A DNA stretch of 64,000 nt from Chthoniobacterales bacterium. Lineage in GTDB: Bacteria; Verrucomicrobiota; Verrucomicrobiia; Chthoniobacterales; UBA10450. Where the stretch lies: positions 59,085 through 123,084 of the forward strand of contig JBBRNL010000003.1 of assembly GCA_038230335.1 (NCBI GenBank), given 5' to 3'. Of the stretch, positions 1 to 64,000 are shown piece by piece. Positions within the stretch are counted from its first letter, which is position 1; every line of letters starts with the position of its first letter. The notes under the pieces were generated by a model. It ran no database searches and had not been told where the DNA came from. It saw only the letters and a list, made by a program, of their open reading frames with translations. Made by a program: the position numbers and the translations under genes.

Positions 1-422
1 AGCTGATGCCGGTGACCACGAATGACGTTTTAACGGAAGAGAACTTCCTCCCCGTGGCGGTAGCGAAACGAAACATTGAATCGAAATACGGCAGTTTGAT
101 TCCCGAGCCCGGCTTTCGCACGAACGGGCCGGCTACCTACTACCAGGTCCCCGGACGGTCTCAGCGCGTTGGGTTCATCGGCGCCATGACCAATCTGCAT
201 TTCTGCGAGAACTGCAACAAGCTGCGTCTGACCTGCGACGGCAAATTGCGGCCCTGCCTCGGCAGCGCGCTCGAATTTGATATCATGCAGCCGCTGCGCG
301 CGGGCGCAAGTGACGATGAGTTACGTAATTTGTTTCTCGACGTGGTCGATCGAAAACCGGCCCAGCACGATTTTCGGGATAATTATCAGCCGGGGCGAAA
401 GATGATCGCCATCGGTGGCTAG
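1..422 (+). CDS. moaA: GTP 3',8-cyclase MoaA, C-terminal part (gene probably continues beyond the 5' window edge)
   Basis: ORF 6..422. It carries the C-terminal MoaA Cys motif FCENCNKLRLTCDGKLRPCL and is followed directly by moaC and mog. Confidence 0.85.
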   Translation, partial: LMPVTTNDVLTEENFLPVAVAKRNIESKYGSLIPEPGFRTNGPATYYQVPGRSQRVGFIGAMTNLHFCENCNKLRLTCDGKLRPCLGSALEFDIMQPLRAGASDDELRNLFLDVVDRKPAQHDFRDNYQPGRKMIAIGG

Positions 423-424
423 GG

Positions 425-892
425 ATGAAGGCGCTCTCGCACGTCGGCGCGGATGGCCGCGCGCAAATGGTTGATGTGTCGGCCAAGCCGTCCGTGACGC
501 GGACCGCGCTGGCCTCGGGCAAAATTCAACTCCAGCCGGAGACCATTCAACTCATCGCGGACAAGCAGAATGCAAAGGGTGATGTGTTTGCGGTCGCGCG
601 GATCGCGGGAATTCAAGCCGCCAAACAAACGGCCCTGCTCATTCCGCTTTGCCACACCCTGCCGCTGAGCGACGTCAAGATTCATATCACCGCTTCCGCC
701 GACTGCGCCGAGGTGCAATGCACCGCGCGAACGGTCGCCCAAACCGGAGTGGAGATGGAGGCTCTGACCGGAGTCGCCGTCGCGCTGTTGACGATTTATG
801 ACATGTGCAAAGCCGTCGATAAGGAGATGCGCATCTCCGACATCCGCCTCATCGAAAAAACAAAGAGTGCAGCCGACTCAAGGAATGATTGA
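425..892 (+). CDS. moaC: cyclic pyranopterin monophosphate synthase MoaC
   Basis: ORF 425..892. MVDVSAKP..TRTA at the N-terminus and GVEMEALTGVAVALLTIYDMCKA are typical of MoaC. The gene starts 3 nt after the moaA stop. Confidence 0.9.
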   Translation: MKALSHVGADGRAQMVDVSAKPSVTRTALASGKIQLQPETIQLIADKQNAKGDVFAVARIAGIQAAKQTALLIPLCHTLPLSDVKIHITASADCAEVQCTARTVAQTGVEMEALTGVAVALLTIYDMCKAVDKEMRISDIRLIEKTKSAADSRND

Positions 893-903
893 GTGATGGA
901 GTA

Positions 904-1431
904 ATGGCAAAAGAGGACTACCCCACCACTCCATTACTCCAGTCTTTGCCGTCCATCACCGTCGGCATTATTACCATCTCCGATCGCGCGGCGGCCGGCG
1001 ATTATGCAGATCTTGGGGGCCCCGCCTTGAAAAAAGTGGCGATCGATTCTGCCTGGAGTGTCTTGTGCGAAGCGGTCGTGCCGGACGACTCCGCCCGGAT
1101 TCAGGAAACAATTCGTTCCTTCGCCAATCAGGGATGCGGCCTGATTCTAACCACGGGCGGGACCGGCATCGCGGCTCGGGATATCACACCGGAGGCCATT
1201 CGCGCCATCATGCGCGTCGAGATCCCCGGGTTTGGCGAAGTCATGCGCGCCGCGTCGATGAAGATCACGCCCAACTCAATCCTATCCCGCAGTCTCGCCG
1301 CCATTGTCGACCGCGCGCTTGTCATTGCCCTACCCGGTAAACCGAGCGGCGCCGTCGAGTGCCTCGGATTTGTCATGGGCGCCGTCCCTCACGGCGTTGC
1401 CCTCGCTCAGCGAGTCCCTACCTCCTGCTAA
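904..1431 (+). CDS. mog: molybdopterin adenylyltransferase / MoaB-MogA family
   Basis: ORF 889..1431 (TTG), with the first ATG at 904. LILTTGGTGIAARDITPEA is the MoCF-biosynthesis domain motif, and the gene sits in an operon context with moaA/moaC. Confidence 0.85.
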   Translation: MAKEDYPTTPLLQSLPSITVGIITISDRAAAGDYADLGGPALKKVAIDSAWSVLCEAVVPDDSARIQETIRSFANQGCGLILTTGGTGIAARDITPEAIRAIMRVEIPGFGEVMRAASMKITPNSILSRSLAAIVDRALVIALPGKPSGAVECLGFVMGAVPHGVALAQRVPTSC

Positions 1432-1609
1432 TCTTCAGAGACATCCGGTAAATTCCTGATGCACGATGTCCGCCGACGGCGAGACGCTGACCGAGCAGCT
1501 CCGCTTGCTCCACTGGCGAGGAAAGCCTGCGATCTCGCTACGACCGACTTTCTAACATCTCAATTTACTCTATGCTGGGGGCCGGAGAACTTAAGAAGAT
1601 GCGACAGAA

Positions 1610-2221
1610 ATGGCCAGAAGGTCCGCAACCTCAACTATCCCAGTAAGAGATGAGTTAGTGGCGATCGCTAAAGATCGGAATGGACTTGCGCCCAAGCAAA
1701 CCTTCTCGGACGTTTTCGCACGGACGCAGAGACTTTCTCGTGATCGGCGAGAGCAACTGTGCCAATGGTGTCAACACGCGATGTCCAGCCGTAGCTTCCT
1801 GGGGGATGAACAGTGCCGTGCGTTTTTGGCTAAGGTGATTGTTGCTCTGATTCCGTGTTCTTTCGGCCTTATCGAAGCCGCTTTGGGAAGTCCAAGAGGA
1901 AGTTATTGTCGGGAACTGCAGTTCTCGCTTTTTTGCTTTCTCGACGAGGTCCAAGGACGTTCAGCGCTCACTCTTTACAAAAGGAGAGTGCTCAAAATGA
2001 TTTTTGACTACTTAATTAATGTGAAATCTAATCAGGCAATGGCGGCTTGGATGGCGGGCGACCTGTTGGGCGACCACTGGAATCTGAAGGAAGCCACATT
2101 CGTGCTGCGGAAGGCAACCAGATTAGCTCGCTATAAGGCAGGCAGAGACGCGTTAGCGCATGCAGCTTCAAAGATAGGCAGTCGCATCGCGGCGGAGATA
2201 AGAAAAAGCCGAGGTAGTTGA
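1610..2221 (+). CDS. hypothetical protein (helical, no recognisable motif)
   Basis: 203-aa ORF with no competing ORF of similar length. I recognised no family signature. Confidence 0.4.
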   Translation: MARRSATSTIPVRDELVAIAKDRNGLAPKQTFSDVFARTQRLSRDRREQLCQWCQHAMSSRSFLGDEQCRAFLAKVIVALIPCSFGLIEAALGSPRGSYCRELQFSLFCFLDEVQGRSALTLYKRRVLKMIFDYLINVKSNQAMAAWMAGDLLGDHWNLKEATFVLRKATRLARYKAGRDALAHAASKIGSRIAAEIRKSRGS

Positions 2222-2554
2222 TCAACAACTCTTGAAGACGTTGCGTAGGAGAATTGGGGTCAGTCAACAAAGCTGCCTCTGCGCTATTTCAGGTGGGAAA
2301 CAGGATCGGGAGGGGGGGCAGATTAGGGTCAGAGCTAACTATCGACACTGATCTCGCCTAACGATGATAGATCGGGAGCAGCGGAGCCGCTCATTTTTTA
2401 GCGCCCAGGGGCGCGGGCACTGTTAACAACGCCTTCGGAGCGGTCGTTACACCACGGAGAATATGAACCAGGCCCGGCGTCGGTGGCGTCAGCCCAACCT
2501 GAAGAATTTCTGAATTAGAACATGCAATTCAGGGTTTCTATCCGAATAACTAGG

Positions 2555-2932
2555 ATGAAGACGTTCTCCCAAGTCCTGTTAGGCCTCATGTTTCTGCTGC
2601 TCGCCGGGACCGGCTACACGGCGGCCCCGAAAATCGACCAGGATGATTACGCGCGTTACCTCGTCTCGAATCCGGAGCCCGTCATTCCCATGGTCGCCTT
2701 ACGCAAAGGGTGGGGTGGCCACATCATCTGCATACTGACAATTAACCCGAAGAACGGGGTGGTGGATGAGGTCAAGGTCGTTAAGCATACCGGATACCCG
2801 AAGCTGGACGCTGAAACGGTGATGACGCTTTTTAAATGGCGCTTTCGCCCGGGCACCATCACTCAGGCTAGAATCAGCTATGAACTAGGCGTCTATGGGC
2901 GGTCCCATGACTATCATTCCGGTGGCTATTGA
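2555..2932 (+). CDS. TonB C-terminal-domain (energy transducer-like) protein with signal/anchor
   Basis: ORF 2522..2932, with internal start MKTFSQVLLGLMFLLLAG. The C-terminal GVVDEVKVVKHTGYPKLDAETVMTLFKWRFRPG resembles the TonB_C fold motif. Confidence 0.6.
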   Translation: MKTFSQVLLGLMFLLLAGTGYTAAPKIDQDDYARYLVSNPEPVIPMVALRKGWGGHIICILTINPKNGVVDEVKVVKHTGYPKLDAETVMTLFKWRFRPGTITQARISYELGVYGRSHDYHSGGY

Positions 2933-2991
2933 GAGTCATCGGCCTTGTCGATAACGGCGCTCCCGCTATCCGGCGAGGGCACGCCTCGAAC

Positions 2992-3411
2992 TTACTTAAC
3001 GGTTGCCGTCGCGCGTTCTATCCAGCCGGCTGCGAATGGAGTATTGGGTTGGTAGATTCGCTGTTTGGTCAGATAGGTCATCCGTTGGTTAACGTAGTAG
3101 GTGCGCGCACTGCCATCCTCGCCCGAAACTGATTCATAGTGACCATCAGCGTCGCGGAAACCCGTCCAAGCTCTCTGCGAGGCGATGAGAGCCTCCCGCG
3201 ATGCGGGTAATCCTTCTGCCTTGAGCCGTTCCTCAAAGATTTTGGTGAGTAACGCATCAACCCGCTTGAATTCGTCGTACGCGCGTTGGTTCTGTTCGGC
3301 TTGACTGAGGTTTGTGTGATCTTTGGTCGTACTCTCTCCCACGCCGGACGGCAGGAATGCTAAAACTCCCAGGGCGCACAGGAGAAATAAAAAAGAAGCA
3401 TTGGTTTTCAT
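2992..3411 (-). CDS. DUF1311 / LprI-like (lysozyme-inhibitor family) secreted protein
   Basis: ORF 2992..3435, with probable start MKTNASFLFLLCALGVLA (signal peptide). The motif ...VDALLTKIF...QRAWTGFRDA... is typical of DUF1311. Confidence 0.65.
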   Translation of the reverse strand: MKTNASFLFLLCALGVLAFLPSGVGESTTKDHTNLSQAEQNQRAYDEFKRVDALLTKIFEERLKAEGLPASREALIASQRAWTGFRDADGHYESVSGEDGSARTYYVNQRMTYLTKQRIYQPNTPFAAGWIERATATVK

Positions 3412-3745
3412 GACACTCCGTCGTGCATACCGCACCGATCCAAGGCGGCAGCGGCTGGCCAGGTAGGAGCATTTAAGGGCGCGAGGGCGGCAAAACAGGC
3501 GGATGTGCTTACTGTCCAGCCGGTAACTTTCAAGGATGTAACGCGCTGAAGGTCGAGAGCGTTGCGCCGATCGGTTGCCGGTGGATTTAAAGGGATGTCA
3601 TTCATGTCGCGTTTCCTTATATGCCACCGCTACTTTGCTTGGTTAGGCTGGATGATGGAAGAGCGATCAAGAGAGTTTTTTGGACCCGGATGAGGGCGAA
3701 CCCATCGCGTTGACCAGCCGAAGCCTCGGGCGTACTCTCCGCGCT

Positions 3746-4747
3746 ATGAACGACAAGGTTTCGACGGTGCAGCAGGGGGATGCGGAAGAGGGCGTCACGC
3801 GCCGAAGATTTCTTGGGGCGACTCTCGGAACCGGCGCCGCGCTTTTGGCGGGGGGATCGGCCGCAATCTTGCATGCCGCCTCATCGCTGGCGGCAGGTAA
3901 GAACACTTTCTCAACATGGTCGCTAGGCGGCGACCTCCCGGTCAATCGCCTCGGCTTTGGCGCGATGCGTATCACCGGCGATGGCGTGTGGGGTTGGCCG
4001 CCTGATCGGGGGAACGCGCTAAAAGTGCTACGCCGGGCCGTTGAGCTCGGGGTCAATCTGATGGACACGGCCGACGCCTACGGACCGGAAGTGAGCGAGC
4101 TACTGATCGCGGAAGCGCTCCATCCTTACCCGGCTGGCCTCGTTATTGCGACCAAGGGCGGCCTAACCCGGCCCGGGCCCGGCCAGTGGGTGCCTAACGG
4201 GCGCCCTGAATACCTAACCGAATGTGTCGAGAAAAGTCTCAAGCGCCTACGGCTCGAGCGGATTGATCTGTACCAATTGCACCGCATTGATTCAAAAGTG
4301 CCGGTGGAGGAATCACTGGGCGCTCTCAAGAAAATGCAGGACACGGGAAAAATTCGGCACGTCGGATTATCCGAAGTCACACCGGAGGAGATCGAGCGGG
4401 CGAAAAAAGTTATTCCGATCGTGAGCGTTCAGAATCAGTACAATATTTGGAACCGCAAGTCGGAGAAAACCCTTCTCTATTGCGAGAAAGAGCGCCTTGC
4501 CTTTATCCCATGGTCGCCGATCGGGGCGGGCAAATCCGCGAAGCTTGGCCGGGCTTTGGAAGATGAGGCGAAGCGTCGCGGAACCAGCGTTGTACAACTT
4601 GCCCTTGCCTGGCTTCTGCAGCGATCTCCCGTCATGCTGCCGATTCCCGGTACGTCGTCGGTCGCGCACTTGGAGGAAAACGTCGCCGCCGCGGCGCTTA
4701 AGTTAAGTCCTGCGGAATGGAAGGCGATTGAAGCTTTGGCGGCCTGA
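3746..4747 (+). CDS. aldo/keto reductase with twin-arginine signal peptide
   Basis: ORF 3680..4747, with start taken at [24 protein letters not shown] is a Tat motif. The AKR core shows [16 protein letters not shown] and [15 protein letters not shown]. Confidence 0.85.
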
Positions 4748-4804
4748 CGCGACTCGGCAACTTCCACCGGCATTTGCGGGGGTTGTTGGTTAGGCGTCAC
4801 TCGA

Positions 4805-5110
4805 TCAATCAGAAAGCGCGTGGGTGGCATGGGTCACGGCTGCTCCCGCGCGGAGGGCTGCTGCTACCATCGCGGCCTCGACAAGTTCCGCGTCGGTCGC
4901 GCCGGCCTTGCGTGCATTCGCCGCATGGATGTCGATGCAGTAGGGGCATTGTGTCGTGTGAGCGACGCCGACCGCGATCAACTCCTTGTACTTCACGGGA
5001 ATCGCCCCGTCGGCCAGCGCTGCCTTGTCGAACGCCCAAAACGCCTTCATCACGTCGGGTGCAAGAGTGTCCATCTTCTTTAGTTTGGCCAGGTTGTCTT
5101 TGTTATACAT
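4805..5110 (-). CDS. carboxymuconolactone decarboxylase (AhpD-like) family protein
   Basis: 101-aa ORF. KELIAVGVAHTTQCPYCIDIH carries the CxxC motif characteristic of the CMD/AhpD family. Confidence 0.8.
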   Translation of the reverse strand: MYNKDNLAKLKKMDTLAPDVMKAFWAFDKAALADGAIPVKYKELIAVGVAHTTQCPYCIDIHAANARKAGATDAELVEAAMVAAALRAGAAVTHATHALSD

Positions 5111-5393
5111 AATTTGTGTCGGTCGAGGGTTCGGTGTTCGGGAAAGTCGATCGTCAGTGCAATTTGCGTCGCGCGTGCGCTAACCGACGAAAAGATACTT
5201 CACGGCGGTAATCGCCAGGATAATGAACGCGATCAACGCGGCGACCGGCCACAGTCGACGAAGCTCCCGGTCGGTCACCCAAAGCTTGAAGAGCGAAAGA
5301 TTCTTCAGGCGCTGCCAGTTGTCTTTAGTCATCTGAGGATGTCCACGCACGCCTCGATCATATTCAACTGATCGAAATGGAAAAAGGTTGGGC

Positions 5394-6008
5394 TCATGGG
5401 TTCTCGTCTCCCGCGCGTAAGTCCGATCGTCGGTCTGCCAGCAGATTCGTGAGCTCTCGCTCCAAATCGTCGAACTCCTCATGATAGGCATGCCGGTGAG
5501 CAAAAGCTAAAGAAAGCCCAGACGTGGTTTTGTAGCCGAAAGAGATGAGCAGCGCTTCGAATCTCTCGAGCGGCCCGTACGCATAAATGAGATTGTGACG
5601 GTCGTACACAAGCGTGGCATCGTCAGCGTGTGACCGCAGCCAAATGGAATGACGCCCGTCGTTATCCCAGAAGCGGCCGAATCGCTCAAACATTTCAGCT
5701 AGCTCAATTGGCGAAATTTGATCGCTTTGATAGCGACCCTCCCGGCTGCCTCCGCGCGGAACCACCAGCACATAAAGCAGTAGGAACGGCTCGCTTAGGA
5801 TCTGTGATAAGTCGCAGAGGAGGCGAGAACCGTGATGAGACGCGCCAATCGCAAGACGCGGTGTCGAGGATGTGTTTTCGAGCGCATAGACGTCTCCATG
5901 GTCGTGCGGCAGCCACTGTCCGCCTTTTTCCGAGGCGAACTTGTGATTATCGCGCGACATAGGCCTAACGAAAGAGATTAGATATTTGGATTGGGAACGG
6001 GATGGCAA
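5394..6008 (-). CDS. hypothetical protein
   Basis: 204-aa ORF (the start could be the internal MSRDNHKF at 5960). No recognisable motif. Confidence 0.4.
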   Translation of the reverse strand: MPSRSQSKYLISFVRPMSRDNHKFASEKGGQWLPHDHGDVYALENTSSTPRLAIGASHHGSRLLCDLSQILSEPFLLLYVLVVPRGGSREGRYQSDQISPIELAEMFERFGRFWDNDGRHSIWLRSHADDATLVYDRHNLIYAYGPLERFEALLISFGYKTTSGLSLAFAHRHAYHEEFDDLERELTNLLADRRSDLRAGDENP

Positions 6009-6074
6009 GCGGCGCGCTCGCCCTACAACAGGAGATTGCAGATTCGATCATGATCAGGAGCATGATCGAAGAGG

Positions 6075-6839
6075 CTAAATGGTGACGACGGTGATTTCGG
6101 GGCGGCAGTTGAAGCGCCACGGGATGCGATAGGTGCCGATGCCGGCGTTAACATATAACGGCCCCGCCGCGGTTTTGAAGTAGCCGAGGTCGTAACGACC
6201 AACTCCCCACGGCAAAGCAATTGCGCCGTAGCCAGGGATCCGGACCTGGCCACCGTGCGAATGCCCGGCCATGATCCAGTCGAAGCTCTGAGCGCCCAGA
6301 TCCTCGACCGACTTGGGATAATGGGTGAGGAGGAAACGGCGCGTGGCCTGGCGCGGTTTGAGCATGGGCACGCCTTCGCGTCCTAGGCCGACTAATTCGA
6401 GGTCGCGTTCGGGCAAGACAAGACTGGCGTCGACGAGCCAGCGGCCGCCGGTTGCGGAAAAAACACGCTCGTATGCGGAGAAGGGAGCGCGGCACCAGTA
6501 ATCGTGATTGCCCGGGCTTCCGTAAACCGGTGCTTGAATCTTTGCGATGAAGTGGAGCGCTTCGTCCAGGTACCTCGTGTCTTCCACGAGGTCGCCGGTG
6601 AAACAGACGAACTCAGGTTTGAGCTCGTTGATTGTGCGAACCACTTTGTCGGCATAGGCGGTATCGCCTTTGTGATGGAAATCGGTGAAATGGATGAAGC
6701 GTGTCGTTCCATTTGGGTTCGGTTGCAGATGCGTGACACGAAGGTTGGTCGGCTCGATCAGACGGGTGTCGATGATGACCGCGGCGGGCAAAGCCATGGC
6801 GGTCATTTTTAGAAATTGGCGGCGGCTGAGGGCGGACAT
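6075..6839 (-). CDS. metallophosphoesterase (calcineurin-like) with Tat signal
   Basis: MSALSRRQFLKMTAMALPAAV is a Tat motif. The metallophosphoesterase motifs are HFTDFH, GDLVE, GNHD and GHSHGG. Confidence 0.85.
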   Translation of the reverse strand: MSALSRRQFLKMTAMALPAAVIIDTRLIEPTNLRVTHLQPNPNGTTRFIHFTDFHHKGDTAYADKVVRTINELKPEFVCFTGDLVEDTRYLDEALHFIAKIQAPVYGSPGNHDYWCRAPFSAYERVFSATGGRWLVDASLVLPERDLELVGLGREGVPMLKPRQATRRFLLTHYPKSVEDLGAQSFDWIMAGHSHGGQVRIPGYGAIALPWGVGRYDLGYFKTAAGPLYVNAGIGTYRIPWRFNCRPEITVVTI

Positions 6840-7003
6840 GGAGGACTGGAGCGGGCTTTAGAATAGCACACGGTGCGCCGCAATTAGCAGGCACGAGAGG
6901 GGAGCGGGCAAACTTCCGAGAGCGAATGGAGGGGAATTGAGAAAACGCCGAATGCCTAACGCCCAACGCCGAAGTCAGATCGCGTTGAGCATTCCCGGTC
7001 TTT

Positions 7004-7043
7004 AATCTGTGGGGATTAAGGGCGCTCAAATCTGTGGCTGAAA
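7004..7043 (+). repeat. dispersed intergenic repeat, core copy 1 (two ATCTGTGG half-sites)
   Basis: The core is aatctgtggggattaagggcgctcaaatctgtggctgaaa. The copy extends leftwards to about 6944 (aaaacgccgaa...gtcagatcgcg..attcccggtctttaat), and that extension is shared with copy 3. Confidence 0.85.
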
Positions 7044-7102
7044 TCTTTCGGCATCGGGGAATCGATTACGATTACGAGCACGAGCAAAGTGAGGAAAGGG
7101 GA

Positions 7103-8143
7103 TCAATCGGGAAAGATCAGGAGGCGCATGAGTTGTTTGCCGGAGGGCGTGAGGAGGCCGTGGCCGTTCCGACCGGTGACGTTGCCGCGTGTTAGATGCG
7201 AATACTCGATTGGACTTTTCTTGACGTAACTCAGCTCGGGCTCTTTCACTTGTTTATCACTCGGCTGAATCTGCAGAGGTACCCCGGAGCGGTTGAATGA
7301 AACTTCCCATGATACAGTCTGCAGACCGGCACGACTGCGGAGCATCCATGGATAGAGCTTGGGCAATTCGAAGTAGGAGGAGCGCGGGATCGTCACTTTA
7401 TAAAATGTTTCTTCCCGTTCGAAAAATTTCGGAATGGTGAGCGCCGGGTTTTTGCGCAAGGCCTGATAGAGGCGCGCAATATCCAATCCGGTCAGGTTAA
7501 TGCCGTTGTAGAGGCCATTGTGATTCGGGTCGTTCTTATAATTGGCATCGTGCCAGGCTTCGAAGTGATGGCTGAGTAGAAGGTTTAGCTCGAGGTGAAC
7601 GTGGGCGCGCTCGCGATTGATGCCGACCCCCGTGTAGCCCATCACGGCGATCGGATCTCCCTTTTGCACGGCTTGTCCGGGTTTGACCCGAATCGTGCTG
7701 AGATGCCCGTACAAGCTGTAATAATTTGAGCCGTCCCAGCGGTGCTCAACCACGATGTAGCGGCCGTAGTTAGAGTAGCCAGGCACTGGATTAACGTGCA
7801 CAACCCGGCCATCGGCGATGGCGTGTATCTCGTCGGTGGGGTCGCCTTGCGCATCGCGCTGGAGCGGGCGGATGTCCATGCCCTCGTGAAAACGCGTGTA
7901 GACGAGGCCGGCGCCGGTCTCGATCGGGTCGCGCACAAAACCGTACTGCCCGCCTTCCCACGGCGTCGACTTCACGCCTTTGTAATCGCGTTCTATATAT
8001 TGATAGAAGGCGGGGCCGTCGTCGCGGAAAAGGGCGTCGTTGTCGGTCGGTAGACCCAGATCGAGTGGCCCCGGGTCCGTTTGCGCGGTCATGATGATGA
8101 CGGGCAAGATCCACACGGACAGTGCCCCGAGAAAGAGCCTCAT
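7103..8143 (-). CDS. M23 family (LytM-type) metallopeptidase, secreted
   Basis: Signal peptide MRLFLGALSVWILPVIIMTAQ. The M23 motifs are HEGMDIRP, YGHLS, GDPIAVMGYTG and HVHLELN. Confidence 0.85.
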   Translation of the reverse strand: MRLFLGALSVWILPVIIMTAQTDPGPLDLGLPTDNDALFRDDGPAFYQYIERDYKGVKSTPWEGGQYGFVRDPIETGAGLVYTRFHEGMDIRPLQRDAQGDPTDEIHAIADGRVVHVNPVPGYSNYGRYIVVEHRWDGSNYYSLYGHLSTIRVKPGQAVQKGDPIAVMGYTGVGINRERAHVHLELNLLLSHHFEAWHDANYKNDPNHNGLYNGINLTGLDIARLYQALRKNPALTIPKFFEREETFYKVTIPRSSYFELPKLYPWMLRSRAGLQTVSWEVSFNRSGVPLQIQPSDKQVKEPELSYVKKSPIEYSHLTRGNVTGRNGHGLLTPSGKQLMRLLIFPD

Positions 8144-8147
8144 GCGA

Positions 8148-8618
8148 CTAGGGACGACGCTTTTTCGGGCCGATCAGACGCCAGGCTTTTTTCATCAGTT
8201 GCAGGTCGGCGGCGGTCAACCCGGAGGCGATGTAAATTTTTCCGTCGGAAACGCGTTTGTCGATTTGCAGTTCGGTGATGGCACGGCCGTTCATGAAGAT
8301 GAAGAGATAGCCGCCGCGATGTTCCATGCTCAGCGAATCGAGGGTGATGCGTCCGTGATCGTCGAGTTGGATGAGGGCGCCGAAATTGCCATCGCCCGCC
8401 TGATAAGCGGAAAAACCGACGACGTCCTGTTCGCTAATACTGGCCACTTTTTGGATGGCGACCTGTTTGCCCGATACCTTCGCGTGGATAGCCGAGGAGA
8501 AGACCTCGGTGTCCTGGGCATTGGCCTCGGCATGGACACGGAACATGCAGCGCGTTTTGCCCTCGACCGGGAGGAGCGAGAGGAAAATTAAGATCGCGCT
8601 CGCGGATAGCGGCTTCAT
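8148..8618 (-). CDS. hypothetical secreted protein
   Basis: ORF 8148..8810. The plausible start is at 8618 (MKPLSASAILIFLSLLPVEG, a signal peptide). The upstream extension is Ala/Gly-rich junk that overlaps the next gene's region. Confidence 0.5.
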   Translation of the reverse strand: MKPLSASAILIFLSLLPVEGKTRCMFRVHAEANAQDTEVFSSAIHAKVSGKQVAIQKVASISEQDVVGFSAYQAGDGNFGALIQLDDHGRITLDSLSMEHRGGYLFIFMNGRAITELQIDKRVSDGKIYIASGLTAADLQLMKKAWRLIGPKKRRP

Positions 8619-8673
8619 GGCGGATTGATAAAGGGTTTGACAGATTTTGCAACGTTTGCTGATTAACCGGCTC

Positions 8674-9303
8674 ATGAAATGCGCCTTTAGCTTGCTGGCT
8701 GCGGTCTGCCTGCCGTTCGCCCAAGGGTGGGCGCAGGGAGAATCGCCCGCACCTGCACCCGAGGCGGCTTCACGCACTCCAGCGGGTGAGCCGGCGGCGG
8801 CCCCGGTCACTACCCACGAATCCGCCAGCCTTCCAGCGCCTCAACCAACCACGCGAAGTATGTGGAACCGGGTGCTGCATCCGTTTTCTTCCGGCTCGAA
8901 GGCGGACGCGCCGCCAAAATACAAGGATGCGAAGCTGCGCGGGCTGACTTTGACCATGCAGATTTCGCCGCAACCAGTGAAGCTCTCGGAGGTGCGTCAG
9001 CTCGATATCAGGGCCACGCTGACGAACAAGGGCAAAAAGGAAATTGAAATGACGTTCGGGAGCGACCAGCGGATCGAAATTTATCTGATGAATTCGGCCG
9101 AGGTCGTGCTGACGAAATGGTCGGATAACCACGCGGTGGCGGACAAGCCGGGCACGGTGCTGATCAATCCGCAGGAGCACATCGAGTACAACGAGAAGAT
9201 TTCGACGCGGGAATTGACGCGGGACAAGGTGTTTGTGGCGGAGGTTTTCTTTCCGCAGTATCCGGAGATCAGGGTGCGGCAGAAGTTTCTGACTGCGCCG
9301 TAG
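8674..9303 (+). CDS. hypothetical secreted protein (possible BsuPI-like beta-sandwich, weak)
   Basis: ORF 8647..9303, with start taken at MKCAFSLLAAVCLPFAQG. A Pro/Ala-rich linker is followed by a beta-rich domain. The family call is a guess. Confidence 0.5.
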   Translation: MKCAFSLLAAVCLPFAQGWAQGESPAPAPEAASRTPAGEPAAAPVTTHESASLPAPQPTTRSMWNRVLHPFSSGSKADAPPKYKDAKLRGLTLTMQISPQPVKLSEVRQLDIRATLTNKGKKEIEMTFGSDQRIEIYLMNSAEVVLTKWSDNHAVADKPGTVLINPQEHIEYNEKISTRELTRDKVFVAEVFFPQYPEIRVRQKFLTAP

Positions 9304-9419
9304 GAGGAAAGCAGGGCTGGTTAACGGGTCGTTCTTATTGGTTCATGGGAAGCGGCGAATTGGAGAAGCAAACGTCCAAGGCCGAAGGAGAGCAGTCCGC
9401 CGCATTCTTATCTGTTTTT

Positions 9420-9457
9420 AATCGGTGGGGATTTAGGGCTCTTAAATCTGTGGCTAA
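9420..9457 (+). repeat. dispersed intergenic repeat, core copy 2
   Basis: aatcggtggggatttagggctcttaaatctgtggctaa. Confidence 0.85.
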
Positions 9458-9533
9458 TTCTGATTCCGGATTCGGATTGCGGAATGGGAGTCGATAGTCA
9501 TTAACAGGATCATGAGGATGAGGAATTGAAGTG

Positions 9534-10346
9534 ATGCAGCGCTCTAACGCTCCGGCGGTTCTTTTCTCGGATTATCATTCGCACCCGCAGGGACACTGCG
9601 TGCAGCCTTACACGCATGAACTGCTGCAGCCCTGGGTGGACAGCGCACGGGCCCGCGGCCTGACCGATATTGCTTTTACGGATCATGATCGCTACCGCGC
9701 CGGAGTTGTGTTTGATGAGATCGACCGGTTGCGCGAAAAAAATCCGGACATCAAAATCCGGGCCGGTATTGAACTGGATAATGATCCGCGGAACGGGGCG
9801 GCTGGACGGAAATGGGTAGAGGAACACTGGACGCAGCTCGACTTCGTTCTCGGGTCGGTCCATTTCCTGGAGCGCGATGATGAAATGTTCGACTCAGTCC
9901 CGGCCGGAGCGGCCCAGTTCGAAGGAAAAAATATCGATGCAATTTACGTCGATTATTTGCGGCGGGTGCGCGAGATGGCGGCAAGCGGTTTGATCGATTG
10001 TCTGGCCCACATCGATTTAATCAAGATCCATGGGCATCGCGCGGGCGGTGACGTGAAGGCGATGTTCGATGAGACCCTCGACTTTGTTCAGTCGCGTCAT
10101 CTGGCCATCGAGCTGTCCACGGCGGGCTGGCGCAAGCCGGCGGGGGAGCTGTACCCGGCGGACGGAATTATCGAACTCGCGATGGAGAAGAGGATTCCGT
10201 TTACGACTGCGTCCGATGCGCATTCGCATGCGCAATGGGCGGATGGTTTCGAGCGGCTGGCCGAGAAGATGTCAGGGTTGGGCATTCATGAGATTTCCGT
10301 ATTCGAAAAGCACAAGCGGCAGACGCGTGTTTTGTGCACGCTTTGA
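9534..10346 (+). CDS. histidinol-phosphatase HisJ family / PHP-domain phosphoesterase
   Basis: The N-terminal DYHSHPQGH, DIAFTDHD, GSVH, AHIDLIK and C-terminal TASDAHS form the PHP metal-ligand pattern. Confidence 0.8.
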   Translation: MQRSNAPAVLFSDYHSHPQGHCVQPYTHELLQPWVDSARARGLTDIAFTDHDRYRAGVVFDEIDRLREKNPDIKIRAGIELDNDPRNGAAGRKWVEEHWTQLDFVLGSVHFLERDDEMFDSVPAGAAQFEGKNIDAIYVDYLRRVREMAASGLIDCLAHIDLIKIHGHRAGGDVKAMFDETLDFVQSRHLAIELSTAGWRKPAGELYPADGIIELAMEKRIPFTTASDAHSHAQWADGFERLAEKMSGLGIHEISVFEKHKRQTRVLCTL

Positions 10347-10420
10347 AAAGGTGCGGACCAGGTTGCCTCCATTTCTACGAGCCCAAGGAGGTTTGCCGGG
10401 TTTTGGACAGGGGGATGAGC

Positions 10421-10507
10421 AAACGCCGAACGCCGGAGTCAGATCGCGCTAACCATTCCCGGTCTTTAATCGGTGGGGATTAAGGGCTCTTAAATCTGTG
10501 GCTGAAA
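10421..10507 (+). repeat. dispersed intergenic repeat, long copy 3
   Basis: aaacgccgaacgccggagtcagatcgcgctaaccattcccggtctttaatcggtggggattaagggctcttaaatctgtggctgaaa, which is nearly collinear with 6944..7043. Confidence 0.85.
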
Positions 10508-10593
10508 CTGAGTTTCGGATCCGTGTTGGAATTCGAAATCTTAAACCTGAAAAGTCGTGTTGGATTTTCGGGATGCCTCGCAGAGCGAGGCGG

Positions 10594-10905
10594 CTACAGC
10601 CCCATCCCGGGCAGGCTGAGGCCGCCGGTGATTTTCGTCATCTCGGATTGGGCCAGTGCTTTGCCCTGTTCGATCGCGCTTCTGACTCCGGTCAGCACGG
10701 CTTCCTCGAGGAAGTCCACGTCATTGGGATCCACGATTTCCTTATCGATCTTGATCGAAAGGACGTCGCCCGCGCCGTTCGCCGTCACTTTGACTTTTCC
10801 TCCGGCGGCGCTGACCTCGACCGTTTTGTCCTCGAGCTCGGCCTGAGTTTTGGCCATCTGCTCCTGCATCTTCTGCGCCTGCTTCATTAGCTTGTTCAGA
10901 TTCAT
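10594..10905 (-). CDS. ybaB: nucleoid-associated protein YbaB/EbfC
   Basis: 103 aa. MNLNKLMKQAQKMQEQM...VSAAGGKVKVTANG... is the classic YbaB pattern, and the gene lies immediately downstream of dnaX as in most bacteria. Confidence 0.92.
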   Translation of the reverse strand: MNLNKLMKQAQKMQEQMAKTQAELEDKTVEVSAAGGKVKVTANGAGDVLSIKIDKEIVDPNDVDFLEEAVLTGVRSAIEQGKALAQSEMTKITGGLSLPGMGL

Positions 10906-10921
10906 GATGGTGCTTTTTGCC

Positions 10922-12604
10922 TTAGGACTTGATTTGGCCTTTGAACATCTCGAGCGCCTGCTGGATGAGCGGGTCGTCTTTGAAGTTGTCTTTCAAATCC
11001 GTCTCCGCGTTCGTTTTTTTTGTCTCGAGCCCTTCCCTGACTTCCAGCTTGAGCGTCCATTCGTGGCCGCTCACCTCTTTAAGAAGATGCTCGAGCTGCT
11101 TGCGGTTGCTTGTCGTGGCCAATGTTTCAATGGCCGACTTTTGATCGGGCGGGTAACCGAGCACGAAGCTTCGACCGTCCACTCCGATGACTGCGAGAGA
11201 ATCCACAAGCGTGCGGAGAAAGCCGCGTGGCGAAACCTTTGTACAAACAGCGGCCCAGGTCGCGGCGGGATCGACGGAGCGCGGCGCCTCGATCGGCGGT
11301 GCCGGCGGCGGCGCCTTTTCAGCGATGCGCGCGGCCGGCTTACTTTCCATGGCAGGACGAATCACTCCTTTGGCGGAAGGCGCTTTCGCAAGATTCGGCT
11401 CCACTTTCTTCACAGGCAGCGTCCGGGCGGGCGTCGCCGGTGTGGATGCCCTGGCCGGACCCTCCTTGCCATCGCGCAAGGCGTTCAGATTTTCGATGAC
11501 CTGGTTTAACGTAACCTGGCTGAGGCTCTGGATGGCTTTGATCAGGGCCACCTCGAAATGCAGTTTCTTGTTTGGCGCCCATTTCATGCGCGCTTCCGCT
11601 TCGGCGAATTGATCGATCAATTCGAGAAGCCGGTCGGTTTCAATCAACTGGGCGTGGGCGGCGAGCGCAGTTTGTATTTCGGAGTCAACATCCTCGTTGA
11701 GCGCGTCCGGTTTTACCTTAAAGATGAGCAGATCGCGCGAGTAACTGATGAGGTCCGACATCAGCCGCATCATGTCCTTACCCGATTCAGATTCGTCGTG
11801 CAAAAGCTGGACTGCTTCGGCCGTGGCGCTGCTCAGGATCTTCTCCGTGAAATTGGCGACGGTCTGCTGGCTGGTAAATCCGAAGACCTTGAGCACATCG
11901 GTTTCCGCGATATTTTCGCCGCAGAAAGCGACCAGCTGGTCGAGCATTGATTCAGCATCGCGCAGGCCGCCCTCGGCGCCACGAGCGATGGCATGCGCAG
12001 CGGCCGGTTCCAAAGTAATTTTCTCCTGGCCCGCGATAAACTGGAGGTGGTTGGCGATCAGGTTTGTCGGGATACGATGGAGATCGAAGCGCTGGCAGCG
12101 GCTCAGGATGGTCGAAAGCACCTTCTGCGGTTCGGTCGTGGCGAAGATAAATTTCACATGCGGGGGCGGCTCTTCCAGAGTTTTGAGCAAGGCGTTGAAG
12201 GCGGCCGAGGAAAGCATGTGCACCTCGTCGATGAGGTAGATTTTGTATTTCCCCTTGGCTGGCGCGTACCTGACGTTGTCGCGCAGCTCGCGCACATCCT
12301 CGACGCTGTTGTTGCTCGCCCCGTCGATTTCGATGACGTCGAGACTATTGCCTCCCGTTATTTCCTTGCAATTATCGCATACGCCGCAGGGCGTGATGGT
12401 CGGTCCGTGAATGCAATTAAGCGCCTTGGCCAGGATGCGCGCGGTAGAAGTTTTGCCGACGCCGCGGGGACCGACGAAAAGGTAGGCATGCGCGAGCCGG
12501 TTTTGGGAGACGGCGTTTTTGAGAGTCTGCGCAACGTGAGCCTGCCCCACGAGGTCATCGAACGTTTGAGGGCGGTATTTGCGGGCGAAGACCTGATAAG
12601 TCAC
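10922..12604 (-). CDS. dnaX: DNA polymerase III subunit gamma/tau
   Basis: 560 aa. KYRPQTFDDLVGQ, Walker A GPRGVGKTS, the zinc module CGVCDNC, YLIDEVHMLS and SRCQRF are all present. Confidence 0.95.
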   Translation of the reverse strand: MTYQVFARKYRPQTFDDLVGQAHVAQTLKNAVSQNRLAHAYLFVGPRGVGKTSTARILAKALNCIHGPTITPCGVCDNCKEITGGNSLDVIEIDGASNNSVEDVRELRDNVRYAPAKGKYKIYLIDEVHMLSSAAFNALLKTLEEPPPHVKFIFATTEPQKVLSTILSRCQRFDLHRIPTNLIANHLQFIAGQEKITLEPAAAHAIARGAEGGLRDAESMLDQLVAFCGENIAETDVLKVFGFTSQQTVANFTEKILSSATAEAVQLLHDESESGKDMMRLMSDLISYSRDLLIFKVKPDALNEDVDSEIQTALAAHAQLIETDRLLELIDQFAEAEARMKWAPNKKLHFEVALIKAIQSLSQVTLNQVIENLNALRDGKEGPARASTPATPARTLPVKKVEPNLAKAPSAKGVIRPAMESKPAARIAEKAPPPAPPIEAPRSVDPAATWAAVCTKVSPRGFLRTLVDSLAVIGVDGRSFVLGYPPDQKSAIETLATTSNRKQLEHLLKEVSGHEWTLKLEVREGLETKKTNAETDLKDNFKDDPLIQQALEMFKGQIKS

Positions 12605-12750
12605 GACAAAACCTTAGCGTGTCCGGAATGCGGCGAAAGGCGAAAGATGGGATTGGAGGAGGGAAGCGGGGAAAATTGAGGAAACGCCGACGGCGAACGC
12701 TGAACAACGAACGCTGAATTGCGGAAGCTGAAGTCGGAGACGCGGGGATT

Positions 12751-12778
12751 CGGCGGTCATAGACCGCCGCTACAGAAG
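12751..12778 (+). repeat. hairpin repeat module (CGGCGGTC-ata-GACCGCCG + CTACAGAAG), copy a
   Basis: cggcggtcatagaccgccgctacagaag. It has an 8-bp stem and a 3-nt loop. Confidence 0.8.
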
Positions 12779-12802
12779 AGGATAATGCGGGATTTGCTCT
12801 CT

Positions 12803-12841
12803 AATCTGTGGGGATTTCGGGCTCTTAAATCTGTGGCTAAA
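12803..12841 (+). repeat. dispersed intergenic repeat, core copy 4
   Basis: aatctgtggggatttcgggctcttaaatctgtggctaaa, in the dnaX upstream spacer. Confidence 0.85.
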
Positions 12842-13075
12842 GATTCTGGTTCCAGGGGATCGAAGGCGATTACGAGCATAAGCATGCGCACGAGTTTGTC
12901 CTCACATTGGGAAGTTGAAAGCTTCCCATACAGGGCCGCGGGGATTTAGCATTGCTCTTGTAACGGAACCAAAAAGTTTGTCGCGGGTGATTTGGATTTT
13001 GGGGCGCGAAGGTTATGTCGATCAGCCGCCGCTCATCGCATTCGTCGCCTGGAGGGACTGACAGAACATGAGAGA

Positions 13076-14164
13076 ATGGAATTGATGGAAACAAATTCAC
13101 AGGAGCAACTTTCCGTATTCTTTCTCTCGCAAGGAGAGCAAACGGCCGATTCGGTCATGGCCCGTTTGACCCATTTCATAGGGAGCGCGCAGCGAAGCCT
13201 GGACTTTGCTCTTTACGACCTGCGTCTGAGCGATGTCTTGAAAAACGCGCTGGCCGGGGCTTTGCGGGAGCGGGCCAGCCAGGGCGTGCATATCCGCATT
13301 TGCTTTGATGGGGACAAGCCGCTCCATCCCGATCTCGCTCTTGGGCAGGATCCAGCCGCCCCTGGAACGAGCGCTGCCGTCGAGTCGTTAGGCTATCCGT
13401 GGCGTCGCATTGCCGGGATGAAGCTGATGCATCACAAGTTTATCGTGCGCGATGCAGCCTCTGTCTGGACCGGTTCGCTCAATCTGACGGACGATGCCTT
13501 TACCCTGATGGAAAACAACGTCGTGGAAATCGCGTCGCCGCAAGTGGCCGGGTATTACGCGGTGGATTTCGAGCAGTTATGGGAGAAGCAGAATTTCGAG
13601 AACACCGGTGACATCAAGACGGTGGCGGTACCTCTAACCTTCTCCGGTCAGCCGGCCACCTTGCAGGTGATGTTCTCACCCGGATATGGTCTCGCCATCG
13701 ACGAAGAGATCGCCCGACGCGTGCGCAGCGCGCAACGCCGGGTTCGCATCTGCAGTTTACTCCTCAATTCGGGCACGTTGATCAGCGCCCTGCAATCTGT
13801 GCTCACGGCCGGGCGCGTCAAAGTAGACGGCATTTACGATCGAACGCAGATGAGTGATGTCTACCGGCAATGGCAGACTGTGCCGCAAAACCATTGGAAG
13901 GTGCCAGCGCTGCGCGACGTGATCGCGCGGGCTGGTTTGGCCGGCAAAGACTCGACGCCGTACACCCCGACGGGACGGCACGATTTCATGCACAACAAGG
14001 TTTTGCTGATCGACGACACAGTGATTACGGGGTCGTATAATTTCTCGCGCAGTGCGCAATTCAACGCCGAGAACATTCTCTTCATCGAGAGTGCGGCCTT
14101 GGCGGAAAAGTACAGCGCTTACATCGATCATCTCATCGAGAAATATGGCCACGTGCAAAAGTGA
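13076..14164 (+). CDS. phospholipase D-family (two HKD motifs) protein
   Basis: ORF 12992..14164 (start uncertain; MELMETN at 13076). HKD motif 1 is HHKFIVRDAASVWTGSLNLTDD and HKD motif 2 is MHNKVLLIDDTVITGSYNFSRSA. Confidence 0.85.
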   Translation: MELMETNSQEQLSVFFLSQGEQTADSVMARLTHFIGSAQRSLDFALYDLRLSDVLKNALAGALRERASQGVHIRICFDGDKPLHPDLALGQDPAAPGTSAAVESLGYPWRRIAGMKLMHHKFIVRDAASVWTGSLNLTDDAFTLMENNVVEIASPQVAGYYAVDFEQLWEKQNFENTGDIKTVAVPLTFSGQPATLQVMFSPGYGLAIDEEIARRVRSAQRRVRICSLLLNSGTLISALQSVLTAGRVKVDGIYDRTQMSDVYRQWQTVPQNHWKVPALRDVIARAGLAGKDSTPYTPTGRHDFMHNKVLLIDDTVITGSYNFSRSAQFNAENILFIESAALAEKYSAYIDHLIEKYGHVQK

Positions 14165-14241
14165 AGCGGCTCGCACGCAGCTAGCCTCTGAATTGAGGGT
14201 TGGACGTTGAGCATTGGGCGTTGGACGGTTGCTTCGCTTCT

Positions 14242-15456
14242 ATGAAAAGAATTGTGCTCCTGCTCGCCGGCATCGCAGTGGTCGATGCCTGGGCGCGTGA
14301 GCCCATCACGTCGCCTCCTCCGAAAGTCCAACCGTCTCCCGCGCTCACCGATAAACCGGTGCGCGCCCGTGATCTTGGTATCCCCTTCGATGGCTTGCCC
14401 GGTGCATGGAACTCGATCACCGATGTGTCCGGTGTCGAGGTTGGCTACACCACGCTGATTCGTGGCGAAGGAAAACTCGAAGCGGGCAAGGGCCCGGTCC
14501 GAACCGGAGTGACGGCCGTGATCCCGCGCGGGCACGCGTCGCTCAACGACCCGGTTTATGGCGGCGTCTTCAGCCTGAATGGAAACGGCGAAATGACCGG
14601 GACGGCCTGGTTGGAGGAAAGCGGGTTCCTGGAAGGGCCGGTTGTCATTACGAATACGCACAGCGTTGGAGTAGCGCGGGACGCGGTGATCGCATGGCGT
14701 GTCAACCATGGCGCCGCCGACAACACCGGCTACTGGTGGAGCCTGCCCGTGGTGGCGGAGACGTGGGATGGTTATCTGAACGACATCAACGGATTTCATG
14801 TCAAGCCGGACGATGTCTTTCATGCGCTCGATTCGGCGCACAGCGGCCCGATCGAGGAGGGAAGCGTGGGAGGCGGCACTGCCATGATCTGTTATGAATT
14901 CAAAGGTGGCACAGGCACGGCCTCACGAAAGATCGACGTCAGGTCGGATAAGAAATCTCCGGCGCAAACTTATACGGTGGGCGTCCTGGTGCAGGCCAAC
15001 TGCGGCCGTCGTCCCAGTCTAACGATTGCAGGAGTTCCGGTGGGCCGGGAGATTCCGGAGAACTCCGTATTCAGCCGGGAGAACGGATCCATCATCATCG
15101 TGGTGGCGACGGACGCTCCGCTCCTGCCTCATCAGCTGAAGCGGCTGGCCCGGCGCGCGACGCTCGGACTGGCGCGCACAGGCAGTTATTCGGGGAATGG
15201 ATCCGGTGATCTGTTCATCGCTTTTTCCACGGCTAACCCAAAGGTGGCCAATCCAGATCGTGGGACGCATGCCGTCGAAACCATCCCGAATGATCTGCTC
15301 GATCCCATTTTCGAAGGCGTCGTGCAAGCCACGGAGGAAGCGATCTTGAACGCGCTGGTGGATAATCACGACATGACCGGCGCGGACAATCATCATGTCA
15401 CGGCGCTGCCGCACGACAAGGTGCGGGAATTATTGCAAAAATATAATCGTCGTTAG
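14242..15456 (+). CDS. P1/S58 family peptidase (DmpA-like L-aminopeptidase/D-esterase), secreted
   Basis: ORF 14200..15456, with start taken at MKRIVLLLAGIAVVDA. NSITDVSGVEVGYTT and GSIIIVVATDAPLLPHQLKRLARRA are typical of DmpA/S58. Confidence 0.85.
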   Translation: MKRIVLLLAGIAVVDAWAREPITSPPPKVQPSPALTDKPVRARDLGIPFDGLPGAWNSITDVSGVEVGYTTLIRGEGKLEAGKGPVRTGVTAVIPRGHASLNDPVYGGVFSLNGNGEMTGTAWLEESGFLEGPVVITNTHSVGVARDAVIAWRVNHGAADNTGYWWSLPVVAETWDGYLNDINGFHVKPDDVFHALDSAHSGPIEEGSVGGGTAMICYEFKGGTGTASRKIDVRSDKKSPAQTYTVGVLVQANCGRRPSLTIAGVPVGREIPENSVFSRENGSIIIVVATDAPLLPHQLKRLARRATLGLARTGSYSGNGSGDLFIAFSTANPKVANPDRGTHAVETIPNDLLDPIFEGVVQATEEAILNALVDNHDMTGADNHHVTALPHDKVRELLQKYNRR

Positions 15457-15473
15457 GCGTAATACGCGTGGAA

Positions 15474-15503
15474 ACGGCGGTCCTAGACCGCCGCTACAGA
15501 AGT
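15474..15503 (+). repeat. hairpin repeat module, copy b
   Basis: acggcggtcctagaccgccgctacagaagt, near-identical to 12751..12778. Confidence 0.8.
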
Positions 15504-15586
15504 CCAGGATCGGGATAACTCTTCCGAGCGGCGCTCTTCTCAGATCAATGGTTTGATCAGTGTGAGAAATTCCAAATCTGTTCTTT

Positions 15587-15625
15587 ATCTGTGGGGACTC
15601 AGGGCGCCTAAATCTGTGGCCGAAA
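15587..15625 (+). repeat. dispersed intergenic repeat, core copy 5
   Basis: atctgtggggactcagggcgcctaaatctgtggccgaaa. Confidence 0.8.
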
Positions 15626-15718
15626 TCTAAATGCTGAAATGGGAGTCGATCATGATTAGGAGCATGAGCATAGAGCGGAAAGCGGCCGCGGGGCGGGCCT
15701 ACCGAGTGAAGGCGCCGA

Positions 15719-15982
15719 TCACTGCGCGTAGCGAGGCAGGGAGATGTTTGAGCGTTGCTCGAATTTTTTCGTGAGCTTCACGAAGCCTGATCCGCGCACC
15801 GGCTTGAGCTCGGCTACAGCATCCGCCGGGACGACATGGACGCTGACGCAAGCGTCGCTCGGGTCGTTATCCGAAAATCGGCGTTCCCACTCCCTTCGCG
15901 CATGTTCGATCAAGTGGCTGAAATTGTTGTCGACGGCGCGAGGGAGGGCTTCGGTTGTTTCAATAACCGTTAGGTCCGTCAT
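15719..15982 (-). CDS. hypothetical small protein
   Basis: ORF 15719..16054, with internal start MTDLTVIE. No motif recognised. It lies next to a repeat-rich spacer. Confidence 0.3.
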   Translation of the reverse strand: MTDLTVIETTEALPRAVDNNFSHLIEHARREWERRFSDNDPSDACVSVHVVPADAVAELKPVRGSGFVKLTKKFEQRSNISLPRYAQ

Positions 15983-16194
15983 CGTTAGTCCGAGCTTTTT
16001 CACTTGAATGTAGTAACCAGCAGGATTTAAGCCGCCCTGATTTGCCGAAACCATTGCGGCTGTGACCTGCAGCCAACTTCTTGATTGAGAGTTGGTTGCG
16101 CGGCGCTGGGATTTGATCGGAAAGCGGGCCTCCGTCTCGGGCTATGGGGTCGCGAGTTGCGTGGCGACTCCTATTTGAGCTAAGTTGGAGGCTG

Positions 16195-18129
16195 ATGAAG
16201 AGGGTCATCCTGGTTCTTTGGGCAATTCGGTTGGTTCCGCGTCTGGTGCTGGCCCAGCAGACGCAGGCAACACCGGCGCGGTTTTTCGAGGTCGACCACA
16301 GCCAATTGCCGCCCGCCTTGCGCACGGTTCCGCTGGACCATCTCTCCTCGGGTGCCCTCATGTTGCTCGATCGCAACGGAACTCTCGTCCGACCGCCGAA
16401 ATCGGCCGGGACGAGCCCGGTCGGGGTGATGGCACCGCAAATGGACGTTGCGCTTGATCCACGCGTCGGCGCCAACATTCGACTGGGTGACGATCCGCCA
16501 GCACTCCCCGCGGACATGCGCGCCCAGGCCGAGCCGCACATCGCGCGGTCTCCGATCAATGCCGACTTTCTGGCCGCGACTTTTCAGGAAGGACGATTTA
16601 CTGACGGCGGTTCGGTCGATTGCGGATACTCCATCAGCAGCGATGGGGGCCTGAGCTGGAGTCGCGCTTTGATTCCAAATCTTACGCTAGCGAGTGGCGG
16701 TCCGTATTATCGCGACACCGATCCGGTGGCCGGCGTCGATTTGAACGGCTACGTGTATTTGAACACGGAAGGGGCGACGGATCCCAACTTCAACAACGGA
16801 ATCGTGCTGCTGAGCCGTTCCACGGACGGGGGTGCGACCTTCGGCTCGCCGGTTGTGGTTTACCAGCCGCCAGGCACCGGTGGTGTCTTTCCGGACAAGA
16901 ACTGGTTCGCCATCAATACATTTGCCGGGACACCGACCGTGGGACGACTCGTGGTCACTTTCACAAGATTCACGTCGAGTGCTTCCCCCATTGTCCGCGC
17001 CTACAGCGACAACGGCGGCGTGACCTGGAGCGCGATCGCGTTCGTCCATTCCTCGGGCACGAGCGCACAAGGATCGCAGCCGGTTTATCTCCCGAACGGA
17101 AAACTCGTGATTGTCTATTGGAATTTCGGCAATAGCAGTCTGGAGCTGGTCAATTCCAACGATGGCGGTGCGACTTTCGGCAATGCAAAACTGGTTACGC
17201 CAGTGAGCCAATACGCCGAGCCGTCCATTCGCAGTGGCGGCTTCCTGCCCTCGGCCGTGGCCGATCGCACGACCAATAATCTTTATGTGGTTTACCAGGC
17301 GCTCTTGTCGGGTCATCCGAGGATCGCATTCGTTAAATCTACCGACGGCGGAAACACGTGGAGCTCCCCGATCGCAATCAGTGATAACCCGACCACCGCG
17401 GGAGTGTTCAATCCGGCGATTGCCGCTTCGCCGAACGGCCAAACATTAACGACCGTCTTCTACGACCATCGCAATAACCCGGGCTCGAACACGCTGGTGG
17501 ATCTTTATCTTGCACAATCTTTCGACGGAGGCGCGACCTGGCAGCCAAACATTCGAGTGACCTCGACTTCGACGGATGCATCGCTCGCGCCGCTAACTCC
17601 AGACGGTTACATGCTGGGCGATTATCAGGGCGTCGCCGAGTCGACCAATGCCAATGTGCCGGCCGTTCCAGTGTGGATCGACACGCGCACGGGCAACCCC
17701 GATCCATTCGTCGCCCGGATCGGAATATCGCCGCAGTTAAATTTCGCGAGTTGGCAGGCCGGGCGTTTGTCGTTAGCCCAGATCGGTAACCCTCTTCTCG
17801 GTGGCGTCAATGGGGACGCAGACTTTGACGGCAAGGCAAACTTGCTGGAGTACGTGTTGGGAACTCCCCCTCTGGTGGCAGATCCCGTTGGTGTTACGAT
17901 CGAGTCAGTTGGCAGCATCTTCAATGTGACCTATCCGCGGCTGAAGGCTGTGACGGACGCGAGCGTGCATGCTTACCGTTCGACTGTTCTTTCGCCAAAC
18001 AGTTGGACTCGGACCGGCGTCACGGAAGCGATGTTCGCGGATGACGGCACGATTCAAAGCTGGCGCGCCTCCACCCCGGTCAATGGGGCGCCGGCTCTGT
18101 TCATGCGGTTGCAGGCGACTCAGCCCTGA
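16195..18129 (+). CDS. BNR/Asp-box repeat (sialidase-fold beta-propeller) secreted protein
   Basis: ORF 16144..18129, with start taken at MKRVILVLWAIRLV. It has six Asp-boxes: SSDGGLSWS, STDGGATFG, SDNGGVTWS, SNDGGATFG, STDGGNTWS and SFDGGATWQ. Confidence 0.85.
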   Translation: MKRVILVLWAIRLVPRLVLAQQTQATPARFFEVDHSQLPPALRTVPLDHLSSGALMLLDRNGTLVRPPKSAGTSPVGVMAPQMDVALDPRVGANIRLGDDPPALPADMRAQAEPHIARSPINADFLAATFQEGRFTDGGSVDCGYSISSDGGLSWSRALIPNLTLASGGPYYRDTDPVAGVDLNGYVYLNTEGATDPNFNNGIVLLSRSTDGGATFGSPVVVYQPPGTGGVFPDKNWFAINTFAGTPTVGRLVVTFTRFTSSASPIVRAYSDNGGVTWSAIAFVHSSGTSAQGSQPVYLPNGKLVIVYWNFGNSSLELVNSNDGGATFGNAKLVTPVSQYAEPSIRSGGFLPSAVADRTTNNLYVVYQALLSGHPRIAFVKSTDGGNTWSSPIAISDNPTTAGVFNPAIAASPNGQTLTTVFYDHRNNPGSNTLVDLYLAQSFDGGATWQPNIRVTSTSTDASLAPLTPDGYMLGDYQGVAESTNANVPAVPVWIDTRTGNPDPFVARIGISPQLNFASWQAGRLSLAQIGNPLLGGVNGDADFDGKANLLEYVLGTPPLVADPVGVTIESVGSIFNVTYPRLKAVTDASVHAYRSTVLSPNSWTRTGVTEAMFADDGTIQSWRASTPVNGAPALFMRLQATQP

Positions 18130-18273
18130 CAAGTAGAGTTCGGGGCAGAATTCGACGACGGCCTGCGCTCTCCGGTTATGCTGGAGCCGCCTCACTCTGT
18201 TGAGGCGTCCTGACTTTTTCGGCTTGCCCTAAGAACACGGCAACCGAGTGCCGTTGTTACAAAAGTTTCGCGA

Positions 18274-18678
18274 TTAATCGCGAAACTCGTAGTGAGCGCG
18301 GGTGAGATTCCCAAACTGCGTGATCCCGCCCGCCATATAGACATAGGCGCGGAGTTTCTTTGGAGACTGATTGCTCACGTAAATTCCACCGTCATGAAAA
18401 ACGGAATTGCCTCCGGTGTGTTCGAGAATCTTTCGAGGAGCCCTGTAGTAGCAGCCCAGATCATCGACGGCATAGAAGGAGTAGGGGCCGGGCGGAAAGT
18501 GCAGGGTGGCTACCTGAGTCCCGGCGAAGAGCTCGACGTAGTGAGGGACGTTTCCGGGCGGACCCTCCGCTACGACCTCAAAATGTCGATTCGCGCACGA
18601 GGTTAAAAGGAAATAGGAGAGCCCAAGAAACAGGAAGAGACAAAAGGATTTTCGCCACAGATAAACACAGAGTTTCAC
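18274..18678 (-). CDS. hypothetical lipoprotein
   Basis: 134 aa. The signal ...LGLSYFLLTSC looks like a lipobox. No other motif. Confidence 0.5.
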   Translation of the reverse strand: MKLCVYLWRKSFCLFLFLGLSYFLLTSCANRHFEVVAEGPPGNVPHYVELFAGTQVATLHFPPGPYSFYAVDDLGCYYRAPRKILEHTGGNSVFHDGGIYVSNQSPKKLRAYVYMAGGITQFGNLTRAHYEFRD

Positions 18679-18757
18679 AGACTGTGAAGAGGGAAATGCA
18701 TTTCTGAATCTGTGTCTATCTGTGTAAATCTATGGAGACCTCCCGTGCTTTAATCGT

Positions 18758-20566
18758 CTACTTCTCACTCAACACCTTCTGGATTGAAGTGGGATCATCC
18801 AAAAGAATCCATTCAATGACAGACAGAGGCAGGCTGCCGTTCTTGATCAGATCGTCATGAAACTGGCCGAGCCGGAAGTTTTCTCCCTGTTTGTCCTTGT
18901 AGCGGCCAAGCAGATTCATGATCTGCCATTTGCCGACGATGTAGCTGATTTTTTGGTGAGGTGATGCCGCGGCCCCAGCCGCTTCGCCTTCGGCCGCCTC
19001 GCGATCCAAGCCGCCCGCTTCCATGAAGTAATTGATGGCCTGTTCGAAAGTCCACCGGCCGGTGTGAAGGTTTACGTCGACCCCGATGCGCGCACCGCGG
19101 TAGCGGGAAAGACGGAGGATCTGTCCCTGAGCGGCCGAGTTGTCCGGATACAGACCCGTCCGCATCAGCATTTCTTCTCCATAAAGGGCCCAGCCTTCCA
19201 CAAAAACTCCATCCTGATTCTGACGGCGAATTTCATCCGTCAGGTGATTCGCAATGCAAAGCTGCATGAAGTGACCTGGAATTCCCTCGTGGCCCAGGAT
19301 GGGGCGCGGGTCTTCGATGGCGGCGCGAATGTAGAAATTCTTCGATTGCGGATTGTAGGTTGGAATGAAAAAGAAACCGGCTGGATCCTTATCGTAAACA
19401 CCCGGTGGATTCATGAAGCCGCCAGGGCTGGTCGGCTTGAACGCCTCCGGCAGTTGCCGAATCTCGAAGCGGCCGAGATAATCGGGAATGGTGACAAGAT
19501 TGTGCTCCTTGAGGAACGTGATCATTTCCTGCTCGCGACTTTCGTAAGCCTTGAGAAATGAGACTTGGTCGGGCGGAATGTTCGCGCTGCGCGCCGGATC
19601 GGGATCAGCCAGCTTCGGGTCCTTGAGCAAAGCTTCGAGCGCCCGATACCGCGCATTCTCGACCCGCCCGATCATCTCCACTTCCGCGGCGTTCAGGGGC
19701 AGGAGAAGGACATGCTTGAGATAGTAATTGTAATTGGCTTCGCCCATGGGGGCGAAGTCCACCATTTTCGGTAGGCGTTTTTCCAACTCGTCGGCAAAGC
19801 CGTGCAGGGCGACCAGCGCTTCGTCGCGTGCTTTGACCAGCGCTGCATGTTCGTTAGGGGGAAGTCCCGCATCCAGCGTCATGAGGCTGCCCGTGAAAAG
19901 CGTGTCGATCGAGCGGGCCGATTGCACGGCCAGTTGGGCGTAGAGTTTCACCGGGCTTTCCAGGTTGCTCAGTCCTTGTTGCAAAAGCGCCGGCATTTGC
20001 TGAAGCCGCGCGGTGGCCGAGCGGGCTCGCTGCGCCGGCGTGTCGTATTCCTTTTTCAGGAGGGAAAAGATCGCGCTCGTGCATTCGCCCACGTAAACCA
20101 ACGGATTGTTGTGTTCGAATTTCAGAACGCGACTTCCGAAATCGGCGCTTTCCAATTGAGAGCGAAAGAGGATCCAGTCGATGCGCTGGTCTTTCGACCA
20201 GTTATCCGTGCGCATGGCCCGGACTTTCTCGAGCAGGGCGTGCTCGTGCTGGGCGCGTTCGTTTATTTTCGCGGGCGAATAATCAGTCAGCCGATTATCC
20301 CAGGTGTGGAGGCCGAATTCGCTGCTCTGGACCGGATTATTTTCATTGCGCCAGGCGTAATAATCTTTGGCCAGCTTCATCAGGGCGGCCGGAGCCATCA
20401 CCTGGTCGTCGTTCGATTTCGTGATGAGCGCCTTGTTCGCCACGTCATTGCGACCATCGGAGGAGCCCGTCACCGGCGCCGGGCTGCCCGAGCTAGTTTG
20501 TGCGATAGCTTCACCGAGACCGATCGTGATGAGGAGCAGGCTGAGCAAAAAATTGATCGTTTTCAC
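18758..20566 (-). CDS. DUF885 family (putative metallopeptidase-like) secreted protein
   Basis: 602 aa with a signal peptide. The length and the C-terminal ILGHEGIPGHFMQ ... EGWALYGE pattern are characteristic of DUF885. Confidence 0.8.
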   Translation of the reverse strand: MKTINFLLSLLLITIGLGEAIAQTSSGSPAPVTGSSDGRNDVANKALITKSNDDQVMAPAALMKLAKDYYAWRNENNPVQSSEFGLHTWDNRLTDYSPAKINERAQHEHALLEKVRAMRTDNWSKDQRIDWILFRSQLESADFGSRVLKFEHNNPLVYVGECTSAIFSLLKKEYDTPAQRARSATARLQQMPALLQQGLSNLESPVKLYAQLAVQSARSIDTLFTGSLMTLDAGLPPNEHAALVKARDEALVALHGFADELEKRLPKMVDFAPMGEANYNYYLKHVLLLPLNAAEVEMIGRVENARYRALEALLKDPKLADPDPARSANIPPDQVSFLKAYESREQEMITFLKEHNLVTIPDYLGRFEIRQLPEAFKPTSPGGFMNPPGVYDKDPAGFFFIPTYNPQSKNFYIRAAIEDPRPILGHEGIPGHFMQLCIANHLTDEIRRQNQDGVFVEGWALYGEEMLMRTGLYPDNSAAQGQILRLSRYRGARIGVDVNLHTGRWTFEQAINYFMEAGGLDREAAEGEAAGAAASPHQKISYIVGKWQIMNLLGRYKDKQGENFRLGQFHDDLIKNGSLPLSVIEWILLDDPTSIQKVLSEK

Positions 20567-20639
20567 GGCCGCGATTGTAATAGCTTCCCGGCGATGAGGA
20601 AGCGCAAAGGGGCGACGAGGGCGTTACGGGAAATTTGAT

Positions 20640-21335
20640 TTGAAGACATTGGGAATCATTGGCGGTCTCGGTCCCGAAAGCACGATCGAGTACTACAGCA
20701 CGATTATTGAGCTTTACCGGGAACGAGTGCAGGACGGAAGTTATCCGCAGTTCATGATCAACAGCGTCGACCTGAAGAAAGGGGTCGATTTGATCACGGC
20801 CAACGATCTGACCGGCGTCGCGAGTTACCTGGCGGACGAGATTCAGAAGTTGGCCCGGGCCGGTGCGCAGTTTGGTTTAATCGCCGCCAATACGCCACAT
20901 ATCGTGTTTGACGAGGTGGCTGTGGCTTCGCCCATCCCGCTGATCAGCATCGTCGAGGCCGCGCTGGCAGAGGTAAAGGCGCGTAGCTGGACGCGCCCGG
21001 CCTTGTTTGGAACACGCTTCACGATGCAGGGATCGTTTTATCGAAAGGTGTTCTCGGGCGGAGGAATCGAGCTCATTGTTCCAGAGGCGAGCGACGCGGA
21101 ATACATTCATGAAAAATATATGGGCGAGTTGGTGCTCGGAAAATTTCTGCCCGAAACGCGAGCCGGGTTGCTTGAGATTGTGGATCGATTGCGGGAGAAA
21201 CGCAGTATCGACGTAGTCATTCTGGCCGGAACGGAGCTGCCGCTGACCTTGCGCGAATCGGCCCATCAAGGCATTCCGTTTCTGGACACGATGAGGGTCC
21301 ACGCCGAAGCGGCGGTGGACGAAATGCTTTCGTGA
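20640..21335 (+). CDS. aspartate/glutamate racemase family protein
   Basis: TTG start. MKTLGIIGGLGPESTIEYY and ILAGTELP are conserved Asp/Glu racemase motifs. Confidence 0.85.
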   Translation: MKTLGIIGGLGPESTIEYYSTIIELYRERVQDGSYPQFMINSVDLKKGVDLITANDLTGVASYLADEIQKLARAGAQFGLIAANTPHIVFDEVAVASPIPLISIVEAALAEVKARSWTRPALFGTRFTMQGSFYRKVFSGGGIELIVPEASDAEYIHEKYMGELVLGKFLPETRAGLLEIVDRLREKRSIDVVILAGTELPLTLRESAHQGIPFLDTMRVHAEAAVDEMLS

Positions 21336-21423
21336 TTGGAGGCGCGAGCTCCCTCGTCCCCCTGAGCGGTTACTTACTTGTTGGGCCGGACCCGCTGGGA
21401 GGATTTGGGCACCAGGAATTTTT

Positions 21424-21459
21424 CGCCACAGATTTGAGAGCCCCTAATCCCCACAGATG
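21424..21459 (-). repeat. dispersed intergenic repeat, core copy 6 (inverted)
   Basis: The plus strand reads cgccacagatttgagagcccctaatccccacagatg, which is the reverse complement of the core. A further half-site-like aatctgtgttcatctggggctaaaa follows at about 21485-21510. Confidence 0.8.
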
Positions 21460-21764
21460 GAGAGACAGGAAAAGTCTTCCTGCAAAATCTGTGTTCATCT
21501 GGGGCTAAAACTCTTTTCCGATTGGACGGCCCAACATCGTCGAGATGCCCCAGTTGAGCGCGTTATGGTGTGTCAGGTGGACGTCGCTTCGGGCTTAGTC
21601 TACACGGCCAGGTTGATGTGGGTTGACTTGGCGAACGTAATTACCTAGAAACTTCCCCGACTCGATTGGGTCCGACGTTTTGATCAGATCTTGGGCAGGC
21701 GGAAGAAATTCGCGCAGGCCGGGTTCTTGCCGCAGCGCCGCTCGACGAGCTTTCCCGCCCGCTT

Positions 21765-22757
21765 ATGAAACAAAATATTACACTGTTGTTCCCCCTGAAG
21801 AATCACGCTGTTTTTCTGATGGCGCTGGGCGCGGCGGCTGGACTCTCTTTCTTCGCGTCGCCCAGTGCGAACGCCCAGGTATCCGACAGGCGTCGTCCCC
21901 GTCCCGACTTTGGACCGACCGGACCTACGGGCGCGACAGGTCCAGCGGGCGTCATGGGCAACACCGGAGCCACCGGCTCCACTGGAGCGGCTGGCGCCAT
22001 GGGGACGGCGGGTGCTAACGGAGCGACCGGACCTTCCGGAGCAACCGGGCAGAATGGCGCGACTGGCGCGCAGGGTCCAATGGGCACAACGGGTACGACT
22101 GGCATGATCGGTGCAACCGGAGTCACCGGCGCGACGGGAGCATTAGGCGCGACCGGAGCCACTGGTCCGACCGGACCCGAGGTTTCTTCAGCATTCGCTT
22201 ACGTTTACAACGTCGCTGCGGAAACGGTCGCCACTGGTGTTTCGGTTGCGTTCAGCAACAGTGGGCCGGCTCAAAACATAACACTCACAGGCACGACAGG
22301 TTTAGTCTTGGGCACGGACGGGACATACCTTCTGGAGTTTCACGTCCGCGGCAGTTCTTCGAGTTCCGGTGCGATCGTATTTCAACTCGATGCCGATGGT
22401 ATTCAAATTCCCGGATCGGAATATTCCAGCCAACTCCCGCCGGCCGCCGCGATTTCTTTTCAAAAATTGCCCGAGGTCCAAGCCGTCTCCAACAGCTCCA
22501 CGGTCGCGGTCAACGGTATTGTCACGGCTGGATTGACGGCTGGAACGCTTGTCAGCCTGCAAAATGCGACTCCGCTGTTGGCCAGCGTCACTCTCCCCGC
22601 GGATGTAAACAGCCCGGTGAACGCTTCTCTGCGCATCGAGCGAATTGGGCCATTGACTGGTGCCACTGGGGCGACCGGTCCCACTGGTTTCACTGGTCCA
22701 ACTGGCCCGACCGGGATCACTGGCCCGACGGGGATCACTGGCCCGACCGGTCCTTAA
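21765..22757 (+). CDS. collagen-like triple-helix-repeat protein (G-x-T repeats flanking a globular domain), secreted
   Basis: A signal peptide is followed by about 90 aa of [22 protein letters not shown]..., then a globular region of about 150 aa, then a second [32 protein letters not shown] tract running to the C-terminus. Confidence 0.8.
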
Positions 22758-22907
22758 TCTGTTAACACGCGCAACCGTCCTCTTGATCTGGCCTGGAACG
22801 ATCGGAGTATGGCAGCTCGGGCTGGATCATGGATTCGGTTGTCACCGCCTTGAATCATGGGAGCCGCCGCCTCCCGCATCGTGAATAAATCCGAGGTCGT
22901 ATTTCCG

Positions 22908-24248
22908 ATGCGTCTTAGATTTCCGCACGCGCTGACTCTTCTGGTCGGAGGAATTGTCATTGCCGCCGTGCTGAGCCACGTCCTGCCGGCGGGCGAATAT
23001 GACCGACGCGACGATCCTTCCACTGGCCGCAAGGTGGTGGTGGCCGGGACCTATCATGCGGTCCCGTCTCAGCCGGTTGGTTTTTTCCAGATGCTGGTGA
23101 GTATTCCGAAGGGAATGGCCGATGCCGGATCGGTCATTTTTATGGTGTTCATCAGTGGCGGGGCCTTCACCGTTATCGACCAAACGGGCGCATTGCGAAA
23201 TGCGGTCGGATGGCTGGTGCGAAAGCTGGAGCGACGCCGAGTCCTGGTCATCCCGATCACCTGCCTGTTGTTTGCGCTGGGTGGTGCCATTGAAAATACG
23301 CAGGAGGAAATCATCGCGCTTGTCCCGGTGCTGTTGTTGCTGACCCGCCGGCTTGGCTACGATCCGTTGACGGCAGTCGCCATGAGCCTTGGCGCGGCCG
23401 CGGTCGGATCCTCCTTCAGTCCGGTCAATCCCTTTCAGGTCATCATTGCGCAGAAGCTGGCGCAGTTGCCCCTCGTCTCCGGAGCGGTTTTCCGGATTGT
23501 GTTCCTTCTCCTCGCCATCGCCATCTGGATCGCATGGACGATTCGTTATGCTTCGCGCCACGCAAGCGCGGCCGATACGCGCGATGGTGAAGATGGTGAA
23601 CGTTTCGATTTGCGCAAGATTCTGGTCCTCGCGGTCGTGATCGTCTCATTCAGTATCTTCGTTTACGGCGTCGTTCAATTGGGCTGGGATTTTGACCAGA
23701 TGTCCGCCCTGTTTTTCGTTATGGGCGTGGCGGCCGGGTTGATTGGGCGTCTCGGCCTCGACGGAACAGCGCGCGCGCTCGTGGAAGGTTTTCGATCGAT
23801 GGCGTTCGCGGCTCTGCTCATTGGCTTTGCCCGCGCGATTTTTGTGGTGATGGGCGACGGAAAGATCGTCGACACGGCGGTCAACGCCCTCGTCACGCCG
23901 CTCGGCCATTTGCCGGTCGCGCTCTCTGCCTTCGGCATGATGATTGTGCAAACTTTGATTCATTTTCCGGTCCCAAGTGTGAGCGGGCAGGCTGTGCTTA
24001 CGCTGCCGGTTCTGGTACCGCTTTCGGATCTCCTTGGACTTTCCCGGCAAGTGACGGTGCTGGCCTATCAATATGGCGCGGGCATGTGCGAGCTTCTCAC
24101 TCCGACGAACGGCGCGCTCATGGCCGTGGTGGCGGCGGCCGGAGTGCGTTTCGAGCAGTGGTTGAAATTTGTCGTGCCGGTTTATCTGATGATTGTTGCA
24201 CTCGGTGCGCTGGCCGTGTTTGTGGCGATTGCGACGGGACTGAAATAG
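22908..24248 (+). CDS. YfcC/DcuC-like (C4-dicarboxylate anaerobic carrier family) integral membrane transporter
   Basis: ORF 22857..24248, with start taken at MRLRFPHALTLLVGG. It is polytopic and hydrophobic throughout. The N-terminal pattern (FPH..TLL...GEYDR) resembles YfcC-family proteins. Confidence 0.65.
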   Translation: MRLRFPHALTLLVGGIVIAAVLSHVLPAGEYDRRDDPSTGRKVVVAGTYHAVPSQPVGFFQMLVSIPKGMADAGSVIFMVFISGGAFTVIDQTGALRNAVGWLVRKLERRRVLVIPITCLLFALGGAIENTQEEIIALVPVLLLLTRRLGYDPLTAVAMSLGAAAVGSSFSPVNPFQVIIAQKLAQLPLVSGAVFRIVFLLLAIAIWIAWTIRYASRHASAADTRDGEDGERFDLRKILVLAVVIVSFSIFVYGVVQLGWDFDQMSALFFVMGVAAGLIGRLGLDGTARALVEGFRSMAFAALLIGFARAIFVVMGDGKIVDTAVNALVTPLGHLPVALSAFGMMIVQTLIHFPVPSVSGQAVLTLPVLVPLSDLLGLSRQVTVLAYQYGAGMCELLTPTNGALMAVVAAAGVRFEQWLKFVVPVYLMIVALGALAVFVAIATGLK

Positions 24249-24251
24249 AAA

Positions 24252-25019
24252 ATGATTCAACGAAAAGAATTTTTGGTCGATCCGTGTTCATCTGTGGCTC
24301 GAATTCTTTTGCAGTCGCCCCTGAGGCCCGCGCTCGAGCGTGCCTTGCTCGTTACGTGTCTCGCGGCCTCAGCCATGGCGGGCGAGCCCAACAGGGTTCG
24401 TTATGTCGCTATTGGTGACTCCTATTCCATCGGGGAAGGAGCTTCTCCTAACGAATCGTGGCCGGCCTTACTGACCCGCCACCTGAACGAGCAAGGCTTG
24501 CGCGTCGACCTCGTGGCCAATCCATCGCGCACGGGTTGGACGACGCAACAGGCGATCGATCGCGAACTTCCTGTCATGGTCAACGCCGGCCCGAACTTTG
24601 CGACACTCCAGATCGGTGTGAATGATTGGGTGCAGGGCGTGACGGCCGAAGACTTCCGCAAACGCTTTATTCTGCTCGTCGATCGAATGCTTGAGGTGCT
24701 TGGAAACAAAGATCACTTGCTCGTCGTAACCATCCCCGACTTCGGGGTCACGCCAACCGGTGCGCATTACGCGCGTGGACGCGACATTTCCGCCGGCCTC
24801 ACCGCATTCAACCAGGTGATTATGGAAGAGGCGAGAAAACGCGGCCTCCGCACAGTCGATGTTTTCGACCTGAGCAAGCGGATGCATGAGGACCTGTCCT
24901 TGCGGGCCTCCGACGGATTGCATCCTTCGGCCAAAGAGTACGCGAAATGGGAGAAAGTAATTTTCCCGGTTACGCTCGAATTGATCAAGAATGAGCGATC
25001 GATTGAGACCAATCACTGA
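24252..25019 (+). CDS. SGNH/GDSL hydrolase, exported
   Basis: Block I is YVAIGDSYSIGEG, followed by GVNDW and a DGLHPS catalytic block. The start is uncertain: a dispersed-repeat half-site lies in the first 60 nt, and an in-frame TTG sits at 24345. Confidence 0.8.
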   Translation: MIQRKEFLVDPCSSVARILLQSPLRPALERALLVTCLAASAMAGEPNRVRYVAIGDSYSIGEGASPNESWPALLTRHLNEQGLRVDLVANPSRTGWTTQQAIDRELPVMVNAGPNFATLQIGVNDWVQGVTAEDFRKRFILLVDRMLEVLGNKDHLLVVTIPDFGVTPTGAHYARGRDISAGLTAFNQVIMEEARKRGLRTVDVFDLSKRMHEDLSLRASDGLHPSAKEYAKWEKVIFPVTLELIKNERSIETNH

Positions 25020-25050
25020 TCACCGATCACTATTCACCTTCTCTAAAGAA

Positions 25051-25122
25051 TGGGCGGTGAGGGTTTCGAACCCCCGACCCTCTCGGTGTAAACGAGACGC
25101 TCTACCGCTGAGCTAACCGCCC
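25051..25122 (-). tRNA. tRNA-Val (anticodon TAC)
   Basis: The reverse complement folds by hand into a cloverleaf: acceptor GGGCGGT/ACCGCCC, D-arm GCTC-AGCGGTA-GAGC, anticodon arm TCTCG-TTTACAC-CGAGA and T-arm GGGGG-TTCGAAA-CCCTC. The discriminator is A and no CCA is encoded. Confidence 0.9.
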
Positions 25123-25584
25123 GCATGAGGTAATCGGAGAAGTGATAGGTGATTCGCGGCCCTGACAAGAGGAAGTTCCGCGACTGCGTTCCAAATTAGC
25201 GCTTCCGGTCTGCAGGTCTGAAGTTCGGTGGTTGGCGTCGAAACCGGCTTTTGGCTGCCAGTCCAGACACATCCAGTTGCCGCAGGGACCTGCCCAACTT
25301 GTCGGGCCGAACCTAGCACAGGAGGACTCATTTTGAGCCCGTTCCTTGGCCATGATTTGCAGCAAGGTGGCGCCAATTCGAGGCCAAGAAAACCAAGGAT
25401 TATTTTCCTTTCGAACATTTTTCACGAACAACTGAGGGCAGGTACACCTAGGTAAAACGGCAGATGCAGGCGCGATTAGCGACAACCCGGAAGACTCCCT
25501 GGCGTAACGGATGCTTAGAGGGGTTCGAAATGGTGGGAGACTGCCTGAGCCGGCCAGAATAGCGCTGGCAAGTCGGTCACCGCT

Positions 25585-25779
25585 TTGGTAAAACTAACGA
25601 AGGACATCAAACCCATGACTAACCAATCCAAAAAAAGCAAGAAACTCCGGTTGAATAAAGAAACATTGAAAGACCTGGGTGATCGAAACGCGGGGCAAGT
25701 TAAAGCGGGAAATAAGGCCGCTAATGCGGTGGCCCCGGGAGCTTCAAACAGAGGAACCGCAGTACAGACGATGTGTTAA
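25585..25779 (+). CDS. lanthipeptide-type RiPP precursor peptide, copy 1 (core ends ...NRGTAVQTMC)
   Basis: ORF 25585..25779 (TTG), with an alternative ATG at 25615 (54 aa). The leader KLRLNKETLKDLGDRNAGQVKAG is followed by a Ser/Thr-containing core with a single C-terminal Cys. It lies directly upstream of the LanD-LanC and LanB genes. Confidence 0.75.
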   Translation: MVKLTKDIKPMTNQSKKSKKLRLNKETLKDLGDRNAGQVKAGNKAANAVAPGASNRGTAVQTMC

Positions 25780-25852
25780 GCATGGTCGCGACTTAACATC
25801 CAAACGATAATCAATTCTCTGTTAACAAAAACTAACTAACGAATAGACCCAC

Positions 25853-26017
25853 ATGACAAAGTTGACCAAAAAAAGCCCAAAACTCCGGTTGAATAAAGAA
25901 ACATTGAAAGACCTGGGTGATCGAAACGCGGGGCAAGTTAAAGCGGGTAATAAGGCCGCTAATGCGGTGGCCAGGGGAGGTTCAAACGGAGCGACCGCAG
26001 TACAGACGATGTGTTAA
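25853..26017 (+). CDS. lanthipeptide-type RiPP precursor peptide, copy 2 (54 aa, not in the ORF track)
   Basis: Hand translation gives MTKLTKKSPKLRLNKETLKDLGDRNAGQVKAGNKAANAVARGGSNGATAVQTMC*. It is a tandem paralogue of copy 1 with a 238-bp period. The leader DNA is nearly identical and the core diverges. Confidence 0.75.
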   Translation: MTKLTKKSPKLRLNKETLKDLGDRNAGQVKAGNKAANAVARGGSNGATAVQTMC

Positions 26018-26301
26018 GCATGGTCGCGACTTAATATCCAAACGATCAGCAATTCTCTGTTATCGGAAGGCCGACCGCTGGAGGTAAATCCACAAACGTG
26101 CCGATGATGTCCCGAGGCGGCGACGGCGCACAGGTTTTGTGCTAAGACGATTAGCATTAGGCGAACTTCATGCGGGGGTTTCCCGTCGCCACCAACCGAT
26201 GAGTTGCTAGCGGTGCGGTGAGTACACAACTGCACCGCCAGAGTGCGGGGCAGATTAAATAGCCAAACCGGGTTGGATGGCGTTAGGCTTTGGCCGTATC
26301 A

Positions 26302-28467
26302 ATGCCATCGCGGTCTGACTCCATACGTTACCTGCGCAACCCGACGACGGTTGCGATCGGACAGCGCGATCGGTTCATCTTCATTCGCGAGGATGGCCAC
26401 GTCGTTGTCGACGAGGCAGGAAAACCGGATTTTGTTTCGGCGATTCTAGGCGCGCTCGGCGAGCCCCGTTCCGTGGCTGAGGTGGCACGGGCTGTTCGTC
26501 ACCCAAACGGCCGAGTTCGCTCGATTGTCCGGCAACTGGTCCGCGCGAAAGCCGTCGCCGTCGGATCGGAAAAGCTCCTTTTTACCGACGGTCCGGGAAT
26601 CTCCCGTCGGGCAAAGCCATGTCGGTGTTTGGTGCTCGGCATTTCCGGAGCTGCGCAAGCCATGTCCATCCTCTCTTTGGTGGCGAAACTGCACGAGGTT
26701 TTCGCGGAGCAGATTGATATCATCCTGACCGATGCGGCGCGGCAATTTGTGCAGCGAGAGGCCTTTTCGGCTCTTGGCGTCGAAGTCTGGCAGGATTTAT
26801 TCGAGCGGAGAGAACTCGTCAAAGTCCCGCACATGTATCTGGCCAAACGAGCCGATTTGGTCGCGATCATTCCTGCCAGCGCCCATACAATTCATCGGCT
26901 GGCGGCGGGCGAATGCTCTGATTTGTTATCGGTGGTGGTAGCGGCAACCCGGGCGCCCGTCGTGGTGGCCCCGAGCATGAATCCCAACATGCGGCACCAT
27001 CCCTCCGTGCAGCGTAATATTGCGCAGCTCCGCGCGGATGGCGTTTACGTGATTGAGCCCGCCTGGGGAATCGAGTTGAGTCGCGGCGAGAGCAGGCACA
27101 CTTCTCTGGGCAGCATCGGGGTCAACGAAAAGAATGCGCCACTTGCGTTCGAGACGGTGATGAGATTTGCCGGGCAAATAAAACGTTCTCGATCCACCTC
27201 CGCCGCGGAGTGCTGGCAGCCAATTTTAGAAAAGAATGCGCGCAGCGCGGCGCTCGAGGCGATTCAAGCGATCGCTCACCAACTGCGAAGGGTGCGGCTG
27301 AAAGACGCAAGCCTTGGCTTCGGCCACGCTGGGGTAGCCCTCTTTTTCGCCTACTTGCGTCGGGCGCGTCTGGACATCGGCGGGAACGATAGTGCGCAAA
27401 GATGGATCAACCGCGCCACCGAAACCGTCGGTTCGACCAGAATGTCTGCTTCCCTCTTCGGTGGGTTTACCGGGGTGGCGTGGGTTATGGAGCACCTTTA
27501 CGGCTGGCCTGGAGATACGGAAAAATCCGATCCGAACGGAGCCATCGACGAAGCCTTGAAAGGCTATCTTCGGTTATCCCCCTGGCGAAGAGATTACGAT
27601 CTGATCGAAGGATTGGTTGGTTTCGGAGTATACGCTTTGGAACGAATGCCGCGGCCCAGCGCCATTGATTGCTTGAACCTGGTGGTGGAACGCTTGAATG
27701 AAATTGCCGTGCGGACCGGTGAAAAAGTCACATGGTTTACTCCCCCCAAATTACTTCCGCCCTGGCAGCGAAAGGTTTGTCCCGAAGGCTATTTTAATCT
27801 GGGCGTGGCCCACGGCGTGCCCGGCGTAATCGCTTTCCTTGGTCAAGTTTCTGCGATTAACGACCAGCGTCTGACCACTCGCGTTCTCGCTCGCTCGCTC
27901 CTTAACGGAGCCGTGGCATGGCTGCTCGAGCAAAGGTCTAGCGAAGGTTCCGGCGTGGTGTTTCCCAACTGGATTGGTCCCAAAGTTCACGACATGCCAC
28001 CTCGCCTTGCCTGGTGTTACGGCGATTTTGGCGTTGCGTGCGCTTTGCTGGCAGCCGCGCGTTGCGCGGGGAAGAAGACGTGGGAAGACGCCGCCCTCGT
28101 GATTGCTCACCGTGTCGACCGGCGCCACAGAGAGGTGTCCGATATCCCCTACTGCGGGCTCTGTCACGGTGTGGCGGGCGGGGGACATATGTTTAATCGT
28201 CTCTTTCAAGCCACGGGCGAGCGCGCTTTCAAAAAGGCGGCGCAGAATTGGTTTTCTCGGACATTGGAATTGCGCCGGCCTAACGGTGGCATCGCGGGCT
28301 TTCACTTTTTGCGCCACGAGGGAAAAGCCGGGACTCGCTGGCTCAATGATCCTGGCCTGGTCGAAGGCGCTGCTGGGGTAGGACTGGCCTTGCTTGCGGC
28401 TGTATCGAGTGTCGAACCGTTGTGGGACCGTACCATGCTCTTGTCGATTCCTCCTCGAAATCAATGA
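26302..28467 (+). CDS. fusion protein: N-terminal ~105-aa domain + HFCD flavoprotein (LanD/EpiD-like Cys decarboxylase) + LanC-like lanthionine cyclase
   Basis: ORF 26290..28467 (TTG), with ATG at 26302. The HFCD motifs are LVLGISGAAQA, VPHMYL, IIPASAHTIHRLAAGECSDLL and VVAPSMNPNMRHHP (compare EpiD PASANT and PxMNxxMW). The LanC motifs are SLFGGFTGVAW, GVAHGVPGV, WCYGDFG and GLCHGVAGG (the Zn ligands Cys and Cys-His). Confidence 0.85.
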   Translation: MPSRSDSIRYLRNPTTVAIGQRDRFIFIREDGHVVVDEAGKPDFVSAILGALGEPRSVAEVARAVRHPNGRVRSIVRQLVRAKAVAVGSEKLLFTDGPGISRRAKPCRCLVLGISGAAQAMSILSLVAKLHEVFAEQIDIILTDAARQFVQREAFSALGVEVWQDLFERRELVKVPHMYLAKRADLVAIIPASAHTIHRLAAGECSDLLSVVVAATRAPVVVAPSMNPNMRHHPSVQRNIAQLRADGVYVIEPAWGIELSRGESRHTSLGSIGVNEKNAPLAFETVMRFAGQIKRSRSTSAAECWQPILEKNARSAALEAIQAIAHQLRRVRLKDASLGFGHAGVALFFAYLRRARLDIGGNDSAQRWINRATETVGSTRMSASLFGGFTGVAWVMEHLYGWPGDTEKSDPNGAIDEALKGYLRLSPWRRDYDLIEGLVGFGVYALERMPRPSAIDCLNLVVERLNEIAVRTGEKVTWFTPPKLLPPWQRKVCPEGYFNLGVAHGVPGVIAFLGQVSAINDQRLTTRVLARSLLNGAVAWLLEQRSSEGSGVVFPNWIGPKVHDMPPRLAWCYGDFGVACALLAAARCAGKKTWEDAALVIAHRVDRRHREVSDIPYCGLCHGVAGGGHMFNRLFQATGERAFKKAAQNWFSRTLELRRPNGGIAGFHFLRHEGKAGTRWLNDPGLVEGAAGVGLALLAAVSSVEPLWDRTMLLSIPPRNQ

Positions 28468-31400
28468 CGAAAACCCGCGATTATTCCGCGTTCCAAGTCG
28501 CGGACTTTTTCGTTCTGCGGACACCGCTGCTCTCTTTCGACGAATTTTTGAAATGGAGCGATGGCTTGAAGGCACCCCAGGCGATGAGCGATCCCGTGAG
28601 TTTGCCCGAAGCGATCTCGGCCGATCGGCAGAAACTTGGGCTCGCCCTGCGCGAAATCATGTCGCGGCCGGAGGTGCGGGAAGCGCTCTTCGTTGCATCG
28701 CCTGAACTGGAAGGAACTTTTTCTTTGTGGAACGGCCAGCCGGAGACCGAGCGAAGCCGTGGCATCGACCTATCGATGGCACGATATTTCTCCCGCATGA
28801 CGGGCCGGGCCACGCCTTTCGGCCTGTGCGCCGGTTGTTCCGTGGGAAAGATCGGTGCAGTCGCAGCTCTTAGGATCGCCGAGCGATCGAGCTGGAAAAA
28901 GCACACCCAGCTGAGTGTGGAATATTTGTCCGCCCTGGCCGATTCGTTAGGGAGCGATGCAACCGTGCGGGACGCTTTCCTCTATTGGCCGAATTCCAGC
29001 CTGTATCACATGGCTGGCCATTTTCGCTATCTGGAGCGATTCAAAAAGGCCGGCAAAGCGCACTCTTATCATCTGGTGGCGGTGGAAGATTCGGAAGCTC
29101 TTACTGAGATTCTTCAACGAGCCGGGAATGGCGCGCTTTTTTCCGATCTGGTTTCCTCCGTGACAACCGCTGAGATCTCTTCCGCCGAGGCCGCGGAATA
29201 TGTGCAGGACCTGATCGACAACCAAATCCTGATTCCAGATATCATCCCACCGGTCACGGGAGAGGAACCAGCCGAAGTTTTCGTGCAGCGCCTAAGAGAG
29301 CATCTTCCCACAAGTCCGGTGGCCGCCAAGATAGCTGCGGTCAACGAGAGTCTGGCCGCCATGGACCGCACGGGAGTGGGCACCTCCCCGCAGGCCTATC
29401 GCGACGTTGCAACTCTTCTTCAGTATCTCCCGGTCGCAGCCGAACTATCGCACTTGTTTCACATCGACATGATCAAGCCGGCGGGTGAGCTGACGTTGAG
29501 CCAGGCTGTCTTGAACGAGTTGCTGCACGGCGTAAGAATTCTTCATTCCCTAGCCCGGCCAGATGCAACTGCCGCTCTTCTGACGCCGTTTCGCCAGGCT
29601 TTCGTTGACCGTTACGACCGGGAGGCGGTGCCGATCCTGGAGGCGCTGGATGAAGAAGCCGGAATTGGATTCCCAGTCTCGCCCACCTTCGATGCAGCTT
29701 CTCCTTTGCTTAAAGGACTTACGTTTTCGAATCCGGTTTCTCCGACTCAGCCGTGGTCTACCCGCGAGAAATTCCTGCTCCATAAGTTAGGGGAGGCGCT
29801 CAGCCAAGGCGCTCAGGAGATCGTTCTCGACGAGCACGAACTGGACGAAATCGCTCACCCGACGCGATTCGATCTGCCGGATGCATTCGCGGTTATGGCC
29901 AGAGTAGCGGCCGCTTCGGAAGCCGCGATGAATGAAGGCGATTTCCGCGTCTTCGTCACCGGTGTCAATGGACCCTCCGGCGCATTCTTTTTCGGTAGAT
30001 TCTGCCATGCGGCGCCCGATCTTAGCGCGCACGTCCGCGAACACCTGCGCGCGGAGGAACAATTGCGCCCGCACGCCATTTTCGCCGAGATTGCATACTT
30101 GCCTGACGGTCCTTTTGGAAATCTGGCCGTGCGACCAGTCCTGCGGGAGCATGAGATTCCCTGCTTCACGCCTTCCGGCGTAAGTCACGATAAGCAAATC
30201 GAGCTGGCTGATTTATTTCTCAGGGTTCGCGGGGATCGTGTAATTCTTTTTTCAAAGAGCAGGGATCGCGAAGTGATTCCGCGGTTGACCAGCGCTCATG
30301 ACTTCGACCGACAAGGCCCGCCTCTGTATCGTTTCCTTTGTGCCCTGCAAGATCAGGGGACAGCGCCGCTCGGATGGGATTGGGGAGATCTGTGGGGCGC
30401 GCCATTCCTTCCCCGGGTCGTTTGCGGGAAAATCGTTTTGGCTCGTGCGCGCTGGTTGGTCACCGCCAAAGAGATCGTTCCGCGTCAACCGGATCCCGCC
30501 GCATCCTTCGCCGCCTTGCAGAAATGGAGGGCCGACCACCGGGTCTGCCGATTTGTCGCCTTGGTAGAGGGCGAAGGCGATCAGGCACTTGCCTTGGATC
30601 TCGACAACGTTATTTGCGTTGAGATTTTGCTCCGAAAACTGAAGCCCGGTGTGGAACTCGCCCTTCTCGAGATGTTTCCCAGTCCGGATCTGCTGCCCGT
30701 GTCTGCACCGGACGGTCGTTACACGCACGAGTTAATTGTCCCTTTCGTGCGGACGCGATTAACCGGTGTCCCGATTGTGCCGTCCTCAGCCAGGATTAAT
30801 CAGGGTCTTACCGTCGGGGCGCGGGTCTTCCCACCCGGTTCCGAATGGCTTTACGCAAAACTCTATTGCGGCCCGGTGACGGTGGATCGTTTGCTCCGCG
30901 GAATGGTCGCTCCGCTCGTAAAGGAATTCGCCGGCGCCGGCGCGATCGACCGCTGGTTTTTCATTCGCTACCGCGATCCGGATTGGCATTTGCGCCTTCG
31001 GTTTCACGGAAAGATTCGCGATTTGCAGGAGACGGTGCGCCCGGCCCTTGAGAAAGCAGCGGAGTCTTTGCTCGATGGCCGCGAAATCAGACGCGTTCAA
31101 TTCGATACCTATGAACGTGAGATTGAGCGATACGGGGGATTGGAGGCGATGCTCTTGAGCGAGCAACTGTTTCAGGCCGACAGCGAGGCGATTCTGTCGC
31201 TTCTCGATGGACTCGCACAATCTGGCGCAGATGCGGATCAGCGTTGGCGGGTAGCCTTGCTCGGCTTAGACAGATTATTGTCTGACTTTGAATTCAATCT
31301 CCCAACCAAGCGCGCGATCGTCGAAAATTGGAGGTTGGATCTGGCTCGGGAGTTCCAGGTGAATGCCGGGATGAAAAAAGAATTAAGCGATCGATTCCGC

Positions 31401-31694
31401 CAGGAGCGCAAAGCCCTCGAAGGGTGGCTTTCAAAACCATCAGAGGCGAGCGAGGCGTCCGCCATGAGCGAAAAAGTATTTCGACAACGATCGGGAGAGA
31501 TTATTCCGATCGTCGCGAGCCTGAAGACAATTGAAAAAACGAATGGGTTGACCTCCCCGCTCTCAATGCTGGCCGCTTCCTACCTGCACATGCACGTCAA
31601 CCGCCTCCTTATCTCTACTCATCGGGCACACGAATTGGTTTTGTACGACTTCCTTGTGCGCCTCTATGATTCGAAGATCGCTCTTGCTCGTTGA
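28464..31694 (+). CDS. lanB: full-length class I lanthipeptide dehydratase (LanB: glutamylation + elimination domains)
   Basis: ORF 28422..31694. The ATG at 28464 overlaps the upstream stop (ATGA). The N-terminus FQVADFFVLRTPLLSFDEF is typical of Lant_dehydr_N. The C-terminal WLYAKLYCG...IDRWFFIRYRDPDWHLRLRFHG is typical of the SpaB_C/elimination domain. The product is 1076 aa. Confidence 0.9.
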   Translation: MTKTRDYSAFQVADFFVLRTPLLSFDEFLKWSDGLKAPQAMSDPVSLPEAISADRQKLGLALREIMSRPEVREALFVASPELEGTFSLWNGQPETERSRGIDLSMARYFSRMTGRATPFGLCAGCSVGKIGAVAALRIAERSSWKKHTQLSVEYLSALADSLGSDATVRDAFLYWPNSSLYHMAGHFRYLERFKKAGKAHSYHLVAVEDSEALTEILQRAGNGALFSDLVSSVTTAEISSAEAAEYVQDLIDNQILIPDIIPPVTGEEPAEVFVQRLREHLPTSPVAAKIAAVNESLAAMDRTGVGTSPQAYRDVATLLQYLPVAAELSHLFHIDMIKPAGELTLSQAVLNELLHGVRILHSLARPDATAALLTPFRQAFVDRYDREAVPILEALDEEAGIGFPVSPTFDAASPLLKGLTFSNPVSPTQPWSTREKFLLHKLGEALSQGAQEIVLDEHELDEIAHPTRFDLPDAFAVMARVAAASEAAMNEGDFRVFVTGVNGPSGAFFFGRFCHAAPDLSAHVREHLRAEEQLRPHAIFAEIAYLPDGPFGNLAVRPVLREHEIPCFTPSGVSHDKQIELADLFLRVRGDRVILFSKSRDREVIPRLTSAHDFDRQGPPLYRFLCALQDQGTAPLGWDWGDLWGAPFLPRVVCGKIVLARARWLVTAKEIVPRQPDPAASFAALQKWRADHRVCRFVALVEGEGDQALALDLDNVICVEILLRKLKPGVELALLEMFPSPDLLPVSAPDGRYTHELIVPFVRTRLTGVPIVPSSARINQGLTVGARVFPPGSEWLYAKLYCGPVTVDRLLRGMVAPLVKEFAGAGAIDRWFFIRYRDPDWHLRLRFHGKIRDLQETVRPALEKAAESLLDGREIRRVQFDTYEREIERYGGLEAMLLSEQLFQADSEAILSLLDGLAQSGADADQRWRVALLGLDRLLSDFEFNLPTKRAIVENWRLDLAREFQVNAGMKKELSDRFRQERKALEGWLSKPSEASEASAMSEKVFRQRSGEIIPIVASLKTIEKTNGLTSPLSMLAASYLHMHVNRLLISTHRAHELVLYDFLVRLYDSKIALAR

Positions 31695-31958
31695 GCATTC
31701 TCACGCAGTAGGCGCCGTGCCTGATGACGCAACTACCGCGTGCGCCTGCTGCCTTGAGGGCAAAAGGAACTAACGAGTATCATGATTGCCGGCGGCAACG
31801 GCTGAGCCTGTTCAATCTTCGAGAACACCCGGTTATTATCATCTTGTATTTTGGCCGAGTGGGCGGTATTTGCATAACTAATCACCGCAGGGTCTGTCGC
31901 TGTTCTCGAGCCTTTGCCCCTGTATTAATCGAAAGAGAAAGAGAAAGAGAAGGTAAGT

Positions 31959-32117
31959 ATGAAAAAGCCAATCAAATCCCCGAAAGGGACGAAGATCAAA
32001 GATATGGTGCCGAGGAAAGATGCCAAAGGTGGCGGCTCCAAGGCTCCCGGCGGCGTGGTCTCACCGAGCGGAATCCAAGCGAATCACAACGAAACCTTCG
32101 TTTGCGACGGTTGCTGA
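31959..32117 (+). CDS. candidate third precursor peptide (52 aa, ends ...NHNETFVCDGC), conflicts with the 5' end of the TPR ORF
   Basis: Hand translation gives MKKPIKSPKGTKIKDMVPRKDAKGGGSKAPGGVVSPSGIQANHNETFVCDGC*. A purine-rich SD-like gagaagg lies 6 nt upstream. It has a KGG-type leader end and a C-terminal Cys. It overlaps ORF 32020..33108 by 98 nt in another frame. Confidence 0.4.
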   Translation: MKKPIKSPKGTKIKDMVPRKDAKGGGSKAPGGVVSPSGIQANHNETFVCDGC

Positions 32118-33108
32118 GCGGAAGGCGGAAAATTTACGGCGCTGCGCCGATCGTGCGTGGGAGGGTGGGCAGTTCGCAAAAGCGGAGGCTTTTTACAATC
32201 GCAGCATTGGTGAGCTGAAGATATGCGTCGCGGGCTCCTGTCACGTTCGCACCTATTCAGGGTTGGGGAATCTGTACCGCTTTCTCGGGCGGTATCGTGG
32301 GGCGGAGTTGTCCCTGAGAACGGCTCTTCGCGCAGCGCTTGGCACTTTCGGCGATAGGGCGCAGGAGACCTGTGCTGTCCGCAACGACTTGGCGGTCTTA
32401 TTTAAGTATACGGGCCGCTTCCGTGAAGCAGCGGCTATTTTCCATCGTTTGTTGAAACTATCCACTTCGCCGAGGGCTGTGGAATTTTTAGAGGTCGCGA
32501 CCATTTATCATAATCTCGGTGGCCTCGAGCATGCCCGTGGCTCGTTCGAGCGGGCCGAGCGGTTCGCGCGTCAGGCAATCGAACTTCGCAAGCAGTCGCA
32601 TGGGCCGAATCACCACGCTGTGGCAGAGGACGCGGTGGCGCTCGGTGCGATCCTGGTCGAGCGCGGGAAATATCCCGAGGCGGAGCGTCTTTATAAAATG
32701 GCACTTCGCACTTTTCGGAGAAAGATCGGTTCCCACCGTTACAATATTGCCGTCGCTTTAAACAACCTGGCTGCTCTTCATCAGGCGCGCGGGGAACTCG
32801 CGACAGCTAAGCGATTCTACATGAAAGCCCTTGCCCTGAAGACGCAGCTCTTTGGTCGGAAACACGTGGATGTCGCGTTAACGCTCAACAACCTCGCTGT
32901 CCTACAGAAAACTCGCGGGGAATGGACGGCAGCGATCAGTTATTACAAGGAGGCGCGCGCAATCTTTGAAGCCGTTCTGCCTCCAGATCATCCGAAGCTC
33001 ATCAAGTGCCGCGCAAACCTGGCCAAGCTTCTGCATGAACAGGCATTGCGAAACATTCGGCCGCCGGCAAGGAAAGACAAAAAAGAGAGAGCCTGCGCCA
33101 TGCGATGA
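32020..33108 (+). CDS. tetratricopeptide-repeat protein (TPR_12 / kinesin-light-chain-like repeats)
   Basis: The repeats include YSGLGNLYRFLGRYRGAE, YHNLGGLEHARGSFERAERFARQAIEL, LNNLAALHQARGELATAKRFYMKALAL and LNNLAVLQKTRGEWTAAISYY. The first ~30 aa (Pro/Ala/Arg-rich) may not be translated, so the true start is uncertain. Confidence 0.8.
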   Translation: MPKVAAPRLPAAWSHRAESKRITTKPSFATVAERKAENLRRCADRAWEGGQFAKAEAFYNRSIGELKICVAGSCHVRTYSGLGNLYRFLGRYRGAELSLRTALRAALGTFGDRAQETCAVRNDLAVLFKYTGRFREAAAIFHRLLKLSTSPRAVEFLEVATIYHNLGGLEHARGSFERAERFARQAIELRKQSHGPNHHAVAEDAVALGAILVERGKYPEAERLYKMALRTFRRKIGSHRYNIAVALNNLAALHQARGELATAKRFYMKALALKTQLFGRKHVDVALTLNNLAVLQKTRGEWTAAISYYKEARAIFEAVLPPDHPKLIKCRANLAKLLHEQALRNIRPPARKDKKERACAMR

Positions 33109-33390
33109 TTCACGCCTAGCGATTTGATGACGACTTTCTGCGCGCGTGTCCTTCTTCCAGATACCGGATCGCATCAGGAACCTCACATTCGGACGGTAAT
33201 GAGCGAGCGTCTTGCTGCTCTGAAAGCGCAGAAGGACCTTGCCTTCTCAACCGACGCCACCATTTCGGCTTTGGCCTAGATGGCTTATGCAGCCCTCTCA
33301 GAGTAATTTATCCAGCCCGTTGCGTACTCGACTTCGTATTAGGGCCACCCGTTTTGCCCCCCTGGCATCTGAAAACCAGTCCACTCGTGT

Positions 33391-33440
33391 CCTTACTAGT
33401 CCAGTCGATTGCGTCGGACTAAGTAGGTGGTTTTTCTTTT
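33391..33440 (+). terminator. possible rho-independent terminator downstream of the TPR gene
   Basis: The hairpin is ccttactagtcc ... ggactaagtagg (about 11 bp with one bulge), followed by tggtttttctttt. Confidence 0.4.
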
Positions 33441-33500
33441 AGCGACCACCCCCGTCGCGACCTGTCCACATCTGTCCTAACGAGTCACAAAACGCAAAAA

Positions 33501-33542
33501 CTCGGTGTAAACGAGACGCTCTACCACTGAGCTAACCGCCCG
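33501..33542 (-). repeat. orphan copy of the 5' half (positions ~1-41 plus 1 upstream nt) of tRNA-Val(TAC); att-like direct repeat
   Basis: It is 42 nt and matches 25082..25123 at 41 of 42 positions (ctcggtgtaaacgagacgctctaccRctgagctaaccgcccg). No T-arm or 3' acceptor strand follows. Confidence 0.85.
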
Positions 33543-33742
33543 AAGCTTTTCTGCTGAAGAGATTTAACGTGCTTCAGCGGCTGATGCATTAAGGGGAGGG
33601 TCGACCGTTTTGCCCCCCTGAGCGTGTCCGAGAGTCCACTCCTGGCCAGAAAAGTCTGGGCTGAACGATCCGAGAATCGGCGAGCGCGTCACCTAAAATC
33701 GCCCAACTACCAGGGAAAGATACGGCGGCTAAATCGCCGACC

Positions 33743-34276
33743 TCAGTTGATGACGCGGTAAAATCGCCGCGAAAAACCCGTTACGAGCACCTTGCCGTTT
33801 GCCAAAAGGGTCGCCGTGTGACCGATGCGGACCTGCATCAGAGCGCCGGTCGTCGCCCAAGTCCCCGTCGCCGGGTTGTATCGTTCCGCGGTGTTGAGCA
33901 AAGCGGAAAAATCGGTTTGTCCGCCAGCGACCAGCACCTTCCCATCCGCCAGCAGGGTAGCGGTGTGGAAGGCGCGCGGAGCGCTCAGCGGGCCAGTTGG
34001 GCTCCCGATTGCCGTCGTGGAATCGAACAGTTCGACGCTGTCCAGATAACCACCGGCGGGCGGTTGGCCGCCAGCGAGCAGGACCCTGCCATTTTGCAGC
34101 AAGCTGGCGGTGTGCCCGGAGCGCCTCTCCGCCAGCAGGCCGGTCGATCGAAACGAAGCGGCGCTGGCGGATCGTTGGATGGCCAGTCCGAGAATCAATG
34201 CGGCGAACGCGACAAAGAGAACGCGAATCTTGAGTTTCATGCTGAGGGCCGAGATTTTTGTAGATAGAGTTGTCAC
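33743..34276 (-). CDS. Kelch-repeat protein, apparently 3'-truncated (only ~3 blades)
   Basis: A signal peptide is followed by the repeats GHTASLLQNGRVLLAGG, FHTATLLADGKVLVAGG and GHTATLLANGKVLVTG. The sequence then degenerates (FSRRFYRVIN*) in the middle of a blade. Confidence 0.6.
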   Translation of the reverse strand: MTTLSTKISALSMKLKIRVLFVAFAALILGLAIQRSASAASFRSTGLLAERRSGHTASLLQNGRVLLAGGQPPAGGYLDSVELFDSTTAIGSPTGPLSAPRAFHTATLLADGKVLVAGGQTDFSALLNTAERYNPATGTWATTGALMQVRIGHTATLLANGKVLVTGFSRRFYRVIN

Positions 34277-34773
34277 TTAGCGAGGTCCAAAGTTCCGGCG
34301 CATCGGGCTGAATATATAGTTTCGCCGGAGACTTGTCGCACTTTTCGACTTCAAACTTCCAAATCCTGGGCGGGGCCAGCTACATCGCGTAACCAGCAAA
34401 GGTTCCGCGCTCGCCTGGCCTTACCCGCCATGCTGTCGGCCAGTGCGCACGTTGGTTTCGACGTGTTTCCTACGCCCGCAGCTACCACGGGCTCACTCGG
34501 TTTTTCCCCTTTCCAGTGCGGCGCGGCTTCAGTCCATTACCCATGTTCACCTTCGAGTCCGTTCAAGTCACATTGCAGTCTCGCGTCCGCGCTACCGCAC
34601 CTTCACGAAAGATATCGACCGCGCAGCTCAAGACTTCCCATGCGACGTTCACCTCCAGCCCAGCCAGTGATATGATCAATACGCCTGACCAGGCGGTCGG
34701 CTTCAATTTCGGCGGGTAGAGGGTTGTAACCGGAGCCGGATGTACGCTAGGGAATGTCGAGGATGATTGGTCA

Positions 34774-36861
34774 ATGAAAACTAGCAATGTTTTTTGCGCG
34801 AGCACAGTTCTCCTGCCTGCGTTGCTTTTTATTCCCTGTCATCTTTTGCTTGCGAAAGATAAGCCGATCCATCCGCCGGGCGACCATTTGACCCCTTCGC
34901 CGCTGTGCGCCTGGACGGATCAAGGCGTGATGAGAGGTGAAAAGCCGGACACGCAAATAATCGTGTCGAAGACCCATGTTGTACTCGTAACGACTGGTAG
35001 CTTGGGTTTCTTTGACAAGAAAGGAAACCGACTGGCGGTCGCATCGACTACGGATTTCTTCACTAACAACAAAACAAGAATGCCCGACGGCACGTTGATG
35101 TCGGATTTCCTCGTCGCGCATAAAGGTGAAAAACCGGTGTGGGGTTTTGGCGATTGCAAGGCCCTGTACGATCCGTATCGCAACCGTTTTTGGTTCCTCG
35201 CCACTTTTAACAACGCTTATCCAGGAGATGGCCAGATGTTCTGGGCCGTTGGTGTTTCAGATAGCAGTGATCCGACCCAGGGCTGGCGTACTTTTGTTCT
35301 GCCGGCTCATCGACGCGACGACAAACGCTATACCAATTCCGATTTTCCGATGCTCGGACTGGATAAGGAAGCGTTTTACGTTTCGGTCTGCGTTCTGATT
35401 GGCAATCCGGAGGTTCGCGCCCAGAACTACTGGTATGTGCTCGCCTTGAACGCCGACGACGTGGCCGCCGGAAAGGATCTGGCTTCAGTAAAAACAGCTG
35501 AACTCGATCACTGGCCCGATCCCGAAACTCATAAACCACTCGCGCGCGGAATTCTAATGCCAGCGATTCCAACCGGACTCAAAGAGACAAAGTCGGGAAT
35601 GAAGTTCGCCGGCGCTCTGGGTAAAAACACCGGCATTTGGTCGTTACGAAATCCGTTCAGTCTGCATCCGGAGATCCGAACGTGGACAGTGCCGATCAGC
35701 TCCCGCGGCCCGGGTTCAGCCGGCGTAAAACAACGACAGAAAGGAACGCCGGAACTCGCGCCGATTGCGTTGGGCGGTGCGATTGTGAGCGTGACCCAAT
35801 CGGGCGACGATCTGTATCTCGTTTCGCAAGACGTCATCCAAGGCGCAGATAAACACCCTCATACCGCCGTTCGCTTCAGTCAGGTGATATGTCCTGGGCC
35901 ATTCGGTCAGCCTCCCCGCGTCACCAAGGACATTAAGTATGGCGCCCAATCGCCCGAGGAACGGGACGCGAACCTGAACTACACCATTCCTTCCGCCATG
36001 ATTAACAAAAACGGCGATGCCATCGTCGTCGAAAACAGTGTAGGCCCGAGCGTCCATCAGGAAGCGCGCGCTTCGGCGATTTATCACGACAGCAGCTCGG
36101 CTGATTGGAGCGCACTAATTAAGACGGGCGAGGGCGCGAATACCGGCGGATGGGGCGATATTGCGAAGGCATCTCTGGATCCTTCCGATAACATCGGCAT
36201 CTGGGTTGCCACCCAATACGGCGCCGGTCATCACGCGCACCTCGCCATCGGCAAATTTTTGTCGGGACAAACAAGCCGCATCTCCGATGGCTGGCCCGGA
36301 TTATGGGCCAACACTGTCCAGGCCGCCACGGTGTGGCCTAACGGCAAACTTTATTTTTTCCGTGGCAGCGAATACATCCGCTACGACGTCGCGAGTAGCA
36401 AAGCAGATCCCGGATATCCGCAAACGATCGCAAAGGCATGGCCCGGGATTTGGCCGGAGGGATTCGATGCTGTGGCGGCCTGGCCTAACGGGAAGGCCTA
36501 CTTCTTTCGCGGCGATCAATATCTCCGCTACGACATCAGAACGGATAAAGTGGACGATGGCTATCCCAAGCCAATCACTTACGCCTGGTCCGGAGTATGG
36601 AAGGATGGAAAGATCGACGCGGTCGTTGTCTGGCCTAACGGGAAGGCCTATTTTTTCCGCGGCGATCAATACATTAGTTACGATATCAAGGCGGACAAGG
36701 CGGACGCGGGGTTCCCCAGGCCGATCGCGAATGATTGGCCCGGGCTTTGGGTCGATGGAGTCGATGCCGGAGTCGCTCTTCCGAGCGGAGCCGTCTATTT
36801 CTTTAAACGAAGCGATGTTTTCCGCGGCAAAGCAGCGGAGCTGCCCGCTGCCGCCCCTTAA
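34774..36861 (+). CDS. secreted protein with unknown N-terminal region and C-terminal four-blade hemopexin-like repeat domain
   Basis: Signal peptide. From about nt 36285 to 36830 there are four repeats of W-P-N-G-K-x-Y-F-F-R-G-x-x-Y-x-x-Y-D ... D-x-G-Y-P-x-x-I ... W-x-G-x-W, which is the hemopexin/MMP-type blade motif. Confidence 0.8.
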   Translation: MKTSNVFCASTVLLPALLFIPCHLLLAKDKPIHPPGDHLTPSPLCAWTDQGVMRGEKPDTQIIVSKTHVVLVTTGSLGFFDKKGNRLAVASTTDFFTNNKTRMPDGTLMSDFLVAHKGEKPVWGFGDCKALYDPYRNRFWFLATFNNAYPGDGQMFWAVGVSDSSDPTQGWRTFVLPAHRRDDKRYTNSDFPMLGLDKEAFYVSVCVLIGNPEVRAQNYWYVLALNADDVAAGKDLASVKTAELDHWPDPETHKPLARGILMPAIPTGLKETKSGMKFAGALGKNTGIWSLRNPFSLHPEIRTWTVPISSRGPGSAGVKQRQKGTPELAPIALGGAIVSVTQSGDDLYLVSQDVIQGADKHPHTAVRFSQVICPGPFGQPPRVTKDIKYGAQSPEERDANLNYTIPSAMINKNGDAIVVENSVGPSVHQEARASAIYHDSSSADWSALIKTGEGANTGGWGDIAKASLDPSDNIGIWVATQYGAGHHAHLAIGKFLSGQTSRISDGWPGLWANTVQAATVWPNGKLYFFRGSEYIRYDVASSKADPGYPQTIAKAWPGIWPEGFDAVAAWPNGKAYFFRGDQYLRYDIRTDKVDDGYPKPITYAWSGVWKDGKIDAVVVWPNGKAYFFRGDQYISYDIKADKADAGFPRPIANDWPGLWVDGVDAGVALPSGAVYFFKRSDVFRGKAAELPAAAP

Positions 36862-36884
36862 GGCGAGTTAGAACTGTTGTAACC

Positions 36885-37166
36885 GTGGCGCGATGTGCTG
36901 TAAGTAAGGCGGCGATGAAAGATCGACATCCGGAAACAGCCAAAGTCATGGGCCGGCTGGCCGGCGTGTTTGTCTATCTACTTTGGGCGAACCTTTCGTT
37001 AGCGCGTGTCCCGATCGCCCAACCTCTCGCGCCGGAAAGAGTCGCCGCCGTGGATGCTGCGGTGCAGGCGGAGATGCAGAAGGAGCAAGTTGTTGGGATG
37101 GCGGTCGGTATCATCGATCCGGGAAAATTTTCGACGCTGATTTACGCAGTCCCGGTGAAGAAGTGA
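36885..37166 (+). pseudogene. N-terminal fragment of a serine hydrolase (beta-lactamase-fold) gene
   Basis: A signal-like MGRLAGVFVYLLWANLSLA is followed by VAAVDAAVQAEMQKEQVVGMAVGIIDPGK. This resembles the first ~60 aa of class-C beta-lactamase-fold proteins, but the ORF stops before the SxxK region. Confidence 0.35.
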
Positions 37167-37600
37167 TGAGAGTTGTTCCGGCCTCTCTAATTTTCGGGAT
37201 AATGATCGCGGCCGCGGCCATTGGGCAGGAGGTGCAGCAACCCGCGGCCGGTTCGCCCGCGCGCAAAGCCATCCTGGATGGATTGCGCGAGAACGAAGTG
37301 GTGCGGAAACTTAGCGCGGAATGGAAGGCAAGAATTGTCTTCAGCCATGTCGCCGTCCGCCAGGCAAAAGATTGGGCGTGGGTCGTCGCTTCTCCGCAAA
37401 GCGAGGATGAGAAACACATCATCGAACCGCTTACCAGCGTCATGCGCGAAAAGGTCGGCCACTGGCAGGTGGTGGAATTTATCTCGGACGAAGTTGCGCC
37501 GGCCGACAATCCGGAAGTAGCTTATCGCAGTTGGCGCTCGCAATTCATCGGGCGGCATCCCGACTGCCCGGCGAGGATATTTCCCGAGAAATTCGATTAG
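37166..37600 (+). CDS. hypothetical secreted protein
   Basis: ORF 36983..37600. The ATG at 37166 (MRVVPASLIFGIMIAAAAIG) overlaps the preceding stop (TGATG). Confidence 0.5.
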   Translation: MRVVPASLIFGIMIAAAAIGQEVQQPAAGSPARKAILDGLRENEVVRKLSAEWKARIVFSHVAVRQAKDWAWVVASPQSEDEKHIIEPLTSVMREKVGHWQVVEFISDEVAPADNPEVAYRSWRSQFIGRHPDCPARIFPEKFD

Positions 37601-37602
37601 CA

Positions 37603-38616
37603 ATGAGTCACCCAACCAACCTGAATAATATGTCGATCCAAAAGATCATTCCGCTCCTCTTCGTCCTCGGTGGCTTATCCACCGCATTCGGTTCCGATCC
37701 CATCACCGTCGACATCCCCGGTGCCAAAGACAATCCGTTGCTGAAGCGCTATGAGGGCTCAGTTATCTTCCAGTATTCGCAAAAGGAGTTCGATGAGTAC
37801 TCGATGGCGCTGGGGAAGGGATTGAATCCTTCCGGCGGCGGCAAGTCGAATGAGAAAGAACAAACGGTCGAAGGCAAAGTCACCCGTATCTCCTATTTTG
37901 CTCCGAACGGGCGCTCCACCCTGGAGGTTTTCCGGAACTATGAGAACGACCTGAAGGCCAAGGGATTTCAAACCCTCTTCAGCGCCAGCAAGGAAGACTT
38001 GGGCTACGATTTTCAAGGCCGTTACGCCGGCATCTACTCTCAGATCTTCGAATACTCCGACTTCAACTCCCGCTATGTCGCAGCCAAGCTTTCCCGTCCG
38101 GAAGGCGATGTTTACGCGACGGTGTTTGTTACTGGCTACACCAACGGGACCACCGCCGATGTTAAGTTGGAGAAAAATCAAACCATCGTGCAGGTGGACA
38201 TCGTCGAATCCAAGCCGATGGAAGAAAAAATGGTCAGCGTGACCGCCGAGAAAATGGCCTCGAGCCTGCAGGACACCGGCCGCGTCGCGCTCTACGGGAT
38301 TTATTTCGACTTCAGCAAGGACGAAGTAAAACCGGAATCCGCCGCCACCTTGGAGCAAATCGCGAAATTGCTCGGCTCGGATGCGACCATGAAGCTTCTT
38401 GTCACTGGCCATACCGATAACGTCGGCAGCTTTGAATCCAATCGCACGCTGTCCGAACGCCGCGCCCAATCGGTCGTGCGCCAGCTGGTATCGCACTACA
38501 GTATTTCCACCGAGCGGCTGTTTCCGTTCGGGGTCAGCTTTGCCGCGCCCGCCGCGCCTAACGATAGCGAAGAAAATCGCGCCAAGAATCGACGGGTCGA
38601 ACTCGTCCGCATGTAA
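37603..38616 (+). CDS. OmpA-family (peptidoglycan-binding C-terminal domain) protein
   Basis: ORF 37531..38616, with start MSHPTN or MSIQKIIPLLFVLGG. The C-terminal LLVTGHTDNVGSFESNRTLSERRAQSV...NRRVELV is the OmpA_C motif. Confidence 0.85.
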   Translation: MSHPTNLNNMSIQKIIPLLFVLGGLSTAFGSDPITVDIPGAKDNPLLKRYEGSVIFQYSQKEFDEYSMALGKGLNPSGGGKSNEKEQTVEGKVTRISYFAPNGRSTLEVFRNYENDLKAKGFQTLFSASKEDLGYDFQGRYAGIYSQIFEYSDFNSRYVAAKLSRPEGDVYATVFVTGYTNGTTADVKLEKNQTIVQVDIVESKPMEEKMVSVTAEKMASSLQDTGRVALYGIYFDFSKDEVKPESAATLEQIAKLLGSDATMKLLVTGHTDNVGSFESNRTLSERRAQSVVRQLVSHYSISTERLFPFGVSFAAPAAPNDSEENRAKNRRVELVRM

Positions 38617-38620
38617 CCTT

Positions 38621-39100
38621 ATGAAACTATGCTGCTTTATCCTCACCTTGCTCGTTATTCTGGCCACGTTCGTCCGGGCCGACGACCAAAACCGCGCCGG
38701 CAAAATCCTCACGGTCGATCTTGCGCAGAAGATCCTCGGATCTCCGCCGGAATCGAATGCGATGCCTGCCATGCCCGATACCGAAATCGGTAAAACGTGG
38801 GTCAGCCGGATGTCCTACTCGTCGAAAGCGGGCGGCGCGGCCTCCACCGAGATCAGTCTGCTCATTCGTCACGGGGACAGCGCCGACCAGGCGAAGGTCA
38901 TCTTCGAGTCCAGCAAAGCCACCTTCAAGGGCGTCGACGTCGCCGGTCTGGGCGACGCGGCCTACCGCACGCAAACTCCCGCCCAGCTCGACATCCTCAA
39001 GGGTCCAAACTGGCTCATCATTTCCGCCGGAACCGTGCGCGAGCCCAATCCTGCTCTGCAGGAAAAAGCCGCCCGCGAAATTCTTACCAGGCTGCCGTGA
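38621..39100 (+). CDS. hypothetical secreted protein
   Basis: ORF 38399..39100. The realistic start is ATG 38621 (MKLCCFILTLLVILATFVRA). Confidence 0.5.
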   Translation: MKLCCFILTLLVILATFVRADDQNRAGKILTVDLAQKILGSPPESNAMPAMPDTEIGKTWVSRMSYSSKAGGAASTEISLLIRHGDSADQAKVIFESSKATFKGVDVAGLGDAAYRTQTPAQLDILKGPNWLIISAGTVREPNPALQEKAAREILTRLP

Positions 39101-39248
39101 GCGGCGCGCCCATGCGCTTGCCTAACGACTCTTCGCCATTGGACGTTGTGTATGAACTCGAACATTTACTAGAGCGATTAAGCCGGCCCAAGCCAAGGGC
39201 AGGACCGGCCTGGCCGGCTTGTATCTAACAAGCAGGAGTGGCACAACA

Positions 39249-39400
39249 ATGAGCAAGGAAATTGTCTATGTCGGAATGGATGTGGCCAAAGCGTCTCTGG
39301 ATGTGGCCTGGGCGCACAAAAGGTAGCAGGTGCCTAACGATACCGCCGGGAAGAAAGCAGCTCGTGCGGTGGGTAAAATAGATCGACGGTGCGGACGAGC
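39249..39400 (+). mobile_element. decayed IS110-family transposase N-terminal remnant
   Basis: Hand translation gives MSKEIVYVGMDVAKASLDVAWAHKR*, which is the DEDD-transposase N-terminus pattern VG(I/M)DV(A/S)K..LDVA. It continues after the stop and a frameshift as QVPNDTAGKK / QLVRWVK (N-D-x-x-G ... L-x-x-W). The rest of the gene is absent. Confidence 0.6.
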
Positions 39401-39586
39401 CGGCTGAGGCGAAGGATGCGGGCGAGGACGAAGGTTCTGATATCCCTTCGGTCGAACAGATCTCAGTGCAGGCGTCGCCGCAGAGCGGCTGGAGATTTCG
39501 CACAGTCTTGATCTGAGACAGAGCCTCCTCGCGGGGGGGGCGCACGATAAAATTTCTCCTTGAGCCAAGACTGCGAAATTTGAGTT

Positions 39587-40600
39587 CTACGGAGGAGTAT
39601 CCGCTTCCGCTGCGGGTTTGACTCGAACGCTATCGTCTTCTCCGACTTCCACGTTCACTTTGCTAGCGCCGGCCTCCTTGGCCTCGATGAACTGATTGGC
39701 AAAGAGGTCCGAGAGGATCCGCTCCAGTTCGCGGATGCCGAAGCGGCTCACTTTTTCGTTTGCCATGAGCGCGCGCAAGATGAGTTCAGGCGCGACAAAA
39801 TGCACTTGGAGGCCATATTCGCCCGCGAGTTTGGCGATTTTCAGGAGCGCAATTTCCGCCACCACCATGCCTTTGAGCGGTTTGAACACGTAAACTTTGT
39901 CGATGCGCCCGAGAATTTCCGGCCGGAAAACCTTGCCTTCGGCCAGCTCGCCCTTTACGGCGTTGACCATCTCGTGGTAATCCGTCATTTCGGCTTGGAT
40001 TTTTCCGATTGCCTCCGCGTGCGCGTTGCTTGTGAGAATAAAAATGCATTGCGTGTAATCGACTGCTTTGCCACTGCCCTGCTCGGTCAGGCGCCCTTCT
40101 CCGAGAAGTTGCAGGAAGAGATCAAAGACCGGCGGGTAAGCTTTTTCGATCTCATCGAAGAGAATCAGGCGGCGGGGATTGGCCATTACCGGGCGCGTCA
40201 GCTGTCCGCCCAAATCGCTCCCCACGTAACCGACGGGCATGCCGATGAGGCGCGCTTTCGCTTCCACGTTGCTGAATTCGGAACAGTCGAAACGCAGCAT
40301 CGCTTTCTCATCCTTGAACAAATACTCAGCGATCGCTTTCGCCAGTTCGGTCTTGCCGGTACCAGTTGGTCCCAGGAAAAGCAGGTTCGCGATTGGTTTG
40401 TCTTTTTGCTTTTTTGCGGCCTGCAGACGAATCAGCTTGGCAACATCTTCAAGGATTGGGTCCTGGCCCTTGACGCGTGAGCGAAGGTGCGCAAGCAAGG
40501 CTGCCTCGTCGATCTTCGTGCCCAGGGTTTTATTCTCTCTGTCATCTATCATGGCTTTGAGCTGTTCCCAGTCGGTCATGCCTTGGATTGGATCGGCCAT
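39587..40600 (-). CDS. stand-alone ClpB-D2-like AAA+ ATPase (AAA_2 + small D2 domain), soluble
   Basis: Walker A is LLFLGPTGTGKTELAKAIA, the pore loop is GMPVGYVGSDLGG, Walker B is LILFDEIEKAY and the sensor region is FILTSN. The C-terminal small domain contains FGIRELERIL. Confidence 0.85.
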   Translation of the reverse strand: MADPIQGMTDWEQLKAMIDDRENKTLGTKIDEAALLAHLRSRVKGQDPILEDVAKLIRLQAAKKQKDKPIANLLFLGPTGTGKTELAKAIAEYLFKDEKAMLRFDCSEFSNVEAKARLIGMPVGYVGSDLGGQLTRPVMANPRRLILFDEIEKAYPPVFDLFLQLLGEGRLTEQGSGKAVDYTQCIFILTSNAHAEAIGKIQAEMTDYHEMVNAVKGELAEGKVFRPEILGRIDKVYVFKPLKGMVVAEIALLKIAKLAGEYGLQVHFVAPELILRALMANEKVSRFGIRELERILSDLFANQFIEAKEAGASKVNVEVGEDDSVRVKPAAEADTPP

Positions 40601-40710
40601 ATGTTCGTTAGTGCTTCGGCTGGCTCATTATCTTAAATGAAGCAGGATTTCGCCGCTTCGCAGCAGGATTGCGGTTGGGGCGAGATCAGACATTCTGGCA
40701 TCGCCACTTG

Positions 40711-42432
40711 TTACGGCTCCACATTCACGTCGCCGCCCCCGTGCACAGTGTCCGCGTGATTCATCCCGAGGGAGCCTCCCTTCATGGTCAGTCTCCCTCC
40801 CGGGTAAGCGGCTATGCCAAAAATCGTATTTTGCTGGACGGTGCAATCGTTCAAAGTGATCGTCCCGCCGCTGCTGGGATCGGTGCCGACTCCGGCCTGC
40901 GCACCGCGCGCGTTTTCTTTCATTGTGCAACCGGTCGCGGAAATATTTGCTCCGAGGAGCGCCACCAGGCCGTTGCCGCTACAGCCTATGATTGTGGTTC
41001 TGGTCAGATCGATATTCGTGCTGGCGTCCCGGCTCTGAATTCCGGCCCTGCTCATATCGGAAATCTTACAGTCGTTCATCGTCAACTGACTGCCGGCAGC
41101 GGCCGCTGCGCCATCCTGCTTGGCGCCGAGGAATTTAACCTTGTCGAGTTCGCCCCTGGCGCTCGGTGTTTTGGCGAACCCGAGAATCAGGCCGCACGCC
41201 CCCGAATCGCTGATCGTGCTTTTCGATGCCTTCAAATGTGCACCAGCGCCAACGAAGAGCCCATTTTGGAGCGATTCGGCAATGGTACAATCGGTCAGGG
41301 TAAGGGTCCCCTTGTCATAGGCGATCACCGCATGGGAGAACCCCGAGATCTTCTTATTGTCGGTGATCAATCCGGTTCGATGCATCGCGACCTTTTCCAA
41401 GGTGAGCTGGCCCTCCTGGCACGCGACCAATCCCTGCTTGTTATCGTAGAACTTATCGTCTTGCAAAAAGGCTTTCGCCTTACTTTTGACGGAAATCATG
41501 CCGCTACTGGTATTGCTGGTTTCGCCGGTGACGCCGTTCTCTCTAAAGGTGCTTCCAATGATGTTTAATGTCGCCCCTTCCTCGGCGACGATGACGGCGG
41601 TGTTCCCATGGAACTGGCAGGCTTTCAGGGAGGCCGAAGCAGGCCCGCCAATTACGCCGACCGTAATGCCCTGCCCGTTAGGCAGTCCCAGCTTCTGAAA
41701 AACGCAATTGTCCGCCTGCAACTGGACTCCGCCAAGGGCCTCAATACCCCAGTGTGCATCGGACAAATTACACTGGCTGAGAGCGACGTGAGCAGTCCCC
41801 TCGCATTTTAGGCAACAGCCAGTCCCGGAGGTCTGAAAAGACGAGCCCTGCGCGCGGAGCGAGGCCTTTTCAGTGAGATAGACATCGAATTTACTTTTCG
41901 TGGCGGTCGAGCAATTTGTCATCTCGACGCTTGAATCGCCCGCGATCCGGATGGCGGGACCTTCCCCTGCCACATCGAAATTGATCGTCAGATTTTCGAG
42001 CGACACTTTTTTTCCCGAAATGGAAAGGCCCACGCGTTTTGGGTCGTTAAAGCGCATGGTGGCGACCCCTTTGTCCGCCGGGGGTCCGATGAAGCGGGCG
42101 CTGACGTTTATTTCGCAATTTCCGGTGTAATCGCCCGGTCGCAGGGTGACGACATCGCCATCCGTTAGGCTGGCGACGACTGCCGCCAAATCAGCGCCGT
42201 CGGCGTCGCGCGCGCCGGAGGCGTCGAGGATCCATTCTCCGCGCATTTTTGGAGTGATCCTGCGGGGAGCAGGCTGAGCTGTTCGCGCCGGAGATTCCAC
42301 CTTGTTCGTGCCAGTGCCCGAGGGCGGTCCCGTCTTGTTCGTCGCGTTGTAGACGATTGTTCCGGCGGAAAGCAGCGCAACCAGCAGGCAAAGCTGAAAC
42401 CACTGGTCTTGCAGGAGGGCCCGCCAATTCAT
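40711..42432 (-). CDS. membrane-anchored right-handed parallel beta-helix repeat protein
   Basis: An N-terminal TM (WFQLCLLVALLSAGTIVY) is followed by about 20 repeats of 22-25 aa of the type x-L-x-(L/M)-x-(D/N)-C-x-(I/F) (e.g. LTLTDCTIAES, LTMNDCKISDM, ITLNDCTVQQN). This is typical of PbH1/pectate-lyase-fold coils. Confidence 0.75.
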   Translation of the reverse strand: MNWRALLQDQWFQLCLLVALLSAGTIVYNATNKTGPPSGTGTNKVESPARTAQPAPRRITPKMRGEWILDASGARDADGADLAAVVASLTDGDVVTLRPGDYTGNCEINVSARFIGPPADKGVATMRFNDPKRVGLSISGKKVSLENLTINFDVAGEGPAIRIAGDSSVEMTNCSTATKSKFDVYLTEKASLRAQGSSFQTSGTGCCLKCEGTAHVALSQCNLSDAHWGIEALGGVQLQADNCVFQKLGLPNGQGITVGVIGGPASASLKACQFHGNTAVIVAEEGATLNIIGSTFRENGVTGETSNTSSGMISVKSKAKAFLQDDKFYDNKQGLVACQEGQLTLEKVAMHRTGLITDNKKISGFSHAVIAYDKGTLTLTDCTIAESLQNGLFVGAGAHLKASKSTISDSGACGLILGFAKTPSARGELDKVKFLGAKQDGAAAAAGSQLTMNDCKISDMSRAGIQSRDASTNIDLTRTTIIGCSGNGLVALLGANISATGCTMKENARGAQAGVGTDPSSGGTITLNDCTVQQNTIFGIAAYPGGRLTMKGGSLGMNHADTVHGGGDVNVEP

Positions 42433-43601
42433 TTTTCTTCGCTCGGAGAGATTTCGAGTTCGCCGGTCGGTCCGACAGCGAGATCGAGTCTTTTTATACC
42501 GCGGGCCCGAGCCCGACCGATGGCCGGGCTGGTTTTCATTTGCACGTAGGCGCCGAGTTGGCGCACGCCATATTGCTTGAACTCCTCGTTGCGCTGCACG
42601 GCCTCGAAAATCAACTCCGGTGCGGCATGTCGAACTTCAATTCCGTAGGTCCGCCAGTGACGCGCCAGCTGTAGGCAGGCGACTTCTGCCACATGCAGGG
42701 GCGAAAGTTCATCCATCAGAATTACGGACGACCAGCGCGCAAGAAAGGCCCGGTCGAATCCAGCTCCTTCCACGAGCGCGTCGCGGCTCCGTCCCATCCA
42801 GGCGACCGCATCGTTTCCCGTTTCCGCGCGGATTTTTCGCAGCGCTTCCACTCCCGCGTTGCAGGTGGCGAAGAAGACGCAGCCGCTGAAATCGACCATC
42901 CGGCCCGAGCTTTTTTCGCGGCATTCGGCAGTATCCAGGATATCGTAGAGACAATGCTGCAAATCGCGATGCGCCTTTTCTAATTCGTCCAAAATGATGA
43001 CGCGTCGGGGATTTTGTAGCACAGGTCGGGTGAGGGTGCCGCCTACTTCATAACCGGCCCGGCCCGGCGGCGGTCCGATCAAGGTGAAGACGTCGTCGGG
43101 GTGCTTGTATTGGTTCATGCGCAGGAGGACGGCTTCGGAATCCGGATAGAGCGCGTCGGCGATCAATTGGCCAAGAAAAGTTTTTCCCGTTCCCGTGGGA
43201 CCAATGAGGAAGAATGCGCCGAGCGTGCGGCCAGGCGTGGCCAGGGCCAGATTGGCCTGCAGTTGGGCGAGGATGGAGTCGATTGCTTCATCCTGGCCGC
43301 GAACATTTTCTTTTAGCCACGGACCGTAAGGGGAAAGATCGAGCGCGGCCAGTTTTGTATAGTCGAGTGCTTCGGCCGTTGCCCGGTCGACGCGCCGTTG
43401 TCGCCAAACCAGGCATCCCATTCCGACTAACGACACCGCCAGAAGTGATGGTGCGAAAAAATGATTAACTTTATTGAGCCCTAAAATCGCTCCCGCGACC
43501 ATGACCAGGAGCATGGCGAAGAAGAGGGGGCTCTGCGCCGCTTCCTGGGATTGGCCTGCCTGATCCGCAATTCTGGCGCTCCGCCCGGGACCTGGATTCA
43601 C
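42429..43601 (-). CDS. membrane-anchored ClpB-D2-like AAA+ ATPase (two N-terminal TM helices)
   Basis: The TM helices are LFFAMLLVMVAGAILGL and LLAVSLVGMGCLVW. Walker A is FFLIGPTGTGKTFLGQLIA and Walker B is VIILDELEKAH. The pore-loop position reads PPGRAGYEVGG, so the first Tyr-Val of GYVG is replaced. The stop overlaps the start of the beta-helix gene. Confidence 0.8.
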   Translation of the reverse strand: MNPGPGRSARIADQAGQSQEAAQSPLFFAMLLVMVAGAILGLNKVNHFFAPSLLAVSLVGMGCLVWRQRRVDRATAEALDYTKLAALDLSPYGPWLKENVRGQDEAIDSILAQLQANLALATPGRTLGAFFLIGPTGTGKTFLGQLIADALYPDSEAVLLRMNQYKHPDDVFTLIGPPPGRAGYEVGGTLTRPVLQNPRRVIILDELEKAHRDLQHCLYDILDTAECREKSSGRMVDFSGCVFFATCNAGVEALRKIRAETGNDAVAWMGRSRDALVEGAGFDRAFLARWSSVILMDELSPLHVAEVACLQLARHWRTYGIEVRHAAPELIFEAVQRNEEFKQYGVRQLGAYVQMKTSPAIGRARARGIKRLDLAVGPTGELEISPSEEK

Positions 43602-44329
43602 TTGACGACAGTTTCAACGTCGCCGCTCTGGCCCGTAGCCAGTGGTCCCGTGCGCGCGGAATTGCCGCTGGCTGAATGAACGCCCGGTGTCACGAAACCT
43701 TTTGGGCCGGCATTCTCCACCGTGAAATGGAAATGAGTGGCCACTCCGGGCGTACCGGGGATCGGGGAACCGATATGTCGTTCGGGTGTCAGAACATCTT
43801 CAGCGATAACGACGCCAGCCTTTGAAACCTGCACGTGGATAATGTGTCCCTGCTGTTGGTTCTCTTCTGTCAGGCGCTGCGTGTAAAGTTTGGTTTCGCC
43901 GGAAAGAATCTGGCTGCGCGTTGCCGCGTCTACCTTCGCGAGGGACGGTGGAATCTCGCCGCGGGCCAGGGCGGCACGCGCGGCCGCGGTGGCAGGGTAA
44001 TCAACGTCGGCTTCAGTCAGGGTGAGCGTTTGTTCCTGTTGGACGTTTTGAGCTGTCGACGAGGGATGTGTCCAATGGGAAAGCGAATTCTGTTGCCAAG
44101 CCACTCCGGAAACCGCCAGCGCCGCGGCCAGAGCGGCGGCCAGCAGCCACCGCGACCGCTTTTTGCGAATTCGCCCGTGTTGCTCATCGGTTCGCCCCGG
44201 TTTTTCCGTGTACGATTTTTGAAGCGCGCTGGCGCCAGTCATGGCCGGTCTGTCCCGACCCGCGACCGGGCCCAAATCTTTAGCTGCACCGCGCGATTCC
44301 GGTCCCTGCGGATCTGGCTTCGAGTCCAT
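43598..44329 (-). CDS. single-pass membrane protein, unknown function (first gene of the cassette)
   Basis: 243 aa. A basic cytoplasmic N-terminus, the TM WLLAAALAAALAVSGVAW and an extracytoplasmic domain of about 150 aa. The stop overlaps the start of the next gene by 4 nt. Confidence 0.6.
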   Translation of the reverse strand: MDSKPDPQGPESRGAAKDLGPVAGRDRPAMTGASALQKSYTEKPGRTDEQHGRIRKKRSRWLLAAALAAALAVSGVAWQQNSLSHWTHPSSTAQNVQQEQTLTLTEADVDYPATAAARAALARGEIPPSLAKVDAATRSQILSGETKLYTQRLTEENQQQGHIIHVQVSKAGVVIAEDVLTPERHIGSPIPGTPGVATHFHFTVENAGPKGFVTPGVHSASGNSARTGPLATGQSGDVETVVK

Positions 44330-44480
44330 GATTCAACCTATTGGAGATATCCGGCAGCGCCGCGAAATCCAACACTTATTTATCCCGGCCAGATGGACAA
44401 ACCCGCACCAAAGGTCCCATTCTGGAACGCAGCAAATACCACATGCCTCGCCGGCGGATTAATCCCGGCCCTTCGCAACG

Positions 44481-44516
44481 GCGCGCGCACTCCTACGACT
44501 GAGCTAACCGGCTGCC
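44481..44516 (-). other. tRNA-like fragment (acceptor 5' strand + D-arm only)
   Basis: The reverse complement reads GGCAGCCGGTTAGCTCAGTCGTAGGAGTGCGCGC, with a canonical U8-A9 / GCTC-AG...-GAG(T) D-arm. I could fold no proper anticodon arm or T-arm downstream of it. Confidence 0.3.
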
Positions 44517-44568
44517 TACAAGCCGATCTGACCGGCGCGATGGCCCATTACGGATGTGCGGTCAAACT

Positions 44569-44964
44569 CTACGCTGCGGCCAGCGCTGAGGCTTTCTTGT
44601 TTAGAATGGCCATGGCTTGTTGCAGCTCGTCAAAATCAAACGGTTTGGACATCATCATGTCCACATTCAGCTCTTCGTAAGCGCGAATATCCTCGTCCGA
44701 GAGATGGGCCGACAGAACGAGGATCTTGCCCCCAAAGCTTTTCTCTTTTAGTCGACGCACGAGCTGGAGACCCGTCATGCGCGGCATACGATGGTCCGTA
44801 ATAACAACGTCAAAAGGTCGGGCCGTAGCGCCGATCTTAATGAGTGCCTCCCAGCCATTCACCGCCCTGACTACTTTGGCTGCTGGACCTCCCAGCACCA
44901 TGGCAATCATGTGCGCCAGGGCTTTTTCATCCTCCGCAACCAAGATCCGTAAAGGGTCACTCAT
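44569..44964 (-). CDS. single-domain response regulator (CheY-like receiver)
   Basis: 131 aa. ILVAEDE, the phospho-acceptor region VVITDHRMPRMTG and ILVLSAH are present. Confidence 0.85.
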   Translation of the reverse strand: MSDPLRILVAEDEKALAHMIAMVLGGPAAKVVRAVNGWEALIKIGATARPFDVVITDHRMPRMTGLQLVRRLKEKSFGGKILVLSAHLSDEDIRAYEELNVDMMMSKPFDFDELQQAMAILNKKASALAAA

Positions 44965-45171
44965 AATCCCAAGGAATCAGCAGGACGCGGGCCGCAGGTT
45001 GCGCCCGATGGCTGCTTGTTGAAGGGGCGGGTGCCGAGTTTGTCACACCCTCCGTATCGCGCCGCGCGTTAGCGCTCCGTACGGCATTTTTCTGCGCGCC
45101 CCTTCCTATGCGGTCGTTTTTGCCTCTCCATAAGGCTGAAAGACTTCCACGAAACGAATCTTACTTTCGTG

Positions 45172-46986
45172 ATGAGAATCTTGTTAACGAGCTTATTTGG
45201 ATTCGTCGCGCTGACCGCAACACTTCAGGCGAATTCTCCCAAGCATCGTGAATCGGGGAAATTGGACCAACCAACCATAACTAAGCCGGTGTCGGTGGCA
45301 GCGCCACCACTGGGACCGGTTAATGTGGGGGCGAAAGGCAACGAACCACTTATCGCAACGTCACCAGACGGGACCCTTTACATCAGCGCTCTCCAACATA
45401 TCTACCGTTCGACCGACGCAGGGGCGACTTGGACGGAGCTGCCCGGGCCTATTTACGCCTCAACTCTGAATCTAGCCTCCGATAGTTCCATTTCGGTTGA
45501 TTCGGCGAACCGACTCTACTTCACTTTCGATTATCCCTACGCGGGCACGACTGCCGTATGTACGAGCGACGATCATGGTGACACATTCACCTGCGATCCG
45601 GCGGTCGTTCCAGGCGGCACCGATCGGATGTGGGTCCTGGCGCCGACGACCACGGCGGCGTACGAGGTAACCAATCAGGGTTTATACGAAACCGCTTTTC
45701 TACAAAGTACAGACCGGGGCGCGACCTGGATTGCGAAGTCGGTTGGAAGCGGGCTTTTGGAACCGCAATCAGGTCCGCTTCTACAAAAGAACTGCAGCGG
45801 GGATGTTCTCCAACCGGTCAAAGTTTACGGCACGACGCCCCAGGAAGTGCCCGAACTCAAGCTTTACGTTTACCATCCTGCGGCCACGGGTTCGGTTATT
45901 TCGGATATTCGGTCGACGGGTCTTCCGCTTCCCTACGCTCTTCCCAGCGCGGCGATTGGGCAGGATGGCGAGCTTTGGGTTTCAACCGAGGAAACGAACC
46001 CCGCCGGGGGAAGACAAATCGTGGTGGCCCGCTCCACGAACGAGGGCGCCACTTGGGCGCAGCTGCCTCCTATTCCAGAAACCACGACGGGCACGGCAAT
46101 TTTTTCCTGGGTGGCGGCGGGATCGCCTCACCATGTGGGAGTCCTTTTCTATTACACGTCGGATAACGGGGACCCAGGCGTGCTCACAAATGCCACCTGG
46201 TCGACGGTGTGGGCAGAAACCTTCAACGCGGACAGTGCGGTTCCTGTTTGGGCTGTGAGTACGATCGAGAGCCCGATTCATGTCGGTCCCCTGTGCATCG
46301 CTGCCAGTTGTATGGGAACAAACAGATTCGCCGGCGACTTCATCAGTTCTGTGATCGATTCGAGCGACACCGCCCATCTCACCTGGATGAGCCAGGCGAA
46401 CGGCACGGGCGCTGTCTCGATTCGTTATGCCAAAGTGCAGGCGGGTTTACCTTCGACCTTTGCCACTATTCCATGTGCGCTTACACCGACGGTTATTTCA
46501 CGAAAAATGCACGGCGCTTTTGGCCCGTTTGATATTCCTCTTCCGCAGATTGGACGGAACGGAAGCGAGTGTCGCGCCGGTGGATCGGCCGGGAATTATC
46601 AAATGATCGCCACGTTTCCAACGGCCGTAACGGTCGACCATGCCGCGGTCGTCTCAGGCACGGGTCGTGTCGACAGCACGAGCGTGAGTGGCAACGACGT
46701 CATCGTGAACCTGAGCGGAGTGGCGAATCAACAGACGATTAACGTTACTTTGTTTGGGGTACACGGCGGATCGACTGCGGCGGATATTACCCTGGGGATG
46801 AGTATCCTGGTCGGTGACACGAATGGCGACGGTGTCGTCAACTCGGCTGATATCAGCCAAACAAAGTCGCAATCAGGAACGGTGGCCACCAATTCGAATT
46901 TTCGCGAAGATCTGAACGTCGATGGCGGCATTAATAGCGGCGATATTTCCCTGGTAAAATCGAAGTCCGGCACCGCGCTTCCGTAA
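45172..46986 (+). CDS. BNR/Asp-box beta-propeller protein with C-terminal dockerin-type repeats, secreted
   Basis: The Asp-boxes are STDAGATWT, STDRGATWI and STNEGATWA. The C-terminal pair of Ca-binding loops is GDTNGDGVVNSADI and DLNVDGGINSGDI (dockerin type I pattern). Confidence 0.8.
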   Translation: MRILLTSLFGFVALTATLQANSPKHRESGKLDQPTITKPVSVAAPPLGPVNVGAKGNEPLIATSPDGTLYISALQHIYRSTDAGATWTELPGPIYASTLNLASDSSISVDSANRLYFTFDYPYAGTTAVCTSDDHGDTFTCDPAVVPGGTDRMWVLAPTTTAAYEVTNQGLYETAFLQSTDRGATWIAKSVGSGLLEPQSGPLLQKNCSGDVLQPVKVYGTTPQEVPELKLYVYHPAATGSVISDIRSTGLPLPYALPSAAIGQDGELWVSTEETNPAGGRQIVVARSTNEGATWAQLPPIPETTTGTAIFSWVAAGSPHHVGVLFYYTSDNGDPGVLTNATWSTVWAETFNADSAVPVWAVSTIESPIHVGPLCIAASCMGTNRFAGDFISSVIDSSDTAHLTWMSQANGTGAVSIRYAKVQAGLPSTFATIPCALTPTVISRKMHGAFGPFDIPLPQIGRNGSECRAGGSAGNYQMIATFPTAVTVDHAAVVSGTGRVDSTSVSGNDVIVNLSGVANQQTINVTLFGVHGGSTAADITLGMSILVGDTNGDGVVNSADISQTKSQSGTVATNSNFREDLNVDGGINSGDISLVKSKSGTALP

Positions 46987-47197
46987 AAGATATCGGATCG
47001 GGGTGTAAAGACCGTTTGTTACGCGGTTGGTTTTGCACCTGGTGATTTTTGGAATCCCCCCCGAAAAGTTACCGCTCTTGGGTGGAACGGGTGTTTGCAC
47101 GGATGCCATCGCTGAGCCATGCATTGCTGAGGTGTTCGATGCAAGGATAAGATTCTCGACCAATTTACGGCCCGAACTATCGTGAGAGCAGATATAA

Positions 47198-48010
47198 ATG
47201 ATTGTTTTACACTCGTTAGAAGGCAAAACGGCCATCGTCACCGGATCCGGAAATGGGATTGGCCGGGCCATCGCCAAGGCCATGGCTGAGGCGGGAGCCA
47301 GACTGACCGTGTCGGACGTTCTGGTGGAAGATGGCGAGCGAACGGTAAAGGAAATTGTCGATCGTGGCGGTGAAGCCATTTTTGTTCCGGCGGATGTCTC
47401 ACAGGAAAGTGATGTCAGGAACTTGGTGGATGCCGCTGCCGACACTTTTGGTTCGATTGATATTCTGGTTAACAACGCCGGCGTGGGCGGCCGTCCCGGT
47501 CGAATTCACGAAACGGACCCGAGCGACTTTGACCGGGTGATCGGTGTCAATCTGCGAGGCACTTTTCTTTGCACCAGGTTTGTCATCCCGCACTTCCTGC
47601 GGAAAGGCGGCGGATGCGTCGTGAACATCGCGTCGACCTACGGGCTGGTCGGCGCTCCCAACGCGCCGGCCTACTGCGCATCGAAGGGCGGGATCATCAA
47701 TCTGACCCGACAATTAGCGATCGATTACGGTCCGGATCACATTCGCGTGAATGCCATTTGTCCCGGTTACATCGATACCGGTCTGAGACGGCGGCGCGCG
47801 ACCATGAGCGAGACAGAGCTGGCGGACGCAATCGCTCGCCGCGAAAAAGCCGCGAAGATGCAGCCGCTCGGCCGACAGGCGCAACCGGCCGAAGTGGCCA
47901 ATGTCGCTGTCTTTCTCTGCTCAGACGGTGCCTCTTTCATGACAGGCTCGATTGTCACTGTGGATGGCGGGTGCGTGACGACTTTTAATTACGGCGAAGC
48001 CAGCAACTAA
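47198..48010 (+). CDS. SDR family oxidoreductase (classical short-chain dehydrogenase)
   Basis: The cofactor motif is TGSGNGIGRAIA, followed by NNAG, the catalytic YCASKGG, and PG.IDT. Confidence 0.9.
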   Translation: MIVLHSLEGKTAIVTGSGNGIGRAIAKAMAEAGARLTVSDVLVEDGERTVKEIVDRGGEAIFVPADVSQESDVRNLVDAAADTFGSIDILVNNAGVGGRPGRIHETDPSDFDRVIGVNLRGTFLCTRFVIPHFLRKGGGCVVNIASTYGLVGAPNAPAYCASKGGIINLTRQLAIDYGPDHIRVNAICPGYIDTGLRRRRATMSETELADAIARREKAAKMQPLGRQAQPAEVANVAVFLCSDGASFMTGSIVTVDGGCVTTFNYGEASN

Positions 48011-48236
48011 CAGGCTGATCTGGTCAGAGAAGCGATGCGGCTTGATTGCCGGTTCTATCTTGGCGTCGACTTAATCGAGGTAGGGACGTCTCTCCGAGAT
48101 GATGGTGTAGTGATAGTCGCGCCACCAACGGTCACGGCGTCAAGCTGAGGTCGCTCATAAAAATACTTCCTGAGACAGCCATCGGGGCTTGTCCTGCGCC
48201 CGGCCTTGGATATTAAGAGTCTCGATTTCGAACCTT

Positions 48237-48665
48237 ATGAAAAAATTACTCTTCACCGCTCTCTCCCTCAGCGCCGTATTGGCCGTCCATGCATCCGAAG
48301 TTCCGGAGGAAGCGGATATCAAGTCGATGACAGAAGCCTCGCTCATCTCTTTCGGCCGGGCGGTGAAGAAGCAGGATTTTTCCAGTTTTTACGAAGACAT
48401 CGCGACCGTCTGGCAGAAACAGACGACGGCGGAAAAGTTGCAGGAATCGTTCAAAGACTTTCTCGACAAGAAAATCGACATCCCGTCGGTGGTGAAGGAA
48501 ATGGATCCTGTTTTCAATCACCCTGCGGAGATTGGTTCTAACGACGTGCTGGTCATCAAAGGTTATTATCCGACGAAGCCAAACAGGGTTGTCTTTCAAC
48601 TGAAATACCTGGAAGAAGAAGGCGAGTGGAAACTCGTCGGTATTGACGTGAATCTGAAGGAGTAG
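48237..48665 (+). CDS. hypothetical secreted protein
   Basis: ORF 48189..48665, with start taken at MKKLLFTALSLSAVLAVHA. Confidence 0.5.
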   Translation: MKKLLFTALSLSAVLAVHASEVPEEADIKSMTEASLISFGRAVKKQDFSSFYEDIATVWQKQTTAEKLQESFKDFLDKKIDIPSVVKEMDPVFNHPAEIGSNDVLVIKGYYPTKPNRVVFQLKYLEEEGEWKLVGIDVNLKE

Positions 48666-48711
48666 GCCTTCAGAGGACAGAGCCGAGTGCCGAATAACGA
48701 GCCAGGCGGCG

Positions 48712-49857
48712 CTAGGGAATGATCACGTGGTAGAACCGCTGAATCGACGGGACGGTGCCGGTTTGCGTTCCGTCATCGGTCCAGGAAAGAATGCCGCCTG
48801 TGCCCGTTTTATCCGGGGTAATCGATTGCCATGTGGCTCCGATGAGATTGTCCTTCCATTGCACTCGATAGGCCAGGCCGGGTTGACTTTGCCACGTGAT
48901 CGTCACCGTGGTGGGGGTTTGCGTAACGCTGGTTACGACAATCTGCGAATCCGCATTGGGGATCGCATTCAGAACGAACAAATCACTCAAATCAATGGCG
49001 GTGGCCGCTCCTCCCAGGAGAGGTCCGACGTTGAATATCTTTTGCAAGGTGCGCAGGGTCGAGCTGTGGGTGTAGCGAATCGCATTATGATGGCCGCCGC
49101 CCTTGGCCAGCGGTGAAAGCACGATCATTCCGATCGGACCGTCGCCGCTTGTTCCCTCGTCCCAGGTGATGAGAACAAGTCCGTTATTTTGGTAAGCGGT
49201 TGAATTCAAAATAGCGGGCACATTTTGCGAAAGCCAGGTGTCTCCCTGTTTGACCGGATTGTTCAGGGGCGCTGCGGAATCGTGCATGTCGTTGATGAGA
49301 TTCGGCGTGATGAAATTGTAGTGTGCGGTCGTGTGATTAGTGAGGTCGCCGGCCAACTCGGTAAACGGGCGCATCGTGACGGTGCAACCGGCGTTGATCA
49401 CGTCATCGAAGAAGACGAACGGATTATGCTTGGGCGCGTAGGGATAAGCATCGGCCGTCGGGCAGGTGGTTCCGGTGATGTTTTCCTGATACGTCTTCCA
49501 GGTAACGCCGGCATTTTTGAGAAGGGTGACGAAATGAGCGGTGGTGGACTGATGATTGATGGCCGGGAGCTTGTCGTTCGTGATGCCGAAGCCGGTGCCG
49601 GCCTCGAGCCAGAGATAATTCGGCTCGCTCGGGTGAATGCCGGGCGGGTTGTAGTAGGCGTCGGTGTAGGAAGCGATGGGCAGGAGCGTGTTGTTAATAT
49701 AGGGGGCGTCGTTGCTGCCTTTGATGGTGGACCAGTTGTGGTTCTCCATCAGGATGATGAAGACCGTGCTGGAAGAATCGATTCCAGCGGCGGGAAGATT
49801 GGCTACGGCGCTCAGCCCACCAAGAATGGCGATAACAGCCAGAAGCCTTGTGTACAT
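48712..49857 (-). CDS. phosphoesterase family protein (AcpA / non-haemolytic phospholipase C-like), secreted
   Basis: ORF 48712..49968, with probable start MYTRLLAVIAILGG. VFIILMENHNWSTIKG is the hallmark N-terminal motif of the Phosphoesterase (PF04185-type) family. A C-terminal beta-sandwich tail of about 80 aa follows. Confidence 0.7.
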   Translation of the reverse strand: MYTRLLAVIAILGGLSAVANLPAAGIDSSSTVFIILMENHNWSTIKGSNDAPYINNTLLPIASYTDAYYNPPGIHPSEPNYLWLEAGTGFGITNDKLPAINHQSTTAHFVTLLKNAGVTWKTYQENITGTTCPTADAYPYAPKHNPFVFFDDVINAGCTVTMRPFTELAGDLTNHTTAHYNFITPNLINDMHDSAAPLNNPVKQGDTWLSQNVPAILNSTAYQNNGLVLITWDEGTSGDGPIGMIVLSPLAKGGGHHNAIRYTHSSTLRTLQKIFNVGPLLGGAATAIDLSDLFVLNAIPNADSQIVVTSVTQTPTTVTITWQSQPGLAYRVQWKDNLIGATWQSITPDKTGTGGILSWTDDGTQTGTVPSIQRFYHVIIP

Positions 49858-50066
49858 TGATACCACTACAACGAGGATGGCTTTGATGCTATGGAAAATG
49901 GTCATAGCAGTAGCGGAGGGTCGCGGCGAATCAATGGCGGATCGAGCGGGGAAGGCGATTGGGGTCAATCTCCCCTACCTGCGCGCGATGCGGGTGGACC
50001 GACCTTGGGTGGAATTACACGTTGCTGAATGCGGATCAATGCCTCATCAAGGAAGTCGCAATCTCC

Positions 50067-50519
50067 ATGAACGAGCGTTACTTCGAAGATCTCAAGCCGG
50101 GCGCGCGCTTTGAGTCCGAGTGGCTGCCCGTGAGCGAACAGCAGCTGGTGGAGTTCGCGCACAAGTTCGATCCGCAAATGTTTCATCTCGACCGAGCCAG
50201 CGCGGAGCGGAGTATTTTTAAAGGGCTCGTCGCGAGTGGCTGGCACACCGCCGCGATGACGATGCGTCTCTTTGTGCAGACAATGAACTTCGCCCAGGGC
50301 GCGATCGGGCTCGGGGTGGACGAACTGCGATGGCCACAGGCCGTGCGGCCCGGCGATAAGCTGCGCGTCGTGACGGAAATCATAGAAGCGCGACTTTCCC
50401 GCTCGAAACCGAAGCACGGAATTATTCGGCTACGCAACATCACGACCAATCAACGCGAAGAGATCGTGCAAAGCATGTTTGCGCATGCTCTCGTGCCGCG
50501 TCGCTCTCTTACGCCTTAA
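50067..50519 (+). CDS. MaoC-like (R)-hydratase / hot-dog fold protein
   Basis: ORF 49959..50519, with start taken at MNERYFEDLKPG. FAHKFDPQMFHLD and GLVASGWHT fit the MaoC dehydratase pattern. Confidence 0.8.
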   Translation: MNERYFEDLKPGARFESEWLPVSEQQLVEFAHKFDPQMFHLDRASAERSIFKGLVASGWHTAAMTMRLFVQTMNFAQGAIGLGVDELRWPQAVRPGDKLRVVTEIIEARLSRSKPKHGIIRLRNITTNQREEIVQSMFAHALVPRRSLTP

Positions 50520-51916
50520 CCTTCGGCGCGCGCGAAACGGTCGAGGCGTTCGATGGTCTGTTCGATGTCGGAGTGAGTCGTGCGCGGATTAATCGTGCAA
50601 AGGCGCAACGCGACCGCGTCGCGCAGCTTAGTCGAGGTGAGGAGGGCGAATCCATCCTGCATCATTTTCTCAACCAGTCTGGTTTGCTGGGCGTCATCCT
50701 GGCCAAATCGAAAACAAACCGTGGCCATGCACGCGGGCGACAGGATTTGCCAGTCGGAACGCGCCCGCAATTGCTCTTCGGCGTAATCAGCCAACTCAAA
50801 TCCGCGGTCGATGGCGCCCCGAAAGGCGCTCAGCCCGAAAGTCTGAAACGACAGCCAAACCTTGAGCGCGCGAAAGCTTCGCGTGAGCTGAATGCCGTAA
50901 TCGCAGAAATGAATTTCTTCTGTGGCCCGATGAACATCGCGCAAATAGTCCGGCATTATCTGGAATGCGGCCTTCAGGTGAGCGGCATCCCGCACGAGCA
51001 CGCAACCACATTCGAATGATTGGAAGAGCCATTTGTGCGGATCGAGCGATATGGAATCGGCGCGCTCCAAACCGCGCAGGGCGATCCGGCCGCGATCCGA
51101 TAAAATGGCGGCGGCGCCGAAGGCGCCGTCCGCGTGCAGCCACATTTTTTCCTGAACACAGAGTTCGCTGAGCGCGGTCAACGGATCGACCGCTCCGGTA
51201 TTGGTCGTGCCGGCATTGGCGATAATACAAAATGGACGCAACCCGGCGGCGCGATCGGCCGCGATGGCGCTGGCCACGGCGTCGACGGGTAAGCGAAACT
51301 CACGGTCGGCCGGAAGGATTCGCATTTGTCCCGGGGCAAACCCGATAATGCGCAGGGCGCGTTCGACCGATGAATGCGTCTGATCGGAAAAATAAACCGT
51401 CGCGCCTTCGATGCGATCATGCAAAAGGGCGTGTCGTGCGGCAAGAAGACCGGTCATGTTGGCGACGGAACCGCCGCTGACGAAAAGGCCTCCCGCCGCA
51501 GCCGGGAGCTCGCACCATTGGCAGAACCAGCGGATGACTTCGAGTTCGAGCGCAGCGGCGGCCGATCCGCCGAACCAGGTGCCATTGAAGACGTTGAATC
51601 CGGAGGCAAGTGCATCCGCCATGGCGCTGATGAAATTATTCGGTCCGGGGACGAACGCGAAAAAACGCGGATGATCCACATGGAGGTTATTAGGAAAGAC
51701 ATCGCGCTGCAGCCGGATGAGAAGTTCGTGTGGATCAGCGGGGCTATCGGCTGGCATCCCGGAGAGAAGGGCGCGGAGGACGTCGGGATCTGCTTTCGCT
51801 CCGACCGGGCCGTCTCCGACGCGGGCGAAGTGTTCGGTCAGCACATCGACCACGCGGTAGCCGAACTTGCGCATTTCCTCAGGCGATAATTCCAGTCGCG
51901 ACGGATCCGTTTCCAT
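50516..51916 (-). CDS. PLP-dependent group II decarboxylase (aromatic-L-amino-acid/glutamate decarboxylase family)
   Basis: ORF 50516..51973 (start METDPS at 51916 or MSRLAP at 51973). HPRFFAFVPG and the PLP-lysine motif SLDPHKWL are present. Confidence 0.85.
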   Translation of the reverse strand: METDPSRLELSPEEMRKFGYRVVDVLTEHFARVGDGPVGAKADPDVLRALLSGMPADSPADPHELLIRLQRDVFPNNLHVDHPRFFAFVPGPNNFISAMADALASGFNVFNGTWFGGSAAAALELEVIRWFCQWCELPAAAGGLFVSGGSVANMTGLLAARHALLHDRIEGATVYFSDQTHSSVERALRIIGFAPGQMRILPADREFRLPVDAVASAIAADRAAGLRPFCIIANAGTTNTGAVDPLTALSELCVQEKMWLHADGAFGAAAILSDRGRIALRGLERADSISLDPHKWLFQSFECGCVLVRDAAHLKAAFQIMPDYLRDVHRATEEIHFCDYGIQLTRSFRALKVWLSFQTFGLSAFRGAIDRGFELADYAEEQLRARSDWQILSPACMATVCFRFGQDDAQQTRLVEKMMQDGFALLTSTKLRDAVALRLCTINPRTTHSDIEQTIERLDRFARAEG

Positions 51917-52136
51917 GCGCGAAGAATAGCATTCACTTAGTGCGACGCGAATGGACGGTGCGAGTCGCGACAAAGGTGGAACGGTATCTCCGAGTGCGTT
52001 GCTATTAATGGCGGCTAAGCCGCCAATATTAGCATCGAGCTACGGAGAGCTCGATCCACCACAAGTTGCGCGATTGGGATGGGTAATGCCATGCGATACG
52101 ATATCGGGAAACCGGTCGATCGATCTTCATCTCGCC

Positions 52137-53122
<986 letters not shown>

Positions 53123-53141
<19 letters not shown>

Positions 53142-54037
53142 ATTCGCGGCGCGACATCTTCCCAGCGGTCCCGTATGGCCTGGAACTCGTTATCCGGAAG
53201 AGGGCCGGCCTGCAACATCCCGGCATTTTCCTTCCAACGGTCTGGCTTGCTTGTGCCCACAATGGCGGTGTGCACGCCAGGCACGCTAAGAGTAAAGCGC
53301 AGCGCGGCCGAGATCGTGATGGCCAGGTTGGCGGCCTGATCGGCGTGGTGGAGAAATCCGTAATTCAGTTTTTTTAAGCGCTGCCAGTACTCGTGCTGAT
53401 AAGAGTCCATCGGTTTATGGCCGGTCTTCCAGGCCGCGTTGGCCACCGGGCGTTTCGCGATGACACCGACTTGTCGCTCGCGGGCGAGGGGAAGAGTGAG
53501 GTCAATCGCTTCCTGGTCGGCGATATTGATCGACGTTTGCAGCGTGTCGAAGGCGCCGCACTCGACCGCGTAATGGGCGGCGCGACTGTCGCCACTGTAT
53601 CCGATATAACGCGTGTGGCCGCGGGCGCGGGCGGTTTGCAGGGCCGCGATGGCGTCGCCTTTCCGCAACTCGGACTCGGAACAGCTGTGCAACTGGACGA
53701 TGTCCAAGTGGTCGGTCTTCAACTTCTGCAGGCTCCGTTCAATGCTGGTCAGGATCGAATCAGCGGACCAGTTCGCGCCGCTCTCGGCTCCATTGGGATG
53801 GCCGCATTTGGTGAACAAATAAAAGTCGGCGCGCCGATTGCTCACGGCCTGGCCGATTAATTCCTCACTCCCGCGATAACATTCGGCCGTATCGATGACG
53901 TTTAGGCCGGCGTCGAGCGCACCTTTTAACAATTTCTCGACGGTTTCGGCGGAAGCGCTTTCGAATCCAATCTCAGCGCCGCCAAATCCAAGGACTGACA
54001 CGTCCATGTCTGTCTTGCCGAGACGCCGTTTTTCCAT
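53123..54037 (-). CDS. aldo/keto reductase
   Basis: [25 protein letters not shown] and a C-terminal [12 protein letters not shown] are present. It overlaps the downstream AKR gene by 19 nt. Confidence 0.85.
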
Positions 54038-54093
54038 TGAACCAAAAACGTAGGAGAGAATCGAAGGCGTGTCATCTCTTAGGTAGAGAATCC

Positions 54094-55116
54094 CTACCTG
54101 AAGACGAGGCGCGTTTTGCCGGTGCCGCGCTCGATCTTGCCGATGCGTTTTGCGCGCAAGATTGTGGCGGTGCGTTTGGCGTGTTGCGCGGCGACGATGG
54201 CCACCATGCCGATGCCCATATTGAAGACCTGATACATCTCCTCAGGGTTGACCTTTCCATTTTCTTGCAGCACTTCAAAAAGGCGTGGCACACGCCAGCT
54301 GCCTGTCTGGATCACGGCGTCGCATCTTTTTGGCAGGATGCGCGGAAGATTATCGATGAGGCCGCCGCCGGTGATGTGGGCGAGGCCCTTCAACACGCCG
54401 GGAGCAATCCGGGCAAGCAACGGCTGGTAGTTTTTATGTACGCGCAGCAACTCCTGGCCAAGGCTCACGCGAGATCCGGGCCATCGTGACGATGGCCGGA
54501 GCCCCATCTTCTGGAACAAGATTTTCCGGGCGAGGGAATAGCCATTGGTGTGCAAACCGTTGGAGGCGAGGCCAAGAACGACGTCGCCGGGTTTGATCTT
54601 CCGGCCGTCGATAATTTTCGACCGATCGACCACACCCACGATGGATCCGGCAAGGTCGTATTCGCCTTTCCGGTACAGGCCTGGCATTTGGGCCGTCTCA
54701 CCCCCGAGGAGCGCGCAGCCGGCCGCAAGGCAGGCTCGCGAGAATCCGTGCATTAACTGATGGAAGACGCGCGGAGACAGCTTTGCGCAGCCGATGTAAT
54801 CGAGAAAAAAAAGCGGACGCGCTCCGACGACGGCAATGTCGTTGACGCAATGATTGACGAGGTCAGCGCCCATCGTGTCGTGCTGATCGAGCGCGAATGC
54901 GATTTTGAGCTTGGTCCCGACGCCATCAACACTCGCGACCAGGACTGGATCGCGCATATCGCTAAAGTGCGCCTGGAAGAGACCGCCGAAACCCCCGATC
55001 TTTCCCAGAACCCGAGGTCCATGTGTTTGCCTAACGAGTTTCTGGATCCCCCCCTTGAGACGATTACCCAGGTCGACGTCCACGCCCGCGGCGGCATATG
55101 CCTTTTTCTTTGTCAT
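54094..55116 (-). CDS. purM: phosphoribosylformylglycinamidine cyclo-ligase (AIR synthetase)
   Basis: YAAAGVDVDLGN, DGVGTKL, GGETAQMPG and HITGGG are present. It lies downstream of purF/purL. Confidence 0.95.
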   Translation of the reverse strand: MTKKKAYAAAGVDVDLGNRLKGGIQKLVRQTHGPRVLGKIGGFGGLFQAHFSDMRDPVLVASVDGVGTKLKIAFALDQHDTMGADLVNHCVNDIAVVGARPLFFLDYIGCAKLSPRVFHQLMHGFSRACLAAGCALLGGETAQMPGLYRKGEYDLAGSIVGVVDRSKIIDGRKIKPGDVVLGLASNGLHTNGYSLARKILFQKMGLRPSSRWPGSRVSLGQELLRVHKNYQPLLARIAPGVLKGLAHITGGGLIDNLPRILPKRCDAVIQTGSWRVPRLFEVLQENGKVNPEEMYQVFNMGIGMVAIVAAQHAKRTATILRAKRIGKIERGTGKTRLVFR

Positions 55117-55187
55117 GTCGGGGCTGGCAGGGGCGGCTCACTCCGGCAGCTGCCGGACCCGGGCGATTGGGTCATTCGCCCCTACCT

Positions 55188-56786
55188 TCATTTTAAATCC
55201 CCGAACAAGCTGGGGTGCGCTTCTTCGGCGGCCAGGGCGCGCGCTCGTTGGTCCCGTTTTTCCATGATGAACTTGTCGAGCGCTGGGTCCACCGGCAGCG
55301 GATAATTTCCAGTGAAACAAGCCAGGCAAAATTCATTCACATCCCGACCGGTCGCCCGCACCATGCCTTCGACATCCAGATAACCAAGGCTATCCACCCC
55401 GAGATATTTGCAGATATCTTCCATGGTCATTTGATTGGCGATCAATTTGTCCGGATCGGGGAAGTCGATGCCGTAATGACAGGCAAAACGATGGGGTGGG
55501 CAGCTCACGCGCATATGCACTTCGCGCGCGCCGGCTTCGCGCAGATTGACCACGCGCGCGCGCGCCGTCGTGCCTCGGACGATGGAATCGTCCACTACGA
55601 CCACCCGTTTCCCCGCGACCATCTCCTTAATCAGATTTAGTTTTACCCGCACATCGAAGTCGCGGATGAGTTGGCTCGGCTGTAAAAACGTGCGCCCGAT
55701 GTAGTGATTGCGAACGAAGGCGTGCTCGTAGGGGATCTTGAGTTCCTCAGCAAATCCATGCGCGGCGTAATTGCCGGAGTCCGGCACGGGCACGACAATG
55801 TCGGCTTCGACCGGAAACTTACGGGCCAGTGCACGGCCCATCTCGGTGCGAACTTTCGCCACGTTGACGCCGCCGATAATGCTGTCGGGGCGCGAGAAGT
55901 AAACGTATTCAAACATGCAGAAGGCGGGCTGCTCCTGGCGGAAGGGATATTCCGAACGCAGGCCGTTTTCGTCGATGATGAGGACCTCACCCGGCTCAAT
56001 CTCGCGGATGAACTCGGCATGGATCAGATCGAAGGCGCAGGTTTCGGAGGCGAGAATATAGGCGCCGTCCAGTTTTCCGAGGGCCAACGGTCGCCAGCCA
56101 AACGGATCACGCACGGCGATGAGCTCGCGTTCGCTCATGATGAGCAGGGAAAACGCGCCCTGGATGCGGCGCAGCGCTCCCAGCACGTTACTGCCATTAT
56201 CGGAAGGCTGGGCGAGAAGATGTAAAATGATCTCGCTATCGGCGGTGGTTTGGAAAATGGAGCCTTTGCGTTCCAACTCATCGCGCAAGACATCGGCATT
56301 CGTTAGGTTGCCATTGTGGGCGATGCCCATCTGGCCGCGCACGCAATCGACCACGAATGGTTGCGCATTCTTGATCGTGCTCGCGCCCGTCGTGGAGTAA
56401 CGCGTGTGACCGAGCGCGCGCGTGCCTTTCAGTTTCTCCAACTCTTCCTGGCCGAAAACCTGAGAGACCAGTCCCATATCCTTGTGCATGGCAAACGTGC
56501 TACCGGGCCCGTTGCTCGTGACGATGCCAGCGCTCTCCTGGCCGCGATGTTGCAGCGCAAACAGTCCGTAATAGGTGAGGACCGCCGCATTGGGATGCCC
56601 GAACACGCCGAACAAACCGCATTCATGCTGGGGGAAGGCAGCCCGCTCGGGTAAGGCGTCGCCGTCTATCGGGTCGGAAGGAGGCACACGGAATGATCCA
56701 CCAGTTTGCCAGCCATTCAATTCATCAGATTGCGCGTGGGTGTGGCAAGGGCGGTTCACGATCCGCCATTCAATTCTCGGACGCAT
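55188..56786 (-). CDS. purF: amidophosphoribosyltransferase
   Basis: ORF 55188..56921. The catalytic N-terminal Cys lies in the context ECGLFGVFGH, followed by LQHRGQESAG and the PRPP motif VVVVDDSIVRGTT. The true start is uncertain (M at 56786 or nearer the Cys), and the long N-terminal extension overlaps purL. Confidence 0.9.
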   Translation of the reverse strand: MRPRIEWRIVNRPCHTHAQSDELNGWQTGGSFRVPPSDPIDGDALPERAAFPQHECGLFGVFGHPNAAVLTYYGLFALQHRGQESAGIVTSNGPGSTFAMHKDMGLVSQVFGQEELEKLKGTRALGHTRYSTTGASTIKNAQPFVVDCVRGQMGIAHNGNLTNADVLRDELERKGSIFQTTADSEIILHLLAQPSDNGSNVLGALRRIQGAFSLLIMSERELIAVRDPFGWRPLALGKLDGAYILASETCAFDLIHAEFIREIEPGEVLIIDENGLRSEYPFRQEQPAFCMFEYVYFSRPDSIIGGVNVAKVRTEMGRALARKFPVEADIVVPVPDSGNYAAHGFAEELKIPYEHAFVRNHYIGRTFLQPSQLIRDFDVRVKLNLIKEMVAGKRVVVVDDSIVRGTTARARVVNLREAGAREVHMRVSCPPHRFACHYGIDFPDPDKLIANQMTMEDICKYLGVDSLGYLDVEGMVRATGRDVNEFCLACFTGNYPLPVDPALDKFIMEKRDQRARALAAEEAHPSLFGDLK

Positions 56787-56835
56787 GGCTAAGGCGATTG
56801 AGGTCAATCGCCCCGACCTGGCCCGACGGGAACAA

Positions 56836-59196
56836 TTACAAACTGGGGAGGCGATCCGCCGATGAATCGCTCGCGAGGGCCAGGCTGATGGCATTCCACC
56901 ATTGGCCGTGCAGATCCTCAACCGGCCACCTGAAACACTCCCCGTCCGTGCGGACGATCAAATCGACTCCTCCAACCCAGCCGAGTTGCGATGCGCTTAC
57001 GTCGGACGAGCGCAAGGTTTCCAAAGCTTTTTCCGCGTCGCCCGAAGCAATCGAAAGGATGATGCGCGACTGAGATTCATTGAAAAGGGAAACTGCGGCG
57101 CCGGGTGAGTCCTCCGCGTCGGCCGGAGCGCGACGGCTACAGGCATCGAGATCGATCTCGGCGCCGACCGGTCCCTTCGGGTTGAAGCAGCATTCGGCCA
57201 GGGCCACAGCGATTCCGCCTTCGCTGCAGTCGTGCGCACTTTTGACCCACCCGGAGAGGATCAATTTGCGCACGGCTTGGTGGACCGCGATTTCCCGGGG
57301 GAGATCGATCTTCGGCACCGGACCTTGCTTTAGGCCGTGACAGACTTTCAGAAATCTTGAGGCGCCCAACCCGGGGTCATCCATTGCTGCGGCCGAGTGG
57401 ACGAGGATGATGACGTCTCCCGTTTGCTTGAACCATTGCGTGGTGATGTGTCGCTCGTCGTCGATTAAGCCGACCATGCCGACAGTGGGCGTGGGATCGA
57501 CCACTCCGGCGGGGCTCTCATTATATAGAGAGACATTTCCGCCAACCACCGGAGTGCCAAAGGCCCGGCAGGCTTCGGCCACGCCCTCGACCGATTCACG
57601 TAGCTGCCAGAAATTTTCCGGCTTATATGGATTCCCGAAATTCAGATTGTCCGTGACGGCGAGGGGACGGGCGCCCGAGCAGGTTAGATTCCGGGCTGCT
57701 TCGGCCACGGCGATTTTGCCGCCGGCGCGTGGATCGAGAGAACAGTAGAGCGAATTACAATCGGTCGTGGCCGCCAGAATCTTGTTCGCATATTTGACAT
57801 GGAAGACAGCAGCGTCAGATCCGGGCTTAACGATGGTACCGGTTCGCACGGTATGATCGTACTGGCGGTAGACCCAATTTTTGGAAGCGATGGTCGGATC
57901 GCGCAGCAACTGCCGAAGAGATTCCACCACAGATGAGGCAGAAATCGCCGAGATTTTGTTCAGTAACTCGGCGTTCTCCGCGATCGCTCCGGTTGGCTTC
58001 GTCGCTTCGCGCGAATAGAGAGGGGCTTCATCGGCCAGCGGCTTGGCTGGAATTTCAGCTGCGATCACTCCGTGGTTAAGGACCCGCATCATGCCGTCGT
58101 CCGTGACGCGACCGATCTCGGCGCAAGGGACATCCCATTTCTCGAAAATTTCGCGCACGATCGTTTCGCAACCCTGCTTCGCGATGATCAACATCCGCTC
58201 CTGCGATTCGCTCAACAGGATCTCGTAGGGAGTCATTTCCGTCTCCCGTTTCGGCACTTTGGCCAGGTCGATCTCCACTCCGCTGTTTCCGCGACTGGCC
58301 GTTTCGCAGGTCGAGCAGGTTAAGCCGGCCGCGCCCATGTCTTGAATTCCGGCGACGGCGTCGCGGGCGAGGAGTTCGAGACAGGCCTCGAGCAAAAGCT
58401 TTTCCTTGAACGGATCACCCACCTGGACAGCGGGCCGGTCTTCGCGGGATTCTTCGGTCAGTTCGCGCGAAGCGAAGGCGGCGCCGGCGAGGCCATCGCG
58501 TCCGGTTTCAGCGCCAACGTAAAAGACCGGGTTGCCCACGCCGCGGGCGGCGCCGCGCGCGAGTTGATCGTGCCGAAGGACTCCGAGACAAAAGACATTG
58601 ACGAGAGGATTTCCTTCGAAACTTTCGTCGAAATAAATCTCTCCACCGATCGTCGGAATTCCGATGCAGTTCCCGTAGTGGGCGATGCCAGAGACGACGC
58701 CGGTGAACAAGCGGCGGTTGTTAGGAATGTCGGATTTCGGATTTCGGATTTCGGATTTGGCGGGGGCTACGATCGGTCCGAAGCGCAATGAGTTGAGGCA
58801 AAACTCCGGGCGGGCGCCCATCGTGAAGATGTCCCGAATGATTCCGCCGACGCCGGTGGCTGCGCCCTGGAAGGGTTCGATCGCGCTGGGGTGATTGTGA
58901 CTTTCGATCTTGAACGCGATGGCCCAGCCATCGCCGATGTCGACCACGCCGGCATTTTCTTCGCCGGCCTTGACCAGAACATTAGGTCCCGTGGTGGGAA
59001 ATTTTTTGAGCTCTTTGCGCGAATTCTTGTAGGAACAGTGCTCACTCCACATGACCGAGAAAATCCCGAGCTCGGTAAAGTTCGGGTCGCGCCCGAGGAT
59101 GGTTTTGATGCGTTCGAATTCGTCCGGGGTGAGCCCGTGCCTGGCCACAAGGTCGGGAGTTACGGTGGGCGCGGCGATTGGATTGGGCATCGTCAC
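56836..59196 (-). CDS. purL: phosphoribosylformylglycinamidine synthase subunit PurL (FGAM synthase II)
   Basis: 786 aa. GIFSVMWSEHCSYKNS, ESHNHPS and NFGNP are present. Confidence 0.95.
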   Translation of the reverse strand: MTMPNPIAAPTVTPDLVARHGLTPDEFERIKTILGRDPNFTELGIFSVMWSEHCSYKNSRKELKKFPTTGPNVLVKAGEENAGVVDIGDGWAIAFKIESHNHPSAIEPFQGAATGVGGIIRDIFTMGARPEFCLNSLRFGPIVAPAKSEIRNPKSDIPNNRRLFTGVVSGIAHYGNCIGIPTIGGEIYFDESFEGNPLVNVFCLGVLRHDQLARGAARGVGNPVFYVGAETGRDGLAGAAFASRELTEESREDRPAVQVGDPFKEKLLLEACLELLARDAVAGIQDMGAAGLTCSTCETASRGNSGVEIDLAKVPKRETEMTPYEILLSESQERMLIIAKQGCETIVREIFEKWDVPCAEIGRVTDDGMMRVLNHGVIAAEIPAKPLADEAPLYSREATKPTGAIAENAELLNKISAISASSVVESLRQLLRDPTIASKNWVYRQYDHTVRTGTIVKPGSDAAVFHVKYANKILAATTDCNSLYCSLDPRAGGKIAVAEAARNLTCSGARPLAVTDNLNFGNPYKPENFWQLRESVEGVAEACRAFGTPVVGGNVSLYNESPAGVVDPTPTVGMVGLIDDERHITTQWFKQTGDVIILVHSAAAMDDPGLGASRFLKVCHGLKQGPVPKIDLPREIAVHQAVRKLILSGWVKSAHDCSEGGIAVALAECCFNPKGPVGAEIDLDACSRRAPADAEDSPGAAVSLFNESQSRIILSIASGDAEKALETLRSSDVSASQLGWVGGVDLIVRTDGECFRWPVEDLHGQWWNAISLALASDSSADRLPSL

Positions 59197-59376
59197 GGGA
59201 CGGTAGCGAATCCGGTCGGCCCCTCAATCGGACAAATCAACAAATTGGCTCGAATAAGATTGGAAGCGGGGAGTCCAAGTATTTCCCAGAGCGACGATTT
59301 AAAGACACAGCCGCACTCTTTGCGAATTTCGAATCGTAAAAGCAGAGTAATAAACAAACACAAAAACAGAGGGACT

Positions 59377-59853
59377 ATGATGAAGAATATAATGATCGCG
59401 CTGGCGTGCGCACTGACCGCGCCGTTGGCCTTCGGACAGACAAGTACCACGACGGAGCAAACGACCACGACCGTTCCGGTTACGACAACCGTGCCGGTTA
59501 CCCGCACCACCGAAACGACGACCACGGCGGTCGAGCCGGTTGCGCGCACCAGCGAAACCACCACGACGACGACGGCAGCCGTGCCAGTCGCGCGGACCAG
59601 TGAAAGCACTACGACCACGACGTACACCGATGGAACGGTGTCCACCTTCGAACCCGGTAAGACCATCGTGGTTCGCCGAGTCGGCGTCACGGATCCCATC
59701 AGTTATACGCTGGGCAAGACCGTTCACTTTGTGAACAAGGCCGGCCACGAGATCAAAGAACATATGATTCGTCCAGGCGCGCGCGTGCATGTCTATTATG
59801 ACGGCGTCGGCCAGACGCAGGTCGTGAATCGGGTCGTTGTCGACGACGACTAG
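59377..59853 (+). CDS. secreted Thr-rich repeat protein, unknown function
   Basis: It lies within ORF 58891..59853, with the realistic start MMKNIMIALACALTAPLAFG at 59377. Imperfect repeats TTTTVPVT / TTTAVEPVARTSE / TTTTTAAVPVARTSES are followed by a beta-rich C-terminal domain of about 80 aa. Confidence 0.6.
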   Translation: MMKNIMIALACALTAPLAFGQTSTTTEQTTTTVPVTTTVPVTRTTETTTTAVEPVARTSETTTTTTAAVPVARTSESTTTTTYTDGTVSTFEPGKTIVVRRVGVTDPISYTLGKTVHFVNKAGHEIKEHMIRPGARVHVYYDGVGQTQVVNRVVVDDD

Positions 59854-59889
59854 AATTTAGGGCGCGGCTCCAGGGCCGTATTTGGGAGC

Positions 59890-59929
59890 GAAGCCGCAGG
59901 CTCACGAGCCTGCGGCTTCCTGTTTTTCT
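59890..59929 (+). terminator. rho-independent terminator
   Basis: It has a perfect 12-bp stem gaagccgcaggc / gcctgcggcttc with a 6-nt loop, followed by ctgtttttct. It lies 37 nt after the stop of the Thr-rich gene. Confidence 0.75.
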
Positions 59930-59930
59930 G

Positions 59931-61412
59931 GTGGGCGCCGTGCGGCATCCCTGCCAGGTTGATTTTCGGTCCCAAATCGGGGACCATGGAAGCGTGGCCT
60001 TTGATCTGAAAGAGGTGATCGCCGCCCGGCTGGGCGAAAATTACGAACTGCACGAGCGGCATATCAACCGGACGCTGGTAGCGGCACAGCGAGTTATCGG
60101 ATTCGACAAGGTCTACGCGCGGGCGGAAGGCGCGTACCTCTACGACATGGATAACGCCGCCTATCTCGATTTTCTGAGCGGCTACAGCGTTTTCAATATT
60201 GGACGCAACCATCCGGTCGTGAAACAAGCGATCCGCGATGTGCTCGACCTTGATTTACCGAACATGGTGCAGATGGATTGCTCGTTGCTCAGTGGGTTGC
60301 TGGCCGAAGCAATCACGAAGAGGACGCCGCATCATCTCGATGCGGTTTTCTTTTGTAACTCGGGAACGGAGGCGACGGAGGGCGCGTTGAAGTTCGCCCG
60401 AGCCGCGACTGGTCGAAAGCGTGTGTTCTCGATGGAGAGCGCGTTTCACGGTCTCAGTCTGGGGTCATTATCGCTCATGGGGTGCGATAGTTTCACAGAA
60501 GGCTTCGGTCCGCTGATGGATGAATGGGACACGCGCATCGCCCTCGACGATCTAGCCACGCTGGAGCGGGAACTTTCCAAACGCGATGTCGCCGCGTTCG
60601 TGATCGAGCCGGTTCAGGGGAAGGGGTGCAAAACGCCGCAGGGCGATTTCTTCATCCGGGCGCAGGAGCTTTGCCGCAAGCACGGGACGTTGCTCATTTC
60701 GGATGAGGTGCAGACGGGCCTGGGGCGAACGGGAAAGATGTTCGGGTTTGAGCATTGGAATCTGGAGCCGGATATCATCACGCTGGCCAAGACACTGAGC
60801 GGTGGATATGTGCCGTGCGGAGCGATTGTGACGCGCCGTGAGATTTATCAGAAAACTTTCAGCCGGATGGATCGTTGTGTCGTCCACTCAACAACTTTTG
60901 GGCGCAACAATCTGGCCATGGCCTGCGGACTGGCTGCGCTGGAGGTGATCGATTCCGAAAATCTGGTGGCGAACTCTGCCCGCATGGGCGCGTTACTCAC
61001 GGAGAAAGTCGACGCCCTGCGTGCGAAGCATTCTTTCATCAAGGAAGTGCGCGGAAAAGGTCTGATGATCGGGATCGAATTTCACGAGCCAACCGAGTTC
61101 AAACTGAAGATGGCCTGGAAGCTCCTGCATAAAGTGGACAAGGTTCTGTTCGCCCAGATGGTCGTCACCCAGATGTTGAGCAAGCATCGCATCCTCACGC
61201 AGGTCGCCGGCCATGCCATGGACGTGGTGAAAATTCTTCCTCCCCTCATGATCGGCCCAACTGAGGTCGACAAGTTCGTGAGCGCGCTCGACGATGTTCT
61301 GTCGGAGTGCCGGAAGTTTCCGGGACCAATGTGGGAAATCGGCAATAACTTCGTGCGGCATGCGCTCGGCTCAAGACGTTCCGCCCCGGCTCGGCCCACC
61401 GTTTCGGCCTAG
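59931..61412 (+). CDS. class III (omega) aminotransferase
   Basis: It starts with GTG (an alternative GTG is at 59994). GSEATEGALKFAR, LISDEVQTGLGRTGKMF and the PLP-Lys region TLAKTLSGGYVP are present. Confidence 0.85.
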   Translation: MGAVRHPCQVDFRSQIGDHGSVAFDLKEVIAARLGENYELHERHINRTLVAAQRVIGFDKVYARAEGAYLYDMDNAAYLDFLSGYSVFNIGRNHPVVKQAIRDVLDLDLPNMVQMDCSLLSGLLAEAITKRTPHHLDAVFFCNSGTEATEGALKFARAATGRKRVFSMESAFHGLSLGSLSLMGCDSFTEGFGPLMDEWDTRIALDDLATLERELSKRDVAAFVIEPVQGKGCKTPQGDFFIRAQELCRKHGTLLISDEVQTGLGRTGKMFGFEHWNLEPDIITLAKTLSGGYVPCGAIVTRREIYQKTFSRMDRCVVHSTTFGRNNLAMACGLAALEVIDSENLVANSARMGALLTEKVDALRAKHSFIKEVRGKGLMIGIEFHEPTEFKLKMAWKLLHKVDKVLFAQMVVTQMLSKHRILTQVAGHAMDVVKILPPLMIGPTEVDKFVSALDDVLSECRKFPGPMWEIGNNFVRHALGSRRSAPARPTVSA

Positions 61413-61415
61413 ACT

Positions 61416-62468
61416 GTGCCCGATCCAATTAAGCGCGCGCTGCCCGGAGTCCGACCGATCCAGCGGGATCGCATCAGCCTTCTCCAATTCTCGGTCGAGG
61501 CGGAACGCTACGAGAAAATGCCGCAGCGTCGCTGCGGTTCGTCCGGACTGAAACTTCCGGCTATCTCGTTAGGGGCCTGGGAGACCTTCGGTGGTTATCG
61601 CGGCCCGGAAATCGCGCGCGATTGTATTTTCGGGGCGTTCAATCTTGGCATCACACATTTCGACCTGGCTAATAATTACGGCCGCCCGCCCGGGCGCGCG
61701 GAAATGATTGTCGGTCGCATTTTGGGCGAGATGCCGCGGGACGAGCTGGTCGTGTCGACCAAGGCTGGATTTCTCATGTGGCCGGGACCCTTCGGTCAGG
61801 GCTGCTCGCGCAAATCACTTCTGGCCAGCATTGATCAATCGTTGCAACGCCTCGGGCTGGATTACGTGGATATCTTCTACGCACACCGGTTCGACGGCGA
61901 AACGCTCCTCGAAGAGACGCTGGGCGCGCTCGATCAAATCGTTAGGCAAGGCAAGGCGCTCTACATTGGCCTGAGCAATTACTCCGGGCCCCAATTCGAA
62001 GAGGCCATGGCGCTGGCGGGAGAGCTTCGACTGGGCCCGATCATCGTCGAGCAGTCGAGCTACAGCATGCTCAACCGGCACATTGAAGCGGATCTGCTGC
62101 CGGCCGTCTCCCGTCTCCGGACCGGGCTCGTGACGTTCTCACCGTTGGCCCAGGGGCTTCTCAGTGAAAAATATCTGGATGGATTTCCGGAAGAGTCGCG
62201 CGCTGCGAAAATGTGGACGCCGGAGCAGCGCGCTGTCGTTGGTCCCGCCGTGCGTGAGCGGATTGCTAAACTAAACGAGGTAGCCCGTGGGCGGGGTCAA
62301 ACTCTGCCGCAAATGGCGCTGGCCTGGATTTTGCGCCGACCTGAGGTCACAAGTGCCTTGATCGGCGCATCGGACGTAAGCCAAATCGAGGAAAATGTGA
62401 AAGCGCTTCAAAACCTGGCCTTTTCCGAGGAAGAGCTGAGTCAGATTGATCAGGTTTGCGCAGGATAG
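61416..62468 (+). CDS. aldo/keto reductase (YghZ-like, L-glyceraldehyde-3-phosphate reductase type)
   Basis: The N-terminus ERYEKMPQRRCGSSGLKLPAISLGAWETFG parallels the YghZ-type N-terminus. FDLANNYG and the C-terminal IGASDVSQIEENV are also present. Confidence 0.85.
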   Translation: MPDPIKRALPGVRPIQRDRISLLQFSVEAERYEKMPQRRCGSSGLKLPAISLGAWETFGGYRGPEIARDCIFGAFNLGITHFDLANNYGRPPGRAEMIVGRILGEMPRDELVVSTKAGFLMWPGPFGQGCSRKSLLASIDQSLQRLGLDYVDIFYAHRFDGETLLEETLGALDQIVRQGKALYIGLSNYSGPQFEEAMALAGELRLGPIIVEQSSYSMLNRHIEADLLPAVSRLRTGLVTFSPLAQGLLSEKYLDGFPEESRAAKMWTPEQRAVVGPAVRERIAKLNEVARGRGQTLPQMALAWILRRPEVTSALIGASDVSQIEENVKALQNLAFSEEELSQIDQVCAG

Positions 62469-62727
62469 CAAAAGGCAGGCGGAGCGCCCGTCCTGCGGCG
62501 GTTTATCGAACAAAGCACGTCATCCTGAGCCAGCGAAGACGACGAAGGATCTCACCCACAGCGCGAGCTTCATATAAGTCTATCCCAGCGTGATCAATAG
62601 CACGCAGGCGGGTCAACACTCCGCCGGTCGAGGAATGTCCTGCGAGTTTCTGATTGTCGGCGCTGCCATTCGGAAATACGCTTAGGCGGGGTCGATGATC
62701 CCACCAGATACCACGGAGGACCGACCT

Positions 62728-63726
62728 ATGAGCACTGCTGTCGCGGACGAGAAAAAAACGGAAGGAAAGCTGACTCAGTTGGATCAGCTGAGAAAATTCA
62801 CCAAAGTCGTGGCTGACACGGGTGACTTTGAATCGATCAAAGATTTCAAGCCGCAGGACGCAACAACCAATCCAAGCCTGATCTACGCGGCCACGCAGAA
62901 CGAAAAATATTTTCATCTGCTTGATGAGGTCTTAGAGAGCCGGAAAAATTCCGGCCTAACCGGAGGAGCAAGGATCGAAGACACGATCGATCATCTGCTC
63001 GTCCAATTTGGCTGTGAGATTTTGAAAATCGTGCCGGGGCGCGTCTCGACCGAGACGGATGCGCGCCTGTCGTTCGATACGGCGGGCTCGATCAGCAAGG
63101 CGCGGCAGTTGATCAAGCTTTACGAGGAGCGCAAGATTCCGCGCGAACGCGTCCTGATTAAGATCGCCGCTACCTGGGAAGGGATCGCGGCGGGCGAGCA
63201 ACTCGAGAAAGAAGGGATTAATTGCAACCTGACTCTTATGTTTTCCCTGCCCCAGGCCGTGCGCTGCGCCGAGGGTGGGATCGAACTGATTTCGCCCTTC
63301 GTCGGGCGTATTTACGATTGGTATAAGGCCGCCAATAAACGGGATTACATCGGCGCGGAGGATCCGGGTGTGCAGTCCGTGCACGAGATTTACACGTACT
63401 ACAAAAAGTTTGGCTACAAAACGGAAGTGATGGGAGCGAGTTTCCGGAACATCAGTCAGATCGTGGAACTGGCCGGATCCGATCTGCTCACCATCAGCCC
63501 TGATTTGCTCGAGAAAATGGCGCAGTCGTACGAGCCGGTCGAACGGAAACTCGATCCGGAGAAGGCGAAGAAAGCCGACATCCAGCGCCTCAATTTGGAC
63601 GAGAAGACCTTCCGTTATCTGCTTAACGACAATGCCATGGCGACGGAGAAATTGGCGGAAGGAATCCGCAAATTCGCGGCCGACATCGTAAAGCTGGAGA
63701 TGTTCGTGGCGGGAAAATTGAGGTAG
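62728..63726 (+). CDS. tal: transaldolase
   Basis: ORF 62695..63726, with start taken at [31 protein letters not shown] and the Schiff-base Lys region [11 protein letters not shown] are present. Confidence 0.9.
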
Positions 63727-63921
63727 GGCGGCTTACCGAACCGCCCTCGGGCCATTTGGTCAATCGTCCCTACCGTTCATCAGACATAGAGAGTTGTGAG
63801 AGGTGCTTGTGTCAGGCACTTGTCTAAATAAGCAGGCGGTTGGCACAACCGCCTCTACAATCCGTGAAGGTAAAATCGGGCGCGATATCTGCCTGCACAA
63901 CGCGATCCTGACACAATCACC

Positions 63922-64000
63922 ATGTTCAACGTCGTCCTGATTGAGCCGGAGATTCCGCCCAACACGGGCAATATCGGTCGGCTTTGCCTAGCCACAAATT
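63922..64000 (+). CDS. trmL: tRNA (cytidine/uridine-2'-O)-methyltransferase TrmL-like, N-terminal fragment (runs off the window)
   Basis: Hand translation [26 protein letters not shown] matches the conserved TrmL/SpoU N-terminus ([13 protein letters not shown]). Confidence 0.65.

Follow-up and report, generated by a model that had tools for sequence, protein, structure and literature searches.

The 42-nt direct repeat that brackets a lanthipeptide gene cluster in the window, i.e. the whole stretch of 64,000 nucleotides analysed here, is probably a displaced 5' half of the tRNA-Val(TAC) gene, marking a junction in a tandem array of integrase-less islands on the promoter side of that gene. Relatives possess the corresponding empty sites, a conserved module surrounds the repeat, the displaced fragments of the family are uniformly 5' halves, two different tRNA genes serve as targets, and the islands of 13 genomes are free of PF00589. 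The locus is a clean comparative case of a rare class of tRNA-targeted insertion, that of 5' polarity, in which the incoming DNA must also supply the promoter of an essential single-copy tRNA.

The repeat and the variable region

The intact tRNA-Val(TAC) gene (tRNA, 68.5 bits in Rfam) is single-copy in the 3.42-Mb assembly and the sole Val(TAC) among its 46 tRNAs. According to a repeat search and to direct reading of both copies, the two 42-nt sequences (Table 1) are identical at 41 positions, exactly as the first-pass annotation had reported, and the duplicated portion is indeed the 5' one, namely the first 41 positions of the tRNA together with the base that precedes it; about 1e-14 pairs of this kind would be expected by chance in 64 kb, and the 31-nt 3' part of the gene occurs only once in the window. 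The single mismatch lies in the D-loop and is uninformative because both alleles are common within the family, for which reason its use as a marker of the donor was rejected. A third, decayed tRNA-Val 5' fragment had been overlooked in the first pass. This distal fragment is the worst preserved (19 of 22 positions, promoter lost) and the proximal one the best, as expected if the array grew at the tRNA.

Table 1. Features of the tRNA-Val(TAC) locus (window coordinates) and of two loci with paired complete tRNA genes
Feature	Position	Strand	Evidence
GDSL/SGNH hydrolase, stable flank on the 3' side of the tRNA	24252-25019	+	Pfam Lipase_GDSL_2 3.4e-23
tRNA-Val(TAC), intact target gene	25051-25122	-	ARAGORN, Rfam
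Direct-repeat copy 1, starting in the 3' strand of the anticodon stem	25082-25123		Repeat search
V, non-coding DNA that now precedes the intact tRNA	25124-25584		Found in this genome alone
Precursor-like small ORFs (25585-25779, 25853-26017) in a 235-nt tandem duplication	25585-26017	+	No Pfam match
Flavoprotein (LanD-type)-LanC fusion	26290-28467	+	Pfam Flavoprotein 2.9e-22, LANC_like 7e-39
LanB dehydratase	28422-31694	+	Pfam Lant_dehydr_N 2.4e-154, Lant_dehydr_C 2.8e-68
Small-ORF region and TPR gene (32020-33108)	31733-33108	+	Pfam TPR_12 8.6e-46; blastn to G001
X, conserved island-distal arm (motif M at 33341-33364)	33334-33500		Cross-genome identity
Direct-repeat copy 2, probable displaced 5' half of tRNA-Val(TAC), attR-type scar	33501-33542	-	Repeat search
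U, proximal arm of island 2 (second M at 33597-33620)	33543-33790		Alignment, 10 copies from 5 genera
Island 2, older cargo	33543-44492		Pfam; missing from G005 and G004
Island 2: Kelch fragment	33743-34276	-	Pfam
Island 2: hemopexin-repeat protein	34774-36861		Pfam
Island 2: two AAA_2 ATPases and a beta-helix protein	39587-44329		Pfam
Third, decayed tRNA-Val 5' fragment (CTACGACTGAGCTAACCGGCTG, 19/22), probable original array edge	44493-44514	-	Sequence comparison
Response-regulator gene, conserved chromosomal flank	44569-44964	-	Pfam Response_reg 3.3e-20
Paired complete tRNA-Val(TAC), G068	L071 4355 and 11589		
Paired complete tRNA-Val(TAC), G085	L073 3571 and 11121		

The 8.4 kb between the two copies had been taken as the extent of the island; an insert does lie there, but the variable region measures about 19.4 kb and consists of two tandem islands, the RiPP island at 25124-33500 and island 2, which also holds hypothetical proteins. 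The size of the insert follows from G005, a genome of the same genus that carries the empty site: its tRNA is joined straight to the response-regulator gene (44569 here), with only about 85 nt and no fragment between the tRNA and the homologue of window position 44570. Both flanks are conserved, the GDSL/SGNH hydrolase gene adjoining tRNA-Val(TAC) in several genera and the response regulator retaining 81-87% amino-acid identity in G004, G005, G055 and G068, where it adjoins the tRNA (G005) or a displaced fragment (G004 and G068). Island 2 is missing from G005 and G004, in which the tRNA side joins the homologue of 44570. In the smallest example, G004, the intact tRNA is followed by a U arm (described below) and 1.3 kb, and then by a fragment attached to the ancestral upstream sequence seen in G005 and by the regulator; its attachment to that ancestral DNA points to the fragment being the displaced resident half. 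In G002 nothing separates the intact tRNA from the counterpart of the DNA to the right of 33542 (85% over 33501-33670), and the locus reads tRNA and U, 42-nt fragment and U, 19-nt fragment and U, with different cargo in each slot. The search for an empty site proposed in the first-pass annotation was thus positive twice over, in G002 and in G005, and its description of the segment as island-like is supported.

Fragments with the identical breakpoint are present in at least nine genomes of at least seven genera. In the family loci that were fetched, 5' fragments number 11 for Val and 10 for Ala, against no 3' fragment, and the 115 metagenome contigs bearing motif M contain 39 Ala and five Val 5' fragments together with one apparent 3' fragment.

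A conserved module at two tRNA genes

The repeat sits in a conserved module of about 350-450 nt that borders cargo of unrelated kinds across many genera of the family and occurs in at least 12 genera; it is also common in soil metagenomes, a single motif search having yielded the 115 contigs. Motif M and phased GTCC repeats flank the tRNA 5' half, upstream of which lies a promoter-like segment. In the X arm GTCC recurs at 33378, 33388, 33398, 33463 and 33473, and a terminal A-run abuts the tRNA fragment; the arm is 84% identical to that of G002, 77% to those of G104 and G055, and about 70% to those of the tRNA-Ala modules. The U arm has a GTCC pair at 33625 and 33633 and is promoter-like for the tRNA strand, with TTGCAT/TTGCCA-N17-TAAGTC in relatives. 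Counted from tRNA +1, M lies at -196 and +63 and GTCC at -155, -145, -100 to -70, +94 and +104, with 10-nt phasing. No gene was found to be conserved beside the X arm; TPR proteins often lie near modules (13 of 141 island ORFs), none of them homologous to the TPR protein of the window.

The module occurs beside two tRNA genes, tRNA-Val(TAC) and tRNA-Ala(CGC), always with the 5' half as its fragment and with a constant breakpoint; the same X and U arms flank tRNA-Ala(CGC) islands in G044, G266 and G056, at the equivalent position of the anticodon stem. This recurrence, together with the constant breakpoint, speaks against the suggestion of the first-pass annotation that the repeat is what remains of a tandem tRNA-Val pair between whose copies DNA was inserted. 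Two complete tRNA-Val(TAC) genes do stand 7-7.5 kb apart in two genomes of another genus (Table 1), but within the genus of the present genome the locus never has two complete copies, and all fragments stop at one position, where they meet the X arm instead of decayed tRNA 3' sequence, no 3' part remaining; we therefore regard a tandem-pair origin as the least credible of the explanations considered.

Almost as improbable, in our estimation, is that promoter, tRNA 5' half and X together form a small RNA gene of the tRNA-half-like kind, whose position at an island border would be secondary. Retention of the promoter-like segment by the fragment, a T-run directly after the anticodon hairpin (in the tRNA sense) and conservation of the block across genera are all compatible with such a gene; what is conserved, however, is a set of 10-nt-phased short repeats on both sides, the part upstream of the promoter included, Rfam detects the tRNA alone, and RNAalifold on 10 copies returned -15 kcal/mol with a positive (unfavourable) covariation term and compensatory pairs at 2 of 32. 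An RNA-structure reading of the module was rejected, since the alignment gives no support.

The reading that we favour, that of a tRNA half displaced by insertion, can be put as the following mechanism. Circular cassettes would carry an attP-like module composed of a P arm (X), a core and, usually, a P' arm (U), the core corresponding to the 5' part of the tRNA up to and including the anticodon stem-loop, X to motif M with phased GTCC, and U to the tRNA promoter-like segment with the second M and the GTCC pair. A site-specific recombinase would cross over in the anticodon stem-loop, such that the 5' half and upstream DNA of the cassette complete the single-copy tRNA while the resident 5' half and the DNA formerly upstream of it come to lie at the distal end of the insert; successive insertions would stack the islands, the newest beside the tRNA. 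We infer both the order of these events and that the recombinase acts in trans. U and V may function as promoters.

The lanthipeptide cluster as cargo

The RiPP island consists of small precursor-like ORFs, the LanD-LanC fusion, LanB, the TPR gene and about 1.2 kb in which Pfam supports no gene: neither the 164-aa ORF at 31724-32218 nor any ORF in the non-coding stretches gave a match. By Pfam it combines LanB and LanC with adjoining small candidate precursor genes, as a class I lanthipeptide cluster should, the two small ORFs being putative lanthipeptide precursors by virtue of their size, position and tandem duplication. LanB has counterparts in 3 of 151 family genomes, at no more than 46% identity (the best match elsewhere reaches 52%), and no tRNA lies near LanB at the seven closest LanB loci fetched. 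V has no match outside this genome among 355 family genomes (present in 1 of 355). Judged by these distributions, the cargo of the slot is foreign or patchy. The compositional profile suggested in the first-pass annotation sets the segment only mildly apart, with GC at the 8th and tetranucleotide distance at the 88th percentile.

Within the RiPP island the X arm is present and the U arm absent beside the tRNA, where V takes its place. V contains, in our reading of the tRNA strand, the promoter-like sequence TTGTCA-N15-TATCAC some 19 nt ahead of tRNA +1, and motif comparison identified in it AGAAGTGATAGGTGA, similar to the DNA that precedes tRNA-Val in other genera. Scans of V and U for consensus promoters and terminators returned nothing. 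The lan genes are strain-specific cargo of the tRNA-proximal slot, with an upstream region of their own, V, that is not U.

The segment confined to this genome is only 25124-31732, its end marked by LanB, whereas 31733-32260 is common to G001, of the same genus (blastn, 79-84% to L042 13290-13988). Despite this shared sequence the tRNA-proximal segment of G001 differs from that of the present genome, and since it differs without an extra junction, the slot looks to have been replaced without a new junction being formed. Moreover, the 42-nt copy with both its flanks (33334-33669) is 84% identical to G002, about the level of orthologous genes, although other cargo occupies the slot there. Given that X, fragment and U are common to G002 in the presence of other cargo, the repeat probably predates the lan genes and may not mark their own integration; the lan segment may have entered either as a separate integration whose inner junction was later lost or through homologous exchange of the slot's content.

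These same observations could be accommodated by a one-off ancient scar, inherited vertically, on which the lan genes were swapped in by homologous recombination anchored on the tRNA and on X-fragment-U, no site-specific system being active at all. The 84% identity of X-fragment-U to G002 is similar to that of the orthologous coding flanks (77-79%), G001 shares 31733-32260 and yet differs on the tRNA side without an extra junction, composition is near the genome norm, and no integrase was found in the family islands, module loci and metagenome contigs searched. We nevertheless consider a single scar unlikely, because it leaves the same arms joined to two different tRNA genes at an equivalent anticodon-stem position, loci with several fragments and U copies of differing subtypes, a module spread over at least 12 genera while G005, of the same genus, keeps a clean empty site, and phased repeat arrays on both arms that look like recombination arms. 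Homologous swapping may still have been the final step in the entry of the lan genes.

Relatives repeatedly fill the slot beside tRNA-Val with different foreign DNA. The cluster and a neighbouring conserved four-gene ATPase cassette lie in this replaceable slot, so that the lanthipeptide cluster is best treated as strain-specific, horizontally exchangeable cargo.

Search for a recombinase

In agreement with the first-pass annotation, which had seen no integrase inside the island, Phage_integrase (PF00589) has no match in the window between 25 and 45 kb, the six matches of the genome all lying elsewhere; in 13 family genomes, this one among them, the islands and their immediate surroundings are likewise free of it. 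Neither the 355 family genomes nor the 115 metagenome contigs yielded an integrase-bearing master element, and the best 25 Pfam families of two sets of island ORFs (96 and 141) include no recombinase family. Tblastn was run with seven tyrosine-recombinase queries, namely six domains from this genome and the integrase of phage L154. At eight module loci the full set retrieved two pseudo-integrase pieces only, both in G047, and in 546 kb of metagenome contigs a single match, an IntI-like C-terminus on L308; the L154 integrase retrieved nothing from the fetched tRNA-Val loci. Two candidates were discarded: the IntI-like recombinase of contig C16 as partner enzyme, whose homologues in eight genomes are not beside modules or tRNAs, and ORF L260:5583-6704 as an integrase N-terminus, which proved to be a housekeeping gene carried by 332 of 355 genomes.

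As no recombinase was found in them, the islands are probably CIME-type, trans-dependent elements, and the proposal of the first-pass annotation of a decayed or trans-mobilised element with attP identity on the 5' side fits the comparative data. A bolder reading, which we advance only tentatively and hold to be possible rather than probable, is that PVC-like bacteria of the soil harbour a family of non-autonomous cassettes, so far undescribed and defined by X-core-U, and that an unlinked host recombinase inserts these into the anticodon stem-loop of tRNA-Val(TAC) or tRNA-Ala(CGC), tRNA 5' half and promoter being swapped each time, by a logic resembling that of integrons or of Xer-exploiting elements. 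The front end of a tRNA gene would then be a general site of cassette capture, here holding a lanthipeptide cluster, and a recombinase acting in trans from elsewhere in the genome would make this a new type of cassette-capture system.

Comparison with known systems

The locus shares with Islander islands an intact tDNA with a cognate end fragment in the same orientation, here a 5' fragment on the promoter side, as well as a breakpoint in the anticodon stem-loop, tandem arrays, sporadic occurrence among relatives and a precise empty site (G005, G002). It departs from those islands, which have a tyrosine integrase and an anticodon-loop crossover, in that the fragment is 5', that no tyrosine integrase lies inside or overlaps the island, and that the element must bring upstream promoter-side DNA plus part of the gene. 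With no integrase inside, Islander's integrase filter would reject the locus, and island finders requiring an integrase and 3' fragments would miss the whole family. The polarity, which the first-pass annotation had called unusual, is rare but not unprecedented, islands with 5' fragments making up 4% of those in Islander (159 of 3919).

CIMEs keep attL and attR without integration and transfer genes (PMC5704250), and here likewise both sites are kept and such genes are missing among the Pfam matches. The CIMEs of the streptococcal ICE/IME families (PMC5704250) resemble our islands also in their tandem accretion at one tRNA-linked site, but they are recognised as decayed relatives of known ICEs and IMEs at the 3' end of the target. 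Tycheposons of Prochlorococcus (bioRxiv 10.1101/2020.12.28.424599) have in common with this locus a tRNA-side hotspot, partial tRNAs between or inside islands, and the newest material beside the tRNA with decayed remnants farther off; they belong to a different host lineage and bring their own tyrosine recombinases and replication genes, whereas no recombinase and no replication or packaging genes of its own were found here.

The closest parallel in polarity comes from phages. A 24-mer scan of IMG/VR was unspecific (at least 120 matches) and became useful after a half-tRNA filter: L154, L152, L175 and L235 have a PF00589 integrase beside a tRNA-Val(TAC) 5' half, which in L154 lies between the integrase and terminase genes. 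They share the tRNA, the polarity and the left boundary (CTCGGTGTAAACGAG...), and promoter-like sequence follows their fragment; they differ in having their own integrase, another host lineage (tRNA variant CTACCAACTGAGCTAATCGCCC) and arms unrelated to X and U, and the present genome has no close homologue of the L154 integrase (at most 25% identity). Elements inserting into dusA rebuild the 5' end of that gene. The target of the dusA-specific integrases (PMC4482086) is, unlike ours, protein-coding, and the elements encode their own integrase. Insertion with 5' polarity is rare but known, both from Islander and from phage attP sites.

A probable integrative locus with 5' polarity

The tRNA-Val(TAC) locus belongs with the known tRNA-targeted integrative islands, being CIME-like and tandem-accreted. 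Four traits mark it as unusual and as a variant apparently not yet described: its 5' polarity is uniform, its att-like module brings a putative tRNA promoter, two tRNA genes are targeted, and no recombinase is linked to it. The repeat reported in the first-pass annotation is borne out, in that 33501-33542 repeats 25082-25123 with a single mismatch (about 1e-14 such pairs would be expected by chance in 64 kb). The repeat spans positions 1-41 of the tRNA and one base upstream; beginning within the 3' strand of the anticodon stem, it takes in the complete anticodon stem-loop and all 5' sequence. The tRNA's 3' part is found only once. The 3.42-Mb assembly (16 contigs) has 46 tRNA genes and a single copy of this one, whose 3' side is stable, with a GDSL hydrolase gene adjoining it in several genera. 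Between the repeat copies lie two small ORFs within a 235-nt tandem duplication, together with a flavoprotein-LanC fusion, LanB, a small-ORF region and a TPR protein. Relatives' loci and a decayed third fragment lead us to read this part of the window as two islands, in the order tRNA / V, lan genes, TPR, X / fragment / U, island 2 / decayed fragment / regulator, where X and U are the conserved arms of the fragment. A four-gene cassette missing in G004 and G005 lies inside island 2 and is thus also accessory cargo.

Features of the tRNA-Val(TAC) locus (window positions)
Feature	Position	Strand	Remarks
tRNA-Val(TAC)	25051-25122	minus	sole tRNA gene in window
V	25124-25584		non-coding DNA upstream of intact tRNA
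RiPP (lan) island	25124-33500
X arm	33334-33500
5' fragment	33501-33542
Island 2	33543-44492
Four-gene cassette	39587-44329		part of island 2; two AAA_2 ATPases and beta-helix protein
Decayed third 5' fragment	44493-44514		19/22 identical; immediately before regulator gene, without promoter segment
Regulator	44569-44964		response-regulator gene

Empty and filled sites within the genus

The window corresponds to G000:C3:59085-123084. tRNA-Val(TAC) was looked for in the genus's six other genomes, and each locus that carried it was fetched. In G005 about 85 nt (E) separate the tRNA from the regulator homologue, with no fragment, which makes this an empty site for the entire stretch from 25124 to ~44500; the relatives show an insertion, on a larger scale than described. 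G004 carries the intact tRNA, U (a sequence different from E) plus 1.3 kb, and then a 42-nt 5' fragment joined to E and the regulator. With the old upstream region still attached, this fragment is the displaced resident 5' half, and the intact gene has had both its 5' half and its upstream DNA replaced. In G002 the order is tRNA and U, 3.2 kb, 42-nt fragment and U, 2.4 kb, 19-nt fragment and U; at its first junction the tRNA directly abuts a homologue of 33543-33670 (85%), which is the empty-site joint that the first-pass annotation had proposed to look for. Of the two explanations offered there, that of an element, decayed or mobilised in trans, whose identity lies on the 5' side points in the right direction, and the remnant of a tandem tRNA-Val pair is rejected.

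G001 shows the tRNA, a distinct sequence (W), a 988-aa protein and a homologue of 31733-32260 before the contig ends. Within that homologue (L042 13290-13988) the segment matching 31938-32123, which contains a 52-aa ORF, is present twice in tandem and adjoins a TPR gene and the 988-aa protein; as LanB is absent from G001, the small ORF together with TPR may form a unit of its own, separate from the lan genes.

The module and its second target

The X arm is 84% identical to its counterpart in G002 and 77% to those in G104, of another genus, and G055, and U can be aligned over ~200-250 nt in five genera, beside full tRNAs as well as fragments. Both arms contain the motif M, AGGGCCACCCGTTTTGCCCCCCTG (at 33341 and 33597; -196 and +63 relative to tRNA +1), which occurs in this genome at this locus only, and both carry GTCC repeats, 10-nt phased and fixed from tRNA +1 (about -155, -145, -100 to -70, +94 and +104). 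On the tRNA strand, the first ~50 nt of U hold TTGCAT or TTGCCA, N17 and TAAGTC, ~20 nt ahead of the tRNA, an arrangement that by our own reading is promoter-like; a strict consensus promoter scan made no call for the U segment. The -35-like hexamer at 33584-33589 (plus strand) is ATGCAT here and ATGCAA in G002 and G053, the latter being TTGCAT on the tRNA strand; speculatively, the promoter that stayed with the orphan tRNA half may have lost strength. For ten copies RNAalifold predicted a weak structure, the covariation term being unfavourable and 2/32 pairs compensatory, on account of which an RNA gene is rejected and the arms are read as putative protein-binding DNA. A second left-arm type common to G068 and G015 suggests more than one element lineage.

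Two further arrangements were seen around tRNA-Val(TAC). G068 (L071 4355-11660) has two complete copies of the gene with a 5' fragment in between that is joined to a short promoter segment and the response-regulator gene, the second full copy standing next to a full U arm. In several other genera (L064-L067, L049, L056), the region upstream of the gene is made up of heptads of the GTGAC(N)AGT type, repeated in tandem and closed by GAGTCAAG; this array may have a regulatory or promoter role.

Searching the family's genomes with 33334-33700 returned whole modules at ~70% identity on contigs other than those of tRNA-Val, and eight of these loci were fetched. G044, G266 and G056 have an intact tRNA-Ala(CGC), then U, a 6.8-8.2-kb island, and X joined to a tRNA-Ala 5' half, which in G044 and G266 is followed by a second U; the breakpoint, directly after the anticodon loop, is equivalent to that of Val. 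An exact search for M yielded 115 metagenome contigs, which appear to come from soil, with 35 full tRNA-Ala(CGC) and four full tRNA-Val(TAC) genes in all; they bear 39 Ala 5' fragments (31 with the same start position), five Val 5' fragments and one apparent 3' fragment. In the family loci, 5' fragments number 11 for Val and 10 for Ala, and 3' fragments are absent. Chance duplication would hardly explain two target genes with a single architecture and a single polarity, a pattern that a site-specific system having switched tRNA targets would be expected to leave.

Recombinases and precedents for the polarity

The window has no Phage_integrase match at 25-45 kb; the remaining ORFs of the non-coding parts have no Pfam match, and PF00589 was absent from the islands at tRNA-Val in all twelve related genomes inspected. 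Island cargo is ordinary (glycosyltransferases, aldo-keto reductases, MaoC dehydratases, a collagen-like protein, a CHASE2 histidine kinase, a FecR protein), with no recombinase family among the top 25 Pfam families listed for 96 and 141 island ORFs, single matches being possible. Integrase pseudogene pieces lie beside modules in G047 only, and the smallest island (G004, 1.3 kb) has space for the arms and one small gene only; by their gene content, the islands are non-autonomous. The tyrosine recombinase at G000:C3:131720 (~72.6 kb in window numbering, outside it) does not belong to the islands: it is syntenic, lying 25-28 kb past the regulator in G004 and G005 too, and is hence a resident gene.

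The 5' half is indeed the duplicated part, but this polarity is not unprecedented, for Islander statistics give 159 islands with a 5' fragment and 3760 with a 3' fragment, and it is also found in IMG/VR phages. Six IMG/VR contigs with a 24-mer of this tRNA have its 5' half only, in four of them beside a PF00589 integrase (L154, L152, L175, L235). In L154 (4697-8413) the tRNA-Val(TAC) 5' half has the integrase on one side and the terminase, portal and capsid genes on the other, which makes it a clear phage attP of 5' polarity, and the phage fragment starts at the same base as the island fragment (CTCGGTGTAAACGAG). The genome under study has no close relative of the L154-type integrase, which also occurs in three related contigs (91-93% identity).

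Two other recombinase loci lie outside the window. The tyrosine integrase at C2:349122-349840, just downstream of the tRNA-Val(CAC) 3' end and syntenic in G005, is a classical integrase-tRNA arrangement. The tyrosine recombinase at C16:864-1478 (15-kb contig), apparently of integron-integrase (IntI) type, has homologues in many genera of the family (64-80%). Metagenome contig L308 encodes a relative, 85% identical across the final 53 residues of the domain, that ends in ...GHKDVTTTMIYTHVL...VRSPLD, which we take to be an IntI-type C-terminus; the C16 locus may be a chromosomal integron.

Entry of the lan genes

X-fragment-U is common to this genome and G002, whose cargo is different, and 31733-32260 is common to it and G001, whose tRNA-proximal segment is different; from this sharing, the fragment probably predates the arrival of the lan genes and only 25124-31732 is probably new in this lineage. 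LanB is present in 3/151 family genomes at ≤46% identity, its best match anywhere (52%) being in Chthoniobacteraceae and Verrucomicrobiae MAGs without a nearby tRNA, and V is unique to this genome among 355 of the family. A donor from a related lineage is hinted at by AGAAGTGATAGGTGA in V, which stands where other genera have a similar motif upstream of tRNA-Val. Composition, raised as a check in the first-pass annotation, deviates only mildly (GC 0.563 against 0.575 ± 0.010 for the genome, the 8th percentile; tetranucleotide distance, 88th percentile), which is compatible with a compositionally similar donor. Two routes of entry are possible: either a V-type cassette inserted itself at the tRNA, its inner junction disappearing later, or the slot was replaced through homologous recombination with a relative, for which the tRNA at one end and TPR/X at the other served as anchors. 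The one SNP that separates the repeat copies does not discriminate between these routes because both alleles are common. A second LanB gene, 46% identical to that of the window, lies outside it at C2:86361-89576.

What the first reader, a model, noticed from the sequence alone, without database searches (positions are those of the whole stretch)
25585..33108. Compact class-I-lanthipeptide-type RiPP cluster (tandem precursors, LanD-LanC fusion, LanB, TPR) in a PVC-like genome
Seen in the sequence: two tandem small ORFs end in ...TAVQTMC. They are followed by a 721-aa ORF with HFCD flavoprotein motifs (IIPASAHTIHRLAAGECSDLL, APSMNPNM) and LanC motifs (GVAHGVPG, WCYGDFG, GLCHGVAGG). Its stop overlaps (ATGA, 28464-28467) the start of a 1076-aa LanB with both a glutamylation-type N-terminus and the WFFIRYRDPDWHLRLRF elimination domain. 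Established knowledge: LanB plus LanC defines class I lanthipeptide biosynthesis. LanD-type HFCD enzymes (EpiD, MrsD) oxidatively decarboxylate a C-terminal Cys to give AviCys or AviMeCys. Inference: the product is a short peptide with up to three dehydrations and, because the core has only one Cys, a single C-terminal amino-vinyl-(methyl)cysteine ring. That would be a much simpler topology than epidermin-type lantibiotics. To my knowledge lanthipeptides from this phylogenetic neighbourhood are essentially uncharacterised.
Basis: partly seen in the sequence, partly recalled or inferred. Interest (0 to 1): 0.9.

Follow-up and report, generated by a model that had tools for sequence, protein, structure and literature searches.

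The report
Fused decarboxylase–cyclase lanthipeptide gene cluster
A soil-type Verrucomicrobia genome carries a small, intact lantibiotic-type peptide gene cluster in which the enzyme that decarboxylates the peptide's last cysteine is fused to the ring-closing enzyme. Each peptide has only that one cysteine, so the cluster is a natural minimal system for asking which enzyme closes the aminovinyl-cysteine ring.

Summary
Two tandem 54-aa genes end in TAVQTMC. They are followed by one ORF with Flavoprotein (HFCD) and LANC_like domains, whose stop overlaps (ATGA) a full-length LanB.

New findings:
- The fusion protein has three domains. An N-terminal winged-helix, RRE-like domain precedes the HFCD domain.
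- Only this protein has the HFCD–LanC architecture among 1.84 billion representative proteins.
- The two closest relatives (loci L087 and L091) have the same module as separate genes. Each has two tandem precursors with a single C-terminal Cys, then N-domain–HFCD, then LanC, with the two enzyme genes overlapping by 40–50 nt. The junction alignment shows a true evolutionary fusion: a net 23-nt shortening, and the LanC ATG changed to ATA.
- No HFCD gene occurs in 80 other loci of this LanC clade.
- The host is probably Chthoniobacterales (Verrucomicrobiota, PVC group).

Best reading: LanB dehydrates Ser/Thr, the HFCD domain decarboxylates Cys22, and the fused LanC closes an Avi(Me)Cys ring.

What remains unproven: the ring position, the chemistry, leader removal and export (no protease or transporter gene in the 64 kb), the role of the TPR gene, and a possible third precursor.

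Verdict: a new variant of a known kind, of moderate to high interest.

The parts
25615..25779 (+). Precursor gene A1 (54 aa). Predicted leader: MTNQSKKSKKLRLNKETLKDLGDRNAGQVKAG. Predicted core: NKAANAVAPGASNRGTAVQTMC (Ser12, Thr16, Thr20, one Cys at the C-terminus).
   Evidence: ORF. The leader HMM from related loci gives E 4.4e-11. NCBIfam NF038153 lant_leader_L1a scores 19.9 bits, below its cutoff of 22. The leader/core boundary is placed by analogy with ...KGG/...KAG in related precursors.
25853..26017 (+). Precursor gene A2 (54 aa). Predicted core: NKAANAVARGGSNGATAVQTMC. It differs from A1 only at core positions 9, 11, 14 and 15 and at the extreme N-terminus of the leader.
   Evidence: Leader HMM E 5.5e-10. 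NF038153 scores 18.8 bits.
25590..26062 (+). Tandem duplication carrying the two precursor genes (two 235-nt copies, 238-nt period, 88% identity).
   Evidence: the repeat finder.
26302..28467 (+). Three-domain modification enzyme (721 aa from the ATG at 26302; 725 aa from the TTG at 26290). Domain order: winged-helix/RRE-like, then HFCD Cys decarboxylase, then LanC cyclase.
   Evidence: Pfam. The exact 721-aa protein is on record as P0001 from NCBI and Logan. It is the only full-length hit among 1.84 billion representative proteins.
26308..26562 (+). N-terminal domain (aa 7-91). It has four short strands followed by three helices. It is shared with stand-alone N-domain-HFCD proteins and with HFCD-methyltransferase fusions. 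It is probably a leader-peptide recognition element.
   Evidence: The AF2 model has pLDDT 80-89 over this part. Homology is shown. Pfam gives only weak winged-helix hits and no PqqD hit. Foldseek is not significant, but RRE structures (TbiB1, ThcOx, PbtF) appear in the top 17.
26629..27177 (+). HFCD flavoprotein domain (Pfam aa 114-255; the fold extends to about aa 296). Active-site His181 (VPH) and Asn231 (PSMN) are present. The clamp region, aa 257-290, has no Cys.
   Evidence: Pfam. The closest solved folds are the RiPP Cys decarboxylases SpaF (7cfu) and TvaF (6jls), then CoaBC, MrsD and EpiD. His181 is invariant and Asn231 nearly invariant in 41 homologs.
27178..27180 (+). Fusion point. 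Codon ATA (Ile297) stands where relatives have the ATG start codon of a separate LanC gene.
   Evidence: Junction alignment of the window, L087 and L091; sequences.
27304..28440 (+). LanC cyclase domain (aa 339-717), with Asp437, His508, Arg572, Cys576, Tyr577, Cys625 and His626.
   Evidence: Pfam E 7e-39. These residues are invariant or nearly invariant in 40 homologs. They align with the DYD, AHG, R..WCYG and CHG motifs of NisC and MadC.
28464..31694 (+). LanB dehydratase (1076 aa). Its start overlaps the fusion gene's stop (ATGA at 28464-28467).
   Evidence: Lant_dehydr_N 2.3e-154 and Lant_dehydr_C 2.8e-68. TIGR03891 scores 230 bits. Overlap shown.
31959..32117 (+). Candidate third precursor (52 aa): MKKPIKSPKGTKIKDMVPRKDAKGGG|SKAPGGVVSPSGIQANHNETFVCDGC. 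It also ends in Cys. Unverified.
   Evidence: ORF. Pfam and NCBIfam give no hit, and the leader HMM does not match (E 27). Codon-usage scoring is compatible with coding but not decisive. No homolog was found in the related loci.
32020..33108 (+). TPR protein (TPR_12/TPR_10 repeats). It lies on the same strand directly downstream. Its membership of the cluster is uncertain, and so is its start codon.
   Evidence: Pfam and NCBIfam. It has no detectable counterpart in L087 or L091. The first 37 codons score as non-coding. The ORF as drawn from 32020 is not in the protein collection.

Best explanation
This is a compact, probably functional class I lanthipeptide-type RiPP operon in a Chthoniobacterales-like Verrucomicrobium.

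Proposed pathway:
1. Two nearly identical precursors carry a conserved 'KKLxLNKETLKDL...VKAG' leader and a roughly 22-residue Ala/Gly-rich core with three Ser/Thr and one Cys, which is the last residue.
2. LanB dehydrates Ser/Thr through glutamyl-tRNA.
3. The three-domain enzyme then acts. Its N-terminal winged-helix domain holds the leader. Its HFCD domain oxidatively decarboxylates Cys22 to an enethiol. The covalently attached zinc-dependent LanC domain adds that enethiol(ate) to a Dhb or Dha (from Thr16, Thr20 or Ser12), giving a C-terminal S-aminovinyl-(methyl)cysteine macrocycle.

Fusing the decarboxylase to the cyclase would keep the reactive enethiol next to the cyclase. This parallels the LanD-LanX fusions of class Va.

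Shown: gene order, domain identities, intact catalytic residues, precursor family membership, uniqueness and evolutionary origin of the fusion, and the conserved single C-terminal Cys in relatives.

Inferred: every chemical step, the order of steps, the ring position, the role of the N-terminal domain, and leader removal and export by genes encoded elsewhere.
For: Domains and catalytic residues:
- Pfam places both large ORFs well above cutoff: Flavoprotein plus LANC_like, and Lant_dehydr_N plus Lant_dehydr_C.
- The LanC zinc ligands and acid/base residues are conserved.
- HFCD His181 is invariant and Asn231 nearly invariant, and the clamp has no reducing Cys (and the sequence itself). The closest folds are the peptide Cys decarboxylases SpaF and TvaF.

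Precursors:
- They belong to a leader family found next to LanC in Acidobacteriota, Planctomycetota and Myxococcota. The leader HMM gives E 4e-11 and 5.5e-10.
- The differences between A1 and A2 cluster in the middle of the core, while the leader and the C-terminal heptapeptide are kept.

Relatives:
- The two closest relatives of the N-domain-HFCD half (P0263 at 53% and P0268 at 49% identity) lie directly upstream of, and overlap, a LanC gene (54-57% identical to the window's LanC domain).
- Each is preceded by two tandem precursors that have a single Cys as the last residue. So 6 of 6 peptides in 3 loci share this feature.
- None of 80 other LanC loci of the clade has an HFCD gene.

Fusion is real:
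- The junction differs from relatives by a net 23 nt, and ATG has become ATA.
- The sequence is identical in an independent assembly.

Other:
- Translational coupling to LanB through the ATGA overlap.
- Literature: HFCD decarboxylation of a C-terminal Cys, followed by Michael addition, gives Avi(Me)Cys (PMC8549060). LanD-LanX fusions exist where LanX is the AviMeCys cyclase (PMC12291118).
Against: - No chemistry has been observed.
- No Ser or Thr sits at the known AviCys spacings (rings of the C-terminal 4 or 6 residues). Here the options are i+2, i+6 and i+10.
- The related loci L087 and L091 have no LanB within reach, and their only Ser/Thr is 13-23 residues from the Cys. So the shared HFCD-LanC module may do something other than close a compact AviCys ring.
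- About 37% of precursors in HFCD-less loci of this family also end in Cys, so a C-terminal Cys alone is weak evidence.
- The 64-kb window has no protease, transporter or immunity gene.
- The HFCD domain scores below every NCBIfam equivalog cutoff: CypD 27 against 215, CoaBC 107 against 219.7.
- The RRE assignment of the N-domain is not significant by Pfam or Foldseek.
- LanD-like enzymes themselves have been reported to cyclise (bioRxiv 10.1101/2020.02.13.947028), so LanC need not be the AviCys cyclase.
Confidence: 0.62

Rival explanations
1. The HFCD domain decarboxylates the C-terminal Cys, but the ring closes spontaneously or on the HFCD domain itself. The LanC domain would then be a scaffold or leader-binding partner, or would serve another substrate such as the two-Cys peptide of the candidate third precursor.
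For: LanD-like flavoproteins (TvaF, CypD) have been reported both to decarboxylate and to cyclise (bioRxiv 10.1101/2020.02.13.947028). Reviews state that the cyclisation step could be spontaneous, LanD-catalysed or LanC-catalysed (PMC8549060). A possible second substrate type exists at 31959-32117.
Against: All LanC catalytic and zinc-binding residues are maintained. LanC is the conserved partner, overlapping or fused, of this HFCD in three loci whose peptides have no other Cys to cyclise. The candidate third precursor is unsupported by homology.
Confidence: 0.17
2. The product carries an ordinary (methyl)lanthionine made by LanC from the C-terminal Cys thiol. The HFCD domain would be inactive or would do some other flavin chemistry.
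For: LanB plus LanC alone is enough for a Lan/MeLan ring. About 37% of related precursors without any HFCD nearby also end in Cys. The HFCD domain fails every NCBIfam equivalog cutoff.
Against: HFCD His181 is invariant and Asn231 nearly invariant, with the FMN-binding motifs conserved across 41 homologs. The best structural matches are peptide Cys decarboxylases. The HFCD gene is found only with the single-C-terminal-Cys peptides and in none of 80 other LanC loci. A domain under no selection would not stay intact in three diverged loci (46-53% identity).
Confidence: 0.1
3. The cluster is a silent or decaying remnant. The fusion would be a by-product of a deletion, and no mature peptide is made, because export, protease and immunity genes are missing.
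For: No LanT, LanP or LanFEG-type gene occurs in 64 kb. The fusion arose by deletion at the gene junction. It is a singleton among 1.84 billion representatives.
Against: All ORFs are intact over 5.4 kb, with catalytic residues preserved. The deletion restores the reading frame exactly. The precursor duplicates keep the leader and C-terminus while varying the mid-core. About 40% of related LanC loci also lack an adjacent LanB or transporter, so dispersed genes are normal in this clade.
Confidence: 0.07
4. The single ORF is a sequencing or assembly artefact that joins two overlapping genes.
For: The closest relatives have two genes overlapping by 40-50 nt in different frames. One of them (L087) itself shows signs of frameshift errors in neighbouring genes.
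Against: The window differs from both relatives by two gaps totalling 23 nt and by loss of the ATG, not by one indel. An independent Logan assembly of the reads gives the identical sequence.
Confidence: 0.03

Closest known systems
Epidermin/gallidermin/mutacin 1140-type class I lantibiotic clusters (LanA, LanB, LanC, LanD = EpiD)
   Same: The enzyme set is the same: a tRNA-dependent LanB dehydratase, a zinc-dependent LanC cyclase and an HFCD flavoprotein acting on a precursor that ends in Cys. The expected end product carries a C-terminal aminovinyl-cysteine.
   Different: - LanD is fused to LanC and carries an extra N-terminal winged-helix domain.
- The core has one Cys only, so no Lan/MeLan rings are expected besides the Avi(Me)Cys.
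- No Ser or Thr sits at -3 from the Cys.
- No LanP, LanT or LanFEG gene is present.
- The leader is of the Acidobacteriota/Bacteroidota 'LxLNKETL...GG' type, not the FNLD type.
- The host is a Verrucomicrobium.
- The HFCD domain is nearer to TvaF, SpaF and CoaC than to EpiD.
Class Va lanthipeptide LanD-LanX fusions (rosin-type, PMC12291118)
   Same: A Cys decarboxylase is fused to the protein that closes the AviMeCys ring. The rationale is the same: keep the enethiol intermediate on a complex.
   Different: The partner here is a zinc-dependent LanC fold, not a kinase-fold LanX. Dehydration is by LanB, not by LanK/LanY.
Unfused N-domain-HFCD plus LanC modules in metagenome contigs L087 (ERZ26871208) and L091 (SRR28401839)
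   Same: These are the direct relatives: 49-53% identity in the N-domain-HFCD half and 54-57% in LanC. Each has two tandem precursors with the same leader type and a single C-terminal Cys. L087 comes from a related organism (GDSL lipase 69% and an aldo-keto reductase 81% identical).
   Different: The two enzymes are separate genes overlapping by 40-50 nt. No LanB lies within the contigs. The cores have only one Ser or Thr, 13-23 residues from the Cys.
Thioamitide and linaridin decarboxylases (TvaF, CypD) and SpaF
   Same: They are the closest solved structures to the HFCD domain (6jls, 7cfu). All are peptide C-terminal Cys decarboxylases that lead to Avi(Me)Cys.
   Different: Those enzymes are stand-alone, have no N-terminal recognition domain, and work in pathways without LanB or LanC.

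Membership tests
Class I lanthipeptide biosynthetic cluster | Full-length LanB dehydratase (glutamylation domain plus elimination domain) | tested here: met
   PF04738 at 2.3e-154 covers model positions 2-649 of 649. PF14028 at 2.8e-68 covers positions 1-255 of 255. TIGR03891 scores 230 bits against a cutoff of 48.
Class I lanthipeptide biosynthetic cluster | LanC cyclase with zinc ligands (Cys-Cys-His) and the catalytic His/Asp/Arg/Tyr | tested here: met
   PF05147 at 7e-39. Asp437, His508, Arg572, Cys576, Tyr577, Cys625 and His626 are conserved in 40 homologs and align with the NisC and MadC motifs. The residue numbering of NisC comes from my own knowledge.
Class I lanthipeptide biosynthetic cluster | Precursor with a recognisable leader and a Ser/Thr- and Cys-containing core next to the enzymes | tested here: met
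   A leader HMM from 28 related precursors gives E 4.4e-11 and 5.5e-10, the only hits in the window. The curated NCBIfam NF038153 model scores 19.9 and 18.8 bits, just below its cutoff of 22.
Class I lanthipeptide biosynthetic cluster | Product contains lanthionine or methyllanthionine | not testable with these tools
   This needs MS/NMR of the product. With one Cys that is probably decarboxylated, the product may contain only Avi(Me)Cys and no Lan/MeLan.
LanD-type HFCD peptidyl-cysteine decarboxylase | HFCD flavoprotein fold with the active-site His (EpiD His67) and Asn (EpiD Asn117) | tested here: met
   PF02441 at 2.9e-22. Foldseek top hits are SpaF, TvaF, CoaBC, MrsD and EpiD, with probability 1.00. 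His181 is invariant and Asn231 nearly invariant in 41 homologs. The correspondence to EpiD residues comes from my own recall of the EpiD sequence.
LanD-type HFCD peptidyl-cysteine decarboxylase | No CoaB domain, and no clamp Cys that reduces the enethiol (which distinguishes it from CoaC/PPCDC) | tested here: met
   No PF04127 domain. No Cys in aa 257-290 (translation; alignment). The role of that Cys in CoaC is established knowledge.
LanD-type HFCD peptidyl-cysteine decarboxylase | Score above a curated equivalog model of a known RiPP decarboxylase | tested here: not met
   NF033753 CypD scores 27.3 bits against a cutoff of 215. It also falls below the CoaBC and CoaC cutoffs. It is a separate subfamily.
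LanD-type HFCD peptidyl-cysteine decarboxylase | Substrate peptide ends in Cys | tested here: met
   A1 and A2 end in Cys. All four precursors in the two related HFCD-LanC loci do as well.
LanD-type HFCD peptidyl-cysteine decarboxylase | Oxidative decarboxylation activity (-46 Da) and a trimer-based oligomer | not testable with these tools
   Needs biochemistry.
RiPP recognition element (PqqD-like winged helix) | Match to PqqD/RRE sequence models | tested here: not met
   No PF05402 hit for the window protein or for any of 41 homologs. Only weak winged-helix hits appear: TrmB, HTH_20, MarR_2 and DprA_WH.
RiPP recognition element (PqqD-like winged helix) | Fold of three strands followed by three helices, resembling solved RREs | tested here: inconclusive
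   The AF2 model of aa 1-337 gives pLDDT 80-89 for strands 14-41 and helices 46-85. The domain-only model is poor, with pLDDT 52.6. Its Foldseek hits include the RREs TbiB1, ThcOx and PbtF at E 0.07-0.24, which is not significant.
Epidermin-group lantibiotics | Several Lan/MeLan rings plus an S/T-x-x-C C-terminal AviCys motif; LanP, LanT and LanFEG genes | tested here: not met
   The core has one Cys, with Ser/Thr at -2, -6 and -10. The 64 kb contain no protease, ABC transporter or immunity genes.

The most novel reading that the evidence does not exclude
The window, L087 and L091 define a previously undescribed RiPP subfamily. Their peptides would have a single cross-link: an Avi(Me)Cys macrocycle of unprecedented size (7 to more than 14 residues). 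It would be made by a leader-guided (RRE-bearing) HFCD decarboxylase working as one unit with a LanC cyclase. In that case LanC, not LanD and not chance, would be the enethiol cyclase in LanC-containing pathways. The covalent three-domain enzyme in this window is the simplest natural tool to prove it.
Probability: 0.4. Interest if true: 0.75.

Novelty: new variant of a known kind. Interest (0 to 1): 0.58.

Why it matters
Which component closes the aminovinyl-cysteine ring in LanC-containing pathways (LanC, LanD or spontaneous chemistry) is stated as unresolved in the literature (PMC8549060; bioRxiv 10.1101/2020.02.13.947028). It was settled only for class Va, where a kinase-fold LanX does it and is sometimes fused to LanD (PMC12291118).

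In this cluster the substrate has a single Cys, and that Cys is the decarboxylation site. The only job left for a fully intact LanC domain is to handle the enethiol, and evolution has welded that LanC to the decarboxylase.

That gives a three-gene system (A, DC, B) in which mutating one domain at a time answers the question directly. It also:
- shows that HFCD decarboxylases can carry their own leader-recognition-like domain;
- extends AviCys-type chemistry to Verrucomicrobia;
- predicts ring sizes not seen before.

Tried and rejected
- Search for further HFCD-LanC fusions. The word-indexed search of 5.8 billion proteins and the exhaustive phmmer search of 1.84 billion representatives returned only the window's own protein.
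- GTDB genome scan with a LanC alignment. It gave 80 loci, none with an HFCD.
- Metagenome scan with the N-domain-HFCD alignment. The patterns were too generic and returned mostly CoaBC. No new LanC- or LanB-linked locus was found.
- RRE test of the N-domain. Pfam gave no PqqD hit. The domain-only AF2 model was of low confidence because alignment A4 misplaced helix 3, and its Foldseek hits were not significant.
- HFCD-methyltransferase fusions as a clue to function. Their contexts are not obviously RiPP clusters, so they do not inform this cluster.
- Candidate third precursor (31959-32117). It has no family hit, no leader-HMM match and no homolog in the related loci. A first codon score looked favourable, but a cross-validated test was inconclusive.
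- Attenuator or terminator between the precursors and the enzyme gene. Folding of 26010-26300 is no better than shuffles (z -0.51), and the promoter/terminator scan is at chance level.
- Rfam found only the tRNA.
- tRNA-Glu next to LanB. Rejected: the neighbouring tRNA is tRNA-Val.
- Sequencing artefact as the origin of the fusion. Rejected.

Full report
**1. What is there**

The region 25.6-33.1 kb carries, all on the + strand:
- Two 54-aa ORFs, A1 (25615-25779) and A2 (25853-26017). Both end in ...TAVQTMC and lie in a 238-nt tandem duplication that is 88% identical.
- A 285-nt spacer.
- One long ORF, 26290/26302-28467.
- A 1076-aa ORF, 28464-31694, whose ATG overlaps the preceding TGA (ATGA at 28464-28467).
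- A 264-nt spacer.
- A 52-aa ORF, 31959-32117.
- A TPR ORF, 32020-33108.

Pfam places the long ORF in Flavoprotein PF02441 (aa 114-255, E 2.9e-22) and LANC_like PF05147 (aa 339-717, E 7e-39). It places the next ORF in Lant_dehydr_N (E 2.3e-154, full model) and Lant_dehydr_C (E 2.8e-68, full model).

The flanks do not look like part of the system.
- Upstream lie a tRNA-Val (25051-25122, minus strand), a GDSL lipase and a DcuC-type transporter.
- Downstream lie a Kelch protein and a hemopexin-repeat protein.
- No ABC transporter, C39 or subtilisin-type protease, or immunity gene was found among the larger ORFs of the 64 kb.

**2. The precursors are real members of a leader family**

The nearest LanC homologs sit next to small genes with leaders of the form KKLxLNKETLxxL...(K/I)GG. 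These homologs are 50-56% identical and come mostly from Acidobacteriota, with some from Planctomycetota and Myxococcota.

I built an HMM from 28 such leaders, excluding the window's own, and scanned all 1473 stop-to-stop segments of the window. Only A1 (E 4.4e-11) and A2 (E 5.5e-10) scored. The curated NCBIfam leader model NF038153 sees them just below its cutoff, at 19.9 and 18.8 bits against 22.

By analogy with the ...KGG and ...VKAG leader ends of relatives, the cores are:
- A1: NKAANAVAPGASNRGTAVQTMC
- A2: NKAANAVARGGSNGATAVQTMC

Each has Ser12, Thr16, Thr20 and a single Cys22. The two genes are almost identical at nucleotide level in the leader and in the last seven codons. Their differences cluster at core positions 9-15. 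This is the pattern expected of diversifying RiPP cores.

**3. The enzyme has three domains, not two**

BLASTP and alignments show that aa 3-110, upstream of the HFCD domain, are homologous to the N-termini of two groups of proteins:
- a family of HFCD-methyltransferase fusions;
- a family of at least 55 stand-alone proteins of 270-350 aa with the architecture N-domain-HFCD (36-53% identity over about 90% of the query).

AF2 models this part with pLDDT 80-89, as four short strands followed by three helices. That is the layout of winged-helix RiPP recognition elements (RREs). The sequence and fold tests do not prove this:
- Pfam gives no PqqD hit in any of the 41 family members, only weak winged-helix families.
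- A domain-only model was poor. Its Foldseek hits to the RREs TbiB1, ThcOx and PbtF have E values of 0.07-0.24.

I therefore treat 'leader-binding domain' as an inference. One thing speaks for a peptide-directed role: other members of this N-domain-HFCD family sit in clearly RiPP-type neighbourhoods.
- L092: a class I cluster with split LanB, LanC, an ABC transporter and Cys-terminated precursors.
- L089/L090: YcaO-TfuA, radical SAM and a C39-ABC transporter.
- L088: PqqD plus DUF455.

**4. Both catalytic domains look active**

HFCD domain:
- His181 (VPH) is invariant and Asn231 (PSMN) nearly invariant across 41 homologs. By my recall of the EpiD sequence, they correspond to EpiD His67 and Asn117.
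- There is no CoaB domain.
- There is no Cys in the clamp segment aa 257-290. That Cys is what lets CoaC reduce the enethiol (established knowledge).
- The closest solved structures are the peptide Cys decarboxylases SpaF (7cfu) and TvaF (6jls), followed by CoaBC, MrsD and EpiD.
- It falls below all NCBIfam equivalog cutoffs, so it is a distinct subfamily.

LanC domain:
- Asp437, His508, Arg572, Cys576, Tyr577, Cys625 and His626 are invariant or nearly so in 40 homologs.
- They align with the DYD, AHG, R..WCYG and CHG motifs of NisC and MadC.

**5. The fusion is unique but has clear unfused relatives**

The word-indexed search of 5.8 billion proteins found only the window's own protein with both domains. 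So did the exhaustive phmmer search of 1.84 billion representatives. None of the 80 best GTDB loci for this LanC clade contains an HFCD gene within 8 kb, and 48 of them have a LanB.

The two closest relatives of the N-terminal half are P0263 (53% identity) and P0268 (49%). They lie in contigs L087 and L091 with the same layout:
- two tandem precursors;
- N-domain-HFCD;
- a LanC gene that starts 40-50 nt before the HFCD stop, in another frame.

L087 comes from a related organism. Its GDSL lipase is 69% identical and an aldo-keto reductase 81% identical to window genes.

Aligning the three junctions shows that both relatives keep CAATGCAA, the LanC start. The window is shorter by 11 + 12 nt and reads CAAATAAAA, in frame (Ile297, nt 27178-27180). 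A net 23-nt change plus loss of the start codon is an evolutionary event, not a base-calling slip. An independent Logan assembly of SRR19962015 is identical over 26005-31895.

**6. The single C-terminal Cys is the conserved substrate feature**

The four precursors of L087 and L091 have these cores:
- GGSRLGAADAPVRGANAGHLGAPMVC
- the same ending in ...PMIC
- RGGTHAPADPEKEVAIC
- GRRMTNAPEGPEEEAPIC

Each has one Cys, always the last residue, and one Ser or Thr. With the window, that makes 6 of 6 peptides in 3 loci.

About 37% of precursors from HFCD-less loci of this leader family also end in Cys, but those nearly all carry several Cys. The combination of one Cys, C-terminal, next to an HFCD and a LanC is what links the enzyme pair to that residue.

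HFCD enzymes oxidise the free thiol (PMC8549060). Decarboxylation must therefore come before thioether formation, and the only nucleophile left for LanC is the enethiol.

**7. Mechanism proposed**

1. LanB dehydrates Ser/Thr.
2. The N-domain docks the leader.
3. The HFCD domain converts Cys22 to the enethiol.
4. The fused LanC adds it to Dhb or Dha, giving Avi(Me)Cys.

The ring could span Thr20-Cys22, Thr16-Cys22 or Ser12-Cys22. None of these matches the reported AviCys rings of the C-terminal 4 or 6 residues (abstract of bioRxiv 10.1101/2020.08.21.260521). In L091 both peptides have the Thr 13 residues before the Cys, which hints at large rings.

The close parallel is class Va, where the AviMeCys cyclase LanX binds LanD and is fused to it in some clusters (PMC12291118).

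Uncertain points:
- the chemistry itself;
- the absence of LanB near the two relatives;
- leader removal and export;
- whether LanD or spontaneous chemistry, rather than LanC, closes the ring.

**8. Host**

PurL in the window (56836-59196) has relatives at 77-82% identity. The only named one among the 120 listed is a Chthoniobacterales MAG. That order lies in Verrucomicrobiota, PVC group. 'PVC-like' is therefore supported, though on thin naming evidence. I found no paper describing a characterised lanthipeptide from this phylum, nor a LanD-LanC fusion. That is absence from the open-access library searched, not proof.

**9. Elements of doubtful membership**

The TPR protein has no counterpart in L087 or L091. 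Its first 37 codons score as non-coding, and they overlap the 52-aa ORF at 31959-32117.

That small ORF ends ...NETFVCDGC and has a KDAKGGG motif suggestive of a double-glycine leader. It has no family hit, no match to the leader HMM and no homolog in the fetched loci, and its codon score is equivocal. I list it as a candidate only.

**10. Verdict**

A class I cluster with a LanD is a known kind; flavoproteins are among the commonest accessory enzymes of class I clusters (PMC7268733).

What is new:
- the covalent RRE-like-HFCD-LanC enzyme, a singleton in the databases searched;
- the small family of single-Cys precursors served by an HFCD-LanC pair;
- the Verrucomicrobial host.

I rate it a new variant of a known kind, with interest about 0.58.

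Noticed in passing
window 31959-32117 (+): A 52-aa ORF between LanB and the TPR gene: MKKPIKSPKGTKIKDMVPRKDAKGGGSKAPGGVVSPSGIQANHNETFVCDGC. It has a GG motif and also ends in Cys (CDGC). It overlaps the annotated start of the TPR ORF by 98 nt. It could be a third, divergent precursor, or a chance ORF.
   Followed up: partly
loci L004 (8001-9455), L005 (908-2446), L006 (1-1329); proteins P0091-P0101, P0322-P0349: A sizeable family, in Myxococcota-like genomes (one source name: Kofleriaceae), of three-domain proteins: the same N-terminal winged-helix domain, then HFCD, then a TPMT-like SAM methyltransferase. In L004 and L005 the adjacent small ORFs have lipoprotein-like signal peptides and end in ...PVG. 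Their function is unknown. One untested idea is decarboxylation coupled to S-methylation of the enethiol.
   Followed up: partly
loci L089/L090 (6621-10931) and L088 (9001-13649): Stand-alone N-domain-HFCD genes also occur in two other contexts. One is next to TfuA-YcaO, a luciferase-like oxidoreductase, a double C39-ABC transporter and a radical SAM/SPASM gene. The other is next to a PqqD protein and two DUF455 genes. This suggests thioamitide-like or other AviCys-type RiPPs outside the Actinobacteria.
   Followed up: no
loci L087 (2084-4792) and L091 (156-2879): The unfused relatives (precursors, HFCD, LanC) have no LanB within the contigs. Their cores have a single Ser or Thr 13-23 residues from the C-terminal Cys. 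L087 shows apparent frameshifts in neighbouring genes (an AIRS/AIRS_C split and overlapping TPR genes), so that contig may carry indel errors.
   Followed up: partly
loci L007-L086: In 32 of the 80 best GTDB loci of this LanC clade, no LanB was detected in the sequence fetched (up to 8 kb on each side of LanC). L002 is another such locus, with a precursor plus LanC only. Dispersed class I genes therefore seem common in Acidobacteriota and related phyla.
   Followed up: no
locus L075, about 7560 (+): A Planctomycetaceae precursor of the same leader family contains ...STTVQTMSASC..., which resembles the window's conserved C-terminal TAVQTMC.
   Followed up: no
window 25051-25122 (-): A tRNA-Val(TAC) gene lies directly upstream of the precursor genes. 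G+C in 24-26 kb is slightly lower (0.544) than the window average (about 0.57). This could mark an insertion site of the cluster. Not tested.
   Followed up: no
window 21765-22757 (+) and 34774-36861 (+): A collagen-like GxT/GxS triplet-repeat protein with a signal peptide, and a 695-aa protein with C-terminal hemopexin repeats (PF00045, 2.5e-38). Hemopexin repeats are, as far as I know, uncommon in bacteria.
   Followed up: no

Follow-up and report, generated by a model that had tools for sequence, protein, structure and literature searches.

Tandem precursor genes for a putative lanthipeptide with one C-terminal cysteine lie beside a predicted RRE-like–LanD–LanC fusion protein

We found that two back-to-back 54-codon genes, lanA1 and lanA2, encode peptides that most likely are precursors of a class I-type lanthipeptide in which the only cysteine is the last residue. 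They are followed directly by a gene for an unusual single protein that joins a predicted RRE-like domain, a LanD-type cysteine decarboxylase domain and a LanC-type cyclase domain, and by a translationally coupled full-length LanB. The most likely product, inferred from sequence and prediction alone, is a dehydrated peptide with a single aminovinyl-(methyl)cysteine macrocycle, which would be larger than any known one. The genes lie on a 64-kb stretch of DNA, which we call the window. The relevant features, all on the forward strand, are as follows.

25590..25827 (+), repeat unit 1 (238 nt), with a 25-nt upstream stretch, lanA1 and a 48-nt downstream stretch
25828..26065 (+), repeat unit 2 (238 nt), 87% identical to unit 1 without indels
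25615..25779 (+), lanA1, 54 aa, with the leader MTNQSKKSKKLRLNKETLKDLGDRNAGQVKAG and the predicted core NKAANAVAPGASNRGTAVQTMC
25853..26017 (+), lanA2, 54 aa, with the leader MTKLTKKSPKLRLNKETLKDLGDRNAGQVKAG and the predicted core NKAANAVARGGSNGATAVQTMC
26302..28467 (+), lanDC, 721 aa from ATG 26302 (the ORF opens at TTG 26290), one protein of three domains
26326..26586 (+), RRE-like (PqqD-type winged-helix) N-terminal domain of lanDC, predicted, residues about 9-95
26614..27189 (+), LanD domain of lanDC (HFCD flavoprotein, peptidyl-cysteine decarboxylase), residues about 105-296
27175..28467 (+), LanC cyclase domain of lanDC, residues about 292-721
28464..31694 (+), lanB, full-length class I dehydratase (1076 aa), whose ATG overlaps the lanDC stop codon by 4 nt

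The original prediction had described a unit of about 238 bp duplicated head to tail, with an invariant leader and a diverged core, and this observation proved to be real. A repeat search reported two copies of 235 nt at 25590-25824 and 25828-26062, 88% identical and spaced 238 nt apart. Our ungapped comparison of the 238-nt units gave 87.4% identity, and Tandem Repeats Finder gave a period of 238, 93% matches, no indels and a score of 779. There are exactly two copies, because the flanks outside the units do not align. Both copies hold a 54-aa ORF ending in TAVQTMC, and the second would indeed be missed by a 60-aa cut-off, as had been stated. From codon 10 to codon 40 there is only one difference, a silent GGA/GGT at codon 32, while codons 41-47 carry six nucleotide changes in four codons (P41R, A43G, R46G, G47A), all of which change the amino acid. 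Ser44, Thr48, Thr52 and Cys54 are kept.

However, three points needed correction. First, the first gene most likely starts at ATG 25615 and not at TTG 25585, because this ATG is in register with that of copy 2 and gives the same M-T start seen in homologues (MTDIKK...). The 64-aa ORF comes from an upstream in-frame TTG that lies outside the repeat. Second, codons 2-9 also differ strongly (9 nt), so that the leader is not invariant over its whole length. Third, counted by Nei-Gojobori path averaging, the core patch has Sd 1.5 and Nd 4.5 (pN/pS about 1.3), which is not distinguishable from neutrality. The clustering of the differences in codons 2-9 and 41-47 is nevertheless significant: the longest stretch with at most one difference is 93 nt, and only 0.018% of 100,000 permutations reach that (p = 2e-4). 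Any inference of diversifying selection on the core from six changes, all non-synonymous, is not supported, since the numbers are too small. The near-identity of the central stretch extends to synonymous sites, which points to a recent duplication or gene conversion as much as to selection on the leader peptide.

The interpretation of the two ORFs as RiPP precursors is supported. Both ORFs hit the NCBIfam model NF038153 (lant_leader_L1a, class I lanthipeptide leader) at E = 6e-4 and 1.3e-3 over model positions 6-32 of 32, although the scores of 19.9 and 18.8 bits lie just below the curated cut-off of 22 bits. The proposed leader motif L-x-L-x-K-x5-L and its link to Gly-Gly-ended leaders of Bacteroidetes class I LanAs are documented by Walker et al. 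2020 (PMC7268733), and L11-R-L13-N-K15-ETLKD-L21 fits the motif exactly in both copies. The proposed V-K-A-G cleavage site aligns column for column with VKGG, LKGG or VIGG in homologous peptides; the leader end is thus A-G, aligned to GG in 9 homologues, and not the usual G-G/A/S. Absence of similar small ORFs from related loci had been named beforehand as a reason to discard the idea, but eight other loci with related LanC or LanD genes (our numbers L002, L003, L012, L014, L095, L098, L018 and, weakly, L004) do carry such ORFs (…LNKETLKDL…VKGG). These homologues were found only through the neighbours of related enzymes, while a search of a 5.8-billion-protein collection with the 54-aa peptide found nothing, because no three 5-residue words are shared.

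It remains conceivable, though very unlikely in our view, that the small ORFs are not genes but a duplicated intergenic segment that happens to be open. AAGGA lies 10 nt upstream of the lanA1 ATG, but no SD-like sequence precedes copy 2, the family-model scores are sub-threshold, and no sigma-70-like promoter and no terminator were detected between the genes. The conserved 48 nt after each stop codon and the 270-nt gap before lanDC gave fold energies no better than shuffles (z = -0.2 to -1.1), and Rfam found only the tRNA. On the other side, homologous peptides with the same leader, the same GG position and a terminal Cys occur next to homologous enzymes in unrelated contigs with 46-73% GC, and in each case the conserved reading frame ends exactly at the Cys codon.

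We next analyzed the enzymes. The lanDC ORF contains Pfam Flavoprotein and LANC_like together, and the identical 721-aa protein is on record from NCBI and Logan. The LanD domain gave sequence hits to TvaF (6jls, 1.5e-19), SpaF (7cfu), MrsD and EpiD, with the same hits at the level of the fold, and the catalytic motifs V-P-H, PASAHT and PSMNPNM are present, as in HFCD flavoproteins with a catalytic His and PASANT and PxMNxxMW-type motifs. The LanC domain matches LANC_like at 7e-39 as well as PDB 8byk (4e-25) and NisC (2g02), and the alignment to NisC keeps DYD, AHG, WCYG and CHG, corresponding to the zinc ligands Cys284, Cys330 and His331 plus His212 and Asp141 in NisC numbering; the zinc ligands and the catalytic His are kept. 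For the N-terminal domain, the AlphaFold2 model (pLDDT 88-91) shows four strands, three helices and one strand; a PqqD-like RRE has a three-stranded sheet followed by a three-helix winged-helix bundle and binds the leader as an extra strand. The top 33 Foldseek PDB matches are all RiPP leader-binding domains (among them TbiB1, ThcOx, PbtF, MccB and TbtB), but at modest E-values of 2.5e-3 to 0.1 and TM of 0.45-0.6, with no Pfam PqqD hit and only weak wHTH hits. LanB matches Lant_dehydr_N (2-649/649, 2e-154) and Lant_dehydr_C (1-255/255, 3e-68).

We found no other protein joining the two enzyme halves in 1.84 billion representatives, and literature searches for a LanD-LanC fusion or an RRE-fused LanD returned nothing, which given an incomplete library is no proof of absence. 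Two related loci, L014 and L095, have the same gene order (lanA, lanA, lanD, lanC), including the tandem pair of precursors, with lanD and lanC unfused and overlapping by 40-50 nt. One may therefore ask if the fusion is an assembly or sequencing artefact, or a very recent frameshift, which would leave the precursor interpretation unchanged. The junction lies exactly where the genes of the relatives overlap, with no linker, and the NCBI and Logan assemblies may derive from the same reads. We nevertheless regard this as unlikely: the ORF is uninterrupted over 725 codons, the other two frames at the junction are full of stops, there is no homopolymer at the junction, and a 5.9-kb Logan contig is identical over 5,463 nt. 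Compared with L014, the LanC start codon is gone and several bases differ, which is not a single-base slip.

All seven peptides from the five loci with this leader type next to this LanD subfamily (the window, L014, L095, L098 and L018) have exactly one Cys, at the C-terminus, which is what LanD enzymes need, while leader-family peptides next to LanC alone have 3 to 7 Cys.

Based on these data we propose, with moderate confidence, that lanA1 and lanA2 are two functional precursor genes, each for a peptide with a 32-residue leader and a 22-residue core with three hydroxy residues (Ser44, Thr48, Thr52) and Cys54. The leader, with the peptide stretch KLRLNKETLKDL, would be bound by the RRE of LanB and by the RRE-like domain of the fusion protein, before LanB glutamylates and eliminates Ser/Thr to give Dha/Dhb. 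The LanD domain would then oxidise and decarboxylate the C-terminal Cys, whose thiol has to be free for this chemistry (PMC8549060), to an enethiolate, which the adjoining zinc-dependent LanC domain would add to one Dha/Dhb to give a single S-aminovinyl-(3-methyl)-cysteine macrocycle. Finally, an unlinked protease or exporter would remove the leader after A-G. If cleaved after VKAG, the calculated monoisotopic core masses are 2131.026 for A1 and 2090.995 for A2 when unmodified, 2030.989 and 1990.958 with three dehydrations plus oxidative decarboxylation (-46 Da, CO2 + 2H), and 2076.995 and 2036.963 with a shift of -54 Da only. Because the only Cys would be consumed in this ring, no ordinary lanthionine could form, and fusing D to C would hand the unstable enethiol directly to the cyclase. 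The two genes would give two products that differ at four core positions flanking Ser44. While the repeat, the reading frames, the motif and domain matches and the gene neighbourhoods are results of our analysis, expression, leader binding, dehydration, decarboxylation, ring closure, leader removal and the structure of the product are all inferred.

Several data do not fit this picture easily. No C39 transporter or other Lan protease was found in the 64-kb window, neither by tblastn with the L098 transporter nor by Pfam on neighbouring ORFs. The hydroxy residues lie at -2, -6 and -10 relative to the Cys, so that, as originally remarked, none has the i+3 spacing of epidermin-type rings, and none has the spacing of known Avi(Me)Cys rings, which span the last 4 or 6 residues, with Ser/Thr (or Cys) three or five residues before the terminal Cys (10.1101/2020.08.21.260521). 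In L095 and L014 the only Ser/Thr is at -13 and -23, respectively. Moreover, L014 has no LanB within 2 kb upstream or 11 kb downstream, and L095 has none on its 5.5-kb contig, so LanB is not a constant partner of this peptide family.

It has also never been shown that a LanC accepts an enethiol, since LanC enzymes are only proven to use Cys thiolates and the one demonstrated enethiol cyclase, RosX, is a zinc-free kinase-fold protein (PMC12291118). The precursors could thus be genuine while the product carries an ordinary lanthionine or methyllanthionine, or stays linear, with a LanD domain that is inactive, acts on only a fraction, or yields a non-cyclised C-terminal enethiol or thioaldehyde-derived end. 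Predicted single-Cys LanC-associated peptides without any LanD exist (PMC11251773). We consider this alternative unlikely, as the LanD catalytic motifs are intact, a Cys at the very C-terminus is only needed for decarboxylation, and selection has kept lanD and lanC adjacent, overlapping or fused. That the two peptides are halves of a two-component lantibiotic is suggested only by two precursor genes in one operon-like array, and is very improbable. The cores are 82% identical (18 of 22 residues) and share one set of enzymes, whereas known two-component systems have dissimilar alpha and beta peptides and usually two LanM enzymes (PMC11162475), and the pair in L014 differs at only two core positions.

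As to who closes the aminovinyl-cysteine ring in LanB/LanC-type pathways, a 2021 review states that the step may be catalysed by LanC or LanD, or be spontaneous (PMC8549060). In the locus described here the LanC domain has no possible substrate other than the C-terminal Cys that the fused LanD domain is built to decarboxylate, which makes it a natural system for this question. One may speculate, tentatively and with less than even confidence, that the window and its relatives define an uncharacterised lanthipeptide subfamily in which a canonical zinc LanC uses the enethiolate made by an RRE-guided LanD as its only nucleophile and closes one very large Avi(Me)Cys macrocycle. The ring would span up to 11 residues here, 14 in L095 and 24 in L014, against 4 or 6 in all known cases. 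This would show directly that LanC can be the long-sought AviCys cyclase of class I pathways. The relatives with a single Ser or Thr far from the terminal Cys also predict Avi rings several times larger than any known one, which would be a new macrocycle topology for peptide engineering.

Compared with the Bacteroidetes-type class I precursors with LxLxKx5L leaders ending in GG (the family of PMC7268733 that includes pinensin), the motif spacing, the position of the G-G-type end, the location next to LanB and LanC and the small size (50-65 aa) agree, but the scores are sub-threshold, the leader ends in A-G, no C39 transporter is nearby, the core has one Cys instead of several, and a LanD is included. 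Epidermin, gallidermin and mutacin 1140-type lantibiotics share LanB, LanC, an HFCD decarboxylase and a precursor ending in Cys. They have, however, an FNLD-type leader, several Cys and Lan rings, a four-residue AviCys ring (Ser at -3), and a free-standing LanD of about 180 aa without RRE. In class Va lanthipeptides (rosins, lexapeptide; PMC12291118) the decarboxylase is likewise coupled or fused to the presumed enethiol cyclase, including LanD-LanX fusions, and the C-terminal ring is Avi(Me)Cys, but that cyclase has a kinase fold, dehydration is by LanK/LanY, and the rings are i, i+3 or i+4. The predicted single-cysteine peptides of PMC11251773 also have one Cys per core next to a LanC domain and, like ours, none has been characterised experimentally; that survey did not tie them to a Cys decarboxylase or to a terminal Cys, whereas here the Cys is always the last residue and an RRE-LanD is always present.

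The thioamitide decarboxylases TvaF and SpaF are the closest solved relatives of the LanD domain (about 30% identity, same motifs), but have no RRE domain and no LanC, and work with a kinase-fold partner (TvaE) in a YcaO/TfuA pathway. One RRE-LanD relative does sit in a TfuA-YcaO operon, although a scan of one TfuA-YcaO-LanD locus (L099) revealed no precursor. A metagenome scan with the RRE-LanD alignment was dominated by ordinary CoaBC genes, with only about 4 of 80 loci relevant. A scan of genome contigs with the fusion protein returned only distant LanC loci (25-35% identity), and the nearest named LanC relatives are Acidobacteriota MAGs (Pyrinomonadaceae, Thermoanaerobaculia). Since both precursor genes are only 54 codons long and score under the curated family threshold, standard annotation pipelines are likely to miss them.

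We found that a 238-nt unit is present exactly twice, head to tail and without indels, the copies being 87% identical, and that the sequence just outside the units does not align, so that there is no partial third copy. The tandem duplication described in the original prediction is therefore confirmed. Each unit holds a 54-codon open reading frame.
25590-25827: first copy of the unit
25828-26065: second copy of the unit
25615-25779: lanA1, from ATG 25615
25853-26017: lanA2, from ATG 25853
The first frame is listed as 64 aa from TTG 25585, but this TTG lies outside the repeat. ATG 25615 is in register with the start of copy 2 and gives the M-T start shared with the homologues, so both genes are most likely 54 codons long. 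The remark that a 60-aa cut-off hides copy 2 is right, while copy 1 escapes the cut-off only through the spurious upstream start. A further way in which the second gene can be lost is seen in the independent Logan assembly of run SRR19962015. Its contig (L001) starts at window position 26005, breaking inside lanA2 at the end of the tandem repeat, and is otherwise identical to the window over 5,463 nt; short-read assemblers evidently stumble on this duplication.

The two genes differ at 16 of 162 coding positions: nine in codons 2-9, one silent change (GGA/GGT) in codon 32, six in codons 41, 43, 46 and 47, giving P/R, A/G, R/G and G/A, and none in codons 48-54. A 93-nt stretch with a single change is reached by only 0.018% of random placements, showing that the clustering is real. 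It is, however, not evidence for positive selection. By Nei-Gojobori counting the core patch has Sd 1.5 and Nd 4.5 over 8 and 19 sites, a ratio of about 1.3 that rests on a handful of events. The central stretch is nearly identical at synonymous sites too (1 change in about 23 synonymous sites), while codons 2-9 and the 25 nt upstream are close to saturated (9 of 25). This mosaic fits a recent duplication or gene conversion over the centre of the unit at least as well as it fits purifying selection on the leader peptide. The 48 nt after the stop codon are also well kept (5 differences). We found no RNA structure there, no Rfam family apart from the neighbouring tRNA-Val, and no sigma-70-like promoter or terminator. 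This tRNA-Val(TAC), on the minus strand at 25051-25122, lies 490 nt upstream of lanA1. A 17-nt imperfect inverted repeat (82% complementary) has one arm overlapping the tRNA end (25115-25131) and the other between lanA2 and lanDC (26165-26181), and hence brackets the precursor pair, although this may be chance.

Three lines of evidence say that these are precursor genes. First, both peptides hit NCBIfam NF038153, the class I lanthipeptide leader domain, over model positions 6-32 of 32 with E-values of 6e-4 and 1.3e-3, the scores of 19.9 and 18.8 bits being just under the 22-bit cut-off. Second, L11-x-L13-x-K15-x5-L21 is exactly the LxLxKx5L motif that Walker et al. reported for class I LanAs of Bacteroidetes, many of whose leaders end in Gly-Gly (PMC7268733). 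Third, related enzymes in other contigs (loci numbered with L) have homologous small ORFs beside them.
L002: KLVLNKETLKDLTARGAGKVIGG
L003 and L012: KLKLNKETVKNLTD(R/K)DQSQLKGG
L014: KLQLHKQTIKDLSSTAQVKGG, twice
L095: KLELNKETLKDLSTPHEDRVKGG and KLKLNKETIKDLNTPHQDRVKGG
L098, L018 and L004: more distant versions
In the alignment the V-K-A-G of the window falls on the GG of all the others, and the leader/core boundary is therefore most likely after Gly32, giving 22-residue cores. A-G is an unusual form of the double-glycine site, and no C39 transporter or other Lan protease was found in the 64-kb window. The interpretation of the two ORFs as RiPP precursors is supported, with the exception of any claim of diversifying selection.

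Starting 285 nt downstream of lanA2 we find a single 721-codon gene, followed by a complete LanB.
26302-28467: lanDC, whose product has three parts
lanB: both Pfam domains matched end to end; its start overlaps the lanDC stop codon by 4 nt
Residues about 9-95 of the lanDC product are predicted with high confidence (pLDDT 88-91) to form four strands, three helices and one strand. The 33 best structural matches in the PDB are all leader-binding RRE domains of RiPP enzymes (TbiB1 with its leader, ThcOx, PbtF, MccB and the LanB-like TbtB), though with modest E-values of 2.5e-3 to 0.1, and Pfam gives only weak winged-helix hits. Residues about 105-296 are an HFCD flavoprotein, whose closest solved relatives by sequence and by fold are the peptidyl-cysteine decarboxylases TvaF, SpaF, MrsD and EpiD, together with CoaC; the V-P-H histidine and the PASAHT and PSMNxxM motifs are in place. 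Residues about 292-721 are a LanC cyclase with the NisC zinc ligands and catalytic residues (DYD, AHG, WCYG and CHG). The rest of the window is ordinary chromosome, including dnaX, purF and purL.

To learn how unusual the fusion is, we searched two protein collections. In the word-indexed search of 5.8 billion proteins, the only protein with both Pfam domains is the window's own. In the exhaustive HMMER scan of 1.84 billion representatives, every one of the best 150 hits matches one half only, the best non-self hit being a free-standing LanC at 48% identity; fusions whose halves are much more distant would fall below that list and are not excluded. One hit, P0262, is a 304-aa free-standing version of the half comprising the predicted RRE and LanD (RRE-LanD), at 53% identity. 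Its locus, L014, reads lanA, lanA, lanD, lanC, with lanD and lanC overlapping by 40 nt in different frames, and L095 has the same four genes with a 50-nt overlap. Fusion residues 5-296 align to residues 2-296 (of 304) of the L014 LanD, and residues 292-717 align to residues 2-433 of the L014 LanC. The two genes have been joined inside the old overlap, with no linker, and the LanC start codon has been lost. There is no homopolymer at the junction, and the independent Logan contig is identical over 5,463 nt. We rate the fusion as probably real. L014 comes from a relative of the source organism with a partly syntenic locus: its GDSL lipase (L014 9867-10496), 5 kb downstream of lanC, is 69% identical to the one just upstream of the window's cluster (24252-25019).

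The distinctive feature of the peptides is their cysteine content. Among this leader family, the peptides next to a LanC alone (L002, L003, L012, L004 and L010) have three to seven Cys, while the peptides next to the RRE-LanD subfamily have exactly one, and it is always the last residue. This holds for seven peptides in five loci: window A1 and A2, L014 (two peptides), L095 (two peptides), L098 and L018. A C-terminal Cys with a free thiol is the substrate of LanD enzymes, which oxidise it and lose CO2 to give an enethiol that then adds to a dehydro residue (PMC8549060). In L095 the only hydroxy residue is a Thr 13 positions before the Cys, in both peptides, and in L014 the only one is a Ser 23 positions before the Cys. 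In the window the candidates are Thr -2, Thr -6 and Ser -10, and the four variable positions flank Ser44. Known Avi(Me)Cys rings span the last 4 or 6 residues (10.1101/2020.08.21.260521), or i, i+3/i+4 in class Va (PMC12291118). If these peptides are cyclised this way, the rings are far larger than any described.

While the duplication, the clustering of the differences and the enzyme domains recognised by sequence are findings of the analysis, leader binding, catalysis, expression and the product are inferred from sequence alone. In the most likely mechanism, the leader would be bound by the RRE of LanB and the predicted RRE of the fusion protein, LanB would dehydrate Ser/Thr, and the LanD domain would decarboxylate Cys54. 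The fused LanC domain would then add the enethiolate to one Dha/Dhb to form a single Avi(Me)Cys macrocycle, before an unlinked protease removes the leader. Decarboxylation must come before ring closure in this view, because LanD needs the free thiol. The model leaves unexplained that L014 has no LanB within 2 kb upstream or 11 kb downstream and that L095 has none on its short contig. The main rival is that LanC simply makes an ordinary (methyl)lanthionine, or that the product stays linear. Indeed, no LanC has been shown to take an enethiol, and the one proven enethiol cyclase is a zinc-free kinase-fold protein (PMC12291118). Against this rival stand the strict terminal position of the lone Cys and the conserved pairing, overlap and fusion of lanD with lanC.

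Compared with known systems, the leader belongs to the LxLxKx5L/GG class I family, in that the motif is present, but the model score is sub-threshold and both a GG end and a C39 transporter are missing. The enzyme set (LanB, LanC, LanD) matches epidermin-type class I pathways. The peptide differs in having one Cys, no possibility of other rings and non-canonical spacing, and the LanD differs in carrying a predicted RRE and in being fused to LanC. The closest analogue of the fusion is the LanD-LanX fusion noted in some class Va clusters (PMC12291118). Single-Cys peptides next to LanC have been predicted in bulk, but none has been characterised and they were not linked to a decarboxylase (PMC11251773). 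What is new here is a compact class I-type lanthipeptide cluster that combines twin single-Cys precursors with a so far unique enzyme joining a predicted RRE, LanD and LanC. Its value is that it turns the open question of whether LanC closes the AviCys ring into a simple three-gene experiment, and that it predicts, by inference, unusually large Avi macrocycles.

The RRE-LanD module itself is widespread, about 80 free-standing proteins covering more than 80% of the query, and it serves other RiPP types as well. One relative (P0298, seen on more than 20 contigs) lies in a TfuA-YcaO-LanD-luciferase-like operon beside a double C39-ABC transporter (L099-L104, 4621-8931). This is a thioamide-type RiPP cluster without LanB or LanC, in which we found no precursor in the 14.8 kb scanned (L099). 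In L096 (8001-12649) a relative is followed by a PqqD protein, a 49-aa peptide ending ...SWWSC and two DUF455 proteins, which may be another uncharacterised RiPP type that uses C-terminal Cys decarboxylation. In L098 (3620-15505), an NCBI MAG contig (GCA_044230055.1), the single-Cys peptide with this leader type (...VVGG then KGAQGQNRVLHGGPTGGYSTQTC) lies 4 kb from a protein kinase-fold gene, an RRE-LanD, a LanB and a C39-ABC transporter, with no LanC, and the kinase-fold protein could be a LanX-type enethiol cyclase. In L016 (1141-1269), a 42-aa ORF (from its first Met) with a different, FxLD-like leader (MAKILDLQRIQPE...) and a core ending ...STCSICC lies directly upstream of another RRE-LanD gene, showing that the module also serves multi-Cys, Cys-terminal precursors.

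On the cyclase side, a LanC 51% identical to the window's cyclase domain sits in L013 (8518-11338) divergently next to a 471-aa RamC_N plus protein-kinase protein, which looks like a split class III/IV-like dehydratase working with a free-standing LanC. Other fusions among the hits are Flavoprotein plus SAM-methyltransferase proteins of about 450-510 aa (P0091-P0101; no lan genes near the one locus inspected, L011 10001-11455), a 1540-aa LanC-LanB fusion (P0137) and an 803-aa LanC with an extra C-terminal domain (P0185). Finally, the region is flanked in the window by a collagen triple-helix repeat protein and a 695-aa protein with hemopexin repeats (21765-22757 and 34774-36861), both domain types being uncommon in bacteria.
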